The notes: a model not told the origin generated them from the sequence alone. Positions 1-64,000 are shown, counted from the first letter of the stretch. The stretch is DNA of 64,000 nt from Actinomycetota bacterium (GCA_036795215.1 DAIRFC010000004.1:4822-68821); one strand, 5' to 3'. Translations and numbers: made by a program.

Positions 1-53
1 CCCGTTTGCCACTCCGCGGTTGATTTCTACCTCCGAAACGTTGTCCGAGGCGG

Positions 54-1223
54 CTACCAGGGGATCATGACCGGCAGCCCCGGCAGAGCAGTGGTCATCC
101 ACCGGGTGCGCTCCGCACCGATGAAGTACATGTCTCCGACCATGCTGAACGGCGCCACATAGCCCGGGCAGCGGACCATGGGGTGCACGGCGTACACCTC
201 GTCGGCCTGGATGGTCCACTCCATGAAGTCCTTCTCGTGCGGTCCGGCCGTGATGTAGGGCGCATCCCCATACGACAGGCCCACGGCATGCCCGAGCTTG
301 TCGCACTCGAACCCGTACCGGGCGACCAGATCTTCGATCATCTTCCCGGCCGCGGTTATCTCCACTCCGGGGCGGAACTCCTCCTGGATCATTTGGCGCA
401 TATCGCCCCACAGCTGGAACATCTTCTGGTACGTCCCCTTGGGCTGCTCCCACCAGTAGGAACGGATCATCTGGGCGCCGTATCCCACCTGCATGGTGAA
501 TTCGGGCGAGAACGTGACCGGATCCGGCCGATCGATCACCGCGGGGCCGGGGAAGTTGGGATAGACCGCTTCCGGGCTGCTGTGGATCAAAACGATCCGG
601 TCGCCGACGCCGTGGGTATCGAGGACTTCCACTGCCGGGGCGACTGCCTCGGCCTGGGTCATGCCCGGCCGCAGATTGGCCAGGAACACATGATGGGCCA
701 TATCCGAGATCTGTATGGCCCTGTCGATCATCGTCAGCTCCTCGGCGCTCTTGCGACCGCGGATCTCGCCGAACAGGCGGTGGCTCTCGACCAGGTGGGT
801 CTGCGGGCAGGCTTCCTGAAAGATCTGATGATCCAGCACCGGCCACCAGCGGAAGCTGTCGATGCCTATCCGGCTGGACTGCAGGTTGAGGCTCACGACC
901 TGCCGGGCCGCTTCCGCCGCCATGTGAGGGGTCGCCACGATGTTCTCTTCCTTCACCCAGCAGCCCTGCCGGGCCACGTCGGCGGCCGAATCGATGCTGT
1001 TGCTGGGAATCAGGAACACAGGTTCTCCCTGCACCGGGAAGATCAGCATGTTCATGCGCGTGCCCCAGACGCTGGTCAGGTAGTGCACCGGCACCCCCAG
1101 CTGACTGCCGCCGTAGACGATGATCCCGGCCAGGTCCGCCTGCTCAAGCCTGTCCCGCAGCAAAGACCAGCGGCGGTCCTTCTCTTGGAGGCTGATCCGG
1201 GGTTGTTGGTCTTGTTCAGGCAT
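54..1223 (-). CDS. M24 family metallopeptidase (Xaa-Pro aminopeptidase/creatinase-like)
   Basis: 403-aa ORF has creatinase/prolidase-like N-domain and M24 'pita-bread' core (..CDKLGHAVGLSYGD..HE..). Start moved to internal ATG 1223 (MPEQDQQ), which has GGAGGAGG 5 nt upstream. Confidence 0.8.
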   Translation of the reverse strand: MPEQDQQPRISLQEKDRRWSLLRDRLEQADLAGIIVYGGSQLGVPVHYLTSVWGTRMNMLIFPVQGEPVFLIPSNSIDSAADVARQGCWVKEENIVATPHMAAEAARQVVSLNLQSSRIGIDSFRWWPVLDHQIFQEACPQTHLVESHRLFGEIRGRKSAEELTMIDRAIQISDMAHHVFLANLRPGMTQAEAVAPAVEVLDTHGVGDRIVLIHSSPEAVYPNFPGPAVIDRPDPVTFSPEFTMQVGYGAQMIRSYWWEQPKGTYQKMFQLWGDMRQMIQEEFRPGVEITAAGKMIEDLVARYGFECDKLGHAVGLSYGDAPYITAGPHEKDFMEWTIQADEVYAVHPMVRCPGYVAPFSMVGDMYFIGAERTRWMTTALPGLPVMIPW

Positions 1224-1261
1224 TCTTCCTCCTCCACACGAGGTGTCTGCCGGCTTGGATC

Positions 1262-2362
1262 TCAATCAAACGAACCTTGACAGTCTGGATCAGCCGGCTG
1301 GGGTTGAGTAGTCGGCGTGGGGGTGAGGTCGCCGGTGCGAAGTAGGAGGTTGTGCAGCATCAGGCAGGCCTCCGACCGGCTGGCGGCCTGCGTGAACCTG
1401 TAGTGTGTGCCCGGATACAGGCGGTCCATAAGACCAGCGTAGTATGCCTTGACGCCATTCGCGCGGTGTTCTTCGGTCGAGAAGAGGCCGCGCGGCCCGA
1501 AACGAGGGACGTATGAATCTGGTGCGGCCGGAAGGTCAGCCGCTCGCGCCAGCATGGTTATCAACTGCTCCCTGGTGGTGACGTCGTCGGGGGCGAAGCT
1601 CGTTGGCGTCTTTCCGACGGTGATGAGTCGCGCTGCGCAAACAGCGACATAGTTGTCGGGGTAGAGCGGGTCGGGGTACCCCCCGGTCTGCACATCGGTA
1701 AACGGGCACACGTCGTGCTCCGAAACCGGGTATCCGAGGGTCTTCACTATCAGTTTGGCCAGCTGCTGGCGCGTGAGAGAGGCGTTGGGACGGAAGCTCC
1801 CATCCGGGTAGCCGCTCAGAATGCCGCGAAAGGCCAGGTCGTTTATCTGATTCACATAGGGGTGCGAGGCGGGCACATCACTGAAAGTCGGGCGGTAGGC
1901 GGTGGTCGGAGTCGTGCTGCCCTTAGACGAGAACCAGAGAGAGATGGAGTAGCTCACGGGTATCTCGCAACCAGGTGCGGGTGCCACTTCCACTTGCCAT
2001 CTTCCGCTCTGCTCGACCTTGTGAGTGATATGAGCCGGTTCTCTGCTTGTGCCCAGAGAGTTGCCCCCTGCGTCACCAAAGGGAAGGCCAACCAGGCTTA
2101 CGTATACCTGTGACTCGCCCAGGGGAGTTACCCGGACCTCGATCACGTCACCCCACTGGCAATCGAAACCGTACGCGTGGCCGATCGGCTCGATCGATTC
2201 GGTGACGGAGTAGGGGGGATTCACCAGTGTGGTGGGTGGTGGGCTGAGCGTCGTCGCCTGTCCCTCGGCGGGGGCAAGCAGCAGCACTGCCGCTCCCGCG
2301 AGCAAGGCCAAGGCGAGCAGAATGAAGGTATGCCTGCTTTCGGCCAGTGCCAGTCTCCTCAT
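1262..2362 (-). CDS. secreted S-layer-homology (SLH) domain protein
   Basis: Internal start MRRLALAE.. is followed by a hydrophobic signal peptide. C-terminal SLH-like repeats (FSDVPASHPY..GYPDGSFRP..TRQQLAKLIV; CPFTDV..YPDNYVAVCAA..) are paralogous to three other genes in the window. Confidence 0.7.
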   Translation of the reverse strand: MRRLALAESRHTFILLALALLAGAAVLLLAPAEGQATTLSPPPTTLVNPPYSVTESIEPIGHAYGFDCQWGDVIEVRVTPLGESQVYVSLVGLPFGDAGGNSLGTSREPAHITHKVEQSGRWQVEVAPAPGCEIPVSYSISLWFSSKGSTTPTTAYRPTFSDVPASHPYVNQINDLAFRGILSGYPDGSFRPNASLTRQQLAKLIVKTLGYPVSEHDVCPFTDVQTGGYPDPLYPDNYVAVCAARLITVGKTPTSFAPDDVTTREQLITMLARAADLPAAPDSYVPRFGPRGLFSTEEHRANGVKAYYAGLMDRLYPGTHYRFTQAASRSEACLMLHNLLLRTGDLTPTPTTQPQPADPDCQGSFD

Positions 2363-2465
2363 TTCTGATCTCCCTTCAACATTCGTCGCAGCAGACCAAT
2401 GTACTAAAGACAGAGCTCTCGTGCTTTGGAAGCGGCGCGTGCAGGCAGGTGTGCGTGCATCGAAC

Positions 2466-2876
2466 TCAGCGAGTCGCGCGAGGCCGCTTCGCAGTGTGCG
2501 CCCTGATCCAGCCGGCCAGTGCGTCCTCGTCGAGGTCGCCGGACGCGAGTTCCACGATGGTGGTGACGACCTCGGCTTCGCTCGCGTTGAACGCAAGGCC
2601 ATTGAGCCCCAGGAAGACGGCCATGACCATGAACGCGACACGCTTATTGCCGTCGTTGTAGGGGTGATTTCGGGCGAGGCCGAATCCGTAGGCGGCTGCG
2701 AGTGCCGCCACGTCCACTTGAGGTTCGTAGGTAAAGCGCTGCCGTGGGCGAGCCAGTGCGGATTCGAGCCCATTCTCGTCTCGCAGGCCCGGCATTCCTC
2801 CGTGCGTGAGTAGCATGTCGGTTTGGATGGCGTCCACGACCAATCGGGACACCCAGCGAGGCTCGAGGTCAGACAT
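2466..2876 (-). CDS. doc: Doc (death-on-curing) family toxin, Fic-fold
   Basis: Carries the Fic/Doc motif HPYNDGNKRVAF. The 136-aa size and an upstream partner gene ending 3 nt before its ATG fit a toxin-antitoxin pair. Confidence 0.8.
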   Translation of the reverse strand: MSDLEPRWVSRLVVDAIQTDMLLTHGGMPGLRDENGLESALARPRQRFTYEPQVDVAALAAAYGFGLARNHPYNDGNKRVAFMVMAVFLGLNGLAFNASEAEVVTTIVELASGDLDEDALAGWIRAHTAKRPRATR

Positions 2877-2879
2877 GAC

Positions 2880-3107
2880 CTACTTGGCGAGCTCGCGAAG
2901 CGCGTGGCGGTATGTGCGACCTACCTCCGCGGCGATAGAGAGGGCCTCTTCGGTCTCGGGGTCATATGGCGTGAGGAGTATCCCGCGGTCTGTCTCAATG
3001 GCCATCACGGTGTCGCCGGCAGCGAGCTTCAACCTGTCGGCCATGTCCTTGGGCAGGGTGGCGGCGATGGAGCCACCCGCTTTGCGCAGCTTGACGCCCT
3101 GGGTCAT
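2880..3107 (-). CDS. AbrB/MazE-fold antitoxin of the Phd/Doc pair
   Basis: SpoVT/AbrB-like swapped-hairpin signature VKLRKAGGSIAATLPKDMADRLKLAAGDTV. Internal ATG 3107 is preceded by GGAGG. The gene lies immediately upstream of doc. Confidence 0.7.
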   Translation of the reverse strand: MTQGVKLRKAGGSIAATLPKDMADRLKLAAGDTVMAIETDRGILLTPYDPETEEALSIAAEVGRTYRHALRELAK

Positions 3108-3269
3108 CTCTTCCTCCGGCGGTATGGGTTCATGACCAGGGTAGCACATATGTGCTACCTCGCCCAAGAGCTATGATAGGCCAACTTCTCGGGAACCGGC
3201 AATTCACTGGTTGTCGCCAGGGATGTCGCCAGAAGGATCGCAGCGAGACAGATCTCCATTCCGACCTCG

Positions 3270-3842
3270 ATGGACAAGGAGACCGTAGAGATCGACGCCG
3301 ACATGCCGGGAATCGTCTTACCGGCTTGCTACACGAGAATGCCCAGGATCGTCGAAGGCTTTGTCGGCAGAGTGACTCATCTGGAATCCAACTACATCCA
3401 CGATGCTGATGCCCTGCCTCCCTTTCTGCAGAAAAGGATGCTCCGCAGATGGGAGAAGAGAGCGGACAGGATCGCCGACTACGTGCTCAGCCATAGGACT
3501 GGTCGGATGGAGACATGCGGTGGTCTGATGGCGCTCCTGTTCTCGAGAGGTATCGAGAAACGGTACCTTCAAGGCGCGCTGAGTCCGGATATCGACGAGA
3601 ACCTCTGGACAGACGACAAGTGCAACGGATGCGCCATCTGCGCAGAGGTCTGCCCGGTCGGCAACATCGCGATGGTTGGCGATAGACCCAGCTGGCAGCA
3701 CCGGTGCGAGAAGTGCCTGAGGTGTATCCAATGGTGCCCAAAGGAGGCGATACAGTTCAAGGATGCGACGCTGGGACGAAAGAGGTATCGGCATCCGGAC
3801 GTGAAGCTGTCGGAGATGCTGAGGCGGGGTGCTGGTTCCTAG
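3270..3842 (+). CDS. 4Fe-4S dicluster domain protein (EFR1-like ferredoxin C-terminal region; possibly N-terminally truncated)
   Basis: Two CxxCxxC..CP motifs at the C-terminus (CNGCAICAEVCP, CEKCLRCIQWCP). No flavodoxin-like N-domain is present. The stop codon abuts a copy of the tRNA-Ser 3' end. Confidence 0.5.
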   Translation: MDKETVEIDADMPGIVLPACYTRMPRIVEGFVGRVTHLESNYIHDADALPPFLQKRMLRRWEKRADRIADYVLSHRTGRMETCGGLMALLFSRGIEKRYLQGALSPDIDENLWTDDKCNGCAICAEVCPVGNIAMVGDRPSWQHRCEKCLRCIQWCPKEAIQFKDATLGRKRYRHPDVKLSEMLRRGAGS

Positions 3843-4020
3843 CCGAGGGGGGGATTCGCGCATCTTGCTTCGCAAGCTGCCGTCCTCGCCTCGCCGTCCG
3901 GCTCGGCTCAGACCGCTCGCTGCTCGACAGTCCAAAGGGACTGTCTCGCTGACGCTCGCGCCCTCGCGGGTTCGGAATCCCCCCCAGACCCTGCTGGCAG
4001 CCATTTCTTGGTTTCATGCG

Positions 4021-4109
4021 GGAAACCCTACGGAGAGGGGGGGATTCGAACCCCCGGGACCGCTTGCGCGGCCCAACGGTTTTCGAGACCGCCGCATTCA
4101 ACCGCTCTG
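4021..4109 (-). tRNA. tRNA-Ser (anticodon CGA), class II with long variable arm
   Basis: Reverse complement folds as GGAGAGG-TG-GCAG..AGCGGTTGAA..anticodon loop CTCGAAA..long variable arm..GGTTCGAATCCCCCC-CCTCTCC-G. No encoded CCA. Confidence 0.85.
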
Positions 4110-4513
4110 CCACCTCTCCCTATCGACTCGGTTCAGAATGAAGCCGCGGCCGCCGAGTCTCCGCATTGAGCGGCACGATGCTACGTCCTCAGTCGCGTCC
4201 GTAGCGCTGCTACGCCCGTTCCTTGCGTCCTTGCCTCGCGCTTGCTCACTGCACCCTGGCGGCGAACCTTCATTCTAACCCGAGTCCTCTGGCGCGTCTG
4301 GCGAGGTCTTCCCGGGGAGCCCCGCGCAGCGCAACGAGGATTGTAGCCGATGGGGCCCTGCCCTGACAGGCACTGCTCCCGGGCGGCCCGTGTCGATAAG
4401 CGGATTCTCATCGCTCGCTCATGCTCGCCTCATGACACGCGGGTAGATTGCCCTCAGTGGAACGGTTCTGACGGTATGCGCCTGAGGGCGCAGGCTTTGA
4501 AAGGAGTAGCGAA

Positions 4514-5095
4514 ATGAAACCAAGATGGAAGTTGATCGTCTTCGGCGTTCTCGTGGTCGTGATCGTTGCGACGATGGCGGGCGTGGCCCTGGCCGGCAGA
4601 GGCCCGGGTGGAGAGCAGCCGGCGGGGGCAACGATGGCCAGAACGACCAGTGTGATGCCTCTGAGTTCCGAAGAGGCAGCTGAGTTGATCTACATGCGTG
4701 AAGAGGAGAAGCTCGCGCGCGATGTGTATCTGGTTCTCTACGAGAAGTGGGAGGTCGACGAGTTCGAGAACATCGCCACCTCCGAAAGCCGCCACATGGC
4801 AAGCGTGAAAAGACTGCTCGACCGGTATGGACTTGCCGATCCGGTGGGCGCGGATGCGCCCGGTGTCTTTGCCAACACCGACCTACAGGCGGCCTACGAC
4901 TCCCTGGTGGCCCAAGGCCTGCAGTCACTCGAAGACGCTTTCGAGGTGGGTGTAGCCATCGAGAAGCTGGACATCGCCGATCTCAAGGAGCTCATCGCCA
5001 TAAGCACGCACCGGGACGTGACTAGGGTGGCCGAGAACCTGCTACGGGGCTCGGAGAGGCACCTCGCGGCTTTCAAGAAGCTTCTGGAACAGTAA
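4514..5095 (+). CDS. DUF2202 ferritin-like domain protein with N-terminal signal/TM segment
   Basis: AAGGAG RBS upstream. N-terminal hydrophobic segment. Ferritin-like four-helix pattern with E..ESRH motifs (EEKLARDVY..ESRHMASVKRL). Confidence 0.65.
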   Translation: MKPRWKLIVFGVLVVVIVATMAGVALAGRGPGGEQPAGATMARTTSVMPLSSEEAAELIYMREEEKLARDVYLVLYEKWEVDEFENIATSESRHMASVKRLLDRYGLADPVGADAPGVFANTDLQAAYDSLVAQGLQSLEDAFEVGVAIEKLDIADLKELIAISTHRDVTRVAENLLRGSERHLAAFKKLLEQ

Positions 5096-5208
5096 CGGTG
5101 CGCGGATAGCTCCGGGTAGCAGATCGAATGGAACGGACGGGCGCTCCCAGCGGGAGCGCCCGTCCGGCGTTCGTCGTCAGACGGGCGTTCATCGTCAGAC
5201 GGGCGGCG

Positions 5209-6066
5209 TCATCCACCCAGTGCCGCTCTCAACCCCTCCTTGAACGGGGTGGTCGGGCGGCCGATGAGCCTGGAGAGGTCGCCGCTCGTCTCACCGAGCA
5301 GCCCCGCGGCGATGTTGGCGTCCAACGCAGCCGCGAACTCCGCGCCCGGTCCTGGGACACCCGCGCCGGTGAGGATCTCGATCAGGGCGGCGCCGTCCAC
5401 CGGTTGGTAGGTGATGGGCTTGCCGAGCAGCTCGGTGAGTGCGGCCGCCAACTCGTTGAAGTCCCAGGCGTAGTCGCCGGACAGCTCGTAGACCTTGCCC
5501 TCATGACCGTCGCCCAGCAGTACCGTGGCTGCCGCCGCCGCGTAGTCGGCGCGGCCGGCACTCGCCACCCGGCCGTCACCCGCCGCGGCGACGATGGTGC
5601 CGGTCTGCTTGGCGGTCTCGGCCGTGCGGACGTAGTTCTCGGTGTACCAGCCGTCGCGCAGGACGGTGTACGGCAGGCCGGAGGCGGCCAGATACTCCTC
5701 GGTAGCCTTGTGCTCGGGCGCGAGGACCAGCGCCGACGTCGTCGCCTTGGGGGCGCTGGTATAGATGAGGTGCTTCACCCCTGCAGACTTGGCCGCGTCG
5801 ATCACGTTCTTGTGCTGCGGGATGCGCTTGCCCACCTCACTGCCCGAGACGAGCAGCACCTTGTCGACGCCGCTTAGAGCCGCCTCGAGCGCGGGAGGGT
5901 CGTCGTAGGAGGCCACCCGCACCTGCGGGCCGCGCGCCGCAAGATCGGCAGCCTTCTCCGCGTCACGCACCACGGCCACGATTTTCTCGGGGGGTTGGGT
6001 CTTGAGGAGTTCCTCAACGACAAGGCGGCCAAGCTTGCCGGTCGCCCCGGTCACTGCGTAGTTCAT
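5209..6066 (-). CDS. NAD(P)H-binding NmrA/SDR-like oxidoreductase
   Basis: N-terminal Rossmann motif VTGATGKLG. Full-length similarity to the NmrA/YtfG quinone-oxidoreductase-2 family. Confidence 0.75.
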   Translation of the reverse strand: MNYAVTGATGKLGRLVVEELLKTQPPEKIVAVVRDAEKAADLAARGPQVRVASYDDPPALEAALSGVDKVLLVSGSEVGKRIPQHKNVIDAAKSAGVKHLIYTSAPKATTSALVLAPEHKATEEYLAASGLPYTVLRDGWYTENYVRTAETAKQTGTIVAAAGDGRVASAGRADYAAAAATVLLGDGHEGKVYELSGDYAWDFNELAAALTELLGKPITYQPVDGAALIEILTGAGVPGPGAEFAAALDANIAAGLLGETSGDLSRLIGRPTTPFKEGLRAALGG

Positions 6067-6124
6067 CTCGCCTCCCTCTCGCGATGTGTCACAGCGCTGT
6101 CGCGGCGGATTGTAGCCGAGTCAG

Positions 6125-6364
6125 GTGCGCGCCGGCATGGCGTACGCCCGCGTTCAGCTGACGGCCCAGAGTATGGGGCTCGCGGTGCAGCCGCTCAGCC
6201 AGATCCTCGAGGAATATCCGGAGATGGCGTCGCTCTACACCCAGGTCCACGCCGAGTACGCGCCGAACGGCGAGACCATCCAGATGCTGGTGCGGGTCGG
6301 CAGGCCCACCCAGGAGGTGCCGCGCAGCATGCGCCGCGATGCGGCCGACCTGCTCATGGAGTAG
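6125..6364 (+). pseudogene. C-terminal fragment of a nitroreductase-family (Acg-like) gene
   Basis: Only about 79 codons, resembling the C-terminal tail of large nitroreductase-family proteins (..TIQMLVRVGRPTQEVP..). No upstream N-terminal coding region; the space upstream is occupied by the divergent SDR gene. Confidence 0.4.
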
Positions 6365-6375
6365 GGCCGCCGCCG

Positions 6376-6972
6376 TCAGGCTCGTGGGAAACAGCGCGCG
6401 GTCATCTCGCCGGCTTCCCTCAGCCACTCGGCTCTCTGCTCGGGGGTGCTGGTGATGATGACTCCGAACATCCGGCGGTAGAACTCATTGACGCCGCACG
6501 AGACGAACATGTTGTTCTTCCAGAGCGATTCCAAGGGATCGCCGTAGAGGCTCGTCTCTCGCTCCACCGGCGTGTTCGACGTGTTCAGCACGAGGACGGC
6601 CCGCGCCTTGAGGAGCCCGATGAGCTCCCCGTCGCCCTGGTCGCCTTCGGCGAAGGTGTAGGCCACTCCCGGACGCAACACCCGATCCACCCAGCCCTTG
6701 AGGATGGCAGGCGGCTGTCCCCACCAATTGGGATGCACGATCACGATGCCCTCGGCGGCGGCGATCTCGGCGCAGTGCTTCCGGACGATCCGCGGCAGCT
6801 CCACATCCCTCGGGATCTCCCGAGCGGGCAGGATGGCGGGGAACCTCTCCTTGTAGAGGTCGTGGAACGCCACCTCGTGCCCGTTGGCTTGGAGCGCGTC
6901 CACCGCGGCGGCCGCGAGTGCATGATTGAAGCTCCCCGAATCGGGATGCGCAAGAATGACCGTTGCTCTCAT
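6376..6972 (-). CDS. flavodoxin-like fold NAD(P)H-dependent oxidoreductase (NQO1/Flavodoxin_2 family)
   Basis: MRATVILAHPDSGSFNHALA.. N-terminus and the overall pattern are typical of NAD(P)H dehydrogenase (quinone) / flavodoxin-like proteins. Confidence 0.75.
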   Translation of the reverse strand: MRATVILAHPDSGSFNHALAAAAVDALQANGHEVAFHDLYKERFPAILPAREIPRDVELPRIVRKHCAEIAAAEGIVIVHPNWWGQPPAILKGWVDRVLRPGVAYTFAEGDQGDGELIGLLKARAVLVLNTSNTPVERETSLYGDPLESLWKNNMFVSCGVNEFYRRMFGVIITSTPEQRAEWLREAGEMTARCFPRA

Positions 6973-7204
6973 GGTTCCCCCTGGGCCGCGGCGCCCCTCG
7001 TGGTTTGACTCGCCGGCGGTGCCGACTCCACAAGTATGGCAGACGGGTGGGTGCCGGTCCTTTGGCGAACAGGTTGGTCTCCCTCGAGAACGCCTTTAGG
7101 GTCGGAACCGCGATCGAGAAGAACGACAAGTCCACCCACCCTCTTGCGCCTGAGTACAACGAAGGTCGCAGAGCAATGCATTCGAGCCCGTCTATGCTCA
7201 AAGC

Positions 7205-7462
7205 ATGGAAGAACGACTCATACTTGGGATCCACGCTATGGAGGTCCTCGAGCAGCGCGAGATCAGGCTTGAGTGGGTGGCTCGTGTGCTCGCAGAGCCT
7301 CTATTGGTCCGAGACGACCCCAAGGACCCTTCCCTTGTCCAGGCGTTTGGTCGCATCAGGGAACGAGACGGAAGGGTCTTGAGGGTTGTGTATACTCAAA
7401 ATGAAGGTTCGATCTACTTGGTTACGGTGTTCTTCGACCGGTCCATGAAGGGGAAGCTGTGA
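7205..7462 (+). CDS. DUF4258 domain protein (putative toxin of a DUF4258/DUF2283 pair)
   Basis: HAMEVLEQREIRLEWVARVL matches the DUF4258 HA.ER..ERGI signature. Its stop overlaps the next start by GTGA. Confidence 0.6.
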   Translation: MEERLILGIHAMEVLEQREIRLEWVARVLAEPLLVRDDPKDPSLVQAFGRIRERDGRVLRVVYTQNEGSIYLVTVFFDRSMKGKL

Positions 7463-7659
7463 GAGTGACCTTCGATCAAGAGGCTGACGCCCTTTACGTG
7501 CGCTTGGACAAGTCCCACATCGTCGAGACGGAAGAAGTACGCCCGGGTGTGATGCTCGATTTTGACGAGCGGGGCGAGGTCGTGGGTCTGGAAGTCCTTC
7601 GTGCCGGGGAGAGGCTGTCCATCTCGGAACTCAAGCACATGGACTTTGAGTTGCTCTAG
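7459..7659 (+). CDS. DUF2283 domain protein (putative antitoxin partner)
   Basis: 66 aa with the DUF2283 signature (YDQEADALYVRL...E). Translationally coupled to the DUF4258 gene by a GTGA overlap. Confidence 0.6.
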   Translation: MRVTFDQEADALYVRLDKSHIVETEEVRPGVMLDFDERGEVVGLEVLRAGERLSISELKHMDFELL

Positions 7660-7864
7660 CCTGCGCGCTGCGTGTCCGGCCCACCCATGAGGGCCACTCT
7701 CCACCCAAAGTCCCTGTGAGCCGGCCTCCGGTCACCGTTATGCTCGCGTAGCTTCGCGGGCGACCAACCCCCGCCGGTCTTGACCTACATGGCCGCCGGC
7801 AGAAGACACAGTGAGGGTGTATCATGGAACCAATATGGTTGCAAAATGGTTTGGAGGCGGTAGT

Positions 7865-8108
7865 GCCGACCACACTCACACTCAAGAACATCCCCGATGA
7901 CGTGTACGAGCGACTGAAGGCGGCCGCGGCAGCACACCGCCGCAGTCTGAACAGTGAGGCCATCGTCTGCCTGGAAACTGTGCTGAAGCCGGTCAGGGTG
8001 AGCCCAGGTGAGCGCCTCGAACGCGTCAGACGGTTGCGCGCTGAACTGGAAGGGGTGGAGTTCCTCGCCGACGACATCGATGCCATGAAGCGTTGGGGGC
8101 GGCCGTGA
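7865..8108 (+). CDS. vapB: VapB/FitA-like ribbon-helix-helix antitoxin
   Basis: Start moved to GTG 7865 (GGAGG 5 nt upstream), giving an N-terminus (M)PTTLTLKNIPDDVYERLKAAAAAHRRSLNSEAI typical of RHH antitoxins. Overlaps the vapC start by GTGA. Confidence 0.75.
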
Positions 8109-8491
8109 TCGTGGTCGACACGAATGTGCTCGCGTACCTGTTTCTACCAAGCCAACACACACCGGCCGCCGAGTCGTTGCTCGAGCAGGACCCGGAGTGG
8201 GCAGCGCCAGTGCTGTGGCGGAGCGAATTCCGCAACGTGCTGGCTGGGGGCGTTCGGCGGGGCGACCTCGCTCTGGAGGAGGCCTGTCGTCTGCAGGCTG
8301 AGGCCGAGGACCACATGAGCGGCAACGAGTACGACGTGGATTCGATGCGGGTGCTGACGCTCGCGCACGAGAGCGGGTGCTCCGCGTATGACTGCGAGTA
8401 CGTTGCCTTGGCCATCACCCTGGGTACCAAGTTGGTCACGTGCGACAGGCAGGTGCTGAGCGCTTTTCCGGGGGTCGCGGTCGCACTCTAG
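8105..8491 (+). CDS. vapC: PIN-domain VapC toxin
   Basis: VIVVDTNVLAY.. N-terminus with conserved acidic residues (D..E..D..D) of the PIN fold. 4-bp GTGA overlap with vapB. Confidence 0.8.
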   Translation: MIVVDTNVLAYLFLPSQHTPAAESLLEQDPEWAAPVLWRSEFRNVLAGGVRRGDLALEEACRLQAEAEDHMSGNEYDVDSMRVLTLAHESGCSAYDCEYVALAITLGTKLVTCDRQVLSAFPGVAVAL

Positions 8492-8965
8492 CTAGTGCGC
8501 GTGCCCGGCGCGACCCGCGTGGCCGCTGCCGCGGCCATTCTCGCGAAGCTGCCCGGGCGGTAGATCGCAACTGCTGCTGGCGCACTCGCCTCCGGTCATC
8601 TCCAGTTCCAGCGTGACGTGGCCGATGCCGAAGCCGCGCGCCAAGGTCTCTTTGACCGCGGCCACGACTGATCCGGTCTGCGACAGAGCGGCGTCCTTGA
8701 CCTCGACGTGGGCCGAGAGGGCCAGGTCGCTCGACGAGATCGACCAGATATGCAGGTCGTGCACGCCCTCGACTCCCGGGATTGCCGGCATGGCATTCTT
8801 CACGTCGGCGAACTCCGTCACCTCCGGCGTTCCCTCCATGAGCACGTTCACTGTGCTTTGGACTATGGCGAACGCCTCCCGGCCGATCCACAGGGAGACG
8901 AGGATGGAGACGATCGCATCCGCGTAGCTCCAATCCCAGAGATAGACGTCAAGCCCGCTGAGCAT
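8492..8965 (-). pseudogene. truncated cation diffusion facilitator (CDF/CzcD-like) gene: only last TM helix plus cytoplasmic C-terminal domain
   Basis: The ORF covers only ..WSYADAIVSILVSLWI..MEGTPE..PGVEGVHDLHIWSISS..HVEV.. plus a His-rich tail, i.e. TM6 plus the C-terminal domain of a roughly 300-aa CDF. A TM-like stretch (IANLVLNLLI) sits upstream in a different frame, and no N-terminal region follows. Confidence 0.55.
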
Positions 8966-9095
8966 GACTCCGAAGCTGGTGTGATGAGCAGGTTGAGAAC
9001 GAGATTGGCTATCAGGCGCCTATCGGGCTCGAAGCCGCGGCCACGGTGGGGGTCGAGGGGCTCGAAGCCACGATCGTGGTCGGCAGCCGAACTCA

Positions 9096-10073
9096 TCACG
9101 CGATGACGATCTCCTCGCCGGCCTTCAACGTCCGGTAGCGCTCGCCGAGCGCTTCCTTGAAGACTCCAAGGCTCCAGTCGCAGCTGTCGTGGGCCGAGAG
9201 CGCCACCAGACTTAGATCGAGACCGGCCAGGAGCGCCGCGGCCGCGCGGGCCTCTTCCCGAGTGATGCGCTGCCAGGGCAGCTTCCCATTGCCGATGATG
9301 TTCTGCCCGCCTTTTCCCACCCGCGAGCCCGTGACGGGGAAGTGCAGCCCACCCACCACTGCGTAGAGCGGAAGACCTGTGACCGCGCGGGCCCGCTCGA
9401 TCATGCGCGATAAGGATGGATGTCCGCAACCCACGATCAGCACCACGCCCTTGCCGGCCACATTGACGAGCAGGTTCTGCTCGAACACGGGGCCACTCAG
9501 CCAGATGGCCCGCATCAGCGGGCCGCTGCTGGCTACGCCCGGCGCCAGCCGGCGCGGCGACTTGATGACCGTCACCCGCCCCGTGGGATAGGCAAGCGGC
9601 GGCGGCAGGAAGATCCGGACACCCTCTAGATCGACGGGCCGCGCCGAGAGGGTGAATGTCTTGTTGGCCTGGGCCTCGCGGCCGCCCACGTGGTCCAGAT
9701 GGCCATGGGAGATGAAGAGCTCATCTATCTCGTCCAGCGACACCCCCAGGATCTTCATGTTGCGCAGGAGGGGTGAGGGGTGCTCGTTCCGCACGTTCCA
9801 GCCGACGTCGAAGAGCAGTCTCTCGTCGTCGAAGGTCACCAGATAGGAGACGCCCGCCTCCGTCGCCAGACCTTCTACGGCGGAGTAGTACTCCACCAAG
9901 GGGAGGATGGAGAGGCGGGTGACGGCGCCAAGACCGGTGATGGCCGAGGGTCGCTCCGTCGCCCACAGCCGGTCGGCCTGTCGTTTGTCGCGCCAGAACT
10001 CAAGGACGGTGTTCGGCCGGGCCATCCCCGAAGCGGCCCAGTAAGCGGCGTATTTCTTCTCGGTGAGCGACAT
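9096..10073 (-). CDS. MBL-fold metallo-hydrolase
   Basis: HxHxDH motif (SHGHLDHVGG). GAGGTG RBS 5 nt before ATG 10073. Confidence 0.8.
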   Translation of the reverse strand: MSLTEKKYAAYWAASGMARPNTVLEFWRDKRQADRLWATERPSAITGLGAVTRLSILPLVEYYSAVEGLATEAGVSYLVTFDDERLLFDVGWNVRNEHPSPLLRNMKILGVSLDEIDELFISHGHLDHVGGREAQANKTFTLSARPVDLEGVRIFLPPPLAYPTGRVTVIKSPRRLAPGVASSGPLMRAIWLSGPVFEQNLLVNVAGKGVVLIVGCGHPSLSRMIERARAVTGLPLYAVVGGLHFPVTGSRVGKGGQNIIGNGKLPWQRITREEARAAAALLAGLDLSLVALSAHDSCDWSLGVFKEALGERYRTLKAGEEIVIA

Positions 10074-10104
10074 CTTTCACCTCGTCTCTGCTACACGGTG
10101 GAGG

Positions 10105-10584
10105 TCACAAGGGTTCCCTTTCCCGGCGTACTGAGAAGAACTGTCGGAGCAACTCGGAGGCTTCGCTTGCCATGACCCCCGCGCGGACCTCAGGATGATG
10201 GTTGAGCGCGGGATGCTCGACGATGTTGAAGATGCTGCCGGCCGCTCCGGCCTTGGGATCGTCGGCCCCGTACACCAGCCTCTTGATCCGTGCCAGCACG
10301 ATGGCGCCGGCGCACATGGCACAGGGCTCCAGGGTGACGTAGAGGGTGGCTTCTCTCAGGCGCCAACCTCCAGCGATAGCCGCCGCGTCGCGCAGCGCGA
10401 GCATTTCAGCGTGGGCGGTGGGGTCGTGTCGGCGTTCGCGTTCGTTGCCGCGGGAGGAGAGGATCGTCCCGTCGATCACCACCAGGGCGCCGACCGGGAC
10501 TTCGCCCTGGGCGGCGGCCCTCCGTGCCTCGTCAAGGGCCAGTGCCATCAGGCGGTGGTCGTCGCTCTCTGAAGAGAAGGCCAC
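10105..10584 (-). CDS. tadA: tRNA adenosine(34) deaminase TadA
   Basis: CMP/dCMP deaminase zinc motifs HAEMLAL and PCAMCAGA. TadA-like N-terminus (..EGEVPVGA). GTG start with GAGAGGA RBS. Confidence 0.9.
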   Translation of the reverse strand: MAFSSESDDHRLMALALDEARRAAAQGEVPVGALVVIDGTILSSRGNERERRHDPTAHAEMLALRDAAAIAGGWRLREATLYVTLEPCAMCAGAIVLARIKRLVYGADDPKAGAAGSIFNIVEHPALNHHPEVRAGVMASEASELLRQFFSVRREREPL

Positions 10585-10726
10585 GGCTCGTTCCTCTCAT
10601 CCAAGTGGTCCTCTCCATTCTACAAGGACGCGCCATCGAGGTAAGTCGCGTGGACGGAGCGGTCCGACAGCGCCGGGACTTTGCTGCCCCGGCCTTGCTG
10701 CCGCGGCTCTTTGTTCCGGAGGCGCC

Positions 10727-10945
10727 CTAGGCCCGCGGGGTGCGCACCTCGCTCATGGTGCCGTCGGAATAGAGGATGTGTAGACCCCGCACCGTGTCCT
10801 CCCGGATATCCAGGTAGATGGCCCTGACGCCGTCTTGGGGCGCTCCGAACTCTATCTCCTGCCTTGTGACCGAGAACTTGCGGAAGGCCACATATCCGAC
10901 GGCCGCCATGAGTATCACGACGCTGACGATGGCCGGCATTATCAT
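10727..10945 (-). CDS. small membrane protein (hypothetical, 72 aa)
   Basis: Internal ATG 10945 (MIMPAIVSVVILMAAVGYVAF..) with GGGAGGGG RBS, one TM helix. The rest of the 200-aa ORF lacks support. Confidence 0.35.
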   Translation of the reverse strand: MIMPAIVSVVILMAAVGYVAFRKFSVTRQEIEFGAPQDGVRAIYLDIREDTVRGLHILYSDGTMSEVRTPRA

Positions 10946-11095
10946 CGAACCCCTCCCGTACTCGTTATCTTGTTGCGACAGTGAGCATAGCGGGCGCACC
11001 GGACAGGAAACCGCACTCTTGACGCCGGCGGCCCGGCGCTGGTAGGTTGCGGCTAGGGTTATCTCTTCGCAACCACTCTCCTCCGGGGGTCGACC

Positions 11096-11728
11096 ATGGC
11101 TCATATCGATTTCACCGACAACTACGAAGACCTCTCGACCGAAAGCGGATACCAGTTCAAGTTCATGTGCGAGCGATGCGGCAACGGCTACATGTCCAGC
11201 TGGAAGGCCAGCAAGAGCGGTATGGCCACCGGGTTGCTCAGGGGCGCCGGTAGTCTGCTGGGGGGTTTCCTGGGGAGCGCCGCCGACAGCGCCGATGACC
11301 TGCGAGATTTGGTGCAAGGCCCCGCCCACGATCGGGCTCTACAGGAGGCCGTTGCTGAGATACGGCCGCTCTTCGTGCAGTGCAAGCGATGTGGTCAATG
11401 GGTGTGTCGCGAGGTCTGCTGGAACGCCGAGAGAGGGCTCTGCACGGAGTGTGCGCCCATCACGCAACGGGAGATCGGCTCCATGCAGGCCCACTACACC
11501 GTAGAGCAGGCCGGGGAGAAGCTCCGTGAGCAGGATCTCACGGCCGGTCTCAACCTGACTGCCAAGGCGGTCGTCATTTGTCCCGCATGCGGAACGGAGA
11601 ACGATGGGGGCAAGTTCTGCCAGGAGTGCGGCGCATCCCTGCTGCCAACGATCGAATGTCCGCGTTGCGGGGCCCAGCTCAAAGCGCGCGCGAAATTCTG
11701 TCCAGAGTGCGGGAACAAGCTGGTCTGA
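11096..11728 (+). CDS. multi-zinc-ribbon domain protein (hypothetical)
   Basis: Four CxxC-containing modules, including two classical zinc ribbons at the C-terminus (CPACG..CQECG; CPRCG..CPECG). No enzymatic domain recognised. Confidence 0.65.
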   Translation: MAHIDFTDNYEDLSTESGYQFKFMCERCGNGYMSSWKASKSGMATGLLRGAGSLLGGFLGSAADSADDLRDLVQGPAHDRALQEAVAEIRPLFVQCKRCGQWVCREVCWNAERGLCTECAPITQREIGSMQAHYTVEQAGEKLREQDLTAGLNLTAKAVVICPACGTENDGGKFCQECGASLLPTIECPRCGAQLKARAKFCPECGNKLV

Positions 11729-12930
11729 TGACCCGAAAAGCCCGCTACAGTCTCGAGGGACGTTCCGGTCAGGCGGAGTGGTCGTTCGATGGGTCGTATC
11801 TCGGCCTGGTACCCGACGCCGGGCCTCCCATGTCGTTCTCGGTCCCTGAGTTCACGGGTATCGCGGGCGACGACTACACTATCGCGCTCACTGTGGCAGG
11901 GGCAGCGCCGGAAGGCAAGCTGGTGCTCTCTCACCTCGGGGCGGACGGACCGACGCTCCTCGACGGGCTGCGGCGGGCCTGGTTACCCGCCCGCGCACAG
12001 GTCCTCCGCCTGAGCGGATCCGGGGAGGGTAGGCCCTTCTCGGGGCAGGTGGCAGGGCTCGAGGGGCGGCCGCCCGAACCCTTTCGGGGCCTACTTTTTG
12101 AGGAAGTGCTCGTGGTGGCCCGCGATGGGTTCGATCTGGATCCTCTCTTTCTGGCCCTCTTCGGGAGCGTGGAACACGACGAGTCCACCTATACCGTCAG
12201 GGTGCGGCAGTGGCCGGGTGAGCAGGTGGTGTTCTCGAAGATGGCGGGGCAGACCGACGAGTTTGCGAGATGGTTGCAGACCAATAGAGCAGAGTTGGCC
12301 GAGGAGTCGGCGGCGATCTTGGCCGCGGGGGCGCCGACGCTGCCGTTGGGTCCGAGAGGCATGCTCGCGGGGATGTGGCTGCCGGGACGGCTTATGGAGC
12401 TCGAGGCCATGGAGGCCGTGTGCCCGGGCGTCATCGAAGCCTTCCGGGGTGCGTGGCTTGCGAGCCTGCCCCGGCATGATGAAGGCGAACACCTGCTGGG
12501 GTGGGCGGCCGGCGGTTCGACGTGGGTGGGTTGCACACGCGGGTCGGGCGGCGGCGCACAGGATGGGGCCACCGCGGGGACCGCTCCGGGCGCGGGCGCG
12601 GAAGGTCACCTATGGCTTCTCTGCGGCAAGAACGGCGTGTGGTTCTTGGAAGCGTTGTCCATCGAAGACCGGGCCACGTACTGCTTCACCGGCGGTGAAG
12701 AGGTGCCGGCGCTGGTTTCACGGCTCCTTTGCGCGCCTCAGTTCTCTCGCGAGGCCCTGTACAGCCCGCTTGCCGAGCTGACCGGGGAGAGCGCCGATCT
12801 CGCGATCGCGGCTCAGGCCCTGGACTTCTTGGTGGAACTACGGCGCCGCTTCAAAGACCGGGTGATCCATCAGACCACAGAAGGCTGGAAACGAGACGTC
12901 GGAAGACTCGGCGACGACGCGCGAATTTGA
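11728..12930 (+). CDS. hypothetical protein (400 aa), translationally coupled to zinc-ribbon gene
   Basis: ATG 11728 overlaps the upstream stop (TGATG). No recognisable domain. Coding-like codon usage over the whole length. Followed by a bidirectional terminator. Confidence 0.55.
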   Translation: MTRKARYSLEGRSGQAEWSFDGSYLGLVPDAGPPMSFSVPEFTGIAGDDYTIALTVAGAAPEGKLVLSHLGADGPTLLDGLRRAWLPARAQVLRLSGSGEGRPFSGQVAGLEGRPPEPFRGLLFEEVLVVARDGFDLDPLFLALFGSVEHDESTYTVRVRQWPGEQVVFSKMAGQTDEFARWLQTNRAELAEESAAILAAGAPTLPLGPRGMLAGMWLPGRLMELEAMEAVCPGVIEAFRGAWLASLPRHDEGEHLLGWAAGGSTWVGCTRGSGGGAQDGATAGTAPGAGAEGHLWLLCGKNGVWFLEALSIEDRATYCFTGGEEVPALVSRLLCAPQFSREALYSPLAELTGESADLAIAAQALDFLVELRRRFKDRVIHQTTEGWKRDVGRLGDDARI

Positions 12931-12995
12931 CAGTGGGCGCCCGGGGGAGCCCCTTCGCCCCCGGCACTGAGAGGTAGCGACGCGCCCTTGCAGAC

Positions 12996-13027
12996 AAAAA
13001 GCGAGCCCCGAGCGAACTCGCTTTGCG
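12996..13027. terminator. bidirectional rho-independent terminator between convergent genes
   Basis: AAAAAGCGAG-CCCCGAGCGAA-CTCGCTTTG: a GC stem flanked by an A-tract on one side and a T-tract on the other. Lies between the hypothetical gene (+) and carB (-). Confidence 0.55.
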
Positions 13028-13273
13028 CCTTTCAACAGTTCTCACTTCGTCCCCGCTTCGCTGTAATCCGCGGTCATTTGTCTCCGCGTTTCCTCTGCGG
13101 GTCCCCTTGTAAGCACCTCAGACGCTGCGTCTGAACTCTCGGGACTCTGGTAATGATTCTAGACTTCTTTTCGAGGAAGTCAATGGACCTGCAGCCCTTC
13201 GCGAACAGGAAAACATCGCTCCCAGCGGGTGCCCGCAGCGGCCTCGATATTCGCTCAGAGCGGCCCCGTCTTC

Positions 13274-16582
<3,309 letters not shown>

Positions 16583-16764
16583 GCGAACTCCTCTCGACTG
16601 CACGGAACATGACGCGGGGCGCGGTCTCCAACCATGGACGCACCTGGGAGCGCGCGCGAGGACGCCTCACTCCGCCGACGATTCTACCGTGGGCGACGAC
16701 CTACGCATAGGCGGCCGCGAAGCCTTCGTGTTTTCCCGCCGACCGGCGGGAGAGGCTAGGAGCC

Positions 16765-17547
16765 TCAGCCTCCGCAACCCGCCGTCGTGGTGGTCGACTC
16801 CGTGGGGGGCGGTGGGTCGGTGACCGTCGTGGCGGCGGGCTGGGTGGTGGTCGTCTCGGGCCAGAGCAAGACCATGAGGTTGTAGAGCACCCGGGCGACT
16901 TCGCCACGGGTCATGCTCATGGTGGGGTCGAGCGTGTCGAGATCCAGCTCCTGGAGGAGCGAGTTGTACTCAGCTCTGGCCGCGTTGGCTCCGTGAGTGA
17001 CATCGTTGCCCCAGATGCCCGTCGCTCGCCAATCATCCGGTGGAGTGGCCAGGAGACCCGGCTGCAGATCGTCGGCTGCTCTCACAACCATACTGATCAC
17101 CTGATGGCGTGTGATGTTGCCGTAGGGGTCGAAGGTGGTCTGCGTCTTCCCGGTCGTTATGCCCTTGGCTGCGCATACCGCCACATAGTTGTCTGGGTAG
17201 AGCGTCTCGGGTCCGCCCTTGAGCACGTCGGCGAAGGGGCACTCGTCGGCTTCGGAGACCTGGTATCCACCGGCCAGCACGATCATCTTGGCGAACTGTT
17301 GCCGCGTCACCTCGCCGTCGGGACCGAATTCACCGGTCACATAGCCGTCGACGATCTGATGGAGCGCAAGGTAGCTTATGGCGTCGTGGTGCGGGTGAGT
17401 ATCCGGGACGTCGGGAAAACTGGGTGCAACGGCCAACGTGAACGGAGCCAGCGCCGCGACGAGTGCCAGCGCCAGGAGCACGGCGCATATCGCCCCCGTC
17501 AGGCGCCGGTGGGCTCTGCCCAACCTCTTGCGGCCGCTGAGTTTCAT
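16765..17547 (-). CDS. secreted SLH-domain protein
   Basis: Signal peptide MKLSGRKRLG..ALALVAALA followed by SLH repeats (FPDVPDTHPHH..; ECPFADV..YPDNYVAVCAAKGITTGKT..). Lies directly downstream of the kelch lipoprotein gene. Confidence 0.7.
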   Translation of the reverse strand: MKLSGRKRLGRAHRRLTGAICAVLLALALVAALAPFTLAVAPSFPDVPDTHPHHDAISYLALHQIVDGYVTGEFGPDGEVTRQQFAKMIVLAGGYQVSEADECPFADVLKGGPETLYPDNYVAVCAAKGITTGKTQTTFDPYGNITRHQVISMVVRAADDLQPGLLATPPDDWRATGIWGNDVTHGANAARAEYNSLLQELDLDTLDPTMSMTRGEVARVLYNLMVLLWPETTTTQPAATTVTDPPPPTESTTTTAGCGG

Positions 17548-17554
17548 CGCCGGC

Positions 17555-18634
17555 TCAACCTTCTCCATTCCAGCTCCATGTGTCGTTGAGATATTCGACC
17601 TCATTCCAACCTCCAAAAACCAGCGCCGTGTTGTTAGTGGAGTCGTACACCATCGAGTGGCCGTTGCGCGCGGGCGGTGTGGCGCCGGCCGGCTTCACGA
17701 GGGTCCATGTGTTGGTGTCGGGCTCGTACGATCGCAGATCGCCCAAGAAGCTGTCGCGCGTGTTGCCTCCGAAGAGGAGGAGGTCGCCGCTGCGGGAGTC
17801 GTACACCATGCGGTGGCCCGCCCGTGGCTGCGGCACGTCGCCGATGGTATCGAGGCTGGCCCAGGAGTCGGCAGTGGGGTCGAATACCCAAGTGCTGCTG
17901 AGGAACACGCGGCTGTCCCAGCCACCCGACACGAAGACCTTGCCGGAGGCTTCGTCGTAGACCATGGCGTGGCCATAGCGCTCCGTGGGGGTTTCTCCCG
18001 CGGTCTCGAGCAGAGCCCAGGTGTTCTGGGCGCTATCGTAGGCCCACGTGTCGTTCAGGAAGCTGTCTTGGTCTCTGCCTCCGAAGAGGATCACCATCCC
18101 GTGAGCGGAGTCATAGACCATGTTCTGTCCCACACGTTCGGAGGGAAGCGCGCCGCCCGGCCTGAGCTCCACCCAGGTGTTCGTCTCCCGGTCATACTCC
18201 CAGGTGTCGCTCAGGAAAGCCTCGGTGCTGGTGCCACCGTAGAGGACAGCCTTTCCTCTTGCCGAGTCGTAGACCATCGAGGCGGCGCAACGTTCGGGGG
18301 GCACGCTGCCCGTGGGCTGCAGTTCCATCCAGGTGTTGGTTGCCGCATCGTACTCCCAGGTGTCGTCGAAGAAGCTCTTGCTGTCGGTGCCCCCGAAGAG
18401 GAGCACCTTGCCGGTCTTCGAGTCGTACACCATGGCTTGGCCTGCGCGGGGCTCGGGCACATCACCCGTGGGAGCGAGATCAGTCCAGCCGGGCGATGAT
18501 CCTTCGCCTGCCGCGGGCCCGGGGGCTGCGGTCACGACGGTCGTGGTGGTGGCCGTCTCCGAGTCGCATGCTGCGCCGCTGAGGGCAAGGGCGCAACATA
18601 TAGCCAGAAGAACGGCGAAACGCAGCTTGTTCAC
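17555..18634 (-). CDS. kelch-repeat (beta-propeller) lipoprotein
   Basis: Lipobox ..LALSGAAC. Six kelch-type repeats (..PRAGQAMVYD..W.YD..). GTG start. Confidence 0.7.
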   Translation of the reverse strand: MNKLRFAVLLAICCALALSGAACDSETATTTTVVTAAPGPAAGEGSSPGWTDLAPTGDVPEPRAGQAMVYDSKTGKVLLFGGTDSKSFFDDTWEYDAATNTWMELQPTGSVPPERCAASMVYDSARGKAVLYGGTSTEAFLSDTWEYDRETNTWVELRPGGALPSERVGQNMVYDSAHGMVILFGGRDQDSFLNDTWAYDSAQNTWALLETAGETPTERYGHAMVYDEASGKVFVSGGWDSRVFLSSTWVFDPTADSWASLDTIGDVPQPRAGHRMVYDSRSGDLLLFGGNTRDSFLGDLRSYEPDTNTWTLVKPAGATPPARNGHSMVYDSTNNTALVFGGWNEVEYLNDTWSWNGEG

Positions 18635-18664
18635 GACGCGCTCTCTTTCCCCTAGGGAGAAACG

Positions 18665-18695
18665 CCGAGCCCCGCATGTTGCGGGGCTCTTTTCC
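18665..18695. terminator. GC-rich hairpin with T-run, terminator-like
   Basis: GAGCCCCGCATGTTGCGGGGCTC followed by TTTTCC. Lies between the kelch gene start and the tRNA-Arg 3' end. Strand assignment is ambiguous. Confidence 0.4.
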
Positions 18696-18697
18696 AG

Positions 18698-18771
18698 CGC
18701 GCCTGACGCGACTCGAACGCGTGACCTTTGGTTTCGTAGACCAACGCTCTATCCAACTGAGCTACAGGCGC
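18698..18771 (-). tRNA. tRNA-Arg (anticodon ACG)
   Basis: Reverse complement GCGCCTG-TA-GCTCAGTTGGATAGAGC-GTTGGTCTACGAAACCAAA(ACG loop)-GGTCACGCGTTCGAGTCGCGTC-CAGGCGC-G. Confidence 0.85.
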
Positions 18772-18808
18772 ATATTTCAGTCCGCCGACCCAGTCCCGGC
18801 AGCCCGAG

Positions 18809-18899
18809 CGGAGAAGGAGGGATTCGAACCCTCGGAAGGAGCATTCACTCCTTCACTCGCTTAGCAGGCGAGCGCCTTCAGCCTCTCGGCCACTTCTCC
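18809..18899 (-). tRNA. tRNA-Ser (anticodon GCT), class II
   Basis: Reverse complement GGAGAAG-TG-GCCGAGAGGCTGAAGGC..CTGCTAA loop..long variable arm..GGTTCGAATCCCTC-CTTCTCC-G. Confidence 0.85.
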
Positions 18900-19092
18900 A
18901 TCTGGCGACGAGGCTCGCCGCCTCAGCGAACGGATATTCTAGCAGAGCAGAACGGCAACGTCGCTCGGCGCGTGTGCGACCCAAGCGGTTCGGCATGTCC
19001 GTGGCCCGGGATGGGTATGTAGAAGCTGCACGGACACCCTCGTCCGACGTATAGCCATTGAGTCAGGATAGCCATACAGTCAGGAGAAGACC

Positions 19093-19302
19093 ATGAAGCT
19101 CAGCGCGAGAAACGTTCTGGAGGGGACCATCAAAAGCGTGGATCATGGAGCGGTCAATTCAGAGGTGGTATTGGAGTTGGCCGATGGAGTGCAGGTAGTC
19201 TCCATCATCACCAAGCACTCCGCGGAAGACCTCAAGCTGCAGCCGGGGTCCAAGGCATACGCCGTGATCAAGGCCAGCAACGTGATGATCGCCGTGGACT
19301 GA
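19093..19302 (+). CDS. molybdopterin/molybdate-binding Mop (TOBE) domain protein
   Basis: 69 aa. MKLSARNVLEGTIKSV..AVIKASNVMIAV is the Mop/TOBE signature. AGGAG RBS. Confidence 0.8.
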   Translation: MKLSARNVLEGTIKSVDHGAVNSEVVLELADGVQVVSIITKHSAEDLKLQPGSKAYAVIKASNVMIAVD

Positions 19303-19420
19303 GCAACTGCGGGAGCCGCACGGGCTTCAAACGGACGACCTACGGGACTCCGTGGGCAGGATGGGCTTTCCCGGCCGCGAATGTCAGTCCCAAAGGACCA
19401 CGGGTCGTTTGGAGGTTGAG

Positions 19421-19630
19421 ATGTCCGGATTGTTGAAGACCATCGAGGCGCTCGCAGTGGTTGCCGCGCTCGTTGCCGGCGGACTGGCCATATGGAACCG
19501 CCGGGACAAAGTGAAGGAGACGTTGGACTCTCTGGGAGGCGTCGAGGGGATCGCCAATACGGCGGGTAGGCTGGCCGAAAACGCCGGGCCGGTGCGGGAC
19601 TTTGTGAACCAGTTGACTCATTTGAAGTAG
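19421..19630 (+). CDS. small membrane protein (hypothetical, 69 aa)
   Basis: Internal ATG 19421 with GGAGG RBS. One TM helix (LAVVAALVAGGLAIW). Confidence 0.4.
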   Translation: MSGLLKTIEALAVVAALVAGGLAIWNRRDKVKETLDSLGGVEGIANTAGRLAENAGPVRDFVNQLTHLK

Positions 19631-19750
19631 AAGCACAACCGGAGCCGGGATCAGACCCGAGGGGTGGAGGCACCCCTCGCCGGTCTGTGGCTGCGGTATC
19701 CTTTCCGGCAGATGATGACTTCGCCATGATTTGTACGGAAGGACGTTCTG

Positions 19751-20899
19751 ATGAAACCTAGCACCCGCCCCGCCAACCCGTGTTTCTCCTCCGGCCCCAC
19801 CGCCAAGCGGCCTGGATGGAGCCCCGGGGTCTTGGAGGGCGCCTTGGTGGGCCGGTCGCACCGCTCGAAGGCCGGGCGGGCTCGTATCCAAGAGGTGATC
19901 GACCGGTCTCGTGCGCTGCTGGGAGTGCCCGACGACTACTACCTCGGTATCGTGCCTGCCTCCGACACCGGGGCCATGGAGATGGCCATGTGGTCGCTGC
20001 TGGGGGCACGCGGGGTGGACGCCCTTGCTTGGGAGAGTTTCGGTCAAGGCTGGGTGACCGACATCACCAAGCAGCTCAAGCTTTCCGACGCGCGCGTGCT
20101 CGCTACCGATTACGGCAAGCTCCCCGATCTGGCGCAGGTCGACTGGGACCGTGACGTGGTCTTCGCCTGGAACGGCACTACGTCTGGAGTCCGGGTCCCC
20201 GGCGCCGACTGGATCGCCGACGACCGCCGCGGTCTTGCCCTCTGTGACGCCACCTCCGCGGTCTTTGCCATGGATGTGCCCATCGCCAAGCTGGATGTGG
20301 TCACCTACTCCTGGCAGAAGGTGCTGGGTGGCGAGGCCCAACACGGCGTGCTGATACTCAGCCCCCGGGCGGTGGAGCGCCTGGAGACCTACACGCCTGC
20401 GTGGCCACTGCCCAAGATCTTTCGCATGACGAAGAGCGGCAAGTTCATGGAGGCCATCTTCCACGCCGACACCATCAACACACCGTCGATGCTGGTGGTC
20501 GAGGACGGCCTGGACGGCCTCAAATGGGCCGAGGGTCTGGGCGGCCTACCCGGACTGATACAGCGGAGCGAGGCGAACCTCGCGGCCGTGGCAGCCTGGG
20601 TGGAGCGCACTCCCTGGGTGGACTTCTTGGCGGAGGACCCCGCGACGCGGTCGTGCACGTCCATTTGCCTCAAGATCATCGACCCTTGGTTCGCCGAGCT
20701 CAGCGCCGAAGAACGGCCGGCCGCCGCGAAGAAGATAGCCTCGCTACTCGAGGGCGAGGGAGTGGCCTACGACGTCGCGCCCTATCGCGAAGCCCCTCCC
20801 GGCATCCGCATCTGGGGCGGAGCGACCGTGGAACGCTCCGATCTCGAAGCGCTCTTCCCGTGGCTCGACTGGGCCTACGCGGAGGTCAAGGGCAGCTAG
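19751..20899 (+). CDS. serC: phosphoserine aminotransferase (actinobacterial-type SerC)
   Basis: PLP class-V aminotransferase fold with ..FSSGPTAK.. N-terminus and the [10 protein letters not shown] lysine region. GGAAGGA RBS. Confidence 0.8.
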
Positions 20900-20934
20900 A
20901 GCGCCGACGAGCGTCTTCCACCGGCAGGTCTCTC

Positions 20935-23733
20935 CTAACAGGTCCCTCCTGACGGAGTATGCGTGCGCGTCCAGACGCGCCGGATCCACTTCTCGATCTC
21001 CACGATGACGTGGATGCCCACGGCCGATCCCAAGATCCAGGCCCACGCTATGCCATCCAGACCTGTGGTGCCGAACAGCTTGTTCATGCCGGGTAGATAC
21101 GTGAACAGCATCTGCAACCCGATCATGACGGCCACGCCGGCGAAGAGCAGGCGGTTGCTGAAGAAACTCCGGCTCCACGACGGACGTGTCAGCGAGCGGC
21201 AATTGAATAGGTAGAGCATCTCGCCGAAGACGAAGACGTTCACCGCCACGGTGCGCGCGTAGTCGAGACCGTGCCCTTCACGCTCGAAGTACTCGAAGAG
21301 CCCGAAAGCCGCCGCCAGCAGCAGCGCGCCAACTATCACGACCCGGCCCATGAGTACTCTGTCGAGGATGGGAGATTTCGGGGCACGGGGCGGTCTGTCC
21401 ATGATGCCTATCTCTTTGGGCTCGAAGGCAAGCATGAGGCCCAACAAGACCGCTGTGGTCATATTGACCCAGAGGATCTGCACAGGCAGGATCGGGAGGG
21501 CCACGCCGGCGAACACGGCGGCCAGGATCACCAAGCCCTCTCCTAGGTTGGTGGGGAGAGTCCAGGCGATGAACTTGGTCAGGTTGTCGAAAACCCCGCG
21601 GCCTTCTTCCACCGCGGCCTCTATGGAGGCGAAATTGTCGTCGGTGAGGATCATGTCGGCGGCTTCTTTGGCCACCTCCGTCCCCGTGATGCCCATGGCG
21701 ACGCCGATATCGGCCTGTCGCAACGCCGGAGCGTCGTTGACCCCGTCGCCCGTCATGGCGACCACATGACCCTGGTGTTGCAGTGCATCGACCAGGCGTA
21801 GCTTCTGCTCGGGTGTGACGCGGGCGAAGACGTAGGTCTTTTCGGCCGTCTGAACGAGATCGGCATCGTCAATGGCCTCCAGCTGGCTGCCGGTGAGAGG
21901 CTCGATCTCGGTGGTGGGGTCGCAGCCCGGCTCGCGCAGATTCAACTGTTGGGCTATGGCGAGTGCCGTCAAGGCATGGTCGCCGGTTATCATCTTCACC
22001 TGCACGCCTGCCCTGTGACAGGCCTCGATGGCCTGCAGGGCCTCTTGGCGCGGCGGGTCGATCATGCCCTGAAGGCCGAGGAAGAGAAGGCCGTCATCCA
22101 CGTCTTTGTGGGTGATCTCGTCGACGTCTTCCGATACAGCTTTTCGAGCGAAGGCAAGTACCCTCAGGCCCGACGAAGCCATGTCTCTGGCCAGCCGGTC
22201 TATCTTCTCGGCGTCCAGGGGTCTCGTGGAGCCATCCGTGGCGAGCTCGTTGGAGCACCGGGCGACTACCTTCTCAATAGCGCCCTTGACGTAGGCCACG
22301 TGCACGAAGACCGGCCCGTCGGTCTCTTTGACGGAGTGCAACGTCGCCATGTACTGATGCTCCGACTCGAACGGCACGGTGTCTAGGCGGGGGAAGCCAT
22401 GCCGCACCTCTTCGCGGTTCATCCCGGCCTTTGCCGCGGCCACGAGCAGAGCGCCCTCGGTGGGGTCTCCTTGCACACGCCACTGTCCGTCTTCGTGGTA
22501 GAGCGAGCTGTCGTTACAGAGCACCCCCGCACGTAGCAGTTCGGCGAGGGTCTCGTCTCTGCCGACCAGTGTGGAGGCCTCCAGAGCCTCGGAAGCCCCA
22601 GTGGCGTCGGCCGTCTCGGCTGCTTGGATGGTCCCCTCGGGTGAGTAGCCACCGCCGGTGAGCGTGTATGCGTGATCCTGGGTCACGACCCGCTGCACCG
22701 TCATCTGGTTCTCGGTGAGGGTGCCCGTCTTGTCGGAGCAGATGACGGTGGTGCTGCCCAGGGTCTCCACGGCGGGCAGTTTGCGGATGATGGCCCGGCG
22801 GTTCGCCATGCGGGATACCCCGATGGCCAGGGTGATGGTCACGGCGGCCGGCAGTCCTTCGGGTATGGCTCCGACGGCAAGCGCTACGGCTGCCATGAAC
22901 ATCTCCACGGCGCCCTCGCCCCGCAGGATGCCGACGACGGCGGTGACGATGGCGAGTCCCAGGATGACGAACAGCAGTACCTTGCTGAAATGGGCGATCT
23001 TGCGGGTGAGAGGCGTCTTGAGATCCTCGGCCTCGGCGATGAGATGAGAAATGCGGCCTACTTCGGTCTCGTCGCCGGTGGTCACCACAACGCCGGCTCC
23101 CTGGCCTCCGGTGACGAGCGCGGAAGCGTAGGCCATGTTGACACGGTCGGCCAGTGGCGTGTCTCCGTCGAGGGGCGCGGAGTGTTTCTCGACAGGGATG
23201 GACTCGCCGGTGAGCGCCGACTCGTCTATGCGAAGATCGCGGCTATACGTGAGGCGCATGTCGGCCGGCACTTTGTCGCCGGCATGTAGCACGACTACGT
23301 CACCAGGCACGAGTTCCACAGCCGAGAGGTGCACCCGCCGCGCGTCGCGTATCACCGTGGCTTCAGCGGTCATGGAGCGAGAGAGCGCGTCGATGGCCTT
23401 GACGGCCTTGGCCTCCTGCAGATAACCGATGATGGCATTGACGACGACCACCCCGAAGATGACCCCGGCGTCCACCCACTCTTGGAGTATCGCCGTGACC
23501 GCACCCGCGACGATGAGGATGATCACCAACGGCTGGTTGAACTGGGCCAAGGCCCGCTTCAGAGGGCCTGCGCTCTTCTGTGGGGTTATGGAGTTCGGTC
23601 CATACTCCTCAGACCGGGCCTTCACTGTTTCGGATGTGAGACCTCGGTCGAGGTCGGTATCGAAAAGGCCCACGATCTCGTCGGTCTTCAGTCGGTGCCA
23701 TTCCGATCCCGGTTGAGGCTGGGGCCCCGGCAT
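20935..23733 (-). CDS. cation-transporting P-type ATPase (P2/PMCA-SERCA-like)
   Basis: DKTGTLT phosphorylation motif, TGES, GDGVNDAPAL and about ten TM helices. Start set at internal ATG 23733 (GGGAGGA RBS). The upstream 221 codons of the ORF are Arg/Pro-rich and overlap the helicase gene. Confidence 0.85.
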   Translation of the reverse strand: MPGPQPQPGSEWHRLKTDEIVGLFDTDLDRGLTSETVKARSEEYGPNSITPQKSAGPLKRALAQFNQPLVIILIVAGAVTAILQEWVDAGVIFGVVVVNAIIGYLQEAKAVKAIDALSRSMTAEATVIRDARRVHLSAVELVPGDVVVLHAGDKVPADMRLTYSRDLRIDESALTGESIPVEKHSAPLDGDTPLADRVNMAYASALVTGGQGAGVVVTTGDETEVGRISHLIAEAEDLKTPLTRKIAHFSKVLLFVILGLAIVTAVVGILRGEGAVEMFMAAVALAVGAIPEGLPAAVTITLAIGVSRMANRRAIIRKLPAVETLGSTTVICSDKTGTLTENQMTVQRVVTQDHAYTLTGGGYSPEGTIQAAETADATGASEALEASTLVGRDETLAELLRAGVLCNDSSLYHEDGQWRVQGDPTEGALLVAAAKAGMNREEVRHGFPRLDTVPFESEHQYMATLHSVKETDGPVFVHVAYVKGAIEKVVARCSNELATDGSTRPLDAEKIDRLARDMASSGLRVLAFARKAVSEDVDEITHKDVDDGLLFLGLQGMIDPPRQEALQAIEACHRAGVQVKMITGDHALTALAIAQQLNLREPGCDPTTEIEPLTGSQLEAIDDADLVQTAEKTYVFARVTPEQKLRLVDALQHQGHVVAMTGDGVNDAPALRQADIGVAMGITGTEVAKEAADMILTDDNFASIEAAVEEGRGVFDNLTKFIAWTLPTNLGEGLVILAAVFAGVALPILPVQILWVNMTTAVLLGLMLAFEPKEIGIMDRPPRAPKSPILDRVLMGRVVIVGALLLAAAFGLFEYFEREGHGLDYARTVAVNVFVFGEMLYLFNCRSLTRPSWSRSFFSNRLLFAGVAVMIGLQMLFTYLPGMNKLFGTTGLDGIAWAWILGSAVGIHVIVEIEKWIRRVWTRTHTPSGGTC

Positions 23734-23879
23734 GTGTGTCCTCCCTCGTGGGTGTCGGTGTGCCGCCCTAGGGGGGCTTTGACGGTCGGTCCTGGTCAGC
23801 TCGGATATTCTATCTACCCGTCGGGTTCCCGATTTACGCACGGCTCCCACCCATCGGCGGGAGCCGCCCCGACTCTCTG

Positions 23880-26045
23880 CTAGAGCCACTCCTTGAGCCG
23901 CCGCCGGATGTCGTCGGTGGTGACGGGGCCTTGGGCCCCTGGCGTGCCGGGCCCGTCCGGAGGGCCCGTTGGTCCACCGATGAGGTCGGCCGCGGTGCAG
24001 AGATCCATGGTGTGCCGCACCCGGGCAGAGACGAAACGGGTGGGCTGCGAGTAGCCGTGGACGTCGCTGAAACTGCGCGGGTGGGTGTAGTAGCGCAACG
24101 GGTGGCAGACGTACAGCCAGTCTTTGGCGCGGGTGAGGGCCACGTAGAACAGACGGCGTTCTTCTTCGATCTCTTCGAGCCTGCCGGTGGCCATGTCCGA
24201 CGGGATGTTGCCGTCGGAAGCGTGGATGACGAAGACCACGTCCCACTCGAGGCCTTTGGCGGAATGCATGGTGGAGAGGATGAGGAAGTCTTCGTCGAGC
24301 AGTGGCGGTCCGGCAAGGTCTTCGGTGTATGCGGGGGGATCGAGGGCGATCTCGGCCAGGAACCGGGCGCGGTCGGGAAAGCGCCCGGCCATCCACTCGA
24401 GTTGCTCGAGATCCATGAGTCGTGCGCGTGAATTGTCGTAGAGGCGTTCAAGGAGGGGCGCGTAGAAGAGGCGGACGCGTTCGATCTGTGAGGCTAGGTC
24501 GCCCGGTTCACGCTCGGTAAGACCGGTCATGAGAGACACCAAGCCGGCCCAAGCTTCTGCCGAGGCAGGGGACGGGGCGGGGCAGCCGGTCCAGGCTGCG
24601 AAGCCGGCGGAGGCCCCGGAGGGATCTGCCTCCGGCGTGCCGCGCCCGGTGTTGCCTGTCAGGCGGTCCATGAGGCCCCGGGCCTTCTTGGGCCCGACGC
24701 CTGGGAGCAACATGAGGAGCCGCGTGCCGGCCATCAGATCGCGGGGGTTCTCCGCCAGGCGCAGGAACGCCATGAGGTCTTTTACATGGGCTGTCTCCAC
24801 GAAGCGCAGCCCTCCATACTTGCGGAAAGGGATGTTGCGTCGCGCGAGCTCCAGCTCCAATGTCAGACTGTGATGAGAGGCCCGGAAGAGCACGGCTTGG
24901 CGCCGCAGGGCCAGGCCGGACTCGCGGTGTTCGAGCACCTGATGGATGACGAACTCCGTCTGCTCGTCTTCGTCGTCACAGGTGACGAGCTGCGGCCTGG
25001 CGCCATCCGGCCGCTGCGACCACAGGTTCTTGGCGTGTCGCTCGGCGGCTTCCGAGATGACCCCGTTGGTGGTATCGAGGATGGGCTGGGTGCTGCGGTA
25101 GTTCTGCTCCAAGGTGACGACGCGGGTTTCCGGGAACTGTTGTGGGAAGTCGAGGATGTTGCGGACCGTCGCCGCCCGGAACGAGTAGATCGCTTGGGCA
25201 TCGTCGCCGACGGCGGTCAGGCGGATGCCACCCGGGCAGAGCATCTGGAGGATCTCGGCCTGCAGGCGGTTGGTGTCTTGGTACTCATCGACGAGAACGC
25301 AGTCGAACCGGCTTCTGATCGAGCGGGCCGCGGCGGCGTCGGTCAGCAGACCGTGCCAGAAGAGCAGCAGGTCGTCGTAGTCGAGCACGTTGTGGTCCGC
25401 CTTGTGATCCACATAGGCGGCGAAGAGACGGCGCAGGTCGTCGATGTCGTCTTTGCACCAGGGGAAGTCGGCCTCGACAGTCTGGTCGACAGGCTCGCGG
25501 GCGTTGACGCAGCGGCTGTAGATGTCCATACAGGTGCCTTTGAGTGGAAAGCGGCGGTCGCTCTTGGCTAGGCCCAGCTCGGTGCGGAGGACTCCCAGAA
25601 GATCTTCGGCGTCTCCGCGGTCGAGGATGGTGAACGAGGGCTCCAGGCCGATGGAGCGGCCATGGAGGCGCAGGAGTCGAGTGCCCACGGCGTGGAATGT
25701 GCCGCCCCAGACCCTGCCCGATGCCGGCGTCGTTGCGGTGTCTGTGCGACGCGATTCGGCCTCCAGACGCCTGAGTATGCCGTCCACGCGGCGGAGCATC
25801 TCGCTTGCCGCCCTGCGCGTGAAGGTGAGCAGCAGGATGCGGCCCGGGTCGGTGCCGGTGGCGATCTTGTACGCGACGCGGTGCGCGAGTGTGGCAGTCT
25901 TACCCGTGCCGGCTCCGGCGACGATGAGGAGCGGCTCACTACCGTGCAGCACCGCCTCACGTTGCTGCTGGTTGAGCTCGGCCAGGATCGCCCCGATGGC
26001 GGTCTCGTCGGTGCCCTTTCCCTTCCCGGTGGGGGTGCTGTCCAC
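23880..26045 (-). CDS. UvrD/PcrA/Rep-family ATP-dependent DNA helicase
   Basis: Walker A AGAGTGKT, TFH and QDTN motifs, and a UvrD C-terminal domain. GTG start. Confidence 0.85.
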   Translation of the reverse strand: MDSTPTGKGKGTDETAIGAILAELNQQQREAVLHGSEPLLIVAGAGTGKTATLAHRVAYKIATGTDPGRILLLTFTRRAASEMLRRVDGILRRLEAESRRTDTATTPASGRVWGGTFHAVGTRLLRLHGRSIGLEPSFTILDRGDAEDLLGVLRTELGLAKSDRRFPLKGTCMDIYSRCVNAREPVDQTVEADFPWCKDDIDDLRRLFAAYVDHKADHNVLDYDDLLLFWHGLLTDAAAARSIRSRFDCVLVDEYQDTNRLQAEILQMLCPGGIRLTAVGDDAQAIYSFRAATVRNILDFPQQFPETRVVTLEQNYRSTQPILDTTNGVISEAAERHAKNLWSQRPDGARPQLVTCDDEDEQTEFVIHQVLEHRESGLALRRQAVLFRASHHSLTLELELARRNIPFRKYGGLRFVETAHVKDLMAFLRLAENPRDLMAGTRLLMLLPGVGPKKARGLMDRLTGNTGRGTPEADPSGASAGFAAWTGCPAPSPASAEAWAGLVSLMTGLTEREPGDLASQIERVRLFYAPLLERLYDNSRARLMDLEQLEWMAGRFPDRARFLAEIALDPPAYTEDLAGPPLLDEDFLILSTMHSAKGLEWDVVFVIHASDGNIPSDMATGRLEEIEEERRLFYVALTRAKDWLYVCHPLRYYTHPRSFSDVHGYSQPTRFVSARVRHTMDLCTAADLIGGPTGPPDGPGTPGAQGPVTTDDIRRRLKEWL

Positions 26046-26150
26046 TGGGGCCGCGGTCTCCCTCGCTATCTGGCGCTGATCAGTCGCACCAAGGATACAG
26101 GCCGCGCCGGACAGAAGGAGGCTCCAGTGGCGGGATGCGCATGCGCCGGA

Positions 26151-26178
26151 TTGACCCCGGGTATGGCGGGCCTATAAT
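26151..26178 (+). promoter_or_regulatory. near-consensus sigma-70 promoter (TTGACC-16 nt-TATAAT) for the PPC-SLH gene
   Basis: TTGACC at 26151-26156 and TATAAT at 26173-26178 with a 16-nt spacer, about 50 nt upstream of ATG 26227. Confidence 0.55.
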
Positions 26179-26226
26179 CAAGGCGGGGCTTACCTCACGA
26201 AGCGGGCTCGACCATGGAGGTGCGCG

Positions 26227-27333
26227 ATGAACATCCGGTCCGGCATGAGCATCAGAAGCGTGGCCGCGCGCAGAGTGGGGCCGGTCACGGTCGTGGTCGG
26301 GATAGTCATGGCGCTGATCGTTTGCGCCATGATGCTTCTGGGGGTCTCATCCGCCCAGGCCCTGGTCCCGCTCCTCAACCCTGACGAGCCGAACGACAGT
26401 TTTCCTGCCGCGACGCAGCTCCAGAACGGGTTGGAGATCTGGGGCGCTATCCCCGAGGCAGGCGACGAAGACTTCTTCTATCTGGATATCCCGAGCCGGA
26501 GCCGGGTCACCGTGGAGTTCAACACTCAGGGTGTGCCCAGGGAGTGCGGGCTGGCCTTCATGGCCAAAGGCGGCGATGTGATCGCCGACCTCGCCTGGGA
26601 GAAGCGCTATGACGACGACGGGAGCTTCCTCGCCGACGGGATCGTCGGACCCGGACGGCTCTTCGCTATGGTCTCAGCGGGCAGCGGGCAGGCCGGTGTA
26701 GAGGTCTATACGATCGAAGTGACATACGAAGCCGCGGGAACTACCGCCTCCTTCCCCGATGTGCCGGTAGGATCGCCATACTACGAGGCCGTGATAGGTC
26801 TGGCGGGCGAGGAGGTGGTCTCCGGATACAAGGACGGCCGGTTCGGCCCCAGCGATTTCGTGACCCGCCAGCAGTTCGCCAAGATGATCGTGCGGGCGGT
26901 GGGCTACCCGGTCTTCACCAGCGACGTGTGCCCGTTCACCGATGTCTCCAAGAGCTACCCCGGCCACTACGTGGACCCCAACGATCCTCTCTACCCTGAT
27001 CACTACATCGCCGTCGCAGCCGAGCATCACATCACGGTAGGTTTGGATCCCACCACCACCACGTTTGGACCGTACCGGAACATCACGATGGCTCAGGTCG
27101 TCACCATGGTGGTCCGCACGGGTATCGACCTCGGCCTGTGGGACTCTCCTCCCCACGCGTTCGAGCCCCCGTTCGAGGACTTCGGGGAGCCCCATTACCC
27201 TTACGCGCGCATGGGCGCGGCGCACGGCCTCTTCAACGGCTACCCGGGGCCGTGGGGCTGGTTCGCACCGGCGACCAGAGGCCAATGCGCCTTCTTCATC
27301 TGGAAGCTCATGGGCGCCTACAACGTTGACTGA
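26227..27333 (+). CDS. secreted PPC (pre-peptidase C-terminal)-like domain + SLH domain protein
   Basis: Signal peptide. PPC-like beta-sandwich (..DSFPAATQL..GDEDFFYLDI..RVTVEF). SLH repeats (FPDVPVGSPYYEAV..; CPFTDV..YPDHYIAVAAEHHITVG..). Confidence 0.7.
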   Translation: MNIRSGMSIRSVAARRVGPVTVVVGIVMALIVCAMMLLGVSSAQALVPLLNPDEPNDSFPAATQLQNGLEIWGAIPEAGDEDFFYLDIPSRSRVTVEFNTQGVPRECGLAFMAKGGDVIADLAWEKRYDDDGSFLADGIVGPGRLFAMVSAGSGQAGVEVYTIEVTYEAAGTTASFPDVPVGSPYYEAVIGLAGEEVVSGYKDGRFGPSDFVTRQQFAKMIVRAVGYPVFTSDVCPFTDVSKSYPGHYVDPNDPLYPDHYIAVAAEHHITVGLDPTTTTFGPYRNITMAQVVTMVVRTGIDLGLWDSPPHAFEPPFEDFGEPHYPYARMGAAHGLFNGYPGPWGWFAPATRGQCAFFIWKLMGAYNVD

Positions 27334-27351
27334 GGCCGTTGGTCCCGTCGT

Positions 27352-28893
27352 TTATTCGTAGGTGATGTCGTACGTGTTGTCGTGCAGGGCGTTTGAGCCG
27401 ATGATGGGGTACGAATCGGCGCCCACGTAGATGCCCCAGTGGTTGTCATAGCACTCGTTATCGTAGACGGCGCCGTCCGATTGGTCGGCAAAGTAGATGC
27501 CGGCGTCACCGTTGGAGCTGCATTCGTTGCCGATGAGCTCGCCGTACGAGTATCCGAACAGGGCGATCCCGTCAGCCCCGTTGTCTGCCAGCGTGCAGTC
27601 CTCGATGGTGACCTGGGCGGCATCGGCGACTGCGATACCATCGTTGCCGTTGGAATCGCAGGTGCAGCTCATGATGGTCCCGGTCGATTCATCCCAGAAA
27701 CATATACCGCTTTGTACGTTCTCCGAACATACGCTGTTGGCTATCTGCAGATCCGATGCTTCTTCGACGTCGATGCCGTGCAGGCCGTTCTGTGCGAACA
27801 CGCTGTCGATCACCTCGCCGAAGGAGTATCCGTAGAGGTATAGACCGGCTCCTTGCAAGTCATTCTGCCGCGAGCCCCCCGTCACATAGCAGCGTCGCAG
27901 ACCGAGATCGGCGTCGCAGGCCACGATAACGTTGGACGGACCGCTTGTGACGGTGCTCACGAACCGGATGTCTTCTGCGTAGAAGGCGCATTGGTAGACA
28001 TCTAGCACGTCGCCCGCGAACTGTATCGTCGTGCTGTTCGGCCCCTGCATGGCGTAGCCGATGAGCGCCAGATCGTAGTCGACCATGAGCGTGCTTGTGA
28101 GAGTGAAGGTACCGGCGCCCAGATAGATGGTCGCACCCGGGGCGACCGCGGCGACGGCTGCCTCGAGGGTGGGATAGTCGCCGCTGCCGTCGGGATAGAT
28201 CCAGACTTCATCGGACGGCTGCACGGGCGCTCCCTCCAGCAGGTCGAGCAGGTTCCAGAGTATCTGGGCGACCTCCCCGCGCGTGGCGTTGGCGGTGACG
28301 TTCCAGCCGAGGCCCATGCCGATGAGGCCATCGAGTAGTCCATTGTATTCGGCTATGCGCAGGTTCTCGCCATGAGGTTCACCGACGTTGTCGAAGACCA
28401 GTGGAGCACCGGGGGAAGGATCCCAGAGCGCCCCCGGGTACAGACTCTCGGCGCCGTGGACTACCATGCTCACAACCTGGTCGCGGCGGATGGAGTCCCA
28501 GGGCGCGAACAGAGTCTGAGTGGCATTGGTGCCGTAGGTGATGCCGTGTTCATAGGCCGCCTGCACGTACTTGTGCGGATAGCCGTTGGCGTCGGGCGAC
28601 CCGAGGTCGGTGAAGCACGTTGCGGTGGAGGGATCCGGGATGATGTCCAGCGTTCCTATGATCATCTTGGCGAACTGGGCGCGTTTCACCGAGTCGTCGA
28701 GGCCGAACCTCCCGTCGCGATACCCGCCGATGACCCCCAGGTACGAAAGAACGTCGATGGCCTTCTTGTATTCGTGCTCGTTCGGGACATCGGGAAAGGC
28801 CGAAGCGGGGTTGCCCATCGCGAGCAGGATGATCACCGTGAGCACGATGGCGCCCAAGACGGCCGGCCGGGCCTTGGCTTTGCGACACGACAT
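27352..28893 (-). CDS. secreted SLH-domain + right-handed parallel beta-helix (PbH1) protein
   Basis: Internal ATG 28893 gives a signal peptide MSCRKAKARPAVLGAIVLTVIILLA. SLH repeats follow, then at least eight GxxGIxxxxxSxxxxNxxC-type beta-helix rungs in the C-terminal half. Confidence 0.7.
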   Translation of the reverse strand: MSCRKAKARPAVLGAIVLTVIILLAMGNPASAFPDVPNEHEYKKAIDVLSYLGVIGGYRDGRFGLDDSVKRAQFAKMIIGTLDIIPDPSTATCFTDLGSPDANGYPHKYVQAAYEHGITYGTNATQTLFAPWDSIRRDQVVSMVVHGAESLYPGALWDPSPGAPLVFDNVGEPHGENLRIAEYNGLLDGLIGMGLGWNVTANATRGEVAQILWNLLDLLEGAPVQPSDEVWIYPDGSGDYPTLEAAVAAVAPGATIYLGAGTFTLTSTLMVDYDLALIGYAMQGPNSTTIQFAGDVLDVYQCAFYAEDIRFVSTVTSGPSNVIVACDADLGLRRCYVTGGSRQNDLQGAGLYLYGYSFGEVIDSVFAQNGLHGIDVEEASDLQIANSVCSENVQSGICFWDESTGTIMSCTCDSNGNDGIAVADAAQVTIEDCTLADNGADGIALFGYSYGELIGNECSSNGDAGIYFADQSDGAVYDNECYDNHWGIYVGADSYPIIGSNALHDNTYDITYE

Positions 28894-29063
28894 GGCGCAC
28901 CTCTCACTTCTGCCGATCCCGGCGATGATAGTGGGATCTGGTTGCATGGGCACTTGCTGGATTTGAGCGTAGAGCCAGTATGGCGAAATCGCAAGCGCCC
29001 TGACTCTCGTCTTGTCGTATTCTCCTTGGTTTGAGTCATCCCAGTCACGGAGACATTCCTCGT

Positions 29064-30746
29064 ATGACACACACCGATACCAGTGAGCGGCGCGGGGCTC
29101 GCGGAGCTGCGTCTTCCGTGGCGGCATCGACTAGGGTGGCGGTCGCAGCCGCCATTCTGTGCGGAGTCTTGTTTGCCGGCCTTCTGCTGGTGGGTTGCGG
29201 AGACTCCGGTCTTGAGGAAGTGCAACTCGAGAGCGGACCCGTCATTGGGCTGGTCGAAGAGGTGGACGGGCAGGAGATCTGGGTCTTCAAGGGCATCCCC
29301 TATGCCGCCCCGCCGGTGGGCGGGCTCCGCTGGAAGCCGCCTCAACCCGTGGAACCCTGGACGGAGCCCCTCGTCTGCACGGAGCCTGGGCCGGCGTGTC
29401 CACAGGCGGGTGGAGAGGGTCTGTTCAATATCGCGGCCCTCGCCGTCGGGGAGATGGACGAAGACTGCCTGTACCTGAATGTGTGGTCGCCGGTGGAGTC
29501 CGCTGATGAGGCGCTACCCGTCATGGTATGGATCCATGGGGGGAGCTTTGAGAGCGGGTCGGGCGCTATGGGCGTGTACAACGGCGCTAGGTTGGCCACC
29601 AAGGGTGTGGTGGTGGTGAGCATCAACTACCGTTTGGGGCCGCTCGGCTTTCTGGCGCATCCCGCTCTCTCGGCCGAGTCGCCGGAGGGCGTGTCCGGCA
29701 ACTATGGGCTTCTCGACCAGGTAGCCGCTCTCCGGTGGGTCCGGGCGAACATCGCGGGTTTTGGGGGCGACGCGGCCAACGTCACGGTGTTCGGGGAGTC
29801 GGCGGGGGCCATCAGCATCCTGGGTCTTCTGGTGAGCCCGCTGGCTGAGGGCCTCTTCGACCGAGCCATACCGCAGAGTGGCATCCTCCTTGACCATGGT
29901 TTCGGAGTGTCGACCGCGGTGACCCTCGATGCCGCGGAGGCGGCCGGGGAGGACTACGTTTCGTACTTGGAGATAGATCTTGCCGGTGATGTGCTTGCTC
30001 AGATGCGGTCGAAGACGGCGGGCGCGCTCGTTGAGGCGGCCGGCAAGTACGCACGTGGGCTTGGCCTTCTGGAGAAAGGTCTGACCTGGACGCCCGTGGC
30101 CGACGGGTATCTGCTGCCCGATCTGCCCGGCAAGCTCTGGGCCGAGGGCAGGTGCCACAGCGTTCCGTTGCTCATCGGTTCGAACGCCGATGAAGGGAAC
30201 CTCTTCGTAGCCGGCATGACCGTGGAGCCCGATCAATACGAGGCCCAGATGCGGAAGATCTTCGGGCTCTACGCCGAGGAGGCGCTGGCGCTCTATCCCA
30301 ATGACGGGAAGCAGGGTCTGGACTCCAGTCTCAGCCGCATGCTCACCGAGGTCGGTTTTGCCTCCACGGCCCGGCTTGCGGCCGGTTGCATGGCCGGATC
30401 CACGGATTCACCGGCGTATCTCTATCAGTTCACGCGCGTCCCCGTGGTGTTGAGTACACTCGGGGCCATCCATTCCATCGAGATCCCCTATATGACCGGT
30501 AACACCGGTCTCTTCTCGAGTCTGGGAGCCATCACAAAGACCGACCTCGAGCTGTCCGAAACCATGATGGGCTACTGGACCCGTTTCGCGGCCACAGGTG
30601 ATCCGAACGGTGAAGGAGCTCCGCAGTGGCCACGGTATGACGCGGCGTCCGACCAGCATCTCGAGCTGGGCGACGACATCCGCGTGGGCAGCGGTCTCTA
30701 CCGTGAAGCCTGCGATCTGGCCGACCGGTTGAGAGGGATCGAGTAG
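29064..30746 (+). CDS. type-B carboxylesterase/lipase family lipoprotein (para-nitrobenzyl-esterase-like)
   Basis: Lipobox LLLVGC. Oxyanion-hole motif HGGSF and nucleophile elbow GESAGA. Length and pattern fit the COesterase family. Confidence 0.8.
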   Translation: MTHTDTSERRGARGAASSVAASTRVAVAAAILCGVLFAGLLLVGCGDSGLEEVQLESGPVIGLVEEVDGQEIWVFKGIPYAAPPVGGLRWKPPQPVEPWTEPLVCTEPGPACPQAGGEGLFNIAALAVGEMDEDCLYLNVWSPVESADEALPVMVWIHGGSFESGSGAMGVYNGARLATKGVVVVSINYRLGPLGFLAHPALSAESPEGVSGNYGLLDQVAALRWVRANIAGFGGDAANVTVFGESAGAISILGLLVSPLAEGLFDRAIPQSGILLDHGFGVSTAVTLDAAEAAGEDYVSYLEIDLAGDVLAQMRSKTAGALVEAAGKYARGLGLLEKGLTWTPVADGYLLPDLPGKLWAEGRCHSVPLLIGSNADEGNLFVAGMTVEPDQYEAQMRKIFGLYAEEALALYPNDGKQGLDSSLSRMLTEVGFASTARLAAGCMAGSTDSPAYLYQFTRVPVVLSTLGAIHSIEIPYMTGNTGLFSSLGAITKTDLELSETMMGYWTRFAATGDPNGEGAPQWPRYDAASDQHLELGDDIRVGSGLYREACDLADRLRGIE

Positions 30747-30763
30747 GCGGGACTCCCCATCCG

Positions 30764-31429
30764 CTATTCGGAGAGCGTGAACGGCGGGTACTGGTCGGTG
30801 ATCAGGAGGAACGCGTATGCCTCCACCCTCATCGTCCAGCGGTAGACCCCCACCACGTAATCGAAGAGCCCGCGCGGGTAGCGTGTCGTGAACAGGATGG
30901 CGAACCAGGCGATGATCACGCAGACGCAGACACCGATCCATAAGAAGGCGAGCACGATCCAGTGGGGGATCGCCAAGAGCCACTTGAAGATGGGCAAGAC
31001 CCTGTTCAGCTGCCGGGCGTCCGGATAGGAGAAATCCAGATGTACAGCCTGTTCCTCATCGGTGGAGGGGTACTCGTCGCGCAAGAGCAGAGCGTACGCT
31101 CCAACGCGGGCAAGGAACCGGGATAGATTGAGGTTCCAATCGAACCACCACCGCGGGTACTTCTGACGGAAAAGGAGCATCAGCAACACAGGGACGAAGA
31201 GGATGCCTCCCGCAGCCCACGACCAAGAATAGTCGTTGCCTTCCGCGGAGATGGTGCCCGAGCCGATGAGCGCCGCTATCACGCCGATAGGGATTATCCA
31301 CAGAAAACGGAAGAAGCTGGACAGTCGATCGAGGGGGCGGTCTGGATAATCGACCGTGAACGTGAGGGGGTACGAAGTCGTTGGTGGGCCGGTCTCGGTC
31401 GAGGGATAGCGATCTGCCGGTTCTTCCAT
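30764..31429 (-). CDS. DUF4389 domain membrane protein
   Basis: Duplicated DUF4389 pattern (..YPDRPLDRLSSFFRFLWIIP..; ..YPDARQLNRVLPIFKWLLAIP..). GGAGG RBS. Confidence 0.65.
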   Translation of the reverse strand: MEEPADRYPSTETGPPTTSYPLTFTVDYPDRPLDRLSSFFRFLWIIPIGVIAALIGSGTISAEGNDYSWSWAAGGILFVPVLLMLLFRQKYPRWWFDWNLNLSRFLARVGAYALLLRDEYPSTDEEQAVHLDFSYPDARQLNRVLPIFKWLLAIPHWIVLAFLWIGVCVCVIIAWFAILFTTRYPRGLFDYVVGVYRWTMRVEAYAFLLITDQYPPFTLSE

Positions 31430-31585
31430 GACCTACCTCCGTGGAGAAGACGTTGCAGGGGACTGCACACCACTCGTGAAAAGGTACCAGAACCTGGTTG
31501 CGGAGTCTCTGCGCTAACATAGAAGCGTCGTACTAGGGCCGAGGGGGTGAACGTTCGTGCCTGCGCATCTGATCAGAGGCGTGTC

Positions 31586-33391
31586 ATGACAGCGCCGGTG
31601 GCCCCGGCGGCCGAACGCGAGTCGGTCAAGAAGCTGTTCACCCGTCTCCATCAGGCGTATCGAGGTCTTCGGCTCTACCCACCCGCTCACCCTTCGGTCC
31701 GCACTGCTCTAGCGGACTTCTCACAGTCGGTGGCCGCCCATCTGGAGACCTGGGGTCCCATCCCGCTGGTGGTCGAGGAGGACCAGATACTCTTCCACGA
31801 CCAGTCGGTCTACTACCACGAGGACACCAGGAACAACCTGGCGTTCATGATGTTCCGCGACGGGATCCGGTTCCTTCTGTTCCAGCCCGGCATCATGCGC
31901 GAAGAGGTGGAGGCCTTCGTGGAGTGCCTCTCGCAGGCCGACGATCTGGCGGACATCGAGTACGACCTGACCACTGCTCTGTGGGAGCGCGATCTCCAGC
32001 ATATCGAGTATGAGGTGATCGATCCGTTTCTCGGCGCCGGCGGCGAGGCTATGCGTAACGACGCTATGACCGATCTGCGTGAGACCGTGGTCCGCCGTTT
32101 GGGTGAGCTCAAACCTGGCACTACCTCCGTGCAGGTAGTCAACCCTCCGGCCGGCGGCGATTCTCAGCCGGGAGGTAGGATCGTCGGGATAGGCGAAGAT
32201 GGTGCGAAGGGTGAGGAGCAGGGTGACGCCTCCCCACACTATGAGGAGGAAGACACCGGCGAGGACGACCAGGCTGAGGCCGGGAACGTGCTCGACACTG
32301 CTCTCATCACTCTCACCGACGAAGAGATCGAGCAAGGGGAGCAGGCTGTCGCCGAGCTCGCACAGACCACGCTGTCGGACTTCGCGGTGGTGGTGCTTGA
32401 GATCGCGGGCAATCCGGACGATCCACCGGGGGGAGAGGACGTGCTGGCCCGCTCCATCGGCCTCGTGGTCGAACAGTATCTCGACACGCTCGATGTGGAT
32501 GGTCTCGCCCTCGTGGTAGACCGTCTTCAGAGTCTGCGTGATCAGGGACGTAGGTCATCGGACTTCGGGCGCCTTGCTTTCGGTCGGGCTATGAGCGCCG
32601 AGCGCCTTACCCGGTTGATCGACCACGGCAACCAGAAATCCGCGGATGAGACTGCTCGGGTAGAGGGGCTTCTTGCCCGAATACGCGAATGGATATACCC
32701 CGGCCTGCTGGATGCCCTCGCGGAAAGCGCGGACAAAGGGGTGCGAAAGACCGTGCTGGCTCTGCTGAACATGGAAGGCGGGGTGCCGGCGCGCTACCTC
32801 TGGCCTCTCATGGACGATGCACGGTGGTTCGTGGTCCGCAACGCGGTGCAGCTGGCCACGCGTTCGGGCGACCCGGAGCTTGTGGGCCATCTCAGCCGGT
32901 TGCTCTCTCACCCCGACGCCCGGGTCCGGCGGGAAGTCGTACGCAGTCTGGACACGGTGGGCGGCAGCCAAGCGGCGGCACTGTTGGCCAAGGCTCTGGC
33001 CGACGATGACTCTTCAGTGCGGACTCTCACGGCGTACGCACTGGCGCGCCATGGCAACCGCGGCCAGGCCGCTGCTCTTGAAGCGCAGGTGGGGTCCCGC
33101 GACCTGGACGGCCGTTCGTCTGAGGAAGTGAACGCTCTCCTCTTTGCCTACGCGAGTCTGGGCGGAGAGACCACGGTGGAAGTCCTCAACAAGATGTGGA
33201 AGCGCCGGTTGTTCGGCACCCGTTCCATGACGGTCCGGATGGCGGCGGTACAGGCCCTGGCCGCCGTGGACACACCGGCTGCCCGGGCGGCGTTGGAGTC
33301 GGCCGCCAAGACGGGAGACGCTCAGTTGCAGAGGGTGGCTGCGCGCGCTCTGAATGCGGTGCGGACCGGTGCAAAGGGGGTGGGGGCGTGA
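31586..33391 (+). CDS. hypothetical protein with C-terminal HEAT (PBS-lyase-type) repeats
   Basis: C-terminal roughly 200 aa has repeated ..D..VR..A..AL..G motifs. Acidic low-complexity linker around residues 200-260. N-terminal roughly 190 aa unassigned. Start at ATG 31586 (AGAGG RBS). Confidence 0.6.
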   Translation: MTAPVAPAAERESVKKLFTRLHQAYRGLRLYPPAHPSVRTALADFSQSVAAHLETWGPIPLVVEEDQILFHDQSVYYHEDTRNNLAFMMFRDGIRFLLFQPGIMREEVEAFVECLSQADDLADIEYDLTTALWERDLQHIEYEVIDPFLGAGGEAMRNDAMTDLRETVVRRLGELKPGTTSVQVVNPPAGGDSQPGGRIVGIGEDGAKGEEQGDASPHYEEEDTGEDDQAEAGNVLDTALITLTDEEIEQGEQAVAELAQTTLSDFAVVVLEIAGNPDDPPGGEDVLARSIGLVVEQYLDTLDVDGLALVVDRLQSLRDQGRRSSDFGRLAFGRAMSAERLTRLIDHGNQKSADETARVEGLLARIREWIYPGLLDALAESADKGVRKTVLALLNMEGGVPARYLWPLMDDARWFVVRNAVQLATRSGDPELVGHLSRLLSHPDARVRREVVRSLDTVGGSQAAALLAKALADDDSSVRTLTAYALARHGNRGQAAALEAQVGSRDLDGRSSEEVNALLFAYASLGGETTVEVLNKMWKRRLFGTRSMTVRMAAVQALAAVDTPAARAALESAAKTGDAQLQRVAARALNAVRTGAKGVGA

Positions 33392-34794
33392 ACACCGCGC
33401 CCGAACAACAGACCAGCGCGCGGCAGCAGCAGGCGCTGGTCTTGGCGCTCGCCTCGGCCGTGCGCACCGCCGGCTACTACGACGAGGGCAACGTCGTGAT
33501 GCAACAAGTGTGCGCGGCGCTGAACTCGATGCTCGGGCGACATGTTGGCGAGGACGGGGTGACCAAGATCTCGGCCTATAGCCATTCCATCTACATCAAT
33601 TCCAGCCGGGTGCCGAATTCTGTCAGCACATACGAGCGGTTCAGCTATCTCATCGAGTCGTTCGAGACCTGGAGGATCGTCTCGCTGTCTTTCTTGCCTG
33701 GACTCACCGAGGAAGAGCTGATGAAGTCCCTGGTACTTCTGGCCGGCGTCCAGCCGGACGAAGCTCTAGAGCTCGAGAAGATGCTTCGCGCTGCCGGCGT
33801 GGAACGCGTCACCGTAGAGCGGGGCGTGCCCGGGCAGACCGCACGGGCGACCGCCGTGACGCCCGTGGTCGCGTACACCGCGGCCATGCAACTCAGCACC
33901 GAGCTGGGCCAGATGAGCGGGTCGTTCGAGACGGGTGTCATCCGGCGTGTGCGCCATGTGACCCAGGCTGTTGTAGACCAGATCATGCGCGACCCGACGT
34001 CTTTGCTGTCTCTCACCACCATCAAAGACTACGACCGGTACCTGGTGCTGCACTCCACCAATGTGGCGGTACTCTCAACCTTGCTCGGGCGGCGTCTGGG
34101 CTTGGACAAGCCGAAGCTGGGCGAGCTTTGCCTGGCCGGCTTCTTGCACGACGCGGGCAAGCTGGGCGTCGATCCGGACGTGCTCAACAAGCCCGGTGCC
34201 CTGGATGACAAGGAGTGGAAGGAGATGCGGCGGCATCCGGTGCTCGCAGCCTACACTCTCCTTGGTGGCCAGCGTCTCAACCCCTCCAACATGCGCGCGG
34301 TGGTGGTGGCCTTCGAGCATCATCTCAACTACGACCTTTCGGGCTACCCCCGCGTGGAGCTCCGCGACAGGCTGTCGCTCTTCGGCAGTATCGTGGCGAT
34401 AGCCGATGTCTTTGACGCGCTCACCACAGCCCGCGTATACCGCAAGGTGAATCCCACGCCTCCCGAGGCCATCTCTGTTCTCATCAAAGAGCGGGGCACG
34501 AGCTTCAATGCGACCTTGGTGAAGCTCTTTGTGGAGGTGATGGGCATATATCCCGTGGGAACAGTGGTGGCGCTCACCGGCAAACAAGCGGGGGTAGTGT
34601 GCCAGCCACCGGCCATCGGCACACCGGTCGATCGTCCGCGGGTGCGAGTGGTGGTCGGAGAAGACTCGGGCAAGATCGTCGACCTGAACCGGCGGGTCGG
34701 GGGTAAGTATCTGCGCAGCGTGGTGGCCGTGCTCAATCCCAGTAACGCAGGTCAGATCCCCGCGGTCGATCCGGCGACCCTGGCCACCTTCTAG
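33388..34794 (+). CDS. HD-GYP domain phosphodiesterase-like protein (probable c-di-GMP hydrolase) with uncharacterised N-terminal domain
   Basis: HD motif (GFLHDAGKL), downstream HH..GYP motif (EHHLNYDLSGYP) and D..D pair. GTG start overlaps the upstream stop as GTGA. Confidence 0.75.
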   Translation: MNTAPEQQTSARQQQALVLALASAVRTAGYYDEGNVVMQQVCAALNSMLGRHVGEDGVTKISAYSHSIYINSSRVPNSVSTYERFSYLIESFETWRIVSLSFLPGLTEEELMKSLVLLAGVQPDEALELEKMLRAAGVERVTVERGVPGQTARATAVTPVVAYTAAMQLSTELGQMSGSFETGVIRRVRHVTQAVVDQIMRDPTSLLSLTTIKDYDRYLVLHSTNVAVLSTLLGRRLGLDKPKLGELCLAGFLHDAGKLGVDPDVLNKPGALDDKEWKEMRRHPVLAAYTLLGGQRLNPSNMRAVVVAFEHHLNYDLSGYPRVELRDRLSLFGSIVAIADVFDALTTARVYRKVNPTPPEAISVLIKERGTSFNATLVKLFVEVMGIYPVGTVVALTGKQAGVVCQPPAIGTPVDRPRVRVVVGEDSGKIVDLNRRVGGKYLRSVVAVLNPSNAGQIPAVDPATLATF

Positions 34795-34829
34795 ATGTGG
34801 CCGTCGCTCGCTCCCGGCGGGCGTTACAG

Positions 34830-35206
34830 CTAGCGGCGCTTCTTGTCTCCTACGAACAAGGACACGATCGTCGAGACCACACTGATGATGAGCGCCCCAA
34901 GAAACGCGCTCCAGAAGCCGTCCACGTGGAACTCGAGACCGATCAAGTCCACCGTGATCCAGGAGGCCAGCCATAGCATCAGACCGTTGATGACCAGCGT
35001 GAAGAGCCCCAGCGTAAGGACGATGAGCCCGCACGAGAAGGCGCGGATGACCGGCCGTATGAAGGCGTTGATCAAGCCGAGAACCAGAGCGACCAGCAGC
35101 ACCGTCCATATGCGGTGAGGCTCGTTGACGTAGATACCCGGAACGAGCCATGCCGCCACTGCCACGGCGGCGGCCGTGATGCCCCAACGGGTGATGAACT
35201 TGGTCA
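34830..35206 (-). CDS. DUF360 (phage-holin-4_2-like) family membrane protein
   Basis: GTG start with AAGGAGG RBS gives (M)TKFITRWGITAAAVAVAAWLVPGI.., the DUF360 N-terminal signature. Four TM helices. Confidence 0.6.
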
Positions 35207-35341
35207 CGGTCCTCCTTGTCGCATACGGCTGGGAACGAGCCCGGGCCGGGCGTTGGGCCGGGCGCAGAGGGCAGACTAGCATGCGCATACGGCCGCCGGT
35301 AGTATGGCGCGGGGGACCGGCTGCCCGCAGATCCGGGGCAG

Positions 35342-36628
35342 GTGGCTGAGGCGACACCATGGCGGAAAGGATCCGGAAGAGGCGTGAAAAGGGCTGAGAC
35401 GGCATCATCTCCGAGCGGGCGGCCGCGGAGCGCCGACACGCTGGCGTTCGCTCTGATGCTCTTCTATCTCCTCTCGACGCTCGCCCTAGCTCTCATGGCC
35501 GTGGTCACCACCGAGCTTCAGCAGAGGTTCGCTCTTTCTGGGTCGCAGCTTGGGCTGCTGACCTCCGTTTTCATGTTCGCCTACGGAGCCATCGGGATCC
35601 CGGCGGGGACCATGGCGGCTCGTTGGGGAGGCCGGGTGCTCGCGGTGAGCGGCGTGTTGCTCGTGGCGGGCTCCCTGGTCTTCGGTCTGAGTTCGTCGTA
35701 CGGCGGTTTTTTGATCGGACGCATCCTGCAAGGTCTGGGTGGCGGGATGGTGCTACCGGTCAGCAGTCCGGTGATAGCGCGGAATCTCGTGCCGGAGGCG
35801 CGCAACAGAGGGTGGGGTATCTTCGCCATCGGCAAGGGACTGGGGGCGCTTGTAGCTCTACTGCTGATGCCCAGTGTCGCTTCGCTGGGGGGCTTCCGCG
35901 CCGTGTTCTTGACGACCGCGGCGATGGCGCTCGTCATCGGGGTGTTGGTGTTCGCGCAACGGCCGGTCAGGGCGTTGCCGGACGAGGTGTCTGAGCCTCC
36001 CTCAGTACGCGGTCTGGCGCGTACGCTGGGCGCTGTCTCTCTCAACAGGAGGGTGTTGCTCCTGGGTCTGTTCAACGCGGCCTCGCTGGCGGTCGGGACG
36101 GGTGTGTTGACCTGGAGCCCCGACTTCCTTCAAGGTGAGTACGGTTCGAACGCAGGTGTGGCGGCCTATCTCACGGCGGGACTGGCTGTGGCCCAGGTGA
36201 TCGGAGCGCCGACCGGCGCGGCAGCCGCGATCCGTTGGGGCAGGATGCCCATCATCACCGGGTCGATGGTCGCCATGTCGGTGGTTACCGGCTTGGTCCC
36301 CGTGGCGTCCGGACGGGTGTTTGTGTTCGTGCTGGTAGCTCTTGTGGGGTTCTTCAGCTTCACCTACTTCTCCCCGCGCTTCGCCATGATCCCGGAGGTC
36401 GTGGCCAGGCCCGAGCAGGTGGGGCCCGCCTCGGGACTCATCAACCTCTTGGGTTTCGGGATAGCGACCTTGGCTCCGTGGTTGTTCGGTTTGGCTCTGG
36501 ACGGTGGGGCCGGCTATGGGGCGGGCTATCTGATCCTGGGGGCGTTCGGCATGGCGGGGGCTGTCGGATCGCTTTTCTTCAGGGTGTCCGGACGGTCGGA
36601 AACCGGAGAGGCGGGCGGCCGAGGCTGA
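35342..36628 (+). CDS. MFS transporter
   Basis: Twelve predicted TM helices. MFS motif A-like G.ILQGLGGG. Start codon uncertain (GTG 35342 or in-frame downstream starts). Confidence 0.7.
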   Translation: MAEATPWRKGSGRGVKRAETASSPSGRPRSADTLAFALMLFYLLSTLALALMAVVTTELQQRFALSGSQLGLLTSVFMFAYGAIGIPAGTMAARWGGRVLAVSGVLLVAGSLVFGLSSSYGGFLIGRILQGLGGGMVLPVSSPVIARNLVPEARNRGWGIFAIGKGLGALVALLLMPSVASLGGFRAVFLTTAAMALVIGVLVFAQRPVRALPDEVSEPPSVRGLARTLGAVSLNRRVLLLGLFNAASLAVGTGVLTWSPDFLQGEYGSNAGVAAYLTAGLAVAQVIGAPTGAAAAIRWGRMPIITGSMVAMSVVTGLVPVASGRVFVFVLVALVGFFSFTYFSPRFAMIPEVVARPEQVGPASGLINLLGFGIATLAPWLFGLALDGGAGYGAGYLILGAFGMAGAVGSLFFRVSGRSETGEAGGRG

Positions 36629-36652
36629 CTTGCACTCGGATCGAGCCCGGGG

Positions 36653-37537
36653 TCAGGATCCCGTCGTCCCCAACGGGTCAGCCGGCGCGCTCGCCCTCTC
36701 GACGAGGCTGTCGAGCTTGAAGCGAGCGACGCGCGGTGCCTCCAGAGACTCCCATCGACCTGCGGCGCCCAGCGAGCGGGCGCCGACCTCGAAGTGCAAC
36801 ATGGCTATGCCGCAGTCGAGCCTGCGCGAGATGCCGCTTTCGGGCCCGCTCTCCGTCGTCCAGACAACCACGGCGCCGGGCTCGAACGCGAAGCGCCAGG
36901 GCTGCCTGTTGACCGCGGAGGGAGAGATCCTGACGAGCTGCAGGCCCTTCATGGCCCAGGCCGGCCACGTCTCTAGGTCGGACCCTGGGGCGAGCTCTTC
37001 CAGAGGTTTGCGACCATGCGCCCTCATCGCACGTTTGAACAGGCGGTCTCGCGCAGGCGGCCGGACGGCCGCGTGGCCAAGGGGAGAAACGGCCAGGACG
37101 CGCTCCCCCTTGTCGAGTGTCACGAGGTGTGCCGCAACGTGGCGGTCGAAAAAACCTGCCACCCAGCAGGTCGCCAGTCCCAGCGAGGTCGCCTCGAGGA
37201 TGACGGCCTCGCCGAGGTACCCCACGCTCTCTTGAACAGCCGGATGATTCTCGGCGCCCACGAAGACGAGGGCGGCTGGTGCTCCCCGCACCCGGCCATA
37301 GCTACCCACGATGCCTGTGAAGAGCCCGTCCGGCAGTGTGCGGATCACGACGACCCGGGCCACTTCACTGGCGGGCAGGCCGGTGCAGAACGATTCCAGA
37401 CGATCGAGCAACGCCGGGTCGACGGGTGTCCCATCGAGCGTCCGGCTGGAGTGCCGCGCCGTGATGGCGGCGGTCCACTCCTCAACGGGCATCTCGGCAA
37501 GCGCTGCCGGGAAGCCCGGGCTCTCGGAGGCGATCAT
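36653..37537 (-). CDS. nitroreductase-family protein (extended, 294 aa)
   Basis: Nitroreductase-like core (..RHSSR..; ..GLATCWVAG..) with a C-terminal extension. GGAG RBS. Directly downstream of the flavin reductase gene. Confidence 0.6.
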   Translation of the reverse strand: MIASESPGFPAALAEMPVEEWTAAITARHSSRTLDGTPVDPALLDRLESFCTGLPASEVARVVVIRTLPDGLFTGIVGSYGRVRGAPAALVFVGAENHPAVQESVGYLGEAVILEATSLGLATCWVAGFFDRHVAAHLVTLDKGERVLAVSPLGHAAVRPPARDRLFKRAMRAHGRKPLEELAPGSDLETWPAWAMKGLQLVRISPSAVNRQPWRFAFEPGAVVVWTTESGPESGISRRLDCGIAMLHFEVGARSLGAAGRWESLEAPRVARFKLDSLVERASAPADPLGTTGS

Positions 37538-37550
37538 GTTCTCCTCGGTG

Positions 37551-38123
37551 TCATTGCTCGGACTTGATGAGCGCCCTGCCTATGCTCCAAGCATCGCCCA
37601 CGCGCTCGCCCAGCGACCAATAGCTGTTGTCCGGCATGGTGAGGACGAACGGCCGCAGTTTGGTGACGTCTATCTGGCCGTCGGTCATGATGGCCTCAGT
37701 GGCGTATACGCCGGCCACCTCGCCGATGAAGAGATAGTCCTTGGGGAGTTCCACAGTCTGGACGAGACGGCACTCGGCGGTGAGGGGGCATTCCCTGACC
37801 ATGGGGGCCGATTCGAGGGAGCCCCGGAAGATATCGACGTGAGCCGATTTGTCCACCTGATACCCGTGGACGAGGCCGCAGTAGTCTACGAGTTCCGCCT
37901 GGTCGACGCTGGGCACGTTCACGCTGAATTGGCGGGTCTGCTGTATGCCCTTCGCGGTATGTTGCTTGAGGCCCATCGAGACGGCTATGAGCGGAGGCTC
38001 GGTATTCACCCTGGTTACCCAGGCGGCGGTCATGAAGTTCGGCTTGCCGTCGGTGGTGGTACCGACCATGACCACCGGCATGGGATAGACGTTGAAGTTC
38101 TTTCCGATGTTCTTCTTAGCCAT
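37551..38123 (-). CDS. flavin reductase-like FMN-binding domain protein
   Basis: YPMPVVMVGT..NFMTAAW.. split-barrel flavin reductase signature. GGGAGGGA RBS. Confidence 0.75.
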   Translation of the reverse strand: MAKKNIGKNFNVYPMPVVMVGTTTDGKPNFMTAAWVTRVNTEPPLIAVSMGLKQHTAKGIQQTRQFSVNVPSVDQAELVDYCGLVHGYQVDKSAHVDIFRGSLESAPMVRECPLTAECRLVQTVELPKDYLFIGEVAGVYATEAIMTDGQIDVTKLRPFVLTMPDNSYWSLGERVGDAWSIGRALIKSEQ

Positions 38124-38140
38124 CGTCCCTCCCTACGGGT

Positions 38141-38821
38141 CTATGAGTCGAGCACGATCTCACCGTCGAGACCGATCATCACGGTGCGGACGGGAACATC
38201 CACCCCCGAGCATGCGACGGCCTCCTCGACCAGCCGGCTCAATCCCCCGCAGCAGGGCACGGTCATGCGGGCGATGGTGATGGACTTGGGACGATTGGCC
38301 GCTATCAGGTCGACCAGCTTCTTGAGATAGGGACCGGTATCGTCCAACTTGGGGCAGGCGACCACGATCTTGCGGTCCCTCAATAGGTCGGCGTGAAAGC
38401 TCCCCCGGGCGAACGCGGTACAGTCGGCCGCCACCAAGAGGTCGGCCTCCTGGAAGTACGGAGCCTCGGGCGAGATGAGATGTAGTTGCACCGGCCACTG
38501 TGTGAGTTCCGAGGGCGCAGGCGCGGATGACGCCCCAGGGCCCTGGTGCACCGCGGCGGCCGCCTCGGCTCCCCGGGTGTGCACGACATGCTCGCGTGCG
38601 GCCTCGCAGTCGTACTCCTCGCCCTCGCGCTCGACGATAGTGAGGGCGCCTGTCGGGCACACGTCGAGGCAGACCCCCATGCCATCGCAATACAAGTCTC
38701 GCACCAAAACGGCCTTACCTTCTTCGTCCAAGGCCAGTGCTCCCTCGGCGCAGGCAGTGGTGCAAAGACCACAGCCGTCGCACAGGTCGCGATCTATCTG
38801 GATGATTTTTCTGATGCCCAT
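38141..38821 (-). CDS. 4Fe-4S dicluster protein with additional C-terminal Cys-rich domain
   Basis: Internal ATG 38821. CDGCGLCTTACAEGA and CDGMGVCLDVCPTGA ferredoxin motifs, plus a C-terminal CPKLDD...VPCCGG region. Confidence 0.6.
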   Translation of the reverse strand: MGIRKIIQIDRDLCDGCGLCTTACAEGALALDEEGKAVLVRDLYCDGMGVCLDVCPTGALTIVEREGEEYDCEAAREHVVHTRGAEAAAAVHQGPGASSAPAPSELTQWPVQLHLISPEAPYFQEADLLVAADCTAFARGSFHADLLRDRKIVVACPKLDDTGPYLKKLVDLIAANRPKSITIARMTVPCCGGLSRLVEEAVACSGVDVPVRTVMIGLDGEIVLDS

Positions 38822-38931
38822 CGACGGCTCTGGCCTCCTCTTGTGGTCACGGCTCCGGTCTAGGGCGGTTATCGCCCCGGATGCGGCTAGTTGAAACACT
38901 CTCGAGGTGCGACCGGCGGTATAGTGTGGCG

Positions 38932-39879
38932 ATGACATCCGAGCCTCTAGCCAAAGTCTTGGACGATGCCCTCACCCCGGCCGGTTACCGTCACAAAACC
39001 GCGCCGGTGGGTATCGCGCAACAGCTTGCCTCCGATATGGAGGAGTTGCGCGATAAGGGCTTGCTCAGCAACGACTACTGGCAGAGGTATGGGCGGGCGT
39101 TTCGGTTCGATCCTCCCCCTGAGGTCCCCGAACCGCGCACCCTCATCGTGGTCGCCTGGGCATCTCCGGCCGTAAAGGTCGTCTTCCACACAGATGCGGG
39201 CCCGCTGGAGACGGTGTTGCCTCCCACCTATTTCTCGCAGGCCGGTCAGGCGCGTTGTCTGGAGATCTTGCGGGAGGTTCTCGGAGGGGCCGGTCACTCG
39301 GTGGCGCGCGTGCGGGCTCCCAACAAGCTCTTGGCGGTCCGCACCGGCCTCGCCCGGTATGGGCGGAACAACCTGGCCTACGTGGACAACATGGGTACCT
39401 ACGCCCGGCTGGACGTCTACTGCACCGACGCCGATCTGCAGGCTCGGGAGCCCGACGCCAAGAGGAACATGATGCTGAGTACGTGCTCGTCTTGTCATGC
39501 CTGCCACTTCAGCTGTCCGACAGGCGCGATACCGTATGACGGTACGGTCATCGACGCTCTGCGTTGCCTCACCCATCTGAACGAGAACGAAGGCCCGTGG
39601 CCCGATTGGGTGGATCCTCAAGACCACAACGGCTTACTGGGCTGCATGCGCTGCCAGGAGACGTGCCCGGCCAACAGGAGCTTCTTGCGGTTGAAGGCCG
39701 TGGTGGCCGAGTTCGACAGGGATGAGACCGCGATCATTCTCGAGGGCCGCACGCCTGAATGTCTGCCGGCCGGCCTGCGGGCCAAGCTCGACCGCATCGA
39801 TCTGGGCAACGACTCAGTCATCCTGGGCAGGAACCTTCGTGCGCTGTGCGATGCCGCAAGGCCGGTCTTGCCTGCGTGA
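38932..39879 (+). CDS. QueG/reductive-dehalogenase-like 4Fe-4S protein (family uncertain)
   Basis: C-terminal CSSCHACHFSCPTGA ... CMRCQETCPAN two-cluster arrangement, as in epoxyqueuosine-reductase / RdhA-type C-termini. Start could also be ATG 38881. Confidence 0.5.
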   Translation: MTSEPLAKVLDDALTPAGYRHKTAPVGIAQQLASDMEELRDKGLLSNDYWQRYGRAFRFDPPPEVPEPRTLIVVAWASPAVKVVFHTDAGPLETVLPPTYFSQAGQARCLEILREVLGGAGHSVARVRAPNKLLAVRTGLARYGRNNLAYVDNMGTYARLDVYCTDADLQAREPDAKRNMMLSTCSSCHACHFSCPTGAIPYDGTVIDALRCLTHLNENEGPWPDWVDPQDHNGLLGCMRCQETCPANRSFLRLKAVVAEFDRDETAIILEGRTPECLPAGLRAKLDRIDLGNDSVILGRNLRALCDAARPVLPA

Positions 39880-39912
39880 GATCCGTTATCCGGCCGGCCC
39901 GGCACGGACCTC

Positions 39913-39941
39913 TTGACTTGCCCATCCGCATCATGTATATA
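39913..39941 (+). promoter_or_regulatory. AT-rich sigma-70-like promoter driving a leaderless arsR-hdr operon
   Basis: TTGACT at 39913-39918, 17-nt spacer, TATATA at 39936-39941. The arsR ATG at 39949 is about 7 nt after the -10 element, implying a leaderless transcript. Only strongly AT-rich patch for kilobases. Confidence 0.5.
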
Positions 39942-39948
39942 AGTAATC

Positions 39949-40332
39949 ATGCAAATAAAGGATAAAAGCGCGACCGATGCTCCATCGTCCATGCCGGGCG
40001 ACATGCGCCCGCTGTTCGTGCTTCACGCAGAGATGTGCCAGGCTTTGGCGAACGAGCATCGCGTGGCCATCATCTACGCTCTCAAGGATGGGGAGAAATG
40101 CGTCGGCGAGTTGGCTGCGGAGCTGGGCATATCTGTGCACAACGTGTCGCAGCATCTCCGAGTCCTCCGTCAGCGTTCGTGCGTGCGCGCGCGCAAGGAG
40201 GGACAGACGGTCTACTACTCCATCACCAATCCCAAGTTCATGCAGGCCTGCGCGTTGATCCGCGAGGCCTTACTCGAAGAGCACCGGGCCGAAGAGGAAT
40301 CTCTCCGCGCCGCCGGGCTCGCGGACCTGTAG
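39949..40332 (+). CDS. arsR: ArsR/SmtB-family transcriptional regulator
   Basis: Winged-HTH of the ArsR family (..ALANEHRVAIIYAL..GEKCVGELAAELGISVHNVSQHLRVLR..). Confidence 0.8.
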   Translation: MQIKDKSATDAPSSMPGDMRPLFVLHAEMCQALANEHRVAIIYALKDGEKCVGELAAELGISVHNVSQHLRVLRQRSCVRARKEGQTVYYSITNPKFMQACALIREALLEEHRAEEESLRAAGLADL

Positions 40333-40362
40333 AGAATCACCCATCGAGAGGAAGAAGACAGG

Positions 40363-40638
40363 ATGCATACAGCAGACGGCGGTGGTGGACCGGTGGACCT
40401 CAGTTCGCTACACGGAGACAAGGTGGTGGATGCGAGGGGTACCTCGTGCCCCGGACCTATCCTAGCGGCCAAGAAGGGCATGCCCGAGGTGAAAGTGGGC
40501 GAGATCATGGAAGTGCTGTCCACCGACTTGGGGACGCAGAAAGACCTCCCGGCCTGGGCCAAGAAGATGGGCCATGAGTACCTCGGCTTCGTGGATGATG
40601 CGGGCTACGCGAGGCTGTTCGTCAGACGGTTGAAGTAG
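40363..40638 (+). CDS. tusA: TusA-like sulfurtransferase
   Basis: CPxP active-site motif (GTSCPGP). 91 aa, two-layered alpha/beta TusA fold pattern. GAGAGGAAG RBS. Confidence 0.8.
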   Translation: MHTADGGGGPVDLSSLHGDKVVDARGTSCPGPILAAKKGMPEVKVGEIMEVLSTDLGTQKDLPAWAKKMGHEYLGFVDDAGYARLFVRRLK

Positions 40639-40655
40639 GCGGCGGAGTACTCCAC

Positions 40656-41114
40656 TTGAGCGAGGGCTTCGTTCCGAAGATATTGGTCTTCTCGACCAAC
40701 AACATCTCCGACCCGGGCATAGATCTGGCCGGCAGTTCGCACATGCACTACTCGCCGGGCGTGGTGGTGATCAGCATCCCGTGTACCAGCGGCATCAAGC
40801 CTGAGTGGGTCTTGTATGCCGTGCAGCAAGGTTTTGACGGGGTGTTCGTCGCCGCCGACGGTGAGGAGTGCGCCTACCTGCCCGACTGTAGCGAGCGTAC
40901 GGCGAAGATCATGTCAGACGCGCAGGCGCTGCTCCAAGAGCGAGGTCTCGAGCCCCGGCGGGTGAAGATGGCGGCTGTCTGCTCGGTGTGCGCCGAGCCT
41001 TTCGCCAACTATATGAACGAGTTCTCCAGGGCGCTCACCGACATGGGGCCTTCGGGAGCCGCGGCAGGCGACGCTTCGGGCTCTGCGGGTCTGGACCCTG
41101 GGAGCGCGGCATGA
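40656..41114 (+). CDS. mvhD: MvhD-like (methyl-viologen-reducing hydrogenase delta subunit family) protein, degenerate
   Basis: MvhD family pattern (KILVFSTNNIS..IDLAG..VVVISIPCTSGI..GFDGVFVAA..EEC.YL), but the usual N-terminal CxWC pair is replaced by STNNIS. TTG start. Stop overlaps the next ATG (ATGA). Confidence 0.65.
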   Translation: MSEGFVPKILVFSTNNISDPGIDLAGSSHMHYSPGVVVISIPCTSGIKPEWVLYAVQQGFDGVFVAADGEECAYLPDCSERTAKIMSDAQALLQERGLEPRRVKMAAVCSVCAEPFANYMNEFSRALTDMGPSGAAAGDASGSAGLDPGSAA

Positions 41115-43873
41115 AATACGACGCGCTCGTCGTGGGTGGCGGCATCGGGGGCATGGAGTCGGCCCTCAAGCTTGGCGACATGGGTTACAAGGTCCTCTTG
41201 ATCGAGAGAGAGGCCAGTGTCGGTGGCAAGATGGTGCTTCTCAGCAAGGTGTTCCCCACCCTTGATTGCGCGAGCTGTATCTCTACGCCCAAGATGGGGG
41301 CCACCATCCATCATCCCAACATCACTGTGCTCACGTATGCCGAAGTGGAGAGCATCCGGCGCGGCGAGAGCGGGGATTTCGACGTCCGGGTGAGACAGAA
41401 GTCTCGGTTCGTGGATGAAGCGGCCTGCACAGGGTGCCGTCTATGCGAGGTGGTCTGCAATGTCGCGGTGCCCGATGACTTCGACGGTGGGCTGATCGCC
41501 CGGCGGGCTGCCTACATCCCTTTCCCACAGGCGGTGCCCAAGAAGGCGGTCATCGAGCGGGAGGGGACGTCCCCGTGCACCGCGGCGTGTCCCGCCGGGA
41601 TCAAGCCGCACGGCTACATCGCCCTCATCCGCAGTGGCGAATACGAGAAGGCGTTCCAGCTGGTATGCGAGGCGACTCCCATGGTGGCCAGTCTGGGGCG
41701 GGCCTGCTACGCCCCGTGTGAATCCGAATGCACTCGGGGCCGCCTCGAAGGTCCCGTGCCTATCCGGAGACTGAAGCGTTTCATCGCCGACGTGCACCAC
41801 GCCAAGGAAAGTGAAGCGGTCGAAGCGCCTGCACGCAACGGCAAGAAGGTCGCCATAGTCGGTGCGGGCCCTGCGGGTCTTACGGCTGCCTGGCAGCTCG
41901 CGCGCCGCGGATATCAGGTGAAGGTCTTCGAGGAGGCGGCTCGTCCTGGTGGGATGCTGAGCCTGGCTCTGCCGGCCTTCCGGTTGCCGGACGAGGCCGT
42001 TGACCAGGATGTTTCCAACGTGACGGCTCTGGGAGTGGAGATCGAGACCGGTTCGCGAGTGGACGATCTGGAAGCGCTCGCGCAGGCGGGCTATGACGCG
42101 GTGTTGTTGGCCACGGGCACGCACCGCAGCGCAGAACTGCACATGCCGGGCGAGGAGCTGCCTGGGGTATTGAAGGCCCTGGAGTTTCTGCGGGCGGCTA
42201 GGACGGGACAAGAGATCGATTTGCGTGGCAAGACGGTGGCCGTCGTGGGTGGCGGGAATGTGGCTATCGACGCGGCTCGTGTCGCGTTGCGCTTGGGCGC
42301 CGCCGGCGTGCAGGTGGTCTACCGCCGAACGCGTGACGAGATGCCCGCCAACGCCTGGGAGATAGAGGAAGCCGAGCAAGAGGGAGTGGAGTTCCTCTAC
42401 TTGGCGGCGCCGGTGGCCTGTACGGGCCAAGCCGGCGTCGAGTCGTTGGTCTGTCAGCCGATGGAGCTCGGCGAGCCTGACGAGAGTGGCCGTCGCAAGC
42501 CTATCCCCACCGACTCGGCTCCCCTTGAGGTCAGGGCCGAGAACAATGCGGCCTCTGGTGGGGTGGCCGCCGATCTGCAGGAAGCCCTCGGTGAGCGCCC
42601 AAAGGGGCTCGTGGTCATAGTGGCCGCGGGTCTTCGCCCGGATGCGGACGCCTTTGGGCTGCCGCTGAACAACGATGGCACGATCCAGGTAGACCCCATC
42701 ACCCTGCAGACGAGCATCCCGCACGTTTTCGCAGCGGGCGACGTGGTGGATGGTCCTTCGTCCATCACCGAGGCGGCCGGCAAAGGCCGGCGGGCAGCCT
42801 TAATGATCGACAAGTGGCTCCGGGGCGAGCCTCTGGATGCCGCAGGACTGGACGATGTGCTGCCGGTGGTGGACAAGGACGCGGTGTTGGCCAGGCAGGC
42901 CTCCTACACCGTCATAGAGCCTTGGCCCAACGGTATGGCCTCGTCCGGAGGTCCGCTGGATTTCAGCGAAGTCGAACCGCCCATGACCGAGGAAGAGGCG
43001 CTGCAGGGCGTGAGCCGCTGCCTGGATTGCGGGGTCTGTTCTGAGTGTGGAGCATGTGTGGCCGTGTGTCCGGCCGATTGCATCCATCTCGACATGGCCG
43101 GCTATGAGATGCAGGCCGAGGTCGGGACGGTCATCCTTGCCACGGGCTTCGAGCTCTTTGCTGCCGACGCCAAGCCTCAGTACGGGTATGGGCGCTACAA
43201 GAACGTCATCGGCGGCATGCAGATGGACCGTCTGCTTGCTCCCACCCGGCCCTACAACGCCGTGGTACGCCCCGGCGACGGCAGGATCCCCGACAACATC
43301 GCCTACATCCTCTGCACGGGGTCGCGCGACGATACCGTGGGCAATCCCCTATGCTCCAAGATCTGCTGCATGTATTCCATCAAGCAGAACCAGTTGATCA
43401 TGGGGACTCTGCCGCTGGCCGACGTCACTGTGTACTACATGGATATCCGGTCGGTCGGCAAGGGCTACGACGAGTTCTACGAGCAGGCCAAGGACATGGG
43501 CGCCAACTTCGTGCGGGGGAGGATCTCTGAGATCACTGAGACTCCAGAGGGCAATCTGATCCTTTCATACGAGGACATCGAGAACGGTGGGGGTCTGGTC
43601 CAGACCGAGCACGATCTGGTGGTGCTGGCCGTGGGCGTTCAACCGAGCGCTGAACTCGAGCGTATGTTCCCCGACGGCGGGCCCTCGCTCGACGAGCACT
43701 TCTATGTGGGCGAGGTCAACGAAGACCTCGATCCCGGTCGCACCGACATGCCCGGCGTCTTCGTGGCGGGCGCTGCCGCGGGAGCCAAGGACATCCCCGA
43801 CTCGATACTCCATGCCGGCGCCGCTGTCGCTCAGGCGGCCGCCTACCTCGAGAAAGCGAAGGTGACGGCGTGA
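41111..43873 (+). CDS. hdrA: HdrA-like FAD/Fe-S oxidoreductase with inserted GltD/NfnB-like NAD(P)H-binding module
   Basis: N-terminal HdrA FAD domain (VVGGGIGGMESAL). 4Fe-4S motifs. Central glutamate-synthase-small-subunit-like block (KKVAIVGAGPAGLTAAWQL ... second GGGNVAIDAAR Rossmann). C-terminal HdrA half with the CCMYS motif and ferredoxin domains. Confidence 0.75.
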   Translation: MKYDALVVGGGIGGMESALKLGDMGYKVLLIEREASVGGKMVLLSKVFPTLDCASCISTPKMGATIHHPNITVLTYAEVESIRRGESGDFDVRVRQKSRFVDEAACTGCRLCEVVCNVAVPDDFDGGLIARRAAYIPFPQAVPKKAVIEREGTSPCTAACPAGIKPHGYIALIRSGEYEKAFQLVCEATPMVASLGRACYAPCESECTRGRLEGPVPIRRLKRFIADVHHAKESEAVEAPARNGKKVAIVGAGPAGLTAAWQLARRGYQVKVFEEAARPGGMLSLALPAFRLPDEAVDQDVSNVTALGVEIETGSRVDDLEALAQAGYDAVLLATGTHRSAELHMPGEELPGVLKALEFLRAARTGQEIDLRGKTVAVVGGGNVAIDAARVALRLGAAGVQVVYRRTRDEMPANAWEIEEAEQEGVEFLYLAAPVACTGQAGVESLVCQPMELGEPDESGRRKPIPTDSAPLEVRAENNAASGGVAADLQEALGERPKGLVVIVAAGLRPDADAFGLPLNNDGTIQVDPITLQTSIPHVFAAGDVVDGPSSITEAAGKGRRAALMIDKWLRGEPLDAAGLDDVLPVVDKDAVLARQASYTVIEPWPNGMASSGGPLDFSEVEPPMTEEEALQGVSRCLDCGVCSECGACVAVCPADCIHLDMAGYEMQAEVGTVILATGFELFAADAKPQYGYGRYKNVIGGMQMDRLLAPTRPYNAVVRPGDGRIPDNIAYILCTGSRDDTVGNPLCSKICCMYSIKQNQLIMGTLPLADVTVYYMDIRSVGKGYDEFYEQAKDMGANFVRGRISEITETPEGNLILSYEDIENGGGLVQTEHDLVVLAVGVQPSAELERMFPDGGPSLDEHFYVGEVNEDLDPGRTDMPGVFVAGAAAGAKDIPDSILHAGAAVAQAAAYLEKAKVTA

Positions 43874-45696
43874 GCGGGCGAAGGATCGGTGTCTACGTGT
43901 GCGGCTGCGGCGGCAACATATCCGACTACGTCTCCATTGACGACGTGGTGACGGCCGTCAAAGACGAGCCCGACGTGGTCGTGGCCCGCACCGCCATGTT
44001 CACCTGCTCCGACACGACTCAACAAGAGATCATCCAGGACATCGAGGAGCAACAGCTCGACGGCATAGTGGTCGCTTCGTGCTCGCCGAAGCTGCATACC
44101 TTCACTTTCCGCGAGATGTCAAAACGCGCCGGACTGAATCCTTACGAGTACACGCAGGTGAACATCCGCGAGCAGTGCTCGTGGACCCACACCGACGACA
44201 CGGCGGGCGCCACCGAGAAGGCCGCCCGTTTGGTCCGGGCCGGCATAGCACGCACCCGGCTCACAGAGCCTCTGGAGCCCATCGTCGTGGAGACGGTGCC
44301 CAAAGCGGTGGTCATCGGGGGCGGCATCGCCGGTCTGCGGGCGGCACTGGGGTTGGCCGAGATAGGTATCGCAGTGTTCGTGGTGGAGAAAGAGCCCGAG
44401 CTGGGCGGCTGGGTGGGCGGATTCGGCGAGATGTATCCCCATGGCAAGAACGGCCGCGAGTTAGTGGCCGGGCTTGTGGACCAGGTCCGGGGGCGCTCTG
44501 ACATCACCATCTTCACGGATTCAGAGGTGGTCGGCAAGTCGGGGAGCTTCGGCAACTACGAGGTCGCCATCAGGGTGAACGGTGCTTCTGCCGAGACCCT
44601 CACCGTGCAGGCCGGCTCCATCGTCGTTGCGACGGGATTCGACTCATATGCGCCCGAGCCCGGCGAGTTCGGCTACGGCCTCGAGGGCGTGGTGACGCTG
44701 CCTGAGTTCAAACGTCTGCTGGACGCATCCGAAGGACCTCTGGAATACGCCGGCAGGCCGGTCAGGAGCATTGTGTACATATACTGCGTGGGGAGCCGGC
44801 AGTCCGAGGGCAACGAGTATTGCTCGCGGTACTGCTGCACCGCGGCGGTCCACGCGTCACTGCAGGCGACCGGGCTGGCGACCGGCGTGCAGTCGGCCGG
44901 TGCACCGGGCGCCGGTTCACGTGGCGCCGCCGAACACGGCGCTGCTCCCATACGCCAGTACCACCTCTACCGCGACATGCGCTCCTATGGCAAATATGAG
45001 CTCCTCTACAACGAGTCGCGGCAGAAGGGCGCCATGTATCTGCGCTTCCCCGACGACGAGCCTCCGGTGGTCACCCCGGCGGACGGCACGGCCACTGTCG
45101 CGGAGCAGGAGACCGGATACCGTCTGACGGTCACATCGAAGGATCTGCTCACGGGCGGAGCCGAACTGGCCATCCCCGCCGACCTGGTTGTGCTGGTCAC
45201 CGGTATGGTGCCGCGCGAGAACGGCGATCTGATCGGGACTCTCAAGCTGCCTGTGGGCAACGATGGTTTCTTCAACGAGATCCATCCCAAGTTACGGCCC
45301 GTCGAAACCGTGGTGGACGGCGTGTTCATCTGCGGCGCCTGCCAGAGCCCCAAGAATTCAGCGGAGGCGGTCGCGTCCGGTCTGGCGGCCGTCACGCAGA
45401 GTGCCGCCATCCTCAAGCGTGGATACGCCGAGCTCGACCCGCTCATCGCCGTGGTCGACACCGATGCGTGCGAGTGGTGCGGGCTGTGTTTAGAGGCCTG
45501 TCCGTACGGCGCTCCCCGGGATGCCGAGGAGGACGGCAAGGGGGTGGCCGTCATCGACCGGGCGGCCTGCAAAGGCTGCGGTGGCTGCGTCCCGGTCTGC
45601 CCCAAGAACGCCATAGATCTGCTTGGCTATACCGACGCGCAGATGCGGGCCATGATCGACGGTCTACTCCAGGAGCTGACACCATGCCAGACGTGA
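43870..45696 (+). CDS. hdrA: HdrA/QmoB-like heterodisulfide-reductase subunit A homologue
   Basis: N-terminal Cys-rich domain (IGVYVCGCGGNISDY..). FAD domain VVIGGGIAGLRAAL. C-terminal two 4Fe-4S motifs (CEWCGLCLEACP, CKGCGGCVPVCP). ATGA overlap with the upstream gene. Confidence 0.75.
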   Translation: MSGRRIGVYVCGCGGNISDYVSIDDVVTAVKDEPDVVVARTAMFTCSDTTQQEIIQDIEEQQLDGIVVASCSPKLHTFTFREMSKRAGLNPYEYTQVNIREQCSWTHTDDTAGATEKAARLVRAGIARTRLTEPLEPIVVETVPKAVVIGGGIAGLRAALGLAEIGIAVFVVEKEPELGGWVGGFGEMYPHGKNGRELVAGLVDQVRGRSDITIFTDSEVVGKSGSFGNYEVAIRVNGASAETLTVQAGSIVVATGFDSYAPEPGEFGYGLEGVVTLPEFKRLLDASEGPLEYAGRPVRSIVYIYCVGSRQSEGNEYCSRYCCTAAVHASLQATGLATGVQSAGAPGAGSRGAAEHGAAPIRQYHLYRDMRSYGKYELLYNESRQKGAMYLRFPDDEPPVVTPADGTATVAEQETGYRLTVTSKDLLTGGAELAIPADLVVLVTGMVPRENGDLIGTLKLPVGNDGFFNEIHPKLRPVETVVDGVFICGACQSPKNSAEAVASGLAAVTQSAAILKRGYAELDPLIAVVDTDACEWCGLCLEACPYGAPRDAEEDGKGVAVIDRAACKGCGGCVPVCPKNAIDLLGYTDAQMRAMIDGLLQELTPCQT

Positions 45697-45968
45697 GCCA
45701 GGCCGCCGGCCGGGCCGCGGAGCGTCCCGCCGGCCGGGACCTACGGGAAGTCATCCGCGATGAACATCTCATGCGCCGCCGCATCCTGGAAGTGCTTGGA
45801 GAGGGGCCCCTGACCATCCCCGAGATCGCCGAAGCCCTGGAGAGGCCTTCGCATGAGGTCCTCCTGTGGGTCATGGGAATGCGCAAATACGGTCACGTCG
45901 CCGAGATCAAAGAAGCCACCGACGAGGGCTTCTACCAGTACCAGGCCGTGAAGAGGGAGGAGGCATGA
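45684..45968 (+). CDS. small winged-helix-like protein (hyp between hdrA and hdrC)
   Basis: 94 aa. ..RRRILEVLGEGPLTIPEIAEALERPSHEVLLWVMGMRKYGHV.. resembles a wHTH. Overlaps both neighbours. GGAG RBS. Confidence 0.5.
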   Translation: MPDVSQAAGRAAERPAGRDLREVIRDEHLMRRRILEVLGEGPLTIPEIAEALERPSHEVLLWVMGMRKYGHVAEIKEATDEGFYQYQAVKREEA

Positions 45969-46288
45969 ACGCTCCAGCAGACGGCGTCATCCTCGTCAGG
46001 CCGGGACTTGCGGCCGAGGTGGGGACGCACGACGAGTTCGATGCCTCTGCCTGCATGAACTGTGGAGTCTGCACCGCCGTGTGCCCCATGGGTATCGAGA
46101 TATTGCCTCGCAGGCTGTTCCGCTATGTGCTCTTGGGCATGGAGGAGCAGGTGTTCGACGAGACCGAGAGCATCTACTCGTGCCTCCTCTGCAAGATGTG
46201 TGAGGTCAACTGCCCCGTGGGCGTGCATATCGCCGAGAACGTGCGGGCGCTGCGCCATCACATCAATCGCAAGGTCTTCGGGCTTTAG
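45965..46288 (+). CDS. hdrC: HdrC-like 4Fe-4S subunit
   Basis: Two ferredoxin-type motifs (CMNCGVCTAVCP, CLLCKMCEVNCP) in about 107 aa. ATGA overlap with the upstream gene. Confidence 0.7.
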   Translation: MNAPADGVILVRPGLAAEVGTHDEFDASACMNCGVCTAVCPMGIEILPRRLFRYVLLGMEEQVFDETESIYSCLLCKMCEVNCPVGVHIAENVRALRHHINRKVFGL

Positions 46289-46298
46289 GAGACAGGCC

Positions 46299-47309
46299 AT
46301 GTCTTTACCAACAGGCGACGTCATCGGCATCCTGGCGGACAATCTCCGTCTGCGTAGGTCGGTGTTGCCTATATCGGGCCGCAATGCCACTCGCTGGGCC
46401 CGCGGGCTCGATCTGAAGAGCGGTGGCGAGACCGTCCTCTACACGGGCATGATGTACCAGCTCATCCCCTATATCGAAGGCCTCGTGAACGCCGTGTCGA
46501 GGTTAGGCGACTCGCCCCTGGCCCGATTCACCCCTCTTGGCCGCAGGATCAACCGGCTGGTGAACATCAGTGCCTTCATGGTCCGGCCGCCTGCCCGAGT
46601 GAAGGCGGAATACGATCAGGTCCCCAGGGATGTGGCCCGGCTGCTGCAACAGGCCGGCGTGGAGTTCGGCTATCTCTACAAAGACGATCTGTACTCGGGG
46701 GCGCTCGCCTACGATCTGGGCGCCGATGAGGTCGTGACCGAGCATGCGCGCAGAGTCCATGAGGTGCTCAAGAGACGCGGCGTCAAGACGCTCATCACCA
46801 TAGACCCACATACCACCAACATGATGCGCTCGGTGTATCCCAGACTGATCCCCGAATACGACATCCAGGTTAAAAGCTATCTGGAAGTCCTTGTCGAGAG
46901 GGGATTCGGGGCCGCGGACGGGGCCGCGGGGCAGGCGGTCACCGCGGGGCAGGCGGTCGCGACTGGCAAGAAGCTCGCAGGCGAGGTCGTCATCCACGAC
47001 CCGTGCGTCTTCGCCCGTTACGAGGGCATCTTGGACGAACCACGAGTGCTTCTTGCCGCTACCGGGCTGATGGTCAGAGAGCCGGAAAAGTCAGGCAAGA
47101 TGACCTGGTGTTGCGGCGGACCGGTCGAAGCGCTCTACCCCGAGAAGGCCCGAGCCAACGCCGAGAAACGGGCGGGGCAGCTCACAAACGTGTGCAGCGA
47201 CGTGGTCACCATGTGTCCCATGTGTTTCGTCAACCTGAGCACGGCCGCTCCTGAGGGCGTCGCCTTTCACGATATCTCCCACTACTTGGCCCGCGCGTTC
47301 GTATCCTGA
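46299..47309 (+). CDS. hdrB: HdrB/HdrD-like CCG-domain subunit
   Basis: Two cysteine-rich CCG domains, including KMTWCCGGP and C-terminal CPMCFVN. GGAGA RBS. Confidence 0.7.
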   Translation: MSLPTGDVIGILADNLRLRRSVLPISGRNATRWARGLDLKSGGETVLYTGMMYQLIPYIEGLVNAVSRLGDSPLARFTPLGRRINRLVNISAFMVRPPARVKAEYDQVPRDVARLLQQAGVEFGYLYKDDLYSGALAYDLGADEVVTEHARRVHEVLKRRGVKTLITIDPHTTNMMRSVYPRLIPEYDIQVKSYLEVLVERGFGAADGAAGQAVTAGQAVATGKKLAGEVVIHDPCVFARYEGILDEPRVLLAATGLMVREPEKSGKMTWCCGGPVEALYPEKARANAEKRAGQLTNVCSDVVTMCPMCFVNLSTAAPEGVAFHDISHYLARAFVS

Positions 47310-47334
47310 TCCGCGTTTTCAGAGGAGAAGCAGA

Positions 47335-47814
47335 GTGGACACCACCAAGAAGACCATCATCGTATTCAGCGGCGATCTGGACAAAGCCATGGCTGCTTTC
47401 ATCATCGCCAACGGCTCGGCGGCGATGGGCGACCAGGTCACTATGTTCTTCACCTTCTGGGGGCTCAGCGTGATCCGGAAGCCCAGCAAGGTCAAGACCG
47501 CGGGCAAGACCTTTCTACAGACCATGTTCGGCAAGATGATGCCTCGCGGTACGGCAAGGCTGGGTCTCTCCAAGATGAACTTCGCCGGCATGGGCGCTCC
47601 CCTCATGAAGAAGGCCATGAAGGCCAAGAATGTCATGACTTTGGATGAGCTCATAGCCAGCGCGCGTGAGGAAGGGGTGAGGCTCGTGGCATGCACCATG
47701 TCCATGGACGTGCTCGGTTTCACCAAAGAAGAGCTACTGGACGACATCGAGTACGGGGGCGTCGGCTCCTACCTAGGCCACGCCGACGAGGCGAACGTCA
47801 ACCTCTTCATCTAG
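47335..47814 (+). CDS. dsrE: DsrE/DsrF (YchN-like) family sulfur-relay protein
   Basis: DsrE-fold pattern (IIVFSGDLDKAMAAFIIANGSAAMG..VTMFFTFWGL..VACTMSMDV). GTG start with AGGAG RBS. Last gene of the operon. Confidence 0.7.
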   Translation: MDTTKKTIIVFSGDLDKAMAAFIIANGSAAMGDQVTMFFTFWGLSVIRKPSKVKTAGKTFLQTMFGKMMPRGTARLGLSKMNFAGMGAPLMKKAMKAKNVMTLDELIASAREEGVRLVACTMSMDVLGFTKEELLDDIEYGGVGSYLGHADEANVNLFI

Positions 47815-48326
47815 GGGTTGTCGGCTCGCGCTTTCGCGGCGGCTTTCGCGGCGTGGTCGGCCAACCTCTGCATGGCCGAGGCTCTGGCCGCGAGAGATGC
47901 GGCCGCCATTTCCAGCGCCTCGATACCCGCCTGCGTGATCACGTAGACCCGTCGGCTGGGACCCGCCTCGGGGGTCTGCCATGTGGAGCTGACCAATCCC
48001 TGCTCTTCGAGTTCGCGGAGCAGACGATACATGCTCCCCGGGTCGATGCACACCAGGTCTGAGGCAAGCCCGCCTATCTGCTCGACCAGGTCATACCCAT
48101 GGGTCGTCGTCTCTGCCAGCGAGGCCAGTATGGAGGTCTCGAGCACGGCGCGCCGGTAACGGCCTCCACCGGCGCCACCACCCGGTCCGCCGCCCGCAGC
48201 GCGTCTCGTGCCCCCGAAGAAGCCCGGACCTGTGTCTGGACCTGTGCCGGCTCCCCCGGCCTGTCCCGCTGCCGCTCCGGCGCCTCTTCGGCCTCTGCCC
48301 TGGGGATTCCCGCTGCTCTTACCCAT
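47811..48326 (-). CDS. PadR-family transcriptional regulator with Gly/Arg-rich N-terminal extension
   Basis: PadR wHTH (..ILASLAETTTHGYDLVEQIG..MYRLLRELEEQGLV..RVYVITQAG). About 60-aa G/R-rich low-complexity N-terminus. Its stop shares the CTAG tetranucleotide with the dsrE stop. Confidence 0.7.
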   Translation of the reverse strand: MGKSSGNPQGRGRRGAGAAAGQAGGAGTGPDTGPGFFGGTRRAAGGGPGGGAGGGRYRRAVLETSILASLAETTTHGYDLVEQIGGLASDLVCIDPGSMYRLLRELEEQGLVSSTWQTPEAGPSRRVYVITQAGIEALEMAAASLAARASAMQRLADHAAKAAAKARADNP

Positions 48327-48714
48327 GGTCGCTCTCGACCTCGTCTCTCGTCACTCGCCCCAGCATGAAGTCATCGATCGCCTTGTGGAGGGCGGTCGCG
48401 GCGTGATTGGAGCAGTGCTGTTTTGGCTCAGGCAGACCACCGAGAGCGACCATGATGTCAATGTCGTCGAGCATAGAGGCCTCCTCCATCGTCATGCCGG
48501 TCGCCAGCTCGCTCATCATGCTGCAGGTGGCGATGGCAGCCGGGCAGCCGAACACCTTGTACTTCACCTCCGCCAGCAGATCGCCTTCAACTCGGATCCA
48601 GACCTTGAAGTAGTCTCCGCATTCGGGGTCGCCCACTGTTCCCACGCCGTCGGGGTTCTCGATCTCCCCGACGTTGCGTGGGTTCAGGAAGTGCTCGACG
48701 CTCAGTGGTCGCAC
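48319..48714 (-). CDS. IscU/NifU-N-like Fe-S cluster scaffold protein
   Basis: ..HFLNPRNVGEIENPDGVGTVGDPECGDYFKV..GCPAAIATCSMMSEL.. is the ISCU signature with its three Cys. Start uncertain (GTG 48714 proposed). Confidence 0.65.
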   Translation of the reverse strand: MRPLSVEHFLNPRNVGEIENPDGVGTVGDPECGDYFKVWIRVEGDLLAEVKYKVFGCPAAIATCSMMSELATGMTMEEASMLDDIDIMVALGGLPEPKQHCSNHAATALHKAIDDFMLGRVTRDEVESDHG

Positions 48715-49985
48715 ACGTTGTCCCCGGTCACAAGCGTCCCACTCAGGTACTGCCGCACCACCGCCTCGGGCTCTGCCGAGGGAGCTCCGATGATGACGCT
48801 GACTCCTTGTTCTGTGAACAACTGCTGAGCCCGTGAACCCATGCCACCGGCGATGATGAAACCGGCTCCCTTGTCGGCCAACCATGCGGGCAGCAGACCG
48901 GGCTCGTGTTCCGGGGCCGGGATGGTGGTCTTGTTCAGGATCTGCTTCGACTGTGGGTCGACGTCCACAAGCGTGAATTCTTGGCAGTGGCCGAAGTGGG
49001 CGCACAGGACGCCGTCACTCGTGGGCACGGCGAACCGCTGCACGGCGTCGATGTCCGCGGCCGGAGACGCTCCTGCGGCCGCCGCTGCGGAGCAAGACGC
49101 CGTCGCTGCGGGGCAGGATGCCGCTCCGGGGCAGGATGCCGCCACCGCGTCGTCGGCGGGCTCGTCCTCGAGTGCGAGGATGAACGGCAAGGCCTTCGCG
49201 AACTCCTGAGCCGCCGGGCTCTTGGAGTAGTGGTATATGTACGGACGGCCGGAGTCACCCGCTTCAACGATCGCGGGGTCGAGGGGGACGCTGGCCAACA
49301 GCGGCACTCCGGCCTTGGCTGCCATATCGGCGCCGCCGCCCTTGCTGAAGACGTTCGTCACCTCACCGCACTTCGGGCAGACGAACCCGGCCATGTTCTC
49401 GATCACGCCCAGCACCCTGAGGTCCAGAAGGGAACAGAAACTGATGGACCGTCGGACATTGTTGAGGGCCGTCTGCTGCGGGGTGGTCACGATGATCGCG
49501 CCGGCCATCTTGCCGATGGCCTGGCAGACCGCCAGTGGCTCGTCGCCCGTGCCGGGCGGCGAGTCGATGATCAGGTAGTCGAGTTCGCCCCATTCGACCT
49601 CGCCCAGGAACTGCTCGATAGCGACCGCCTTCATAGGGCCGCGCCACACGACGGCGGCGTCCTCTTCGCCGAGCAGAAAGGCGATGGACATCACCTTGAG
49701 GTTCTCGCCCACTTCCACGGGATGAAGCGTCTCTCCTTCGATCGTGACGGGCGAGCCGTTCAGGCCGAGCAGTTGGGGGACCGTGGGCCCGTGTAGATCG
49801 ACATCGAGAAGACCCACGCGCTTGCCCTCGAGGGCAAGCGAGGTGGCCAGATTGACCGAGACGGTGCTCTTGCCAACACCGCCCTTGCCCGATAGGACTA
49901 TGATCTTATGCTTGATCTGGCTCATCTTCTCCCGCACCGCGGGCGCCCGATCGTTGCCTTGCTGTGATTGGTGCGCGCAATCCAT
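48702..49985 (-). CDS. Mrp/NBP35 (ApbC) P-loop ATPase fused to C-terminal NifX/NifB-like cofactor-binding domain
   Basis: Deviant Walker A SGKGGVGKST and CPxC-like CPKC motif of Mrp/NBP35. Ala/Ser/Cys-rich linker. C-terminal domain ..VLCAHFGHCQEFTLVDVD..GFIIAGGMGSRAQQLF.. of the dinitrogenase FeMo-cofactor-binding (NifX/NafY) family. Start chosen at ATG 49985 (AGAGG RBS); alternatives are GTG 50030 and ATG 49925. Confidence 0.75.
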   Translation of the reverse strand: MDCAHQSQQGNDRAPAVREKMSQIKHKIIVLSGKGGVGKSTVSVNLATSLALEGKRVGLLDVDLHGPTVPQLLGLNGSPVTIEGETLHPVEVGENLKVMSIAFLLGEEDAAVVWRGPMKAVAIEQFLGEVEWGELDYLIIDSPPGTGDEPLAVCQAIGKMAGAIIVTTPQQTALNNVRRSISFCSLLDLRVLGVIENMAGFVCPKCGEVTNVFSKGGGADMAAKAGVPLLASVPLDPAIVEAGDSGRPYIYHYSKSPAAQEFAKALPFILALEDEPADDAVAASCPGAASCPAATASCSAAAAAGASPAADIDAVQRFAVPTSDGVLCAHFGHCQEFTLVDVDPQSKQILNKTTIPAPEHEPGLLPAWLADKGAGFIIAGGMGSRAQQLFTEQGVSVIIGAPSAEPEAVVRQYLSGTLVTGDNVCDH

Positions 49986-50237
49986 GCTTATGCCTCTGCT
50001 TTCTTTAACATCTCGTCGAGTCTTTGCCACATGTCTCGTATCTGATCGGCGGCCTGACTGCCGCCGTACTCCACAGGAGCTCGTGTGCGGCGCACAGGTA
50101 CAGAGCCACCCGGGCCGTCAACGAGCGCGAGGTCGAGCCCCGATCACGGGGGCCAGAGCCGAAGCCTCGTTCCTCATCGGAGTGACGAGTTTACCCGAGT
50201 TCTCGCTGCCGATGTACACGCCTCGCACCTACGACCC

Positions 50238-50480
50238 TCATAGTCCCTCGAGCTCTCTGATTCGCTGCTCGATAGTCTCCAGCACCGACTTCAACCGTTC
50301 GGATTCGCTCTTGAGAAGGGCGACCTCCTCGTCGGGTCCAAGGATGTTGTCGGGTCCCGGCGGTTCATGTGTGGCCGGTGCCCCTTCGGCGACGCAGATA
50401 CGGTCACAGCAGCCGTAGCCGCCCCCCGTCTTGCACCCACACTTGGCACCGAGTGGGCCGGTCACATCTCCTTTGGGCAT
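50238..50480 (-). CDS. DUF5320 family protein
   Basis: MPKGDVTGPLG..CGC..GGGYGCC N-terminus and a C-terminal coiled coil (LKSESERLKSVLETIEQRIRELEGL), as in DUF5320. ATG 50480 with GGAG RBS. Confidence 0.7.
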   Translation of the reverse strand: MPKGDVTGPLGAKCGCKTGGGYGCCDRICVAEGAPATHEPPGPDNILGPDEEVALLKSESERLKSVLETIEQRIRELEGL

Positions 50481-50540
50481 CTTGAGTCTCCTTGATACAC
50501 GCCGGTGCGTCGACGGCCGGCACCGCATATGAGCCACGGT

Positions 50541-50900
50541 CTACCAGTGGCCGTCCACGTCGGCGGCCGGGGCCTGCTCGAGACTTCCCGCCTCGAATCG
50601 GTCGATCGCTTCCGCAACGGTTCCCGCCGGGGCCAGATAGACTTCGACGCCGGCGGCGTTGAGCGCCCTGAAGGCCTTCGGGCCGCAGTGCCCGGTAAGA
50701 AGCACGGTGGCTTCGTTGTCGATGACTCTCTGGGCTGCCTGGATCCCCGCACCCTGTTCGGCGTTCATGCCGGCCAGGTTGTCAACAGGGAGTACGGTCC
50801 GCTCCGGGAGGTCCACCACGAGCAGGTAGTGCGCCCGCCCGAAGCGCTGATCCACAGCGCTCGAAAGATCAGGGCCTGCCGATGTCACGGCTATTCTCAC
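50541..50900 (-). CDS. NifX/NifB-like dinitrogenase FeMo-cofactor-binding family protein (stand-alone)
   Basis: MRIAV.S.G..L.S.VD.RFGRA.Y.L.VD.. and ..VLLTGHCGPKAFRAL..AGVEVY.. pattern. GTG start with AGAGGAG RBS. Confidence 0.7.
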   Translation of the reverse strand: MRIAVTSAGPDLSSAVDQRFGRAHYLLVVDLPERTVLPVDNLAGMNAEQGAGIQAAQRVIDNEATVLLTGHCGPKAFRALNAAGVEVYLAPAGTVAEAIDRFEAGSLEQAPAADVDGHW

Positions 50901-50917
50901 GTCGTTCTCCTCTCTTC

Positions 50918-51481
50918 TCAGGGTGCACGGTAACGGCCGCGCGTCCCACTTCGATCACTCCGTCCACGGCCGCCGCCCGCGCCACCGCCGCCTCCGCACC
51001 CCGGACCCTGGCCGCCTCGCGGGCCTTGTCCCTTCCCTTGGCCTCTTCCTCCTCCACGACCTTGTCCAGCTCCGCGACCTGGACCTCTACCAAGGCCGGA
51101 TGCCGCAGAGCCGTCGCGGCTATCGGTCGGCGGCGTATCAGGTGCGAAGCTTCGTTTGACGTCAAGGGCGAATCCCACCAGACTCAGGAGCCCTGAAAAG
51201 AATCTCTGGGCGGGTGTGATAGAGCTCTGGGCGGGCGCGACAAGGGGAGGTGCAACGTCGGGGATGATGGCCGGCAGTCCGGCCTTCTCCGTGCGAACGG
51301 GAAGCTCGTCAGGCTCCATGATGATAGCGCTCGTGAGACACGCATCCACGCATCGTCCACACGAGGTACAGAGGTTTTCGTCGATGAAGGCGGTGTCACC
51401 GCGCATGGTGATCGCCTCGCGGTTGCAGCTGTCTATGCAGACCCCGCAGCCTGTACAGAGGTTCTCGTCGACGTACACCAT
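50918..51481 (-). CDS. 2x[4Fe-4S] ferredoxin with about 60-aa Gly/Arg-rich C-terminal tail
   Basis: CTGCGVCIDSCNREA and CTSCGRCVDACLTSA motifs. Tail GRGPGRGAGQGRGGGRGQGKGQGPRGGQGPGCGGGGGAGGGRGRS. ATG 51481 with GAGG RBS. Confidence 0.7.
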   Translation of the reverse strand: MVYVDENLCTGCGVCIDSCNREAITMRGDTAFIDENLCTSCGRCVDACLTSAIIMEPDELPVRTEKAGLPAIIPDVAPPLVAPAQSSITPAQRFFSGLLSLVGFALDVKRSFAPDTPPTDSRDGSAASGLGRGPGRGAGQGRGGGRGQGKGQGPRGGQGPGCGGGGGAGGGRGRSDRSGTRGRYRAP

Positions 51482-51540
51482 GTCAGCCTCACATCTATAT
51501 GCAGTTAGCATCTATATGAAAACATCATCAGTTCCCAACG

Positions 51541-52512
51541 TCAAGGGGCCGGCTTATCCGTGGAGCCGGTAGGCGCATAGAAAGTGCGGCCTGCCAGCGT
51601 CTCCGGGCTGATCTGCTTCTCCGCGAGGAGGATGTCCAGGCGCTTCAAGACATCCAGCACGTGCAGGCCAAGCCCGGCCGCGATATCGTCGGCCGTGCAC
51701 GGACGCCTGGCCAGTAGGGCAAGGATGCCGGCATCGTCGGTCGCTCCGGCGGCGTGGTGTTCCGACCTGCTCTTGGTGAAGTCGCAGATGACCTCGACAT
51801 CACGCGAGAACAGGCCTGCGAGGGCGTGCATGCGCTCTTCCGGCAATGCGTGCACGAAGCCCTCGACCGGAGGGCGGCTGGCCGTGTTCAGCTGGACCCG
51901 GGTCGGAGCGATCTGCTCAACCAGCTGCGCGATTTTCTCGACCTGCGAGGGCGTGTCGGTCAAACCTGCCAACAGCATGACTTCCAGCCACACTTGCCCG
52001 TCGAAGCGCCCGGTGAAGGCGGCGAGCCCGTCGACCATGAGATCGAAGGAGATCGACGGGTCGGGACGGTTGACCTGCTCGAACATCTCCGCGTCACCAG
52101 CGTCGAGCGACGGGAGTACCAAGTCTGCCTCCGAGAGCTCTTCCTGTACTTCTTCCATCCACAACAGCGAACCGTTGGTGATCATCGCCACAGGAATGTC
52201 GGTCATCCCTTTGATGAGCCGGATGAGCCGGCCGATCCCGGAATGCAGCGTGGGCTCGCCCGACCCGGCAAGGCTTATGTAGTCGGGAGTGTCTCCCGCC
52301 GCCAGATGGCGCGCGATCCCGGCCTGCACCGCGTCGACAGGGACGTATTCGCGTCGCTCGGTCGTCTTGTTGGTCGTACGCCCAAGCTGGCAGTAGACGC
52401 AATCGTAGGTGCACGTCTTATAGGGTACGAGGTCTACGCCCAGTGACCGGCCCAGCCGCCTTGACGGGACCGGTCCGTAGATGTAGTCGTCGACGTGTTG
52501 TGTCGTGCTCAC
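51541..52512 (-). CDS. radical SAM protein (subfamily not assignable)
   Basis: CxxxCxxC motif CTYDCVYC preceded by YGPVPSRRLGRSLGVDL. GTG 52512 (GGGAGAGG RBS) overlaps the TAG stop of the upstream CoADR gene by 1 nt. Confidence 0.7.
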   Translation of the reverse strand: MSTTQHVDDYIYGPVPSRRLGRSLGVDLVPYKTCTYDCVYCQLGRTTNKTTERREYVPVDAVQAGIARHLAAGDTPDYISLAGSGEPTLHSGIGRLIRLIKGMTDIPVAMITNGSLLWMEEVQEELSEADLVLPSLDAGDAEMFEQVNRPDPSISFDLMVDGLAAFTGRFDGQVWLEVMLLAGLTDTPSQVEKIAQLVEQIAPTRVQLNTASRPPVEGFVHALPEERMHALAGLFSRDVEVICDFTKSRSEHHAAGATDDAGILALLARRPCTADDIAAGLGLHVLDVLKRLDILLAEKQISPETLAGRTFYAPTGSTDKPAP

Positions 52513-54209
52513 TACCTCTCCCGGGAGTACGGCCAGGCCATGATGCCACCCTCCATGACCCGCACGTTCTTCCAACCATTCGCCTCGAGAACCAGCGCGG
52601 CTTCGTAACCTCGCAGGGAGATCTTGCAGAAGCAGATGATCTCGGCGTCTTTGTCCTCGGGTAGTTCGTGCAGGCGTTTACGCAATGCACCAAGCGGTAT
52701 CAGCGTCTCGCCGATACCCAACCGCATGGCCTCGAACTCGTCGGGATTGCGTACGTCAAGAAGGAAAACGGGCGCCTTCGAATCGATCTTGCTCTTGACC
52801 TCGACCGATGAGATGCCCTTGAGCCGGCCTTTCAACTTGTTTTGCATCAGGTGGGCCGTAGCGATGAAGTGGTCTATGGCCAGCGAGAACGGTGGCGCGT
52901 ACGGTAGGTCGGAGTTGACGAGGTCTTCGACCGTGAGCCCGCCCTGGATAGCCATGGCCCACTGCGCGATCTGTTTAGATACCGCGCCTGGGCCGACACA
53001 CTGGGCGCCCAATACACGTCCGGTGGAGCGGTCGGCGATCATCTTGGTGACCAACAGCTTGCCTTCCATGAAGCCCGGTTTGTCAGGGCTTGCGTTGATC
53101 ACGGTCATGATGTCATCAAAGCCGTTGGCGCGGGCTGTGCGCTCGGAAAGCCCCGTGGTGCCCGCGGCGTAGTCGAATATCTTGCAGATGCCGGTGCCGA
53201 TACTCCCTGGGAAGGTCACGGTGTTGCCGAGCACGGCGTTCTCGCCGGCCACGCGTCCCTCGAGATTCGCCAAGTCTCCGTAGGGGGCGTGCACCTGCTT
53301 GCCGGTGATCAGGTTCTTGATCTCCACGCAGTCGCCGGCCGCGTAGATACTGGGGTCAGACGTCTGCATGTACTCGTTGACGACGATGCCCCCGGTAGCG
53401 CCGATGTCCAGGCCCGTTTCGCGCGCCAGCTTGCTGTTCGGCTTCACGCCGATGGCGATCACAGCGAGCTCGCAAGGGAGCTCGGTCCCGTTGGCCAGCT
53501 TGACTCCCACCAGCTTGCCGTTCTCACCCAGGAAAGCCGCCAGGCCGTTGTCGGTGAAGACGTTGATCGACTGGCCCAAGTGCATCTCGATGAGCTTGGC
53601 CATCTCCCAGTCGAGAAAGGTGAGCAGCTGAGGCAGGAGCTCGACCACGGACATCTCGATACCGGCCAGATGCAGCGCCTCGCATGTCTCGATGCCGATA
53701 AGACCGCCGCCGATGACCACCGCCTTCGTGATGGTCTTGTCGTCGCGTATCTTGCGCAGATAATCGGCATCGCGGATGGTCTGAAGAGTCGTGATGCCCT
53801 CAAGGTCGCTTCCAGGCACCGGTGGGATGTTGGGGAGCGCGCCGGTCGCCAAGACCAGCGAGTCATACGGAACCTCGTCGGTCGCGCCGGTTCTGAGATC
53901 GCGGCAGAGCACGGTCTTCTTCGTCCGGTCGATGGAGAGCGCCTCGGTCTCGGTACGTGCCACGACGTTCTTGGCGTTCATATAGTAGATGGGGTCGCGG
54001 ACAACTCCGGTCGCGCTACAGAGCAGCGCATTGCGGTCGTCGAAGAAACCGCCCACATAGTAGGGGTAACCGCACGAAGCCATCGAGAGCTCAGGGATCT
54101 TCTGTATGAGAGTGATCTCCGCGTTCTCGTCGATGCGCCTGGCTTTCGCGGCGGCCTTGGGGCCGGCCGCAGAACCGCCGATGACTACTATCTTCTTTCG
54201 GTCGCTCAT
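52512..54209 (-). CDS. CoA-disulfide reductase / NAD(P)H-dependent persulfide reductase-like flavoprotein with C-terminal rhodanese domain
   Basis: FAD motif IVVIGGSAAGPKAA. CoADR-type active Cys (SMASCGYPYYVGG). Second NAD(P)H Rossmann. C-terminal rhodanese with catalytic loop CFCKISLRG. ATG 54209 with AAGGA RBS. Confidence 0.8.
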   Translation of the reverse strand: MSDRKKIVVIGGSAAGPKAAAKARRIDENAEITLIQKIPELSMASCGYPYYVGGFFDDRNALLCSATGVVRDPIYYMNAKNVVARTETEALSIDRTKKTVLCRDLRTGATDEVPYDSLVLATGALPNIPPVPGSDLEGITTLQTIRDADYLRKIRDDKTITKAVVIGGGLIGIETCEALHLAGIEMSVVELLPQLLTFLDWEMAKLIEMHLGQSINVFTDNGLAAFLGENGKLVGVKLANGTELPCELAVIAIGVKPNSKLARETGLDIGATGGIVVNEYMQTSDPSIYAAGDCVEIKNLITGKQVHAPYGDLANLEGRVAGENAVLGNTVTFPGSIGTGICKIFDYAAGTTGLSERTARANGFDDIMTVINASPDKPGFMEGKLLVTKMIADRSTGRVLGAQCVGPGAVSKQIAQWAMAIQGGLTVEDLVNSDLPYAPPFSLAIDHFIATAHLMQNKLKGRLKGISSVEVKSKIDSKAPVFLLDVRNPDEFEAMRLGIGETLIPLGALRKRLHELPEDKDAEIICFCKISLRGYEAALVLEANGWKNVRVMEGGIMAWPYSRER

Positions 54210-54323
54210 GTGAGGTCCTTTCGTCATGGAAATTCATTACAGCCGGTACCCCGTTTTGCGCAAATGTACTACTATCTAGATGCAGTTACCAGTTAGATTA
54301 TCTCCGCACCTATGGAGGCTCCT

Positions 54324-55067
54324 ATGATCATCGACGATCTGCGAGACTACCTCGCGTCCGCCTTTGCCGAGCAGCGTCTGGCCGATGTCCGCATAGGCCT
54401 GGGCTACACGGCCGTGATGCTTGAAGACGGCAACGTGGGTGTCGCCTATACGGCAAGAGAGAACGCCTCTCCCGGGTGCTCGGTCTTCATGGGGCGGCGG
54501 CCCCTGGTCGGCAGGAGCACCACGGAGATCCTGGAATACCTGGGGTCTGACGACGGAGTGGAGCGTACTGTGGGCTTGGCTGTCGGCAACGCGCTCGCGA
54601 ACAGGCCGGGAGCGGGGCAGCAGGCGGGGGATATCCTCGAGACCCTCTCCGTTGGTTTTCTCGACCGGGTGGGCATGGTCGGCTTCTTCGGTCCTCTCGT
54701 GTCTCCTATCGAGAAACGCGCCCGCGAACTGGTCATCTTCGAGCGCACCATGACCCGCTCAGAACGCGTACTACCGGCGGAGAAGGCTCTCGAAGAGCTG
54801 CCCCGGTGTGACGTTGCGGTGATCACCTCCACGGCGTTCATCTTCGGCGGCATGGATGGTCTGCTCGAGGCGGCCTCGTCGTGTCGGGATGTGGCGCTGG
54901 TCGGAGCTTCGACCCCGCTCGTGCCCGATTTCTTTGCGCCGCTGGGAGTCAAGCTCCTCTCCGGCATCACCGTCACCGATCCGTCCAGCATCCTGCAGAT
55001 CGTGAGCGAGGGCGGCGGGATGGGGTTCTTTGGGCGGCACATAAAGAAGGTGAACATGCGGCTCTGA
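54324..55067 (+). CDS. DUF4213/DUF364 (putative heavy-metal chelation, Rossmann-like) domain protein
   Basis: Typical DUF4213 N-terminus (..VRIGLGYTAVMLEDGNVGVAYT..) and DUF364 C-terminus (..DVAVITSTAFIFGGMDGLLE..). Start moved to ATG 54324 (GGAGG 5 nt upstream). Confidence 0.65.
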   Translation: MIIDDLRDYLASAFAEQRLADVRIGLGYTAVMLEDGNVGVAYTARENASPGCSVFMGRRPLVGRSTTEILEYLGSDDGVERTVGLAVGNALANRPGAGQQAGDILETLSVGFLDRVGMVGFFGPLVSPIEKRARELVIFERTMTRSERVLPAEKALEELPRCDVAVITSTAFIFGGMDGLLEAASSCRDVALVGASTPLVPDFFAPLGVKLLSGITVTDPSSILQIVSEGGGMGFFGRHIKKVNMRL

Positions 55068-55201
55068 GACGTCCCAGTTGGGATACAGAATGCCCTGAAG
55101 AACTTGACTGGCGGCGGCGCCTCGTGATACATCTATATATCTAGATGAAGCGGGCCTGTCTAGGTTATCGATTCCAGGGCTACGTATCTACAAGGAGCAC
55201 G

Positions 55202-56446
55202 ATGGTCTCATCGTCGGGGGGTCTGGCCGAGGAGCGTCGCAAGCGGTTCGATGACGCCATCCGTCTTGACGTACCCGATAGAGTGCCGCTTGAGATCAAC
55301 TTCGGCTACTTTCCAGCCAAGTACTGTGGCATCAGTTACTCGGCGTCCTATTACGACTACGACGCATGGCTGTCGGCGTGCAAGAAGACCGTGCTCGACT
55401 ATGGCGCTGATATCAGCAGCGTGCAGCAGTTCTTCCCCGGGGTCATCCTGGAACAGATCGATCCTCACGTCATAAGATGGCCGGGCCGGGGCGGTTCGCC
55501 CATTCAGTCTCACCAGATAATCGACGGCGAGTACATGCTCGAAACCGAGTATCCCCACCTCATCGCCGACCCTACCGACTTCGTGTTCCGGCGTTACATG
55601 CCACGCATGTCTGGGGCCATGAAGGCGTTCGCCTCGGCTCCACCTCTGCCCGCCGCGGAGATGGGCCATCGTACCGTTCTTGGCTTGGCCGAAATACTGA
55701 CCGCTCCTGAGTTGGCGCCCACCATCGAGAAGCTTCAGAGCATCGGACGGGAGTATCGCGAATGGAGTCCCAAGCTGGCTGCCTTCAACCAGGAGATCGA
55801 AGATCTGGGCTTTCCTCCCCTGGCCGACCGTCTGACGTTGGCTCCCTACGATGTGATAGCGGACAACCTCCGGGGTATGCGGGGCACCATGATGGATCTG
55901 TACAGACGCCCCGACGAACTGGCCGACGCGTGCAGGACTGTTCTGAAGGTCGTGCTCGATCGCATCGGCGGGCCGGTCGAGGGCGGAGTGAACAGGGTGG
56001 CCATCCCGTTGCACTTCGGCTCGGAGGGCTTCTGTTCTCGCGAGCAGTTTGAGACTGTCTACTGGCCTACCCTTAGAGATCTGATCCTGGGGCTCATCGA
56101 TAAGGGCCTCACACCTCTTGTCATGACAGAAGGCGATTACACCTCCCGGCTCGAGTATTTGCTGGAGATACCGAAAGGGAAGGCCTTCGTGCACTTCGAC
56201 AGCACCGACATGTTCAGGGCCAAGGATGTCCTTGGCGGGCACCTGTGCATCAGTGGGAACGTACCGGTGTCGATCCTTCTCGGAGGGACGCCCGACGAGG
56301 TGAGAGAGGTGGCCAAGAAGCTCATCGATCACTGCGGTCGCGACGGTGGGTTCGTCATGTCTACGCGCACCCCGGTGGACGACGCGCGGCCCGACAACCT
56401 GAAGGCGTTGATAGACTTTACTGTAGAGTATGGCGCATATGCCTGA
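55202..56446 (+). CDS. uroporphyrinogen-decarboxylase (URO-D)-like / MtaA-CmuA-type methyltransferase family protein
   Basis: TIM-barrel URO-D family pattern over about 415 aa. ATG 55202 with AAGGAG RBS. Confidence 0.6.
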   Translation: MVSSSGGLAEERRKRFDDAIRLDVPDRVPLEINFGYFPAKYCGISYSASYYDYDAWLSACKKTVLDYGADISSVQQFFPGVILEQIDPHVIRWPGRGGSPIQSHQIIDGEYMLETEYPHLIADPTDFVFRRYMPRMSGAMKAFASAPPLPAAEMGHRTVLGLAEILTAPELAPTIEKLQSIGREYREWSPKLAAFNQEIEDLGFPPLADRLTLAPYDVIADNLRGMRGTMMDLYRRPDELADACRTVLKVVLDRIGGPVEGGVNRVAIPLHFGSEGFCSREQFETVYWPTLRDLILGLIDKGLTPLVMTEGDYTSRLEYLLEIPKGKAFVHFDSTDMFRAKDVLGGHLCISGNVPVSILLGGTPDEVREVAKKLIDHCGRDGGFVMSTRTPVDDARPDNLKALIDFTVEYGAYA

Positions 56447-56499
56447 CGGACTGCTACAGTGCGGCTGAACTCTGGCCCCGCGGCTTTGGGAGACGCGAG

Positions 56500-57459
56500 A
56501 TGACTTCCTACATAATCCGGCGAGTCCTCTGGGGAGTGTTGGTCCTATTCCTCGTGTCGGTGATCGTGTTCTTCTCGGTCCGTCTGCTGCCGGGCGATCC
56601 GGTGCTCATGTTCGTGGCGCAGCAGTCAAGCGGTTCGGGGATGACCGAGGAGCATCTCGAGAAACTGCGGATAGAGCATGGCTTGGACAAGCCGGTCGTG
56701 GTGCAGTTCGGAAACTGGATCAAGGGGATCGTCACCGGAGACCTGGGCAAATCGATTCGCTACAGGACGGATGTTGCTTCACTGCTCACGGACTTTTTAC
56801 CTGTGACGCTCATCTTGGGCTTGATTTCTGTTGTCCTCAGTACCGTCTTGGGGGTCTTTCTGGGGTTGATGGCCGCCATACGACGAAGTACGTGGGTCGA
56901 CACGGTGGTGACCATCATCTCGTACATAGGGCTTGTCATCCCCGTCTTCATGTTGGGCTTCATCCTGATCTACGTGTTCGGGCTCAAGTTGGGTTGGCTG
57001 CCTATCGCCGGCTACAAGCTCCCGTGGGTGGACTTCGGGGCCAGCGTGAAATACAGCGTCATGCCCGTGGCGTGTCTGGCCGTGACGCCTTTGGCCGTCA
57101 CGGCTCGCCAGATGAGGTCGAGCGTGCTCGAGGTCAACAACATGGACTACGTGCGCACCGCGTGGTCGAAGGGTCTTAGGGAGCGGCTCGTGGTCACCAG
57201 ACATATCCTCAAGAACAGCCTCGTACCGGTTATCACGCTTCTAGGTATCAGCATCGGCATCATCTTCGGTGGGTCGGTCATTGTCGAGAGCATGTTTGCC
57301 ATCCCCGGCATGGGCCGGCTCCTCGTGCAGAGCGTGTTCAACCTCGACTACGTAGTCATCCAGGGCGGCACTCTCATCATCGCCGCTATGATCATTCTGG
57401 TGAACCTGATAGTCGATATCTCGTACGGTTGGTTCGACCCGAGGATCCGCTATGAGTGA
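56500..57459 (+). CDS. ABC transporter permease (DppB/OppB-type)
   Basis: N-terminus MTSYIIRRVLWGVLVLFL.., six TM helices and an EAA-like loop (..YVRTAWSKGL..). Confidence 0.85.
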   Translation: MTSYIIRRVLWGVLVLFLVSVIVFFSVRLLPGDPVLMFVAQQSSGSGMTEEHLEKLRIEHGLDKPVVVQFGNWIKGIVTGDLGKSIRYRTDVASLLTDFLPVTLILGLISVVLSTVLGVFLGLMAAIRRSTWVDTVVTIISYIGLVIPVFMLGFILIYVFGLKLGWLPIAGYKLPWVDFGASVKYSVMPVACLAVTPLAVTARQMRSSVLEVNNMDYVRTAWSKGLRERLVVTRHILKNSLVPVITLLGISIGIIFGGSVIVESMFAIPGMGRLLVQSVFNLDYVVIQGGTLIIAAMIILVNLIVDISYGWFDPRIRYE

Positions 57460-58348
57460 TATCTCCACCGTCCAAGAACCCGAGGTCACCGTTCCCCCAC
57501 GCATAAGCGAGTGGAAGCGTTTCCGCCGCATCTTCTTCCAGCGCAAGTTGGTGACGTTCGGGCTCGTCGTTCTGGTGATCCTGGTGTTGGTGGCGATCTT
57601 CGCCCCCCTCATCGCTCCTAGCGACCCATACAAGAACGAGATGTCGCAGTCTTTGCAGGATCCGAGTTGGAACCACCTCCTCGGTACCGACAACCTTGGC
57701 CGGGACACGCTCAGTCGCCTGATCTATGGGGCGAGGACCGCGCTTTACGTAGGTTTCGGAACGGTGCTCGTATCGGCCGTGATCGGCATGATCCTCGGAC
57801 TGCTCGCCGGCTACCTTGGCGGTGTCGTCAACGGAATCATCATGCGTGTCATGGACGCCTTGATGGGTTTCCCGATGCTCGTTCTCGCCTTGTTGCTGGC
57901 CGCGGTGCTCGGGGGAGGTCTTCAGAATGTCGTCATTGCTCTGGCCATCGCGACTTTGCCCGGCTACGTCCGGTTGATGTGCGCCGAGACCATGAGTGTG
58001 AAAGAGAACGAATACATCTTGGCTCAACGCGCTATCGGCGCGAAGGGTTTTCGCACGATGATGAAACACGTGTTGCCCAACGCCTTCCAGCCGAGCTTGG
58101 TCTTGATCACCACCATGTTGGGGAATGTAATCCTGGCGGAAGCCGGCCTCAGTTTCATCGGCATCGGTATCCAGCCGCCCGGGGTGGCATGGGGCAGTAT
58201 GGCCGCCGACGGCTATAGGTCTCTGGCCTCTCATCCGTTGCTCTCGTTCTCACCGTCGATAGCCATCATGATCGTGGTGTTCGCATTCAACATGGTCGGC
58301 GACGGTCTCCGCGATGCACTCGACCCGAAACTCAGGGGTACGCTGTGA
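57452..58348 (+). CDS. ABC transporter permease (DppC/OppC-type)
   Basis: Six TM helices. Conserved ..LGTDNLGRD.. N-terminal motif of OppC/DppC. Overlaps neighbouring genes. Confidence 0.85.
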   Translation: MSDISTVQEPEVTVPPRISEWKRFRRIFFQRKLVTFGLVVLVILVLVAIFAPLIAPSDPYKNEMSQSLQDPSWNHLLGTDNLGRDTLSRLIYGARTALYVGFGTVLVSAVIGMILGLLAGYLGGVVNGIIMRVMDALMGFPMLVLALLLAAVLGGGLQNVVIALAIATLPGYVRLMCAETMSVKENEYILAQRAIGAKGFRTMMKHVLPNAFQPSLVLITTMLGNVILAEAGLSFIGIGIQPPGVAWGSMAADGYRSLASHPLLSFSPSIAIMIVVFAFNMVGDGLRDALDPKLRGTL

Positions 58349-59385
58349 GCACCCAGACAGGAATCCAGACACCCGCGTGCGACATAAGGCCGGCCGGCGA
58401 ATTGCTGCGCGTGAACGACCTTCAGACCGAGTTCAAGGTGGAAGGGGGCATAGTCCACGCGGTGAATGGGGTGTCTTACACGGTCAATGAGAGGGAGATC
58501 GTGGGCATCGTGGGCGAGAGCGGTTGCGGCAAGTCGGTCTCCCAGTTGTCGGTCATCCAGCTCATCCGGAGACCCGGCCGGATCGTCGGAGGTGAGGTCT
58601 GGTTCGAAGGCGACAATCTGCTGAAGTACGATTCCAAGGGCGCTGAGATGCGCGCCATCCGTGGTGCGAAGATCGGCATGATCTTTCAAGAGCCCATGAC
58701 CTCGTTGAACCCGGTTCTGACGATCGGCCGCCAGTTGACCGAGTCGCTCGAGTTGCACTTGGATATGAAGAGGAAGGAATCAAGGAAGAGAGCCGCGGAG
58801 CTACTGAACCTGGTAGGTATTCCAAGTGCCGAGACGCGGTTGGACGACTATCCCCACCAGTTCAGCGGTGGCATGAGGCAGCGGGTCATGATCGCCATAG
58901 GAGTAGCGTGCCAGCCCAGGATGCTCATCGCCGATGAACCTACCACGGCGCTGGACTGTACCACCCAGGCGCAGTTACTCGAGCTGATGCTCTCGATGAT
59001 CGAGGGCTGCCGTGGGTCGTTGGTGTTGGTTACGCACAACCTTGGAGTGGTGGCCCGGTACGCCAATCGCATCTACATCATGTACGCAGGCAAGATCGTC
59101 GAACAGGGACTCTGCCGGGATATCTTCTACCGGCCGCAGCACCCTTATACCGTTGGTCTCTTGAACAGCGTCCCGCGTCTGGACGAGGAGCGGGGCAGGC
59201 GCTTGGTGCCCATCGAGGGCACGCCGCCCAATCTCATCGGTATGCCCGACAGGTGCGCGTTCTATCCTCGCTGCCCCGAACGGGGTGAGCAGTGCCGTCT
59301 GCAGCCCTGGCCCGAACTTGAGCCAGTGGAGGGCGAAGGGCACATGGCGCGTTGCTACATGCGCGCGGGGAGGGCCGAAGAATGA
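58345..59385 (+). CDS. ABC transporter ATP-binding protein (OppD/DppD-type)
   Basis: Walker A GESGCGKS, signature LSGGMRQRV, Walker [14 protein letters not shown]-terminal oligopeptide-transporter extension. Confidence 0.85.
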
Positions 59386-60407
59386 CGACCGCCACAGAAA
59401 CGCCGCAGGTTGTCACGACCGCGCGTTCGAAGGAATTGGTCCTCGATGTCGACGGACTCAAGATGTACTTTCCCATAACCAGGGGGCTGCTGAAGAGAAA
59501 GGTCGGTGAGGTCAAGGCCGTCGACGGCGTGTCTTTCAAGATGCGGCGCGGAGAGACCCTTGGTCTGGTCGGAGAGAGCGGTTGCGGCAAGACAACCGTG
59601 GGGAGGTGCATCAGCCGGCTCTACAAACCCACGGCGGGCACCATCCTGTTCAACGGCGAAGACATCACCACTATGCCCGAGAAGGAGTTCCGGCCGCGCC
59701 GCCGTGACATCTCCGTGATATTCCAAGACCCGTACGGCTCCCTCGATCCGCGGCAGTCGGCCGGGAGCATCGTGGGCGAACCCCTCAAGATCCAGAGTAT
59801 GGTCGAAACCAAGGAAGACTATCTTGAGAGGGTCGAAGCACTTTTCGGCAAGGTGGGTCTTGATCCCGACCTCATGGGACGGTACCCACACGAGTTCAGC
59901 GGGGGGCAGCGGCAGCGCATCGGCATCGCGCGGGCCCTGGCCAACGACCCAAGCCTAGTGATCTGCGACGAGCCTGTCTCGGCGCTGGACGTTTCCATCC
60001 AGGCTCAGATCATCAACCTCCTCATGGATCTGCGCGAGGGGTCTTCGGGGCTCAGCTACATCTTCATCGCGCACGACCTGTCTGTGGTAAAACACTTCAG
60101 CGATCGCATCGCCGTGATGTATCTGGGGCGCATCGTGGAGATAACGACTCCGGAAGAGCTCTACGATAATCCTCTGCACCCGTACACGCGGGCCCTCTTG
60201 TCGGCGGTCTGCGTACCCGACCCGGACATCGAGGCTGCTCGGGAGAGGATCGTGCTTCAGGGCGAGGTCCCAAGCCCGGTCAACCCGCCGTCGGGCTGCA
60301 CTTTCCATGCGAGGTGCCCCATCGCTACACCCGAATGTCGAACGACTATCCCTACACTCAAAGAGCTGGGGGATGACCATGAGGTCGCCTGCCTCCATAT
60401 CCAGTGA
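59382..60407 (+). CDS. ABC transporter ATP-binding protein (OppF/DppF-type)
   Basis: Walker A GESGCGKT, signature FSGGQRQRI, Walker [16 protein letters not shown] 59382 overlaps the upstream stop. Confidence 0.85.
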
Positions 60408-60434
60408 CCGTGACGGTCTGAGCGCGGTGGAGAT

Positions 60435-61106
60435 GTGGTCTTGAACGTGATCGAAGCCATCGAGTCTCGCAGGTCCGTCCGGGCCTTCAAGCCGGAGCCT
60501 GTTCCTCGAGAGGTGATCTCGAAGATCGTTGGAGCTGCCAACTGGTCGCCTTCGTGGGCCGACACGCAGCCCTGGGAGGTCTTCGTAGCGGGCGGTGATG
60601 TCTTGGGCCGCATCCGCGAACGTTTTCTCGCCCGATACAAGGACGGCGTGCCGCCTGCTAACGATCTGCCACGGCCCGGAGGCTGGCCCGAAGGTCCGAA
60701 GCGGCGGATGCTCGATTTCGTCAACGCCCGGTGTTCGGCATTGGGGGTCGTCCCAGGCGACGAGGCTGAGCGCGAGACGAGCATGAAGCGCAATTACGAG
60801 TTCTTCGACGCGCCCGTGGTCGTCTATCTGTGCCTGCACAGGGACCTCTCTCCTTGGTCCTATTTCGACATGGGCCTCTACGCTCAGAGTCTCATGCTGG
60901 CGGCCATGGAGTACTCGGTGGGGTCGGTGGTCGCCGTCAATCTGACCGCGTACCCCGACATCATCCGCGAAGAACTGGGCGTGCCCCAGGAGTACAGCGT
61001 CCTCATCGGTGTGGCCCTCGGCTACGAAGATCCCGACGATATGGCCAACACAGTCCGGAGCATCCGCCGGCCTGTTGAGGACGCCGTCACCATCAGCGGC
61101 CTGTAG
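60435..61106 (+). CDS. nitroreductase-family protein
   Basis: ..IESRRSVRAFKPEPVP.. N-terminus plus the ..NWSPSWADTQPWEVFV.. core. GTG start. Confidence 0.75.
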   Translation: MVLNVIEAIESRRSVRAFKPEPVPREVISKIVGAANWSPSWADTQPWEVFVAGGDVLGRIRERFLARYKDGVPPANDLPRPGGWPEGPKRRMLDFVNARCSALGVVPGDEAERETSMKRNYEFFDAPVVVYLCLHRDLSPWSYFDMGLYAQSLMLAAMEYSVGSVVAVNLTAYPDIIREELGVPQEYSVLIGVALGYEDPDDMANTVRSIRRPVEDAVTISGL

Positions 61107-61119
61107 AGGAAGGAGCGAG

Positions 61120-61542
61120 ATGGCCGACGCGAAGACCTACAAGGACAATATCGTCACCCGCTATCTGGCCGATACGACCAAGTTCGAGGGGACGACCATA
61201 CGCCCGGTCGCCTTCATCGATTCCAGGTTCGTCCCAGGGTCGTTCTACGCCGAGTGCGTTTGGTTCAGCGAGCCATCCGAGGGATCTCCCCCGGAGCACT
61301 GCCACGACGAAGCCGATGAGATCCTCATGTTCTTCGGGTCAGACTCGGAGCATCCGCACGATCTGGGCGGCGAGGTGGAGTTGTGGGTGGAGGGCGAGAA
61401 GCTGACCATCACGGAGAGTTCCATGGTCTTCATACCCAAAGGCGTGAAGCACTGCCCCATGTACTTTCGGAGAGTAGACAGACCCATCATCCACCTATCG
61501 ACCATGCCGTCGCAGGGCTATAGCCGGGACGGCATGGAATAG
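61120..61542 (+). CDS. cupin-domain protein
   Basis: Cupin motifs (..EHCHDEADEILMFFG.. and ..MVFIPKGVKHCP..). AGGAAGGAG RBS before ATG 61120. Confidence 0.6.
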   Translation: MADAKTYKDNIVTRYLADTTKFEGTTIRPVAFIDSRFVPGSFYAECVWFSEPSEGSPPEHCHDEADEILMFFGSDSEHPHDLGGEVELWVEGEKLTITESSMVFIPKGVKHCPMYFRRVDRPIIHLSTMPSQGYSRDGME

Positions 61543-61597
61543 AAGACCGAGCAACGAGGGCGACCAAGGGCCGTCGCAACAGGAGGGAGTGTCGATC

Positions 61598-62056
61598 TTG
61601 GACAAGCTGGAGAATTCACCCTACAGGAAATACTTCAAAGTCGGCGATGAGATAAAGATCCCGCAGCACCCGCACGAACACGAGGTGCCTTGGCCCGCGA
61701 TCTATCTCCTCGGCACTGATGTGCCGGCTACGCAGGGATTTCGTATCGCGACATTCGCCATAACCGAACCGTTCGAGATGGTCTCGCACACCCATTCACA
61801 CGACTTCGACCAGTACCTGTCGTTCTATGGCGGCGCGCCCGACATGTTGGACCTGGGTGGCGAGGTGGAGTTCACTATCGGCGAGGTCGGCAAGGAGCTC
61901 CAGACCATCGTGTTCACCAAACCGTTCATGTGCCATGTACCCCCGGGAGTGTTGCATTGCCCGCTTCGGTACACCAAGATCAACGACCCCGCGAAGCCGA
62001 TGATCCACCAGGATCTGGTTTTCACGGGTGAATACATCCGCAAGCCGGCCAGTTGA
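61598..62056 (+). CDS. cupin-domain protein (paralog of preceding gene)
   Basis: Same architecture as the upstream cupin (..SHTHSHDFDQYLSFYGG..GGEVEF..). TTG 61598 is preferred for RBS spacing; GTG 61589 also possible. Confidence 0.55.
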   Translation: MDKLENSPYRKYFKVGDEIKIPQHPHEHEVPWPAIYLLGTDVPATQGFRIATFAITEPFEMVSHTHSHDFDQYLSFYGGAPDMLDLGGEVEFTIGEVGKELQTIVFTKPFMCHVPPGVLHCPLRYTKINDPAKPMIHQDLVFTGEYIRKPAS

Positions 62057-62217
62057 AAAGGCCGAATCGACTGTCACAGCGGTAGGTGAGGGAGACGTTG
62101 GAAGGGGGTGCGTATCGCAGGGTTCACAAAGGAGGGACAGGATTCTTCCAGATGCACGACCATCGAAAGAGCGTGTGTGACTCAAGGCAAACAATGTCCC
62201 GCAGAGGGGGTAGTGAA

Positions 62218-63906
62218 GTGAGAGGAAAAACCACGAGAAGGACCATATGGAGCCTCGGCATCCTGGTGTTGGTCGCGATGCTGATGGTCTTCATGGTCGG
62301 TTGCGGCGAAGAAGAGCCGCCGGCTACTACTGCAGCGCCTGCCACCACGGCGACAACGGCTGGGGGCACCGACACCACGGCGCCGCCGGCCACGGAAACC
62401 ACTGCCGCTCCGAGCACCGACACCACCGCCGCGCCGGCCGACCAGCCGGTCTCCGGTGGCGTTCTGAGGCTCATCCACAACGCCGGCCCTCAGAGCGTCG
62501 GCTGGTGGTCCAGCATGGGTCCGACCGATGAAGGCGCCATCTTCCCCGGTGTGGAGAGGACTATGAAATTCGCTCCCGGCCGGAAGCTGGTTCCCTGCTT
62601 GGCCAAGACCGTGACTGAGGACCCGGATGCTCTTACCATCACGTTCGAGCTCGAAGAGGGTGTCCTCTTCCATGACGGCACCGAGCTTACCGCCGAAGTG
62701 GCGAAGTGGAACTACGATATCGGCGCGGCCAACGGCAAGCTACAGTTCGCCGACTCCATCAAAGAGTTCGAGATCACCGGTCCGTACAGCTATGTGTTGC
62801 ATCTGAACTACTGGCATAACCAGCTGCTGCAGGCCGTCGGGTGGGTGCCCATGCTCTCACAGGCCGCCTACGAGGCCAACGGTGGCGAGAACGGCGGCAT
62901 GGAATGGTGCTCCGAGAACCTCGTGGGTACCGGTCCGTTCCTGCTCAAGGAGTTCAACCGCGACCAGTCGCTGGTGTGGGAGAAGAACCCCAACTACTGG
63001 GGTGGCGAGGTCTATCTCGACGGTATCGAGGTCCAGATCATCCCCGACAACACCACTGCTTCAGCCATGATGCAGGCCGGCCAGGCCGACATCTGGCAGA
63101 GTGCCGATGCTCAGGGCCAGAAGGAGATGCAGGATATGGGCTACACCCTCCAAGAGGGTTGGGCCGGATTCCAGTATCATCTTATGCCGAACACCATGGA
63201 CGAGACCGGCCCGATGGCTGATCAGAGGGTCCGTGAGGCCGTTGAGTACGCTCTCGACAAGGAAGCCATCCACGCCGCCATCGGTTATGGCCGCGGCTTC
63301 CCGCTCTACGCTGTCTCTCCTCCTGGTGAGTGGGGCGGCGAGGCTATCGCTGTCAAGCGCACCTACGATCTCGAAAAGGCCAAGGCCCTCCTTGCTGACG
63401 CCGGCTATGCCGATGGTTGCCCCATCACCATCCTTGCTGTTGCCGAGACGGGCGGTCGTAGCACCGGCGCCGAGGCCGTCAAGGGTTATCTGGATGAGGC
63501 AGGCTTCATCACCACTCTCGACATCGCCGATGCCGGTCGCTTCTACGGTTCGGTGTTCGGCACCGGATGGGACGATCTAGCCCTCATGTTCTCGGGTAAC
63601 GACGTCGTGTACCTGATGTCTTGCGCGGCTTGGTGGGGTCCGACTCCGAAGACCAACCTCGCAAGCTTCAAGCGTCCCGACGATTTCGTTGCTCTCTTCG
63701 AGCCGGCCCTGAACGCCCGTACCGAAGAAGAGCAGATCGCCAAGACCGAGGACATCGTCCGCTACATGAACGAGCATGCCCTCATGATCCCGCTGTGGCA
63801 ATCGCCGGCGACCCTGGTCATCCAAGACTATGTCCACTGCGATTACCCGATGGAAGCCGGGTTCGTGGGCTGGTCCTGGGAGAAGACCTGGATGGGCGAG
63901 CACTAG
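62218..63906 (+). CDS. ABC transporter substrate-binding lipoprotein, family 5 (peptide/nickel-binding type)
   Basis: Lipobox LMVFMVGC, Thr/Ala/Pro-rich linker and an SBP_bac_5 body. GTG 62218 (GAGGGGG RBS) preferred; ATG 62194 is the alternative. Confidence 0.8.
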   Translation: MRGKTTRRTIWSLGILVLVAMLMVFMVGCGEEEPPATTAAPATTATTAGGTDTTAPPATETTAAPSTDTTAAPADQPVSGGVLRLIHNAGPQSVGWWSSMGPTDEGAIFPGVERTMKFAPGRKLVPCLAKTVTEDPDALTITFELEEGVLFHDGTELTAEVAKWNYDIGAANGKLQFADSIKEFEITGPYSYVLHLNYWHNQLLQAVGWVPMLSQAAYEANGGENGGMEWCSENLVGTGPFLLKEFNRDQSLVWEKNPNYWGGEVYLDGIEVQIIPDNTTASAMMQAGQADIWQSADAQGQKEMQDMGYTLQEGWAGFQYHLMPNTMDETGPMADQRVREAVEYALDKEAIHAAIGYGRGFPLYAVSPPGEWGGEAIAVKRTYDLEKAKALLADAGYADGCPITILAVAETGGRSTGAEAVKGYLDEAGFITTLDIADAGRFYGSVFGTGWDDLALMFSGNDVVYLMSCAAWWGPTPKTNLASFKRPDDFVALFEPALNARTEEEQIAKTEDIVRYMNEHALMIPLWQSPATLVIQDYVHCDYPMEAGFVGWSWEKTWMGEH

Positions 63907-63953
63907 TCATCCGCGACGTTTAGACGTGTAGCCGACACACCCGGCTGCATTGC

Positions 63954-63998
63954 CCGGCCCGCCCCAGACTCCGGTCTGGGGCGGGCCGGGTCTCCTTT
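63954..63998 (+). terminator. rho-independent terminator-like perfect hairpin after the SBP gene
   Basis: CCCGGCCCGCCCCAGAC-TCCG-GTCTGGGGCGGGCCGGG is a 17-bp perfect stem with a 4-nt loop, followed by TCTCCTTT. Confidence 0.6.
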
Positions 63999-64000
63999 GA

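Follow-up and report, generated by a model that had tools for sequence, protein, structure and literature searches.

The AT-rich motif that recurs in three promoter regions of this DNA is part of a conserved predicted operator and behaves as a signal at the DNA level, not at the RNA level. In the window, by which we mean the whole 64-kb stretch that was analysed, sites 1 and 2 are copies of a full 27-bp dyad, yATATAGATGCAAnTTGCATcTAGaTG, with the invariant core TAnATG-N7-CATnTA. Judging from the sequence, we consider it fairly probable that a single sequence-specific repressor uses the motif copies as its operators; the likeliest candidate is the PadR-family protein whose gene is in the operon that site 1 heads. 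The operator and its regulon are new; in kind, this is an ordinary repressor/operator system of uncultured organisms.

Recurrence of the motif in three intergenic gaps

The octamer ATCTAKAT occurs in five exact copies in the 64 kb, all inside three gaps and none elsewhere. The longer ATCTAKATG has four exact matches against 0.27 expected in the window, a number that 0/100 shuffles reached. According to a gene map made from Pfam matches and called genes, all three gaps are non-coding, namely those between the radical-SAM and ferredoxin genes, between the divergent CoADR-RHD and DUF364 genes, and between DUF364 and the URO-D-like gene. An earlier note on this DNA had described the motif as atctatatgcagttag at 51493-51508 followed by atctatatg at 51510-51518, as atctagatgcagttac at 54274-54289, which is 14/16 identical to atctatatgcagttag, and as atctatat (55131-55138) followed by atctagatg (55139-55147), together with TTGACT (55104-55109)-17 nt-ATACAT (55127-55132). 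We located each of these elements at its position, and the recurrence itself is borne out by the enrichment over shuffles and by the confinement of every copy in the 64 kb to the three intergenic gaps. The description as a one-sided 15-mer did not hold up: the element is a dyad, and the architecture of the third site differs.

Table 1 Features of the three promoter regions and of the genes that they serve
Feature	Position	Strand	Basis or remark
PadR-family gene (candidate cognate repressor), 171 aa; closes the operon that site 1 heads	47811..48326	-	PF03551
Operon body: ferredoxin, NifX-like, DUF5320, MrpORP (P-loop + NifX domain), NifU_N	48319..51481	-	Pfam, called genes
Site 1, full 27-bp operator; in gene orientation CATATAGATGCTAACTGCATATAGATG	51492..51518	-	38/34 bits, other-species matrix
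TTGACG, -35-like box for the internal promoter of the ferredoxin gene; overlaps the radical-SAM stop codon	51539..51544	-	
CoADR-rhodanese and radical-SAM genes, from the divergent promoter at site 2	51541..54209	-	Pfam
TACATT, probable CoADR-RHD -10, just beyond the operator on the opposite strand	54263..54268	-	Inferred
TACTAT, probable DUF364 -10, adjoins the operator	54270..54275	+	Inferred assignment
Site 2, full operator with degenerate second half (TATCTAGATGCAGTTACCAGTTAGATT)	54273..54299	+	28 bits; 114-bp CoADR-RHD/DUF364 gap
DUF364/DUF4213 gene, transcribed from site 2	54324..55067	+	Pfam
TTGACT, -35 box of the URO-D/ABC-transporter promoter	55104..55109	+	
Site 3, two overlapping 10-bp units (CATCTATATA, TATCTAGATG) 8 bp apart, after the URO-D promoter core	55130..55147	+	
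Candidate third unit at site 3, weak (TGTCTAGGTT)	55157..55166	+	Tentative
URO-D-like, Opp/Dpp-type ABC transporter, nitroreductase, cupin-like, unknown and SBP_bac_5 genes	55202..63906	+	Pfam; operon extent inferred

Architecture and conservation of the operator

Sites 1 and 2 match each other over 26-27 bp, with 20/26 identical positions, and the degenerate second half of site 2 (AGTTAGATT) is placed at a +17 bp offset as in site 1. When the scoring matrix is built solely from the orthologous sites of other species, site 1 reaches 38 bits and site 2 reaches 28 bits, the best random score being 17.7 bits. In pieces of ~20 kb per genome, from ~15 species, we counted 26 distinct instances of the operator, each in a promoter gap of one gene set, which is made up of the ferredoxin/NifX-MrpORP-NifU-PadR operon, the DUF364/CoADR-rhodanese genes and further NifX-like genes. 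The carriers are ~15 related Thermoleophilia/Gaiellales MAGs of uncultured anaerobic actinobacteria. Matches of at least 24 bits number 29 in 402 kb of in-clade sequence, one in 492 kb out-of-clade and none in 46 kb of URO-D orthologs.

Across the ~15 species, the operator starts 20 nt downstream of a conserved TTGAC, a constant position relative to the promoter. Because of this spacing, it covers the -10 and start region, which is the position of a repressor; the location of the element thus implies a putative repressor site. The conserved blocks stand within gaps that have otherwise diverged: CTTGAC carries 1.22 bits per column, TgGTGcTT 1.15 and the operator 1.33, while the flanks carry 0.18-0.37 (about 0.2-0.4). 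The promoter scan did not call the -10 hexamers, whose sequences are non-canonical (TTwyAT, TACATC), so the start-site positions are predictions. The reading of the motif in the earlier note as an operator for a shared repressor gains support from the fixed promoter-relative positions in ~15 species, the diverged flanks, the coverage of the -10 and start, and the absence of RNA-type covariation described below.

The three sites and their genes

Site 1 is located 11-37 nt 5' of the ATG (51481) with which the ferredoxin gene starts. An operator is found at the orthologous position in L007-L012, L014, L016-L018, L020, L032/33, L039 and L047, and in 14 orthologous regions CTTGAC keeps a constant distance of 20 nt to it. 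The synteny of the ferredoxin-MrpORP operon, where the name MrpORP is that of the NCBI annotation, is kept in L007-L020 and L029-L047. The operon headed by site 1 ends with PadR in the window and likewise in every orthologous locus whose upstream region is covered, with promoter positions predicted from the conserved TTGAC. Binding of PadR to site 1 would control the operon and hence PadR itself, by autoregulation.

Site 2 would act as one operator common to the divergent CoADR-rhodanese/radical-SAM and DUF364 promoters. The block TGTACTAyTATCTAkATGC..T.CCAGyTAG is kept in five species, the rest of the gap being unalignable, and the CoADR-rhodanese/radical-SAM arrangement with the operator is also found in L007, L011/L029, L023 and L033. 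An element of the site 2 type is likewise located 5' of DUF364 in L010, L020 and L039, and weakly in L037; in total, seven species or more have the operator ahead of DUF364, including L039 and L037, where the gene has been relocated directly after PadR. On the DUF364 side, TAyTAT directly precedes the operator in the window, L007, L011, L010, L020, L023 and L033. On the other side, TACAkT is present in 4/4 inspected loci with CoADR downstream (window, L007, L011, L023) and lost in L010 and L020, both of which lack CoADR.

Site 3 is not a canonical 27-bp dyad and reaches only ~7 bits with the full-site matrix. A simple one-dimer model fails to explain it because the core dyad is absent there. 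In L023, the only syntenic relative, CGTGATACATCTATATATCTAGATGAA at this site is 27/27 identical within a diverged, indel-rich gap, and the candidate third unit aligns with a better unit, TATCTAGGTG, shifted by an 11-bp indel. The first unit begins 20 nt past TTGACT, similar to the spacing at site 1. The promoter core TTGACk-17/18-TGmTACy is found upstream of URO-D in the window, L023, L024, L025 and L027; L028 has a short gap with the TGATAC part only, and L026 has neither part. Five URO-D orthologs without the cluster neighbourhood do not have the site 3 block. The URO-D and ABC-transporter module is conserved and adjoins the motif-bearing cluster only in the window and L023. We suggest that site 3 reuses the 10-bp unit in another arrangement on the URO-D/ABC-transporter promoter, which would represent a lineage-specific recruitment into the regulon.

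A PadR-family protein as the candidate repressor

The PadR-family protein contains a PF03551 winged-helix domain at residues 66-139 (63.9 bits vs a cut-off of 27). The structures that best match its 116-aa core (2esh, 4esb, 3f8b) belong to subfamily 2, whose members are LmrR-like proteins of ~110 aa with a single C-terminal dimerisation helix. In addition to this core, it carries a conserved Arg/Gly-rich N-terminal extension of ~55 aa, and the ortholog alignment reveals a conserved RGRGRRGAG...GGGRYRR arm in the N-terminal part, as well as a Cys and a GPSRRVY wing that are both invariant. We know of no description of such an extension together with an invariant Cys for PadR proteins. The HGY, GSMYRLLR and GPSRRVY segments, conserved or invariant in 22 orthologs, match by motif inspection the DNA-binding triad Tyr20/Tyr42/Lys67 of B. 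subtilis PadR, which is composed of an alpha1/2 Tyr, a recognition-helix Tyr and a basic wing residue (PMC5728393).

The PadR gene directly follows MrpORP/NifU in every sufficiently long in-clade locus, including the loci found with the MrpORP query, and ~60 out-of-clade MrpORP loci have neither PadR nor the motif. The two have an identical clade distribution, but since this amounts to a single clade-wide pattern and not to several gains or losses that arose independently, common ancestry alone may account for it. The canonical PadR dyad ATGT-N8-10-ACAT is found nowhere in the window, and there is therefore no alternative PadR site there; for the AphA-spaced ATGCAA-N4-TTGCAT, the sole match in the window is a 2-mismatch chance occurrence in coding DNA. 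Besides PadR, the only transcription factors among the screened window ORFs are ArsR and a MazE-type antitoxin. In the PadR family, the commonest arrangement is an in-operon repressor with its operator at the operon promoter (PMC3506622, PMC5728393). We infer repression from the position of the sites, and PadR as the binder from linkage and co-distribution. A dimer bound at the 27-bp dyad would cover the -10 and the start site and block RNA polymerase. It is speculation that a redox, persulfide or metal-sulfur-cluster signal acts as the inducer via the invariant cysteine of PadR.

Alternative explanations

The operators may be genuine and their regulator encoded elsewhere, for instance an Rrf2/IscR/NsrR-type Fe-S/NO sensor, a ModE-like protein or a member of the Fur family, with PadR having another target or serving as a co-regulator. 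We regard this as rather unlikely, even though NsrR sites have AGATGCA-type arms, the dyad spacing misfits canonical PadR sites and our view covers ~20 kb per genome. The Fe-S/Mo-S flavour of the regulon (MrpORP, NifU, NifX-like, DUF364; PMC6345978, PMC2954201) would suit such a sensor, but none is encoded in the window or consistently beside the sites, while PadR is always present. Furthermore, the ModE box is absent even at 3 mismatches, PadR has no other candidate site in the promoters of its own operon, and the family's commonest arrangement, given above, is the one seen here. Between the two regulators that the earlier note had proposed, linkage and co-distribution favour PadR. The other, an ArsR-family protein heading the Hdr/TusA/DsrE operon (39943-40332), would bind the motif and couple the ORP cluster to the sulfur-oxidation genes, which we find very improbable. 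Its own conserved promoter contains no full site, and the one 10-bp unit match that overlaps it, at 39932, coincides by chance with the TATATA -10 box and is not kept in five ArsR orthologs. Its gene belongs to the same 'supercluster', at a distance of ~11 kb, and in other bacteria persulfide-handling genes such as CoADR-RHD are under the control of ArsR/SqrR/BigR-type proteins; however, an ArsR ortholog is within reach in only 5/14 syntenic loci and absent within 10 kb of strong sites or motif-bearing operons in L010, L012, L014 and L016. ArsR is disfavoured by this absence near the motif in four loci and by its promoter without the element.

The conserved sequence could also be a promoter element itself, that is, an extended -10/discriminator or an alternative sigma site, which would fit its abutting or overlapping the presumed -10, the equally conserved TgGTGcTT block upstream and the non-canonical hexamers. 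This is improbable in our view: a 27-bp two-fold symmetry extending ~25 bp past the -10 is unlike signals read by sigma, and the dyad is used in both gene orientations and serves divergent promoters at site 2. Moreover, the ArsR promoter (TTGACT-17-TATATA), which is a normal one from this organism, has no dyad, and URO-D orthologs retain the promoter core without the motif. We give next to no credence to a 5' leader RNA hairpin for translational or stability control, or to chance recurrence. The palindrome of site 1 is 8-12 nt from the RBS and 75% of the cells are able to pair, but the pairing (74.7%) does not exceed that in column shuffles (76.0%; 444/500 shuffles at least as high), the covariation score is 0.112 vs 0.111 in shuffles, and pair 4/24 is unpaired in 15/17 sequences. 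With the predicted start site inside the element, only half of it would be transcribed. The hairpin was rejected on the lack of covariation in its base pairs, and chance is excluded by the shuffle enrichment, the scores with the other-species matrix and the in-clade vs out-of-clade match counts.

Implications

It is possible, and we propose it tentatively, that the Fe-S/Mo-S machinery of the ORP ('orange protein') type in anaerobic Thermoleophilia/Gaiellales is under the control of a new PadR subtype, not of sigma-54/OrpR; this subtype would combine a subfamily-2 core with a conserved AT-hook-like RGRGRRG arm that reads the outer AT-rich parts of the operator and a single invariant Cys as its sensor of the redox, persulfide or cluster state. 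If true, the regulon consists of the ORP operon, CoADR-rhodanese with radical SAM, DUF364 and extra NifX-like genes, to which one lineage adds the URO-D-like/Opp-type importer genes. Such an operator-defined regulon would tie the ORP proteins, DUF364, DUF5320 and NifX-like carriers of anaerobes to CoADR-rhodanese and its persulfide chemistry and, in one lineage, provide a further testable link to a URO-D-like enzyme with an Opp-type importer. The ORP gene set would be wired oppositely between phyla, with a sigma-54 activator in Desulfovibrio and a predicted sigma-70 repressor here. It would also offer a clean example of an operon recruited into a regulon via operator replacement on an otherwise conserved promoter.

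Comparison with known systems

PadR-family repressors such as B. subtilis PadR, L. lactis LmrR, B. cereus bcPadR1 and V. cholerae AphA are small winged-helix dimers encoded beside or within the genes that they control, like our candidate. Their operators are AT-rich, two-fold symmetric ATG...CAT sites that overlap the promoter, as here, and autoregulation is typical. The PadR operator is the inverted repeat ATGT-N8-10-ACAT (PMC3506622) and the ChIP-seq motif of AphA is ATGCAA-N4-TTGCAT (PMC6855506). The AphA hexamers form the centre of the operator described here, as ATGCAA-N1-TTGCAT, with the arms 3 bp closer (ATG-N7-CAT vs ATG-N10-CAT in canonical PadR/AphA operators). Unlike in canonical PadR sites, the signal extends to 27 bp and contains nested 10-bp palindromic units 17 bp apart, and the candidate regulon comprises Fe-S/ORP and sulfur genes, whereas known PadR targets are detoxification or efflux genes. 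The resemblance counts for little as evidence because half-site look-alikes occur in unrelated families, such as the predicted Zur site ATGCAACnnnGTTGCAT (PMC545781).

The dyad also resembles the ModE box, ATCGnTATATA-N6-TATATAnCGAT (PMC545781), in being long and AT-rich with ATC...TATAT arms and in its link to Mo/W-S cofactors (ORP, DUF364). The spacing of the ModE operator is different, the box has 0 matches in the window at up to 3 mismatches, and no ModE-type gene was seen there. CstR and SqrR/BigR are thiol-bearing repressors of CoADR-RHD/cst-type genes, and the invariant Cys of PadR might, speculatively, allow comparable chemistry. CstR is CsoR-like and SqrR/BigR are ArsR-like, with two cysteines per protomer. 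Their protein families differ from PadR and their operators are unrelated to the 27-bp dyad.

In Desulfovibrio vulgaris, the orp operons are controlled by OrpR, a sigma-54 enhancer-binding activator with an Fe-S PAS domain (PMC8359166, PMC6345978). The OrpR site GGGCGYRTTTTGCGCCC has 0 matches in the window at up to 3 mismatches, and there is no AAA+/sigma-54 activator among the annotated genes. The two systems share a gene set of the same kind (MrpORP, NifX-like/ORP and MinD-ferredoxin-type proteins), a dedicated in-cluster regulator, dyads at both promoters of a divergent pair and a regulon of very small size. They differ in that the OrpR site is GC-rich, whereas here an AT-rich site appears to be placed for repression at sigma-70-like promoters (TTGAC) with a PadR-type candidate regulator.

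The recurrent motif is one arm of a 27-bp dyad

The earlier note reported a short AT-rich motif, ATCTAKATG, in three promoter gaps, and each string that it quoted is present where it was placed. In the 64-kb window, we found four exact ATCTAKATG matches, all of them non-coding, where 0.27 would be expected; 100 shuffles never produced as many. For the 8-mer ATCTAKAT there are five exact copies, and the three gaps hold every copy of both forms. The recurrence is therefore real, while the one-sided form of the motif has to be given up. Sites 1 and 2 are alike over 26-27 bp rather than 15, the +17 offset between the two copies in site 1 recurs in site 2, where the second copy (AGTTAGATT) is degenerate, and ATCTAKATG is one arm, on the opposite strand, of a 27-bp dyad. 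Across loci, the consensus is yATATAGATGCAAnTTGCATcTAGaTG, with invariant positions T3, T5, A6, T9, G10, C18, A19, T20, T22 and A23 (TAnATG-N7-CATnTA).

A search of the genome collection with PadR as query gave 16 loci from Gaiellales, Thermoleophilia and other Actinomycetota MAGs, in which the gene order Fdx-NifX-(DUF5320)-MrpORP-NifU-PadR is kept. The dyad sequence occurs in them at two places, ahead of the gene that opens the operon and in the gap between DUF364 and CoADR. With a 27-bp weight matrix built exclusively from ten sites of other species, the scores were 37.9 bits for site 1 and 28.2 bits for site 2, while the best of 20 random windows reached 17.7 bits and the rest of the window at most 12 bits. 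In total, there are 26 distinct instances across loci (L numbers denote comparison loci from other genomes or contigs; L001-L006 are of the window's own species and carry no evolutionary information). They lie upstream of ferredoxin/NifX, upstream of additional small NifX-like genes (L010, L019), and upstream of DUF364, even in L039 and L037, where DUF364 has moved to directly after PadR. The element also occurs upstream of a small conserved membrane-protein gene after PadR and convergent with it (L013, L017, L018), whose promoter region has the site-2-like sequence ...TAGTAyAAGCTATrTGsnnTTACCAGyTA (15-17 bits). The window does not contain this gene; there, PadR overlaps DsrE.

Sites, genes and side features in the window and in comparison loci (locus:position)
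Feature	Position	Strand	Remark
Fic/Doc toxin and MazE-type antitoxin pair; separate PIN-domain gene	2466-3170 and 8045-8491		Ordinary toxin-antitoxin modules
Core-dyad match with one mismatch	9709-9727		GAGATGAAGAGCTCATCTA; within coding DNA; <12 bits with full matrix; probably chance
ArsR operon promoter	39890-39960		Conserved in L007, L008, L009, L011, L015
PadR	48326->47811	minus	
NifX-like, DUF5320, MrpORP (P-loop + NifX domain), NifU_N		minus	Between ferredoxin and PadR
Ferredoxin	51481->50918	minus	
Site 1	51492-51518		Upstream of ferredoxin
Radical SAM	ends 51541	minus	After CoADR-rhodanese
CoADR-rhodanese	54209->52512	minus	
Site 2	54273-54299		CoADR-rhodanese/DUF364 divergent gap
DUF364	54324-55067	plus	
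Site 3	55130-55147		Between DUF364 and URO-D-like gene
URO-D-like gene	55202-56446	plus	
Opp/Dpp-type ABC transporter, nitroreductase, cupin-like gene, unknown gene, SBP_bac_5 gene		plus	After URO-D-like gene
Extra MinD/ferredoxin-type genes (Orp3/Orp4-like)	L007:5156-7023, L036:1312-3182, L039:2012-3403, others		~1.8 kb, between NifX/DUF5320 and MrpORP
Small membrane-protein gene	L013:393-665, L017:7134-7391, L018:6070-6336		Convergent with PadR
CTGGTAGAG...GAACnnGATTC	L024:3930-4000, L025:3530-3600, L027:3930-3990, L028:3930-3990		URO-D/ABC operons not adjoining ORP cluster
Assembly artefact	L017:7560-7650		Poly-C/poly-A runs and Ns
Assembly artefact	L030:3170-3927		2x coverage; unrelated sequence from 190 bp after MrpORP

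The element overlaps the presumed promoter

When 14 orthologous ferredoxin/NifX upstream regions were anchored on the element, the information per column was 1.22 bits for CTTGAC, 1.15 for TgGTGcTT and 1.33 for the element, and 0.18-0.37 for flanks, spacer and leader. At site 1 and at site 3, exactly 20 nt lie between the TTGACn box and the start of the element, which therefore overlies the -10 and the presumed transcription start. At site 2, TAyTAT borders the element towards DUF364 and, in the inspected loci having CoADR, TACAkT borders it towards CoADR; it would thus be one operator for both divergent promoters. This position suggests that the element acts as a repressor site, with the reservation that the -10 hexamers are unusual. 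A generic sigma-70 promoter scan called no promoter at any of the three sites; promoters were assigned by the conserved TTGAC box and the fixed spacing, and the -10 assignments are tentative. A full-length RNA hairpin was rejected as the conserved feature, since pairing was 74.7% versus 76.0% in shuffles and there was no excess covariation.

In public gene calls, the ferredoxin has 197 aa and its start codon, ATG 51511, falls within the operator. A likelier start is the ATG at 51481, which is preceded at 5 nt by a GAGG ribosome-binding site and puts the beginning of the Fer4 domain at residue 1. The window's species is without the extra Orp3/Orp4-like genes of orthologous operons.

PadR is favored over ArsR as the regulator

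The earlier note named both PadR and ArsR as candidates for a shared repressor. To avoid circularity, the metagenome scan was queried with MrpORP and not with PadR, and loci were divided into in-clade (MrpORP at least 63% identical) and out-of-clade (at most 57%, about 60 loci). PadR directly follows MrpORP/NifU in every in-clade locus that is long enough, and a strong site is present wherever an in-clade locus extends far enough upstream; the apparent exceptions are contigs that begin within the ferredoxin gene (L036), break 190 bp after Mrp at 2x coverage (L030) or have no upstream sequence (L035, L037, L055). In the out-of-clade loci, we found neither a PadR ortholog nor a credible site. 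Matches of at least 24 bits numbered 29 in 402 kb of in-clade sequence, one in 492 kb out-of-clade and none in 46 kb of URO-D orthologs. The isolated out-of-clade matches (L052:37, 24.4 bits; L095:3769, 22.9 bits; two near 18 bits) were judged to be chance because that DNA has a lower GC content than the matrix background and one match is of low complexity. The enrichment, the matrix scores and these match counts rule out chance or AT-rich background as the source of the motif. The common distribution of PadR and motif fits PadR as the binder, but it is one clade-level pattern and not a set of independent events.

The TusA-MvhD-Hdr-DsrE operon begins with ArsR, whose own conserved promoter does not have the full site, and several operons that bear the motif have no ArsR nearby; for these reasons we rejected ArsR. 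The 10-bp unit occurs a sixth time, at 39932 in the ArsR promoter, but this copy coincides by chance with the TATATA -10 box, and ArsR orthologs do not keep it. That promoter reads cTTGAC-17/18-TATATAAGyAATCATGCAA. As the start codon is only ~7-10 nt past the -10, the ArsR mRNA is probably leaderless, and the conserved AAGyAATCATGCAA might be ArsR's own operator. Besides ArsR, PadR and the MazE-type antitoxin, no other transcription factor was found among the screened ORFs of the window.

The PadR protein passes Pfam, with a core nearest to subfamily-2 structures, and the Tyr/Tyr/basic DNA-binding motifs of the family (compared with PMC5728393) are shared by its orthologs. The orthologs also have one invariant cysteine and a conserved Arg/Gly-rich N-terminal arm, RGRGRRGAG...GGGRYRR, which may make an AT-hook-like minor-groove contact. 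In the same operon, the ferredoxin C-terminal tail and DUF5320 are likewise Gly/Arg-rich and of low complexity. By eye, changes in the PadR recognition helix showed no clear correlation with changes in the operator.

Site 3 is a variant, probably recruited onto a pre-existing promoter

Site 3 is a variant, not a full dyad (~7 bits with the 27-bp matrix), made up of CATCTATATA and TATCTAGATG, 8 bp apart, and possibly a third, weak unit. Many relatives keep the URO-D+ABC module, and only L023 among them, with a URO-D-like protein of 82% identity, shares the window's CoADR/DUF364 neighborhood. L023 has CGTGATACATCTATATATCTAGATGAA with 27/27 identity in a gap that has elsewhere diverged with indels. 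In five URO-D orthologs from other neighborhoods (three with a TetR gene immediately upstream), the promoter core TTGACk-17/18-TGmTACy is kept in three and partially in a fourth, while the site 3 motif is absent from all five. Because the core is kept there without the motif, site 3 is best read, on this comparative evidence, as a lineage-specific recruitment of the unit onto a pre-existing promoter. Four of the five have a different conserved sequence at its place, CTGGTAGAG...GAACnnGATTC, possibly the operator of the TetR encoded immediately upstream in two of these four.

Comparison with known systems

The reading as a shared repressor operator, with repression taken from position, thus holds up once the unit is the 27-bp dyad, PadR the favored regulator and site 3 a variant. 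We found no description of this PadR or of the 27-bp operator in the literature, and a ModE box is absent from the window. The canonical PadR operator has the form ATGT-N8-10-ACAT (PMC3506622), and AphA prefers ATGCAA-N4-TTGCAT (PMC6855506); neither the canonical dyad nor the AphA spacing is present at the sites, whose center, ATGCAA-N1-TTGCAT, has the AphA hexamers 3 bp closer. A predicted Zur site contains similar hexamers (PMC545781), so this likeness carries little weight. In Desulfovibrio, the counterpart of the gene cluster is the ORP cluster (MrpORP, PMC6345978), which sigma-54 and OrpR activate at GGGCGYRTTTTGCGCCC (PMC8359166), a site with no match in the window. The common operator suggests functional links among ORP, DUF364 and CoADR-rhodanese. 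In summary, the motif observation is real and represents a new operator and regulon of a familiar kind, with a modest added interest in the unusual dyad spacing, the Arg/Gly-rich arm of the candidate regulator and the contrast with OrpR control.
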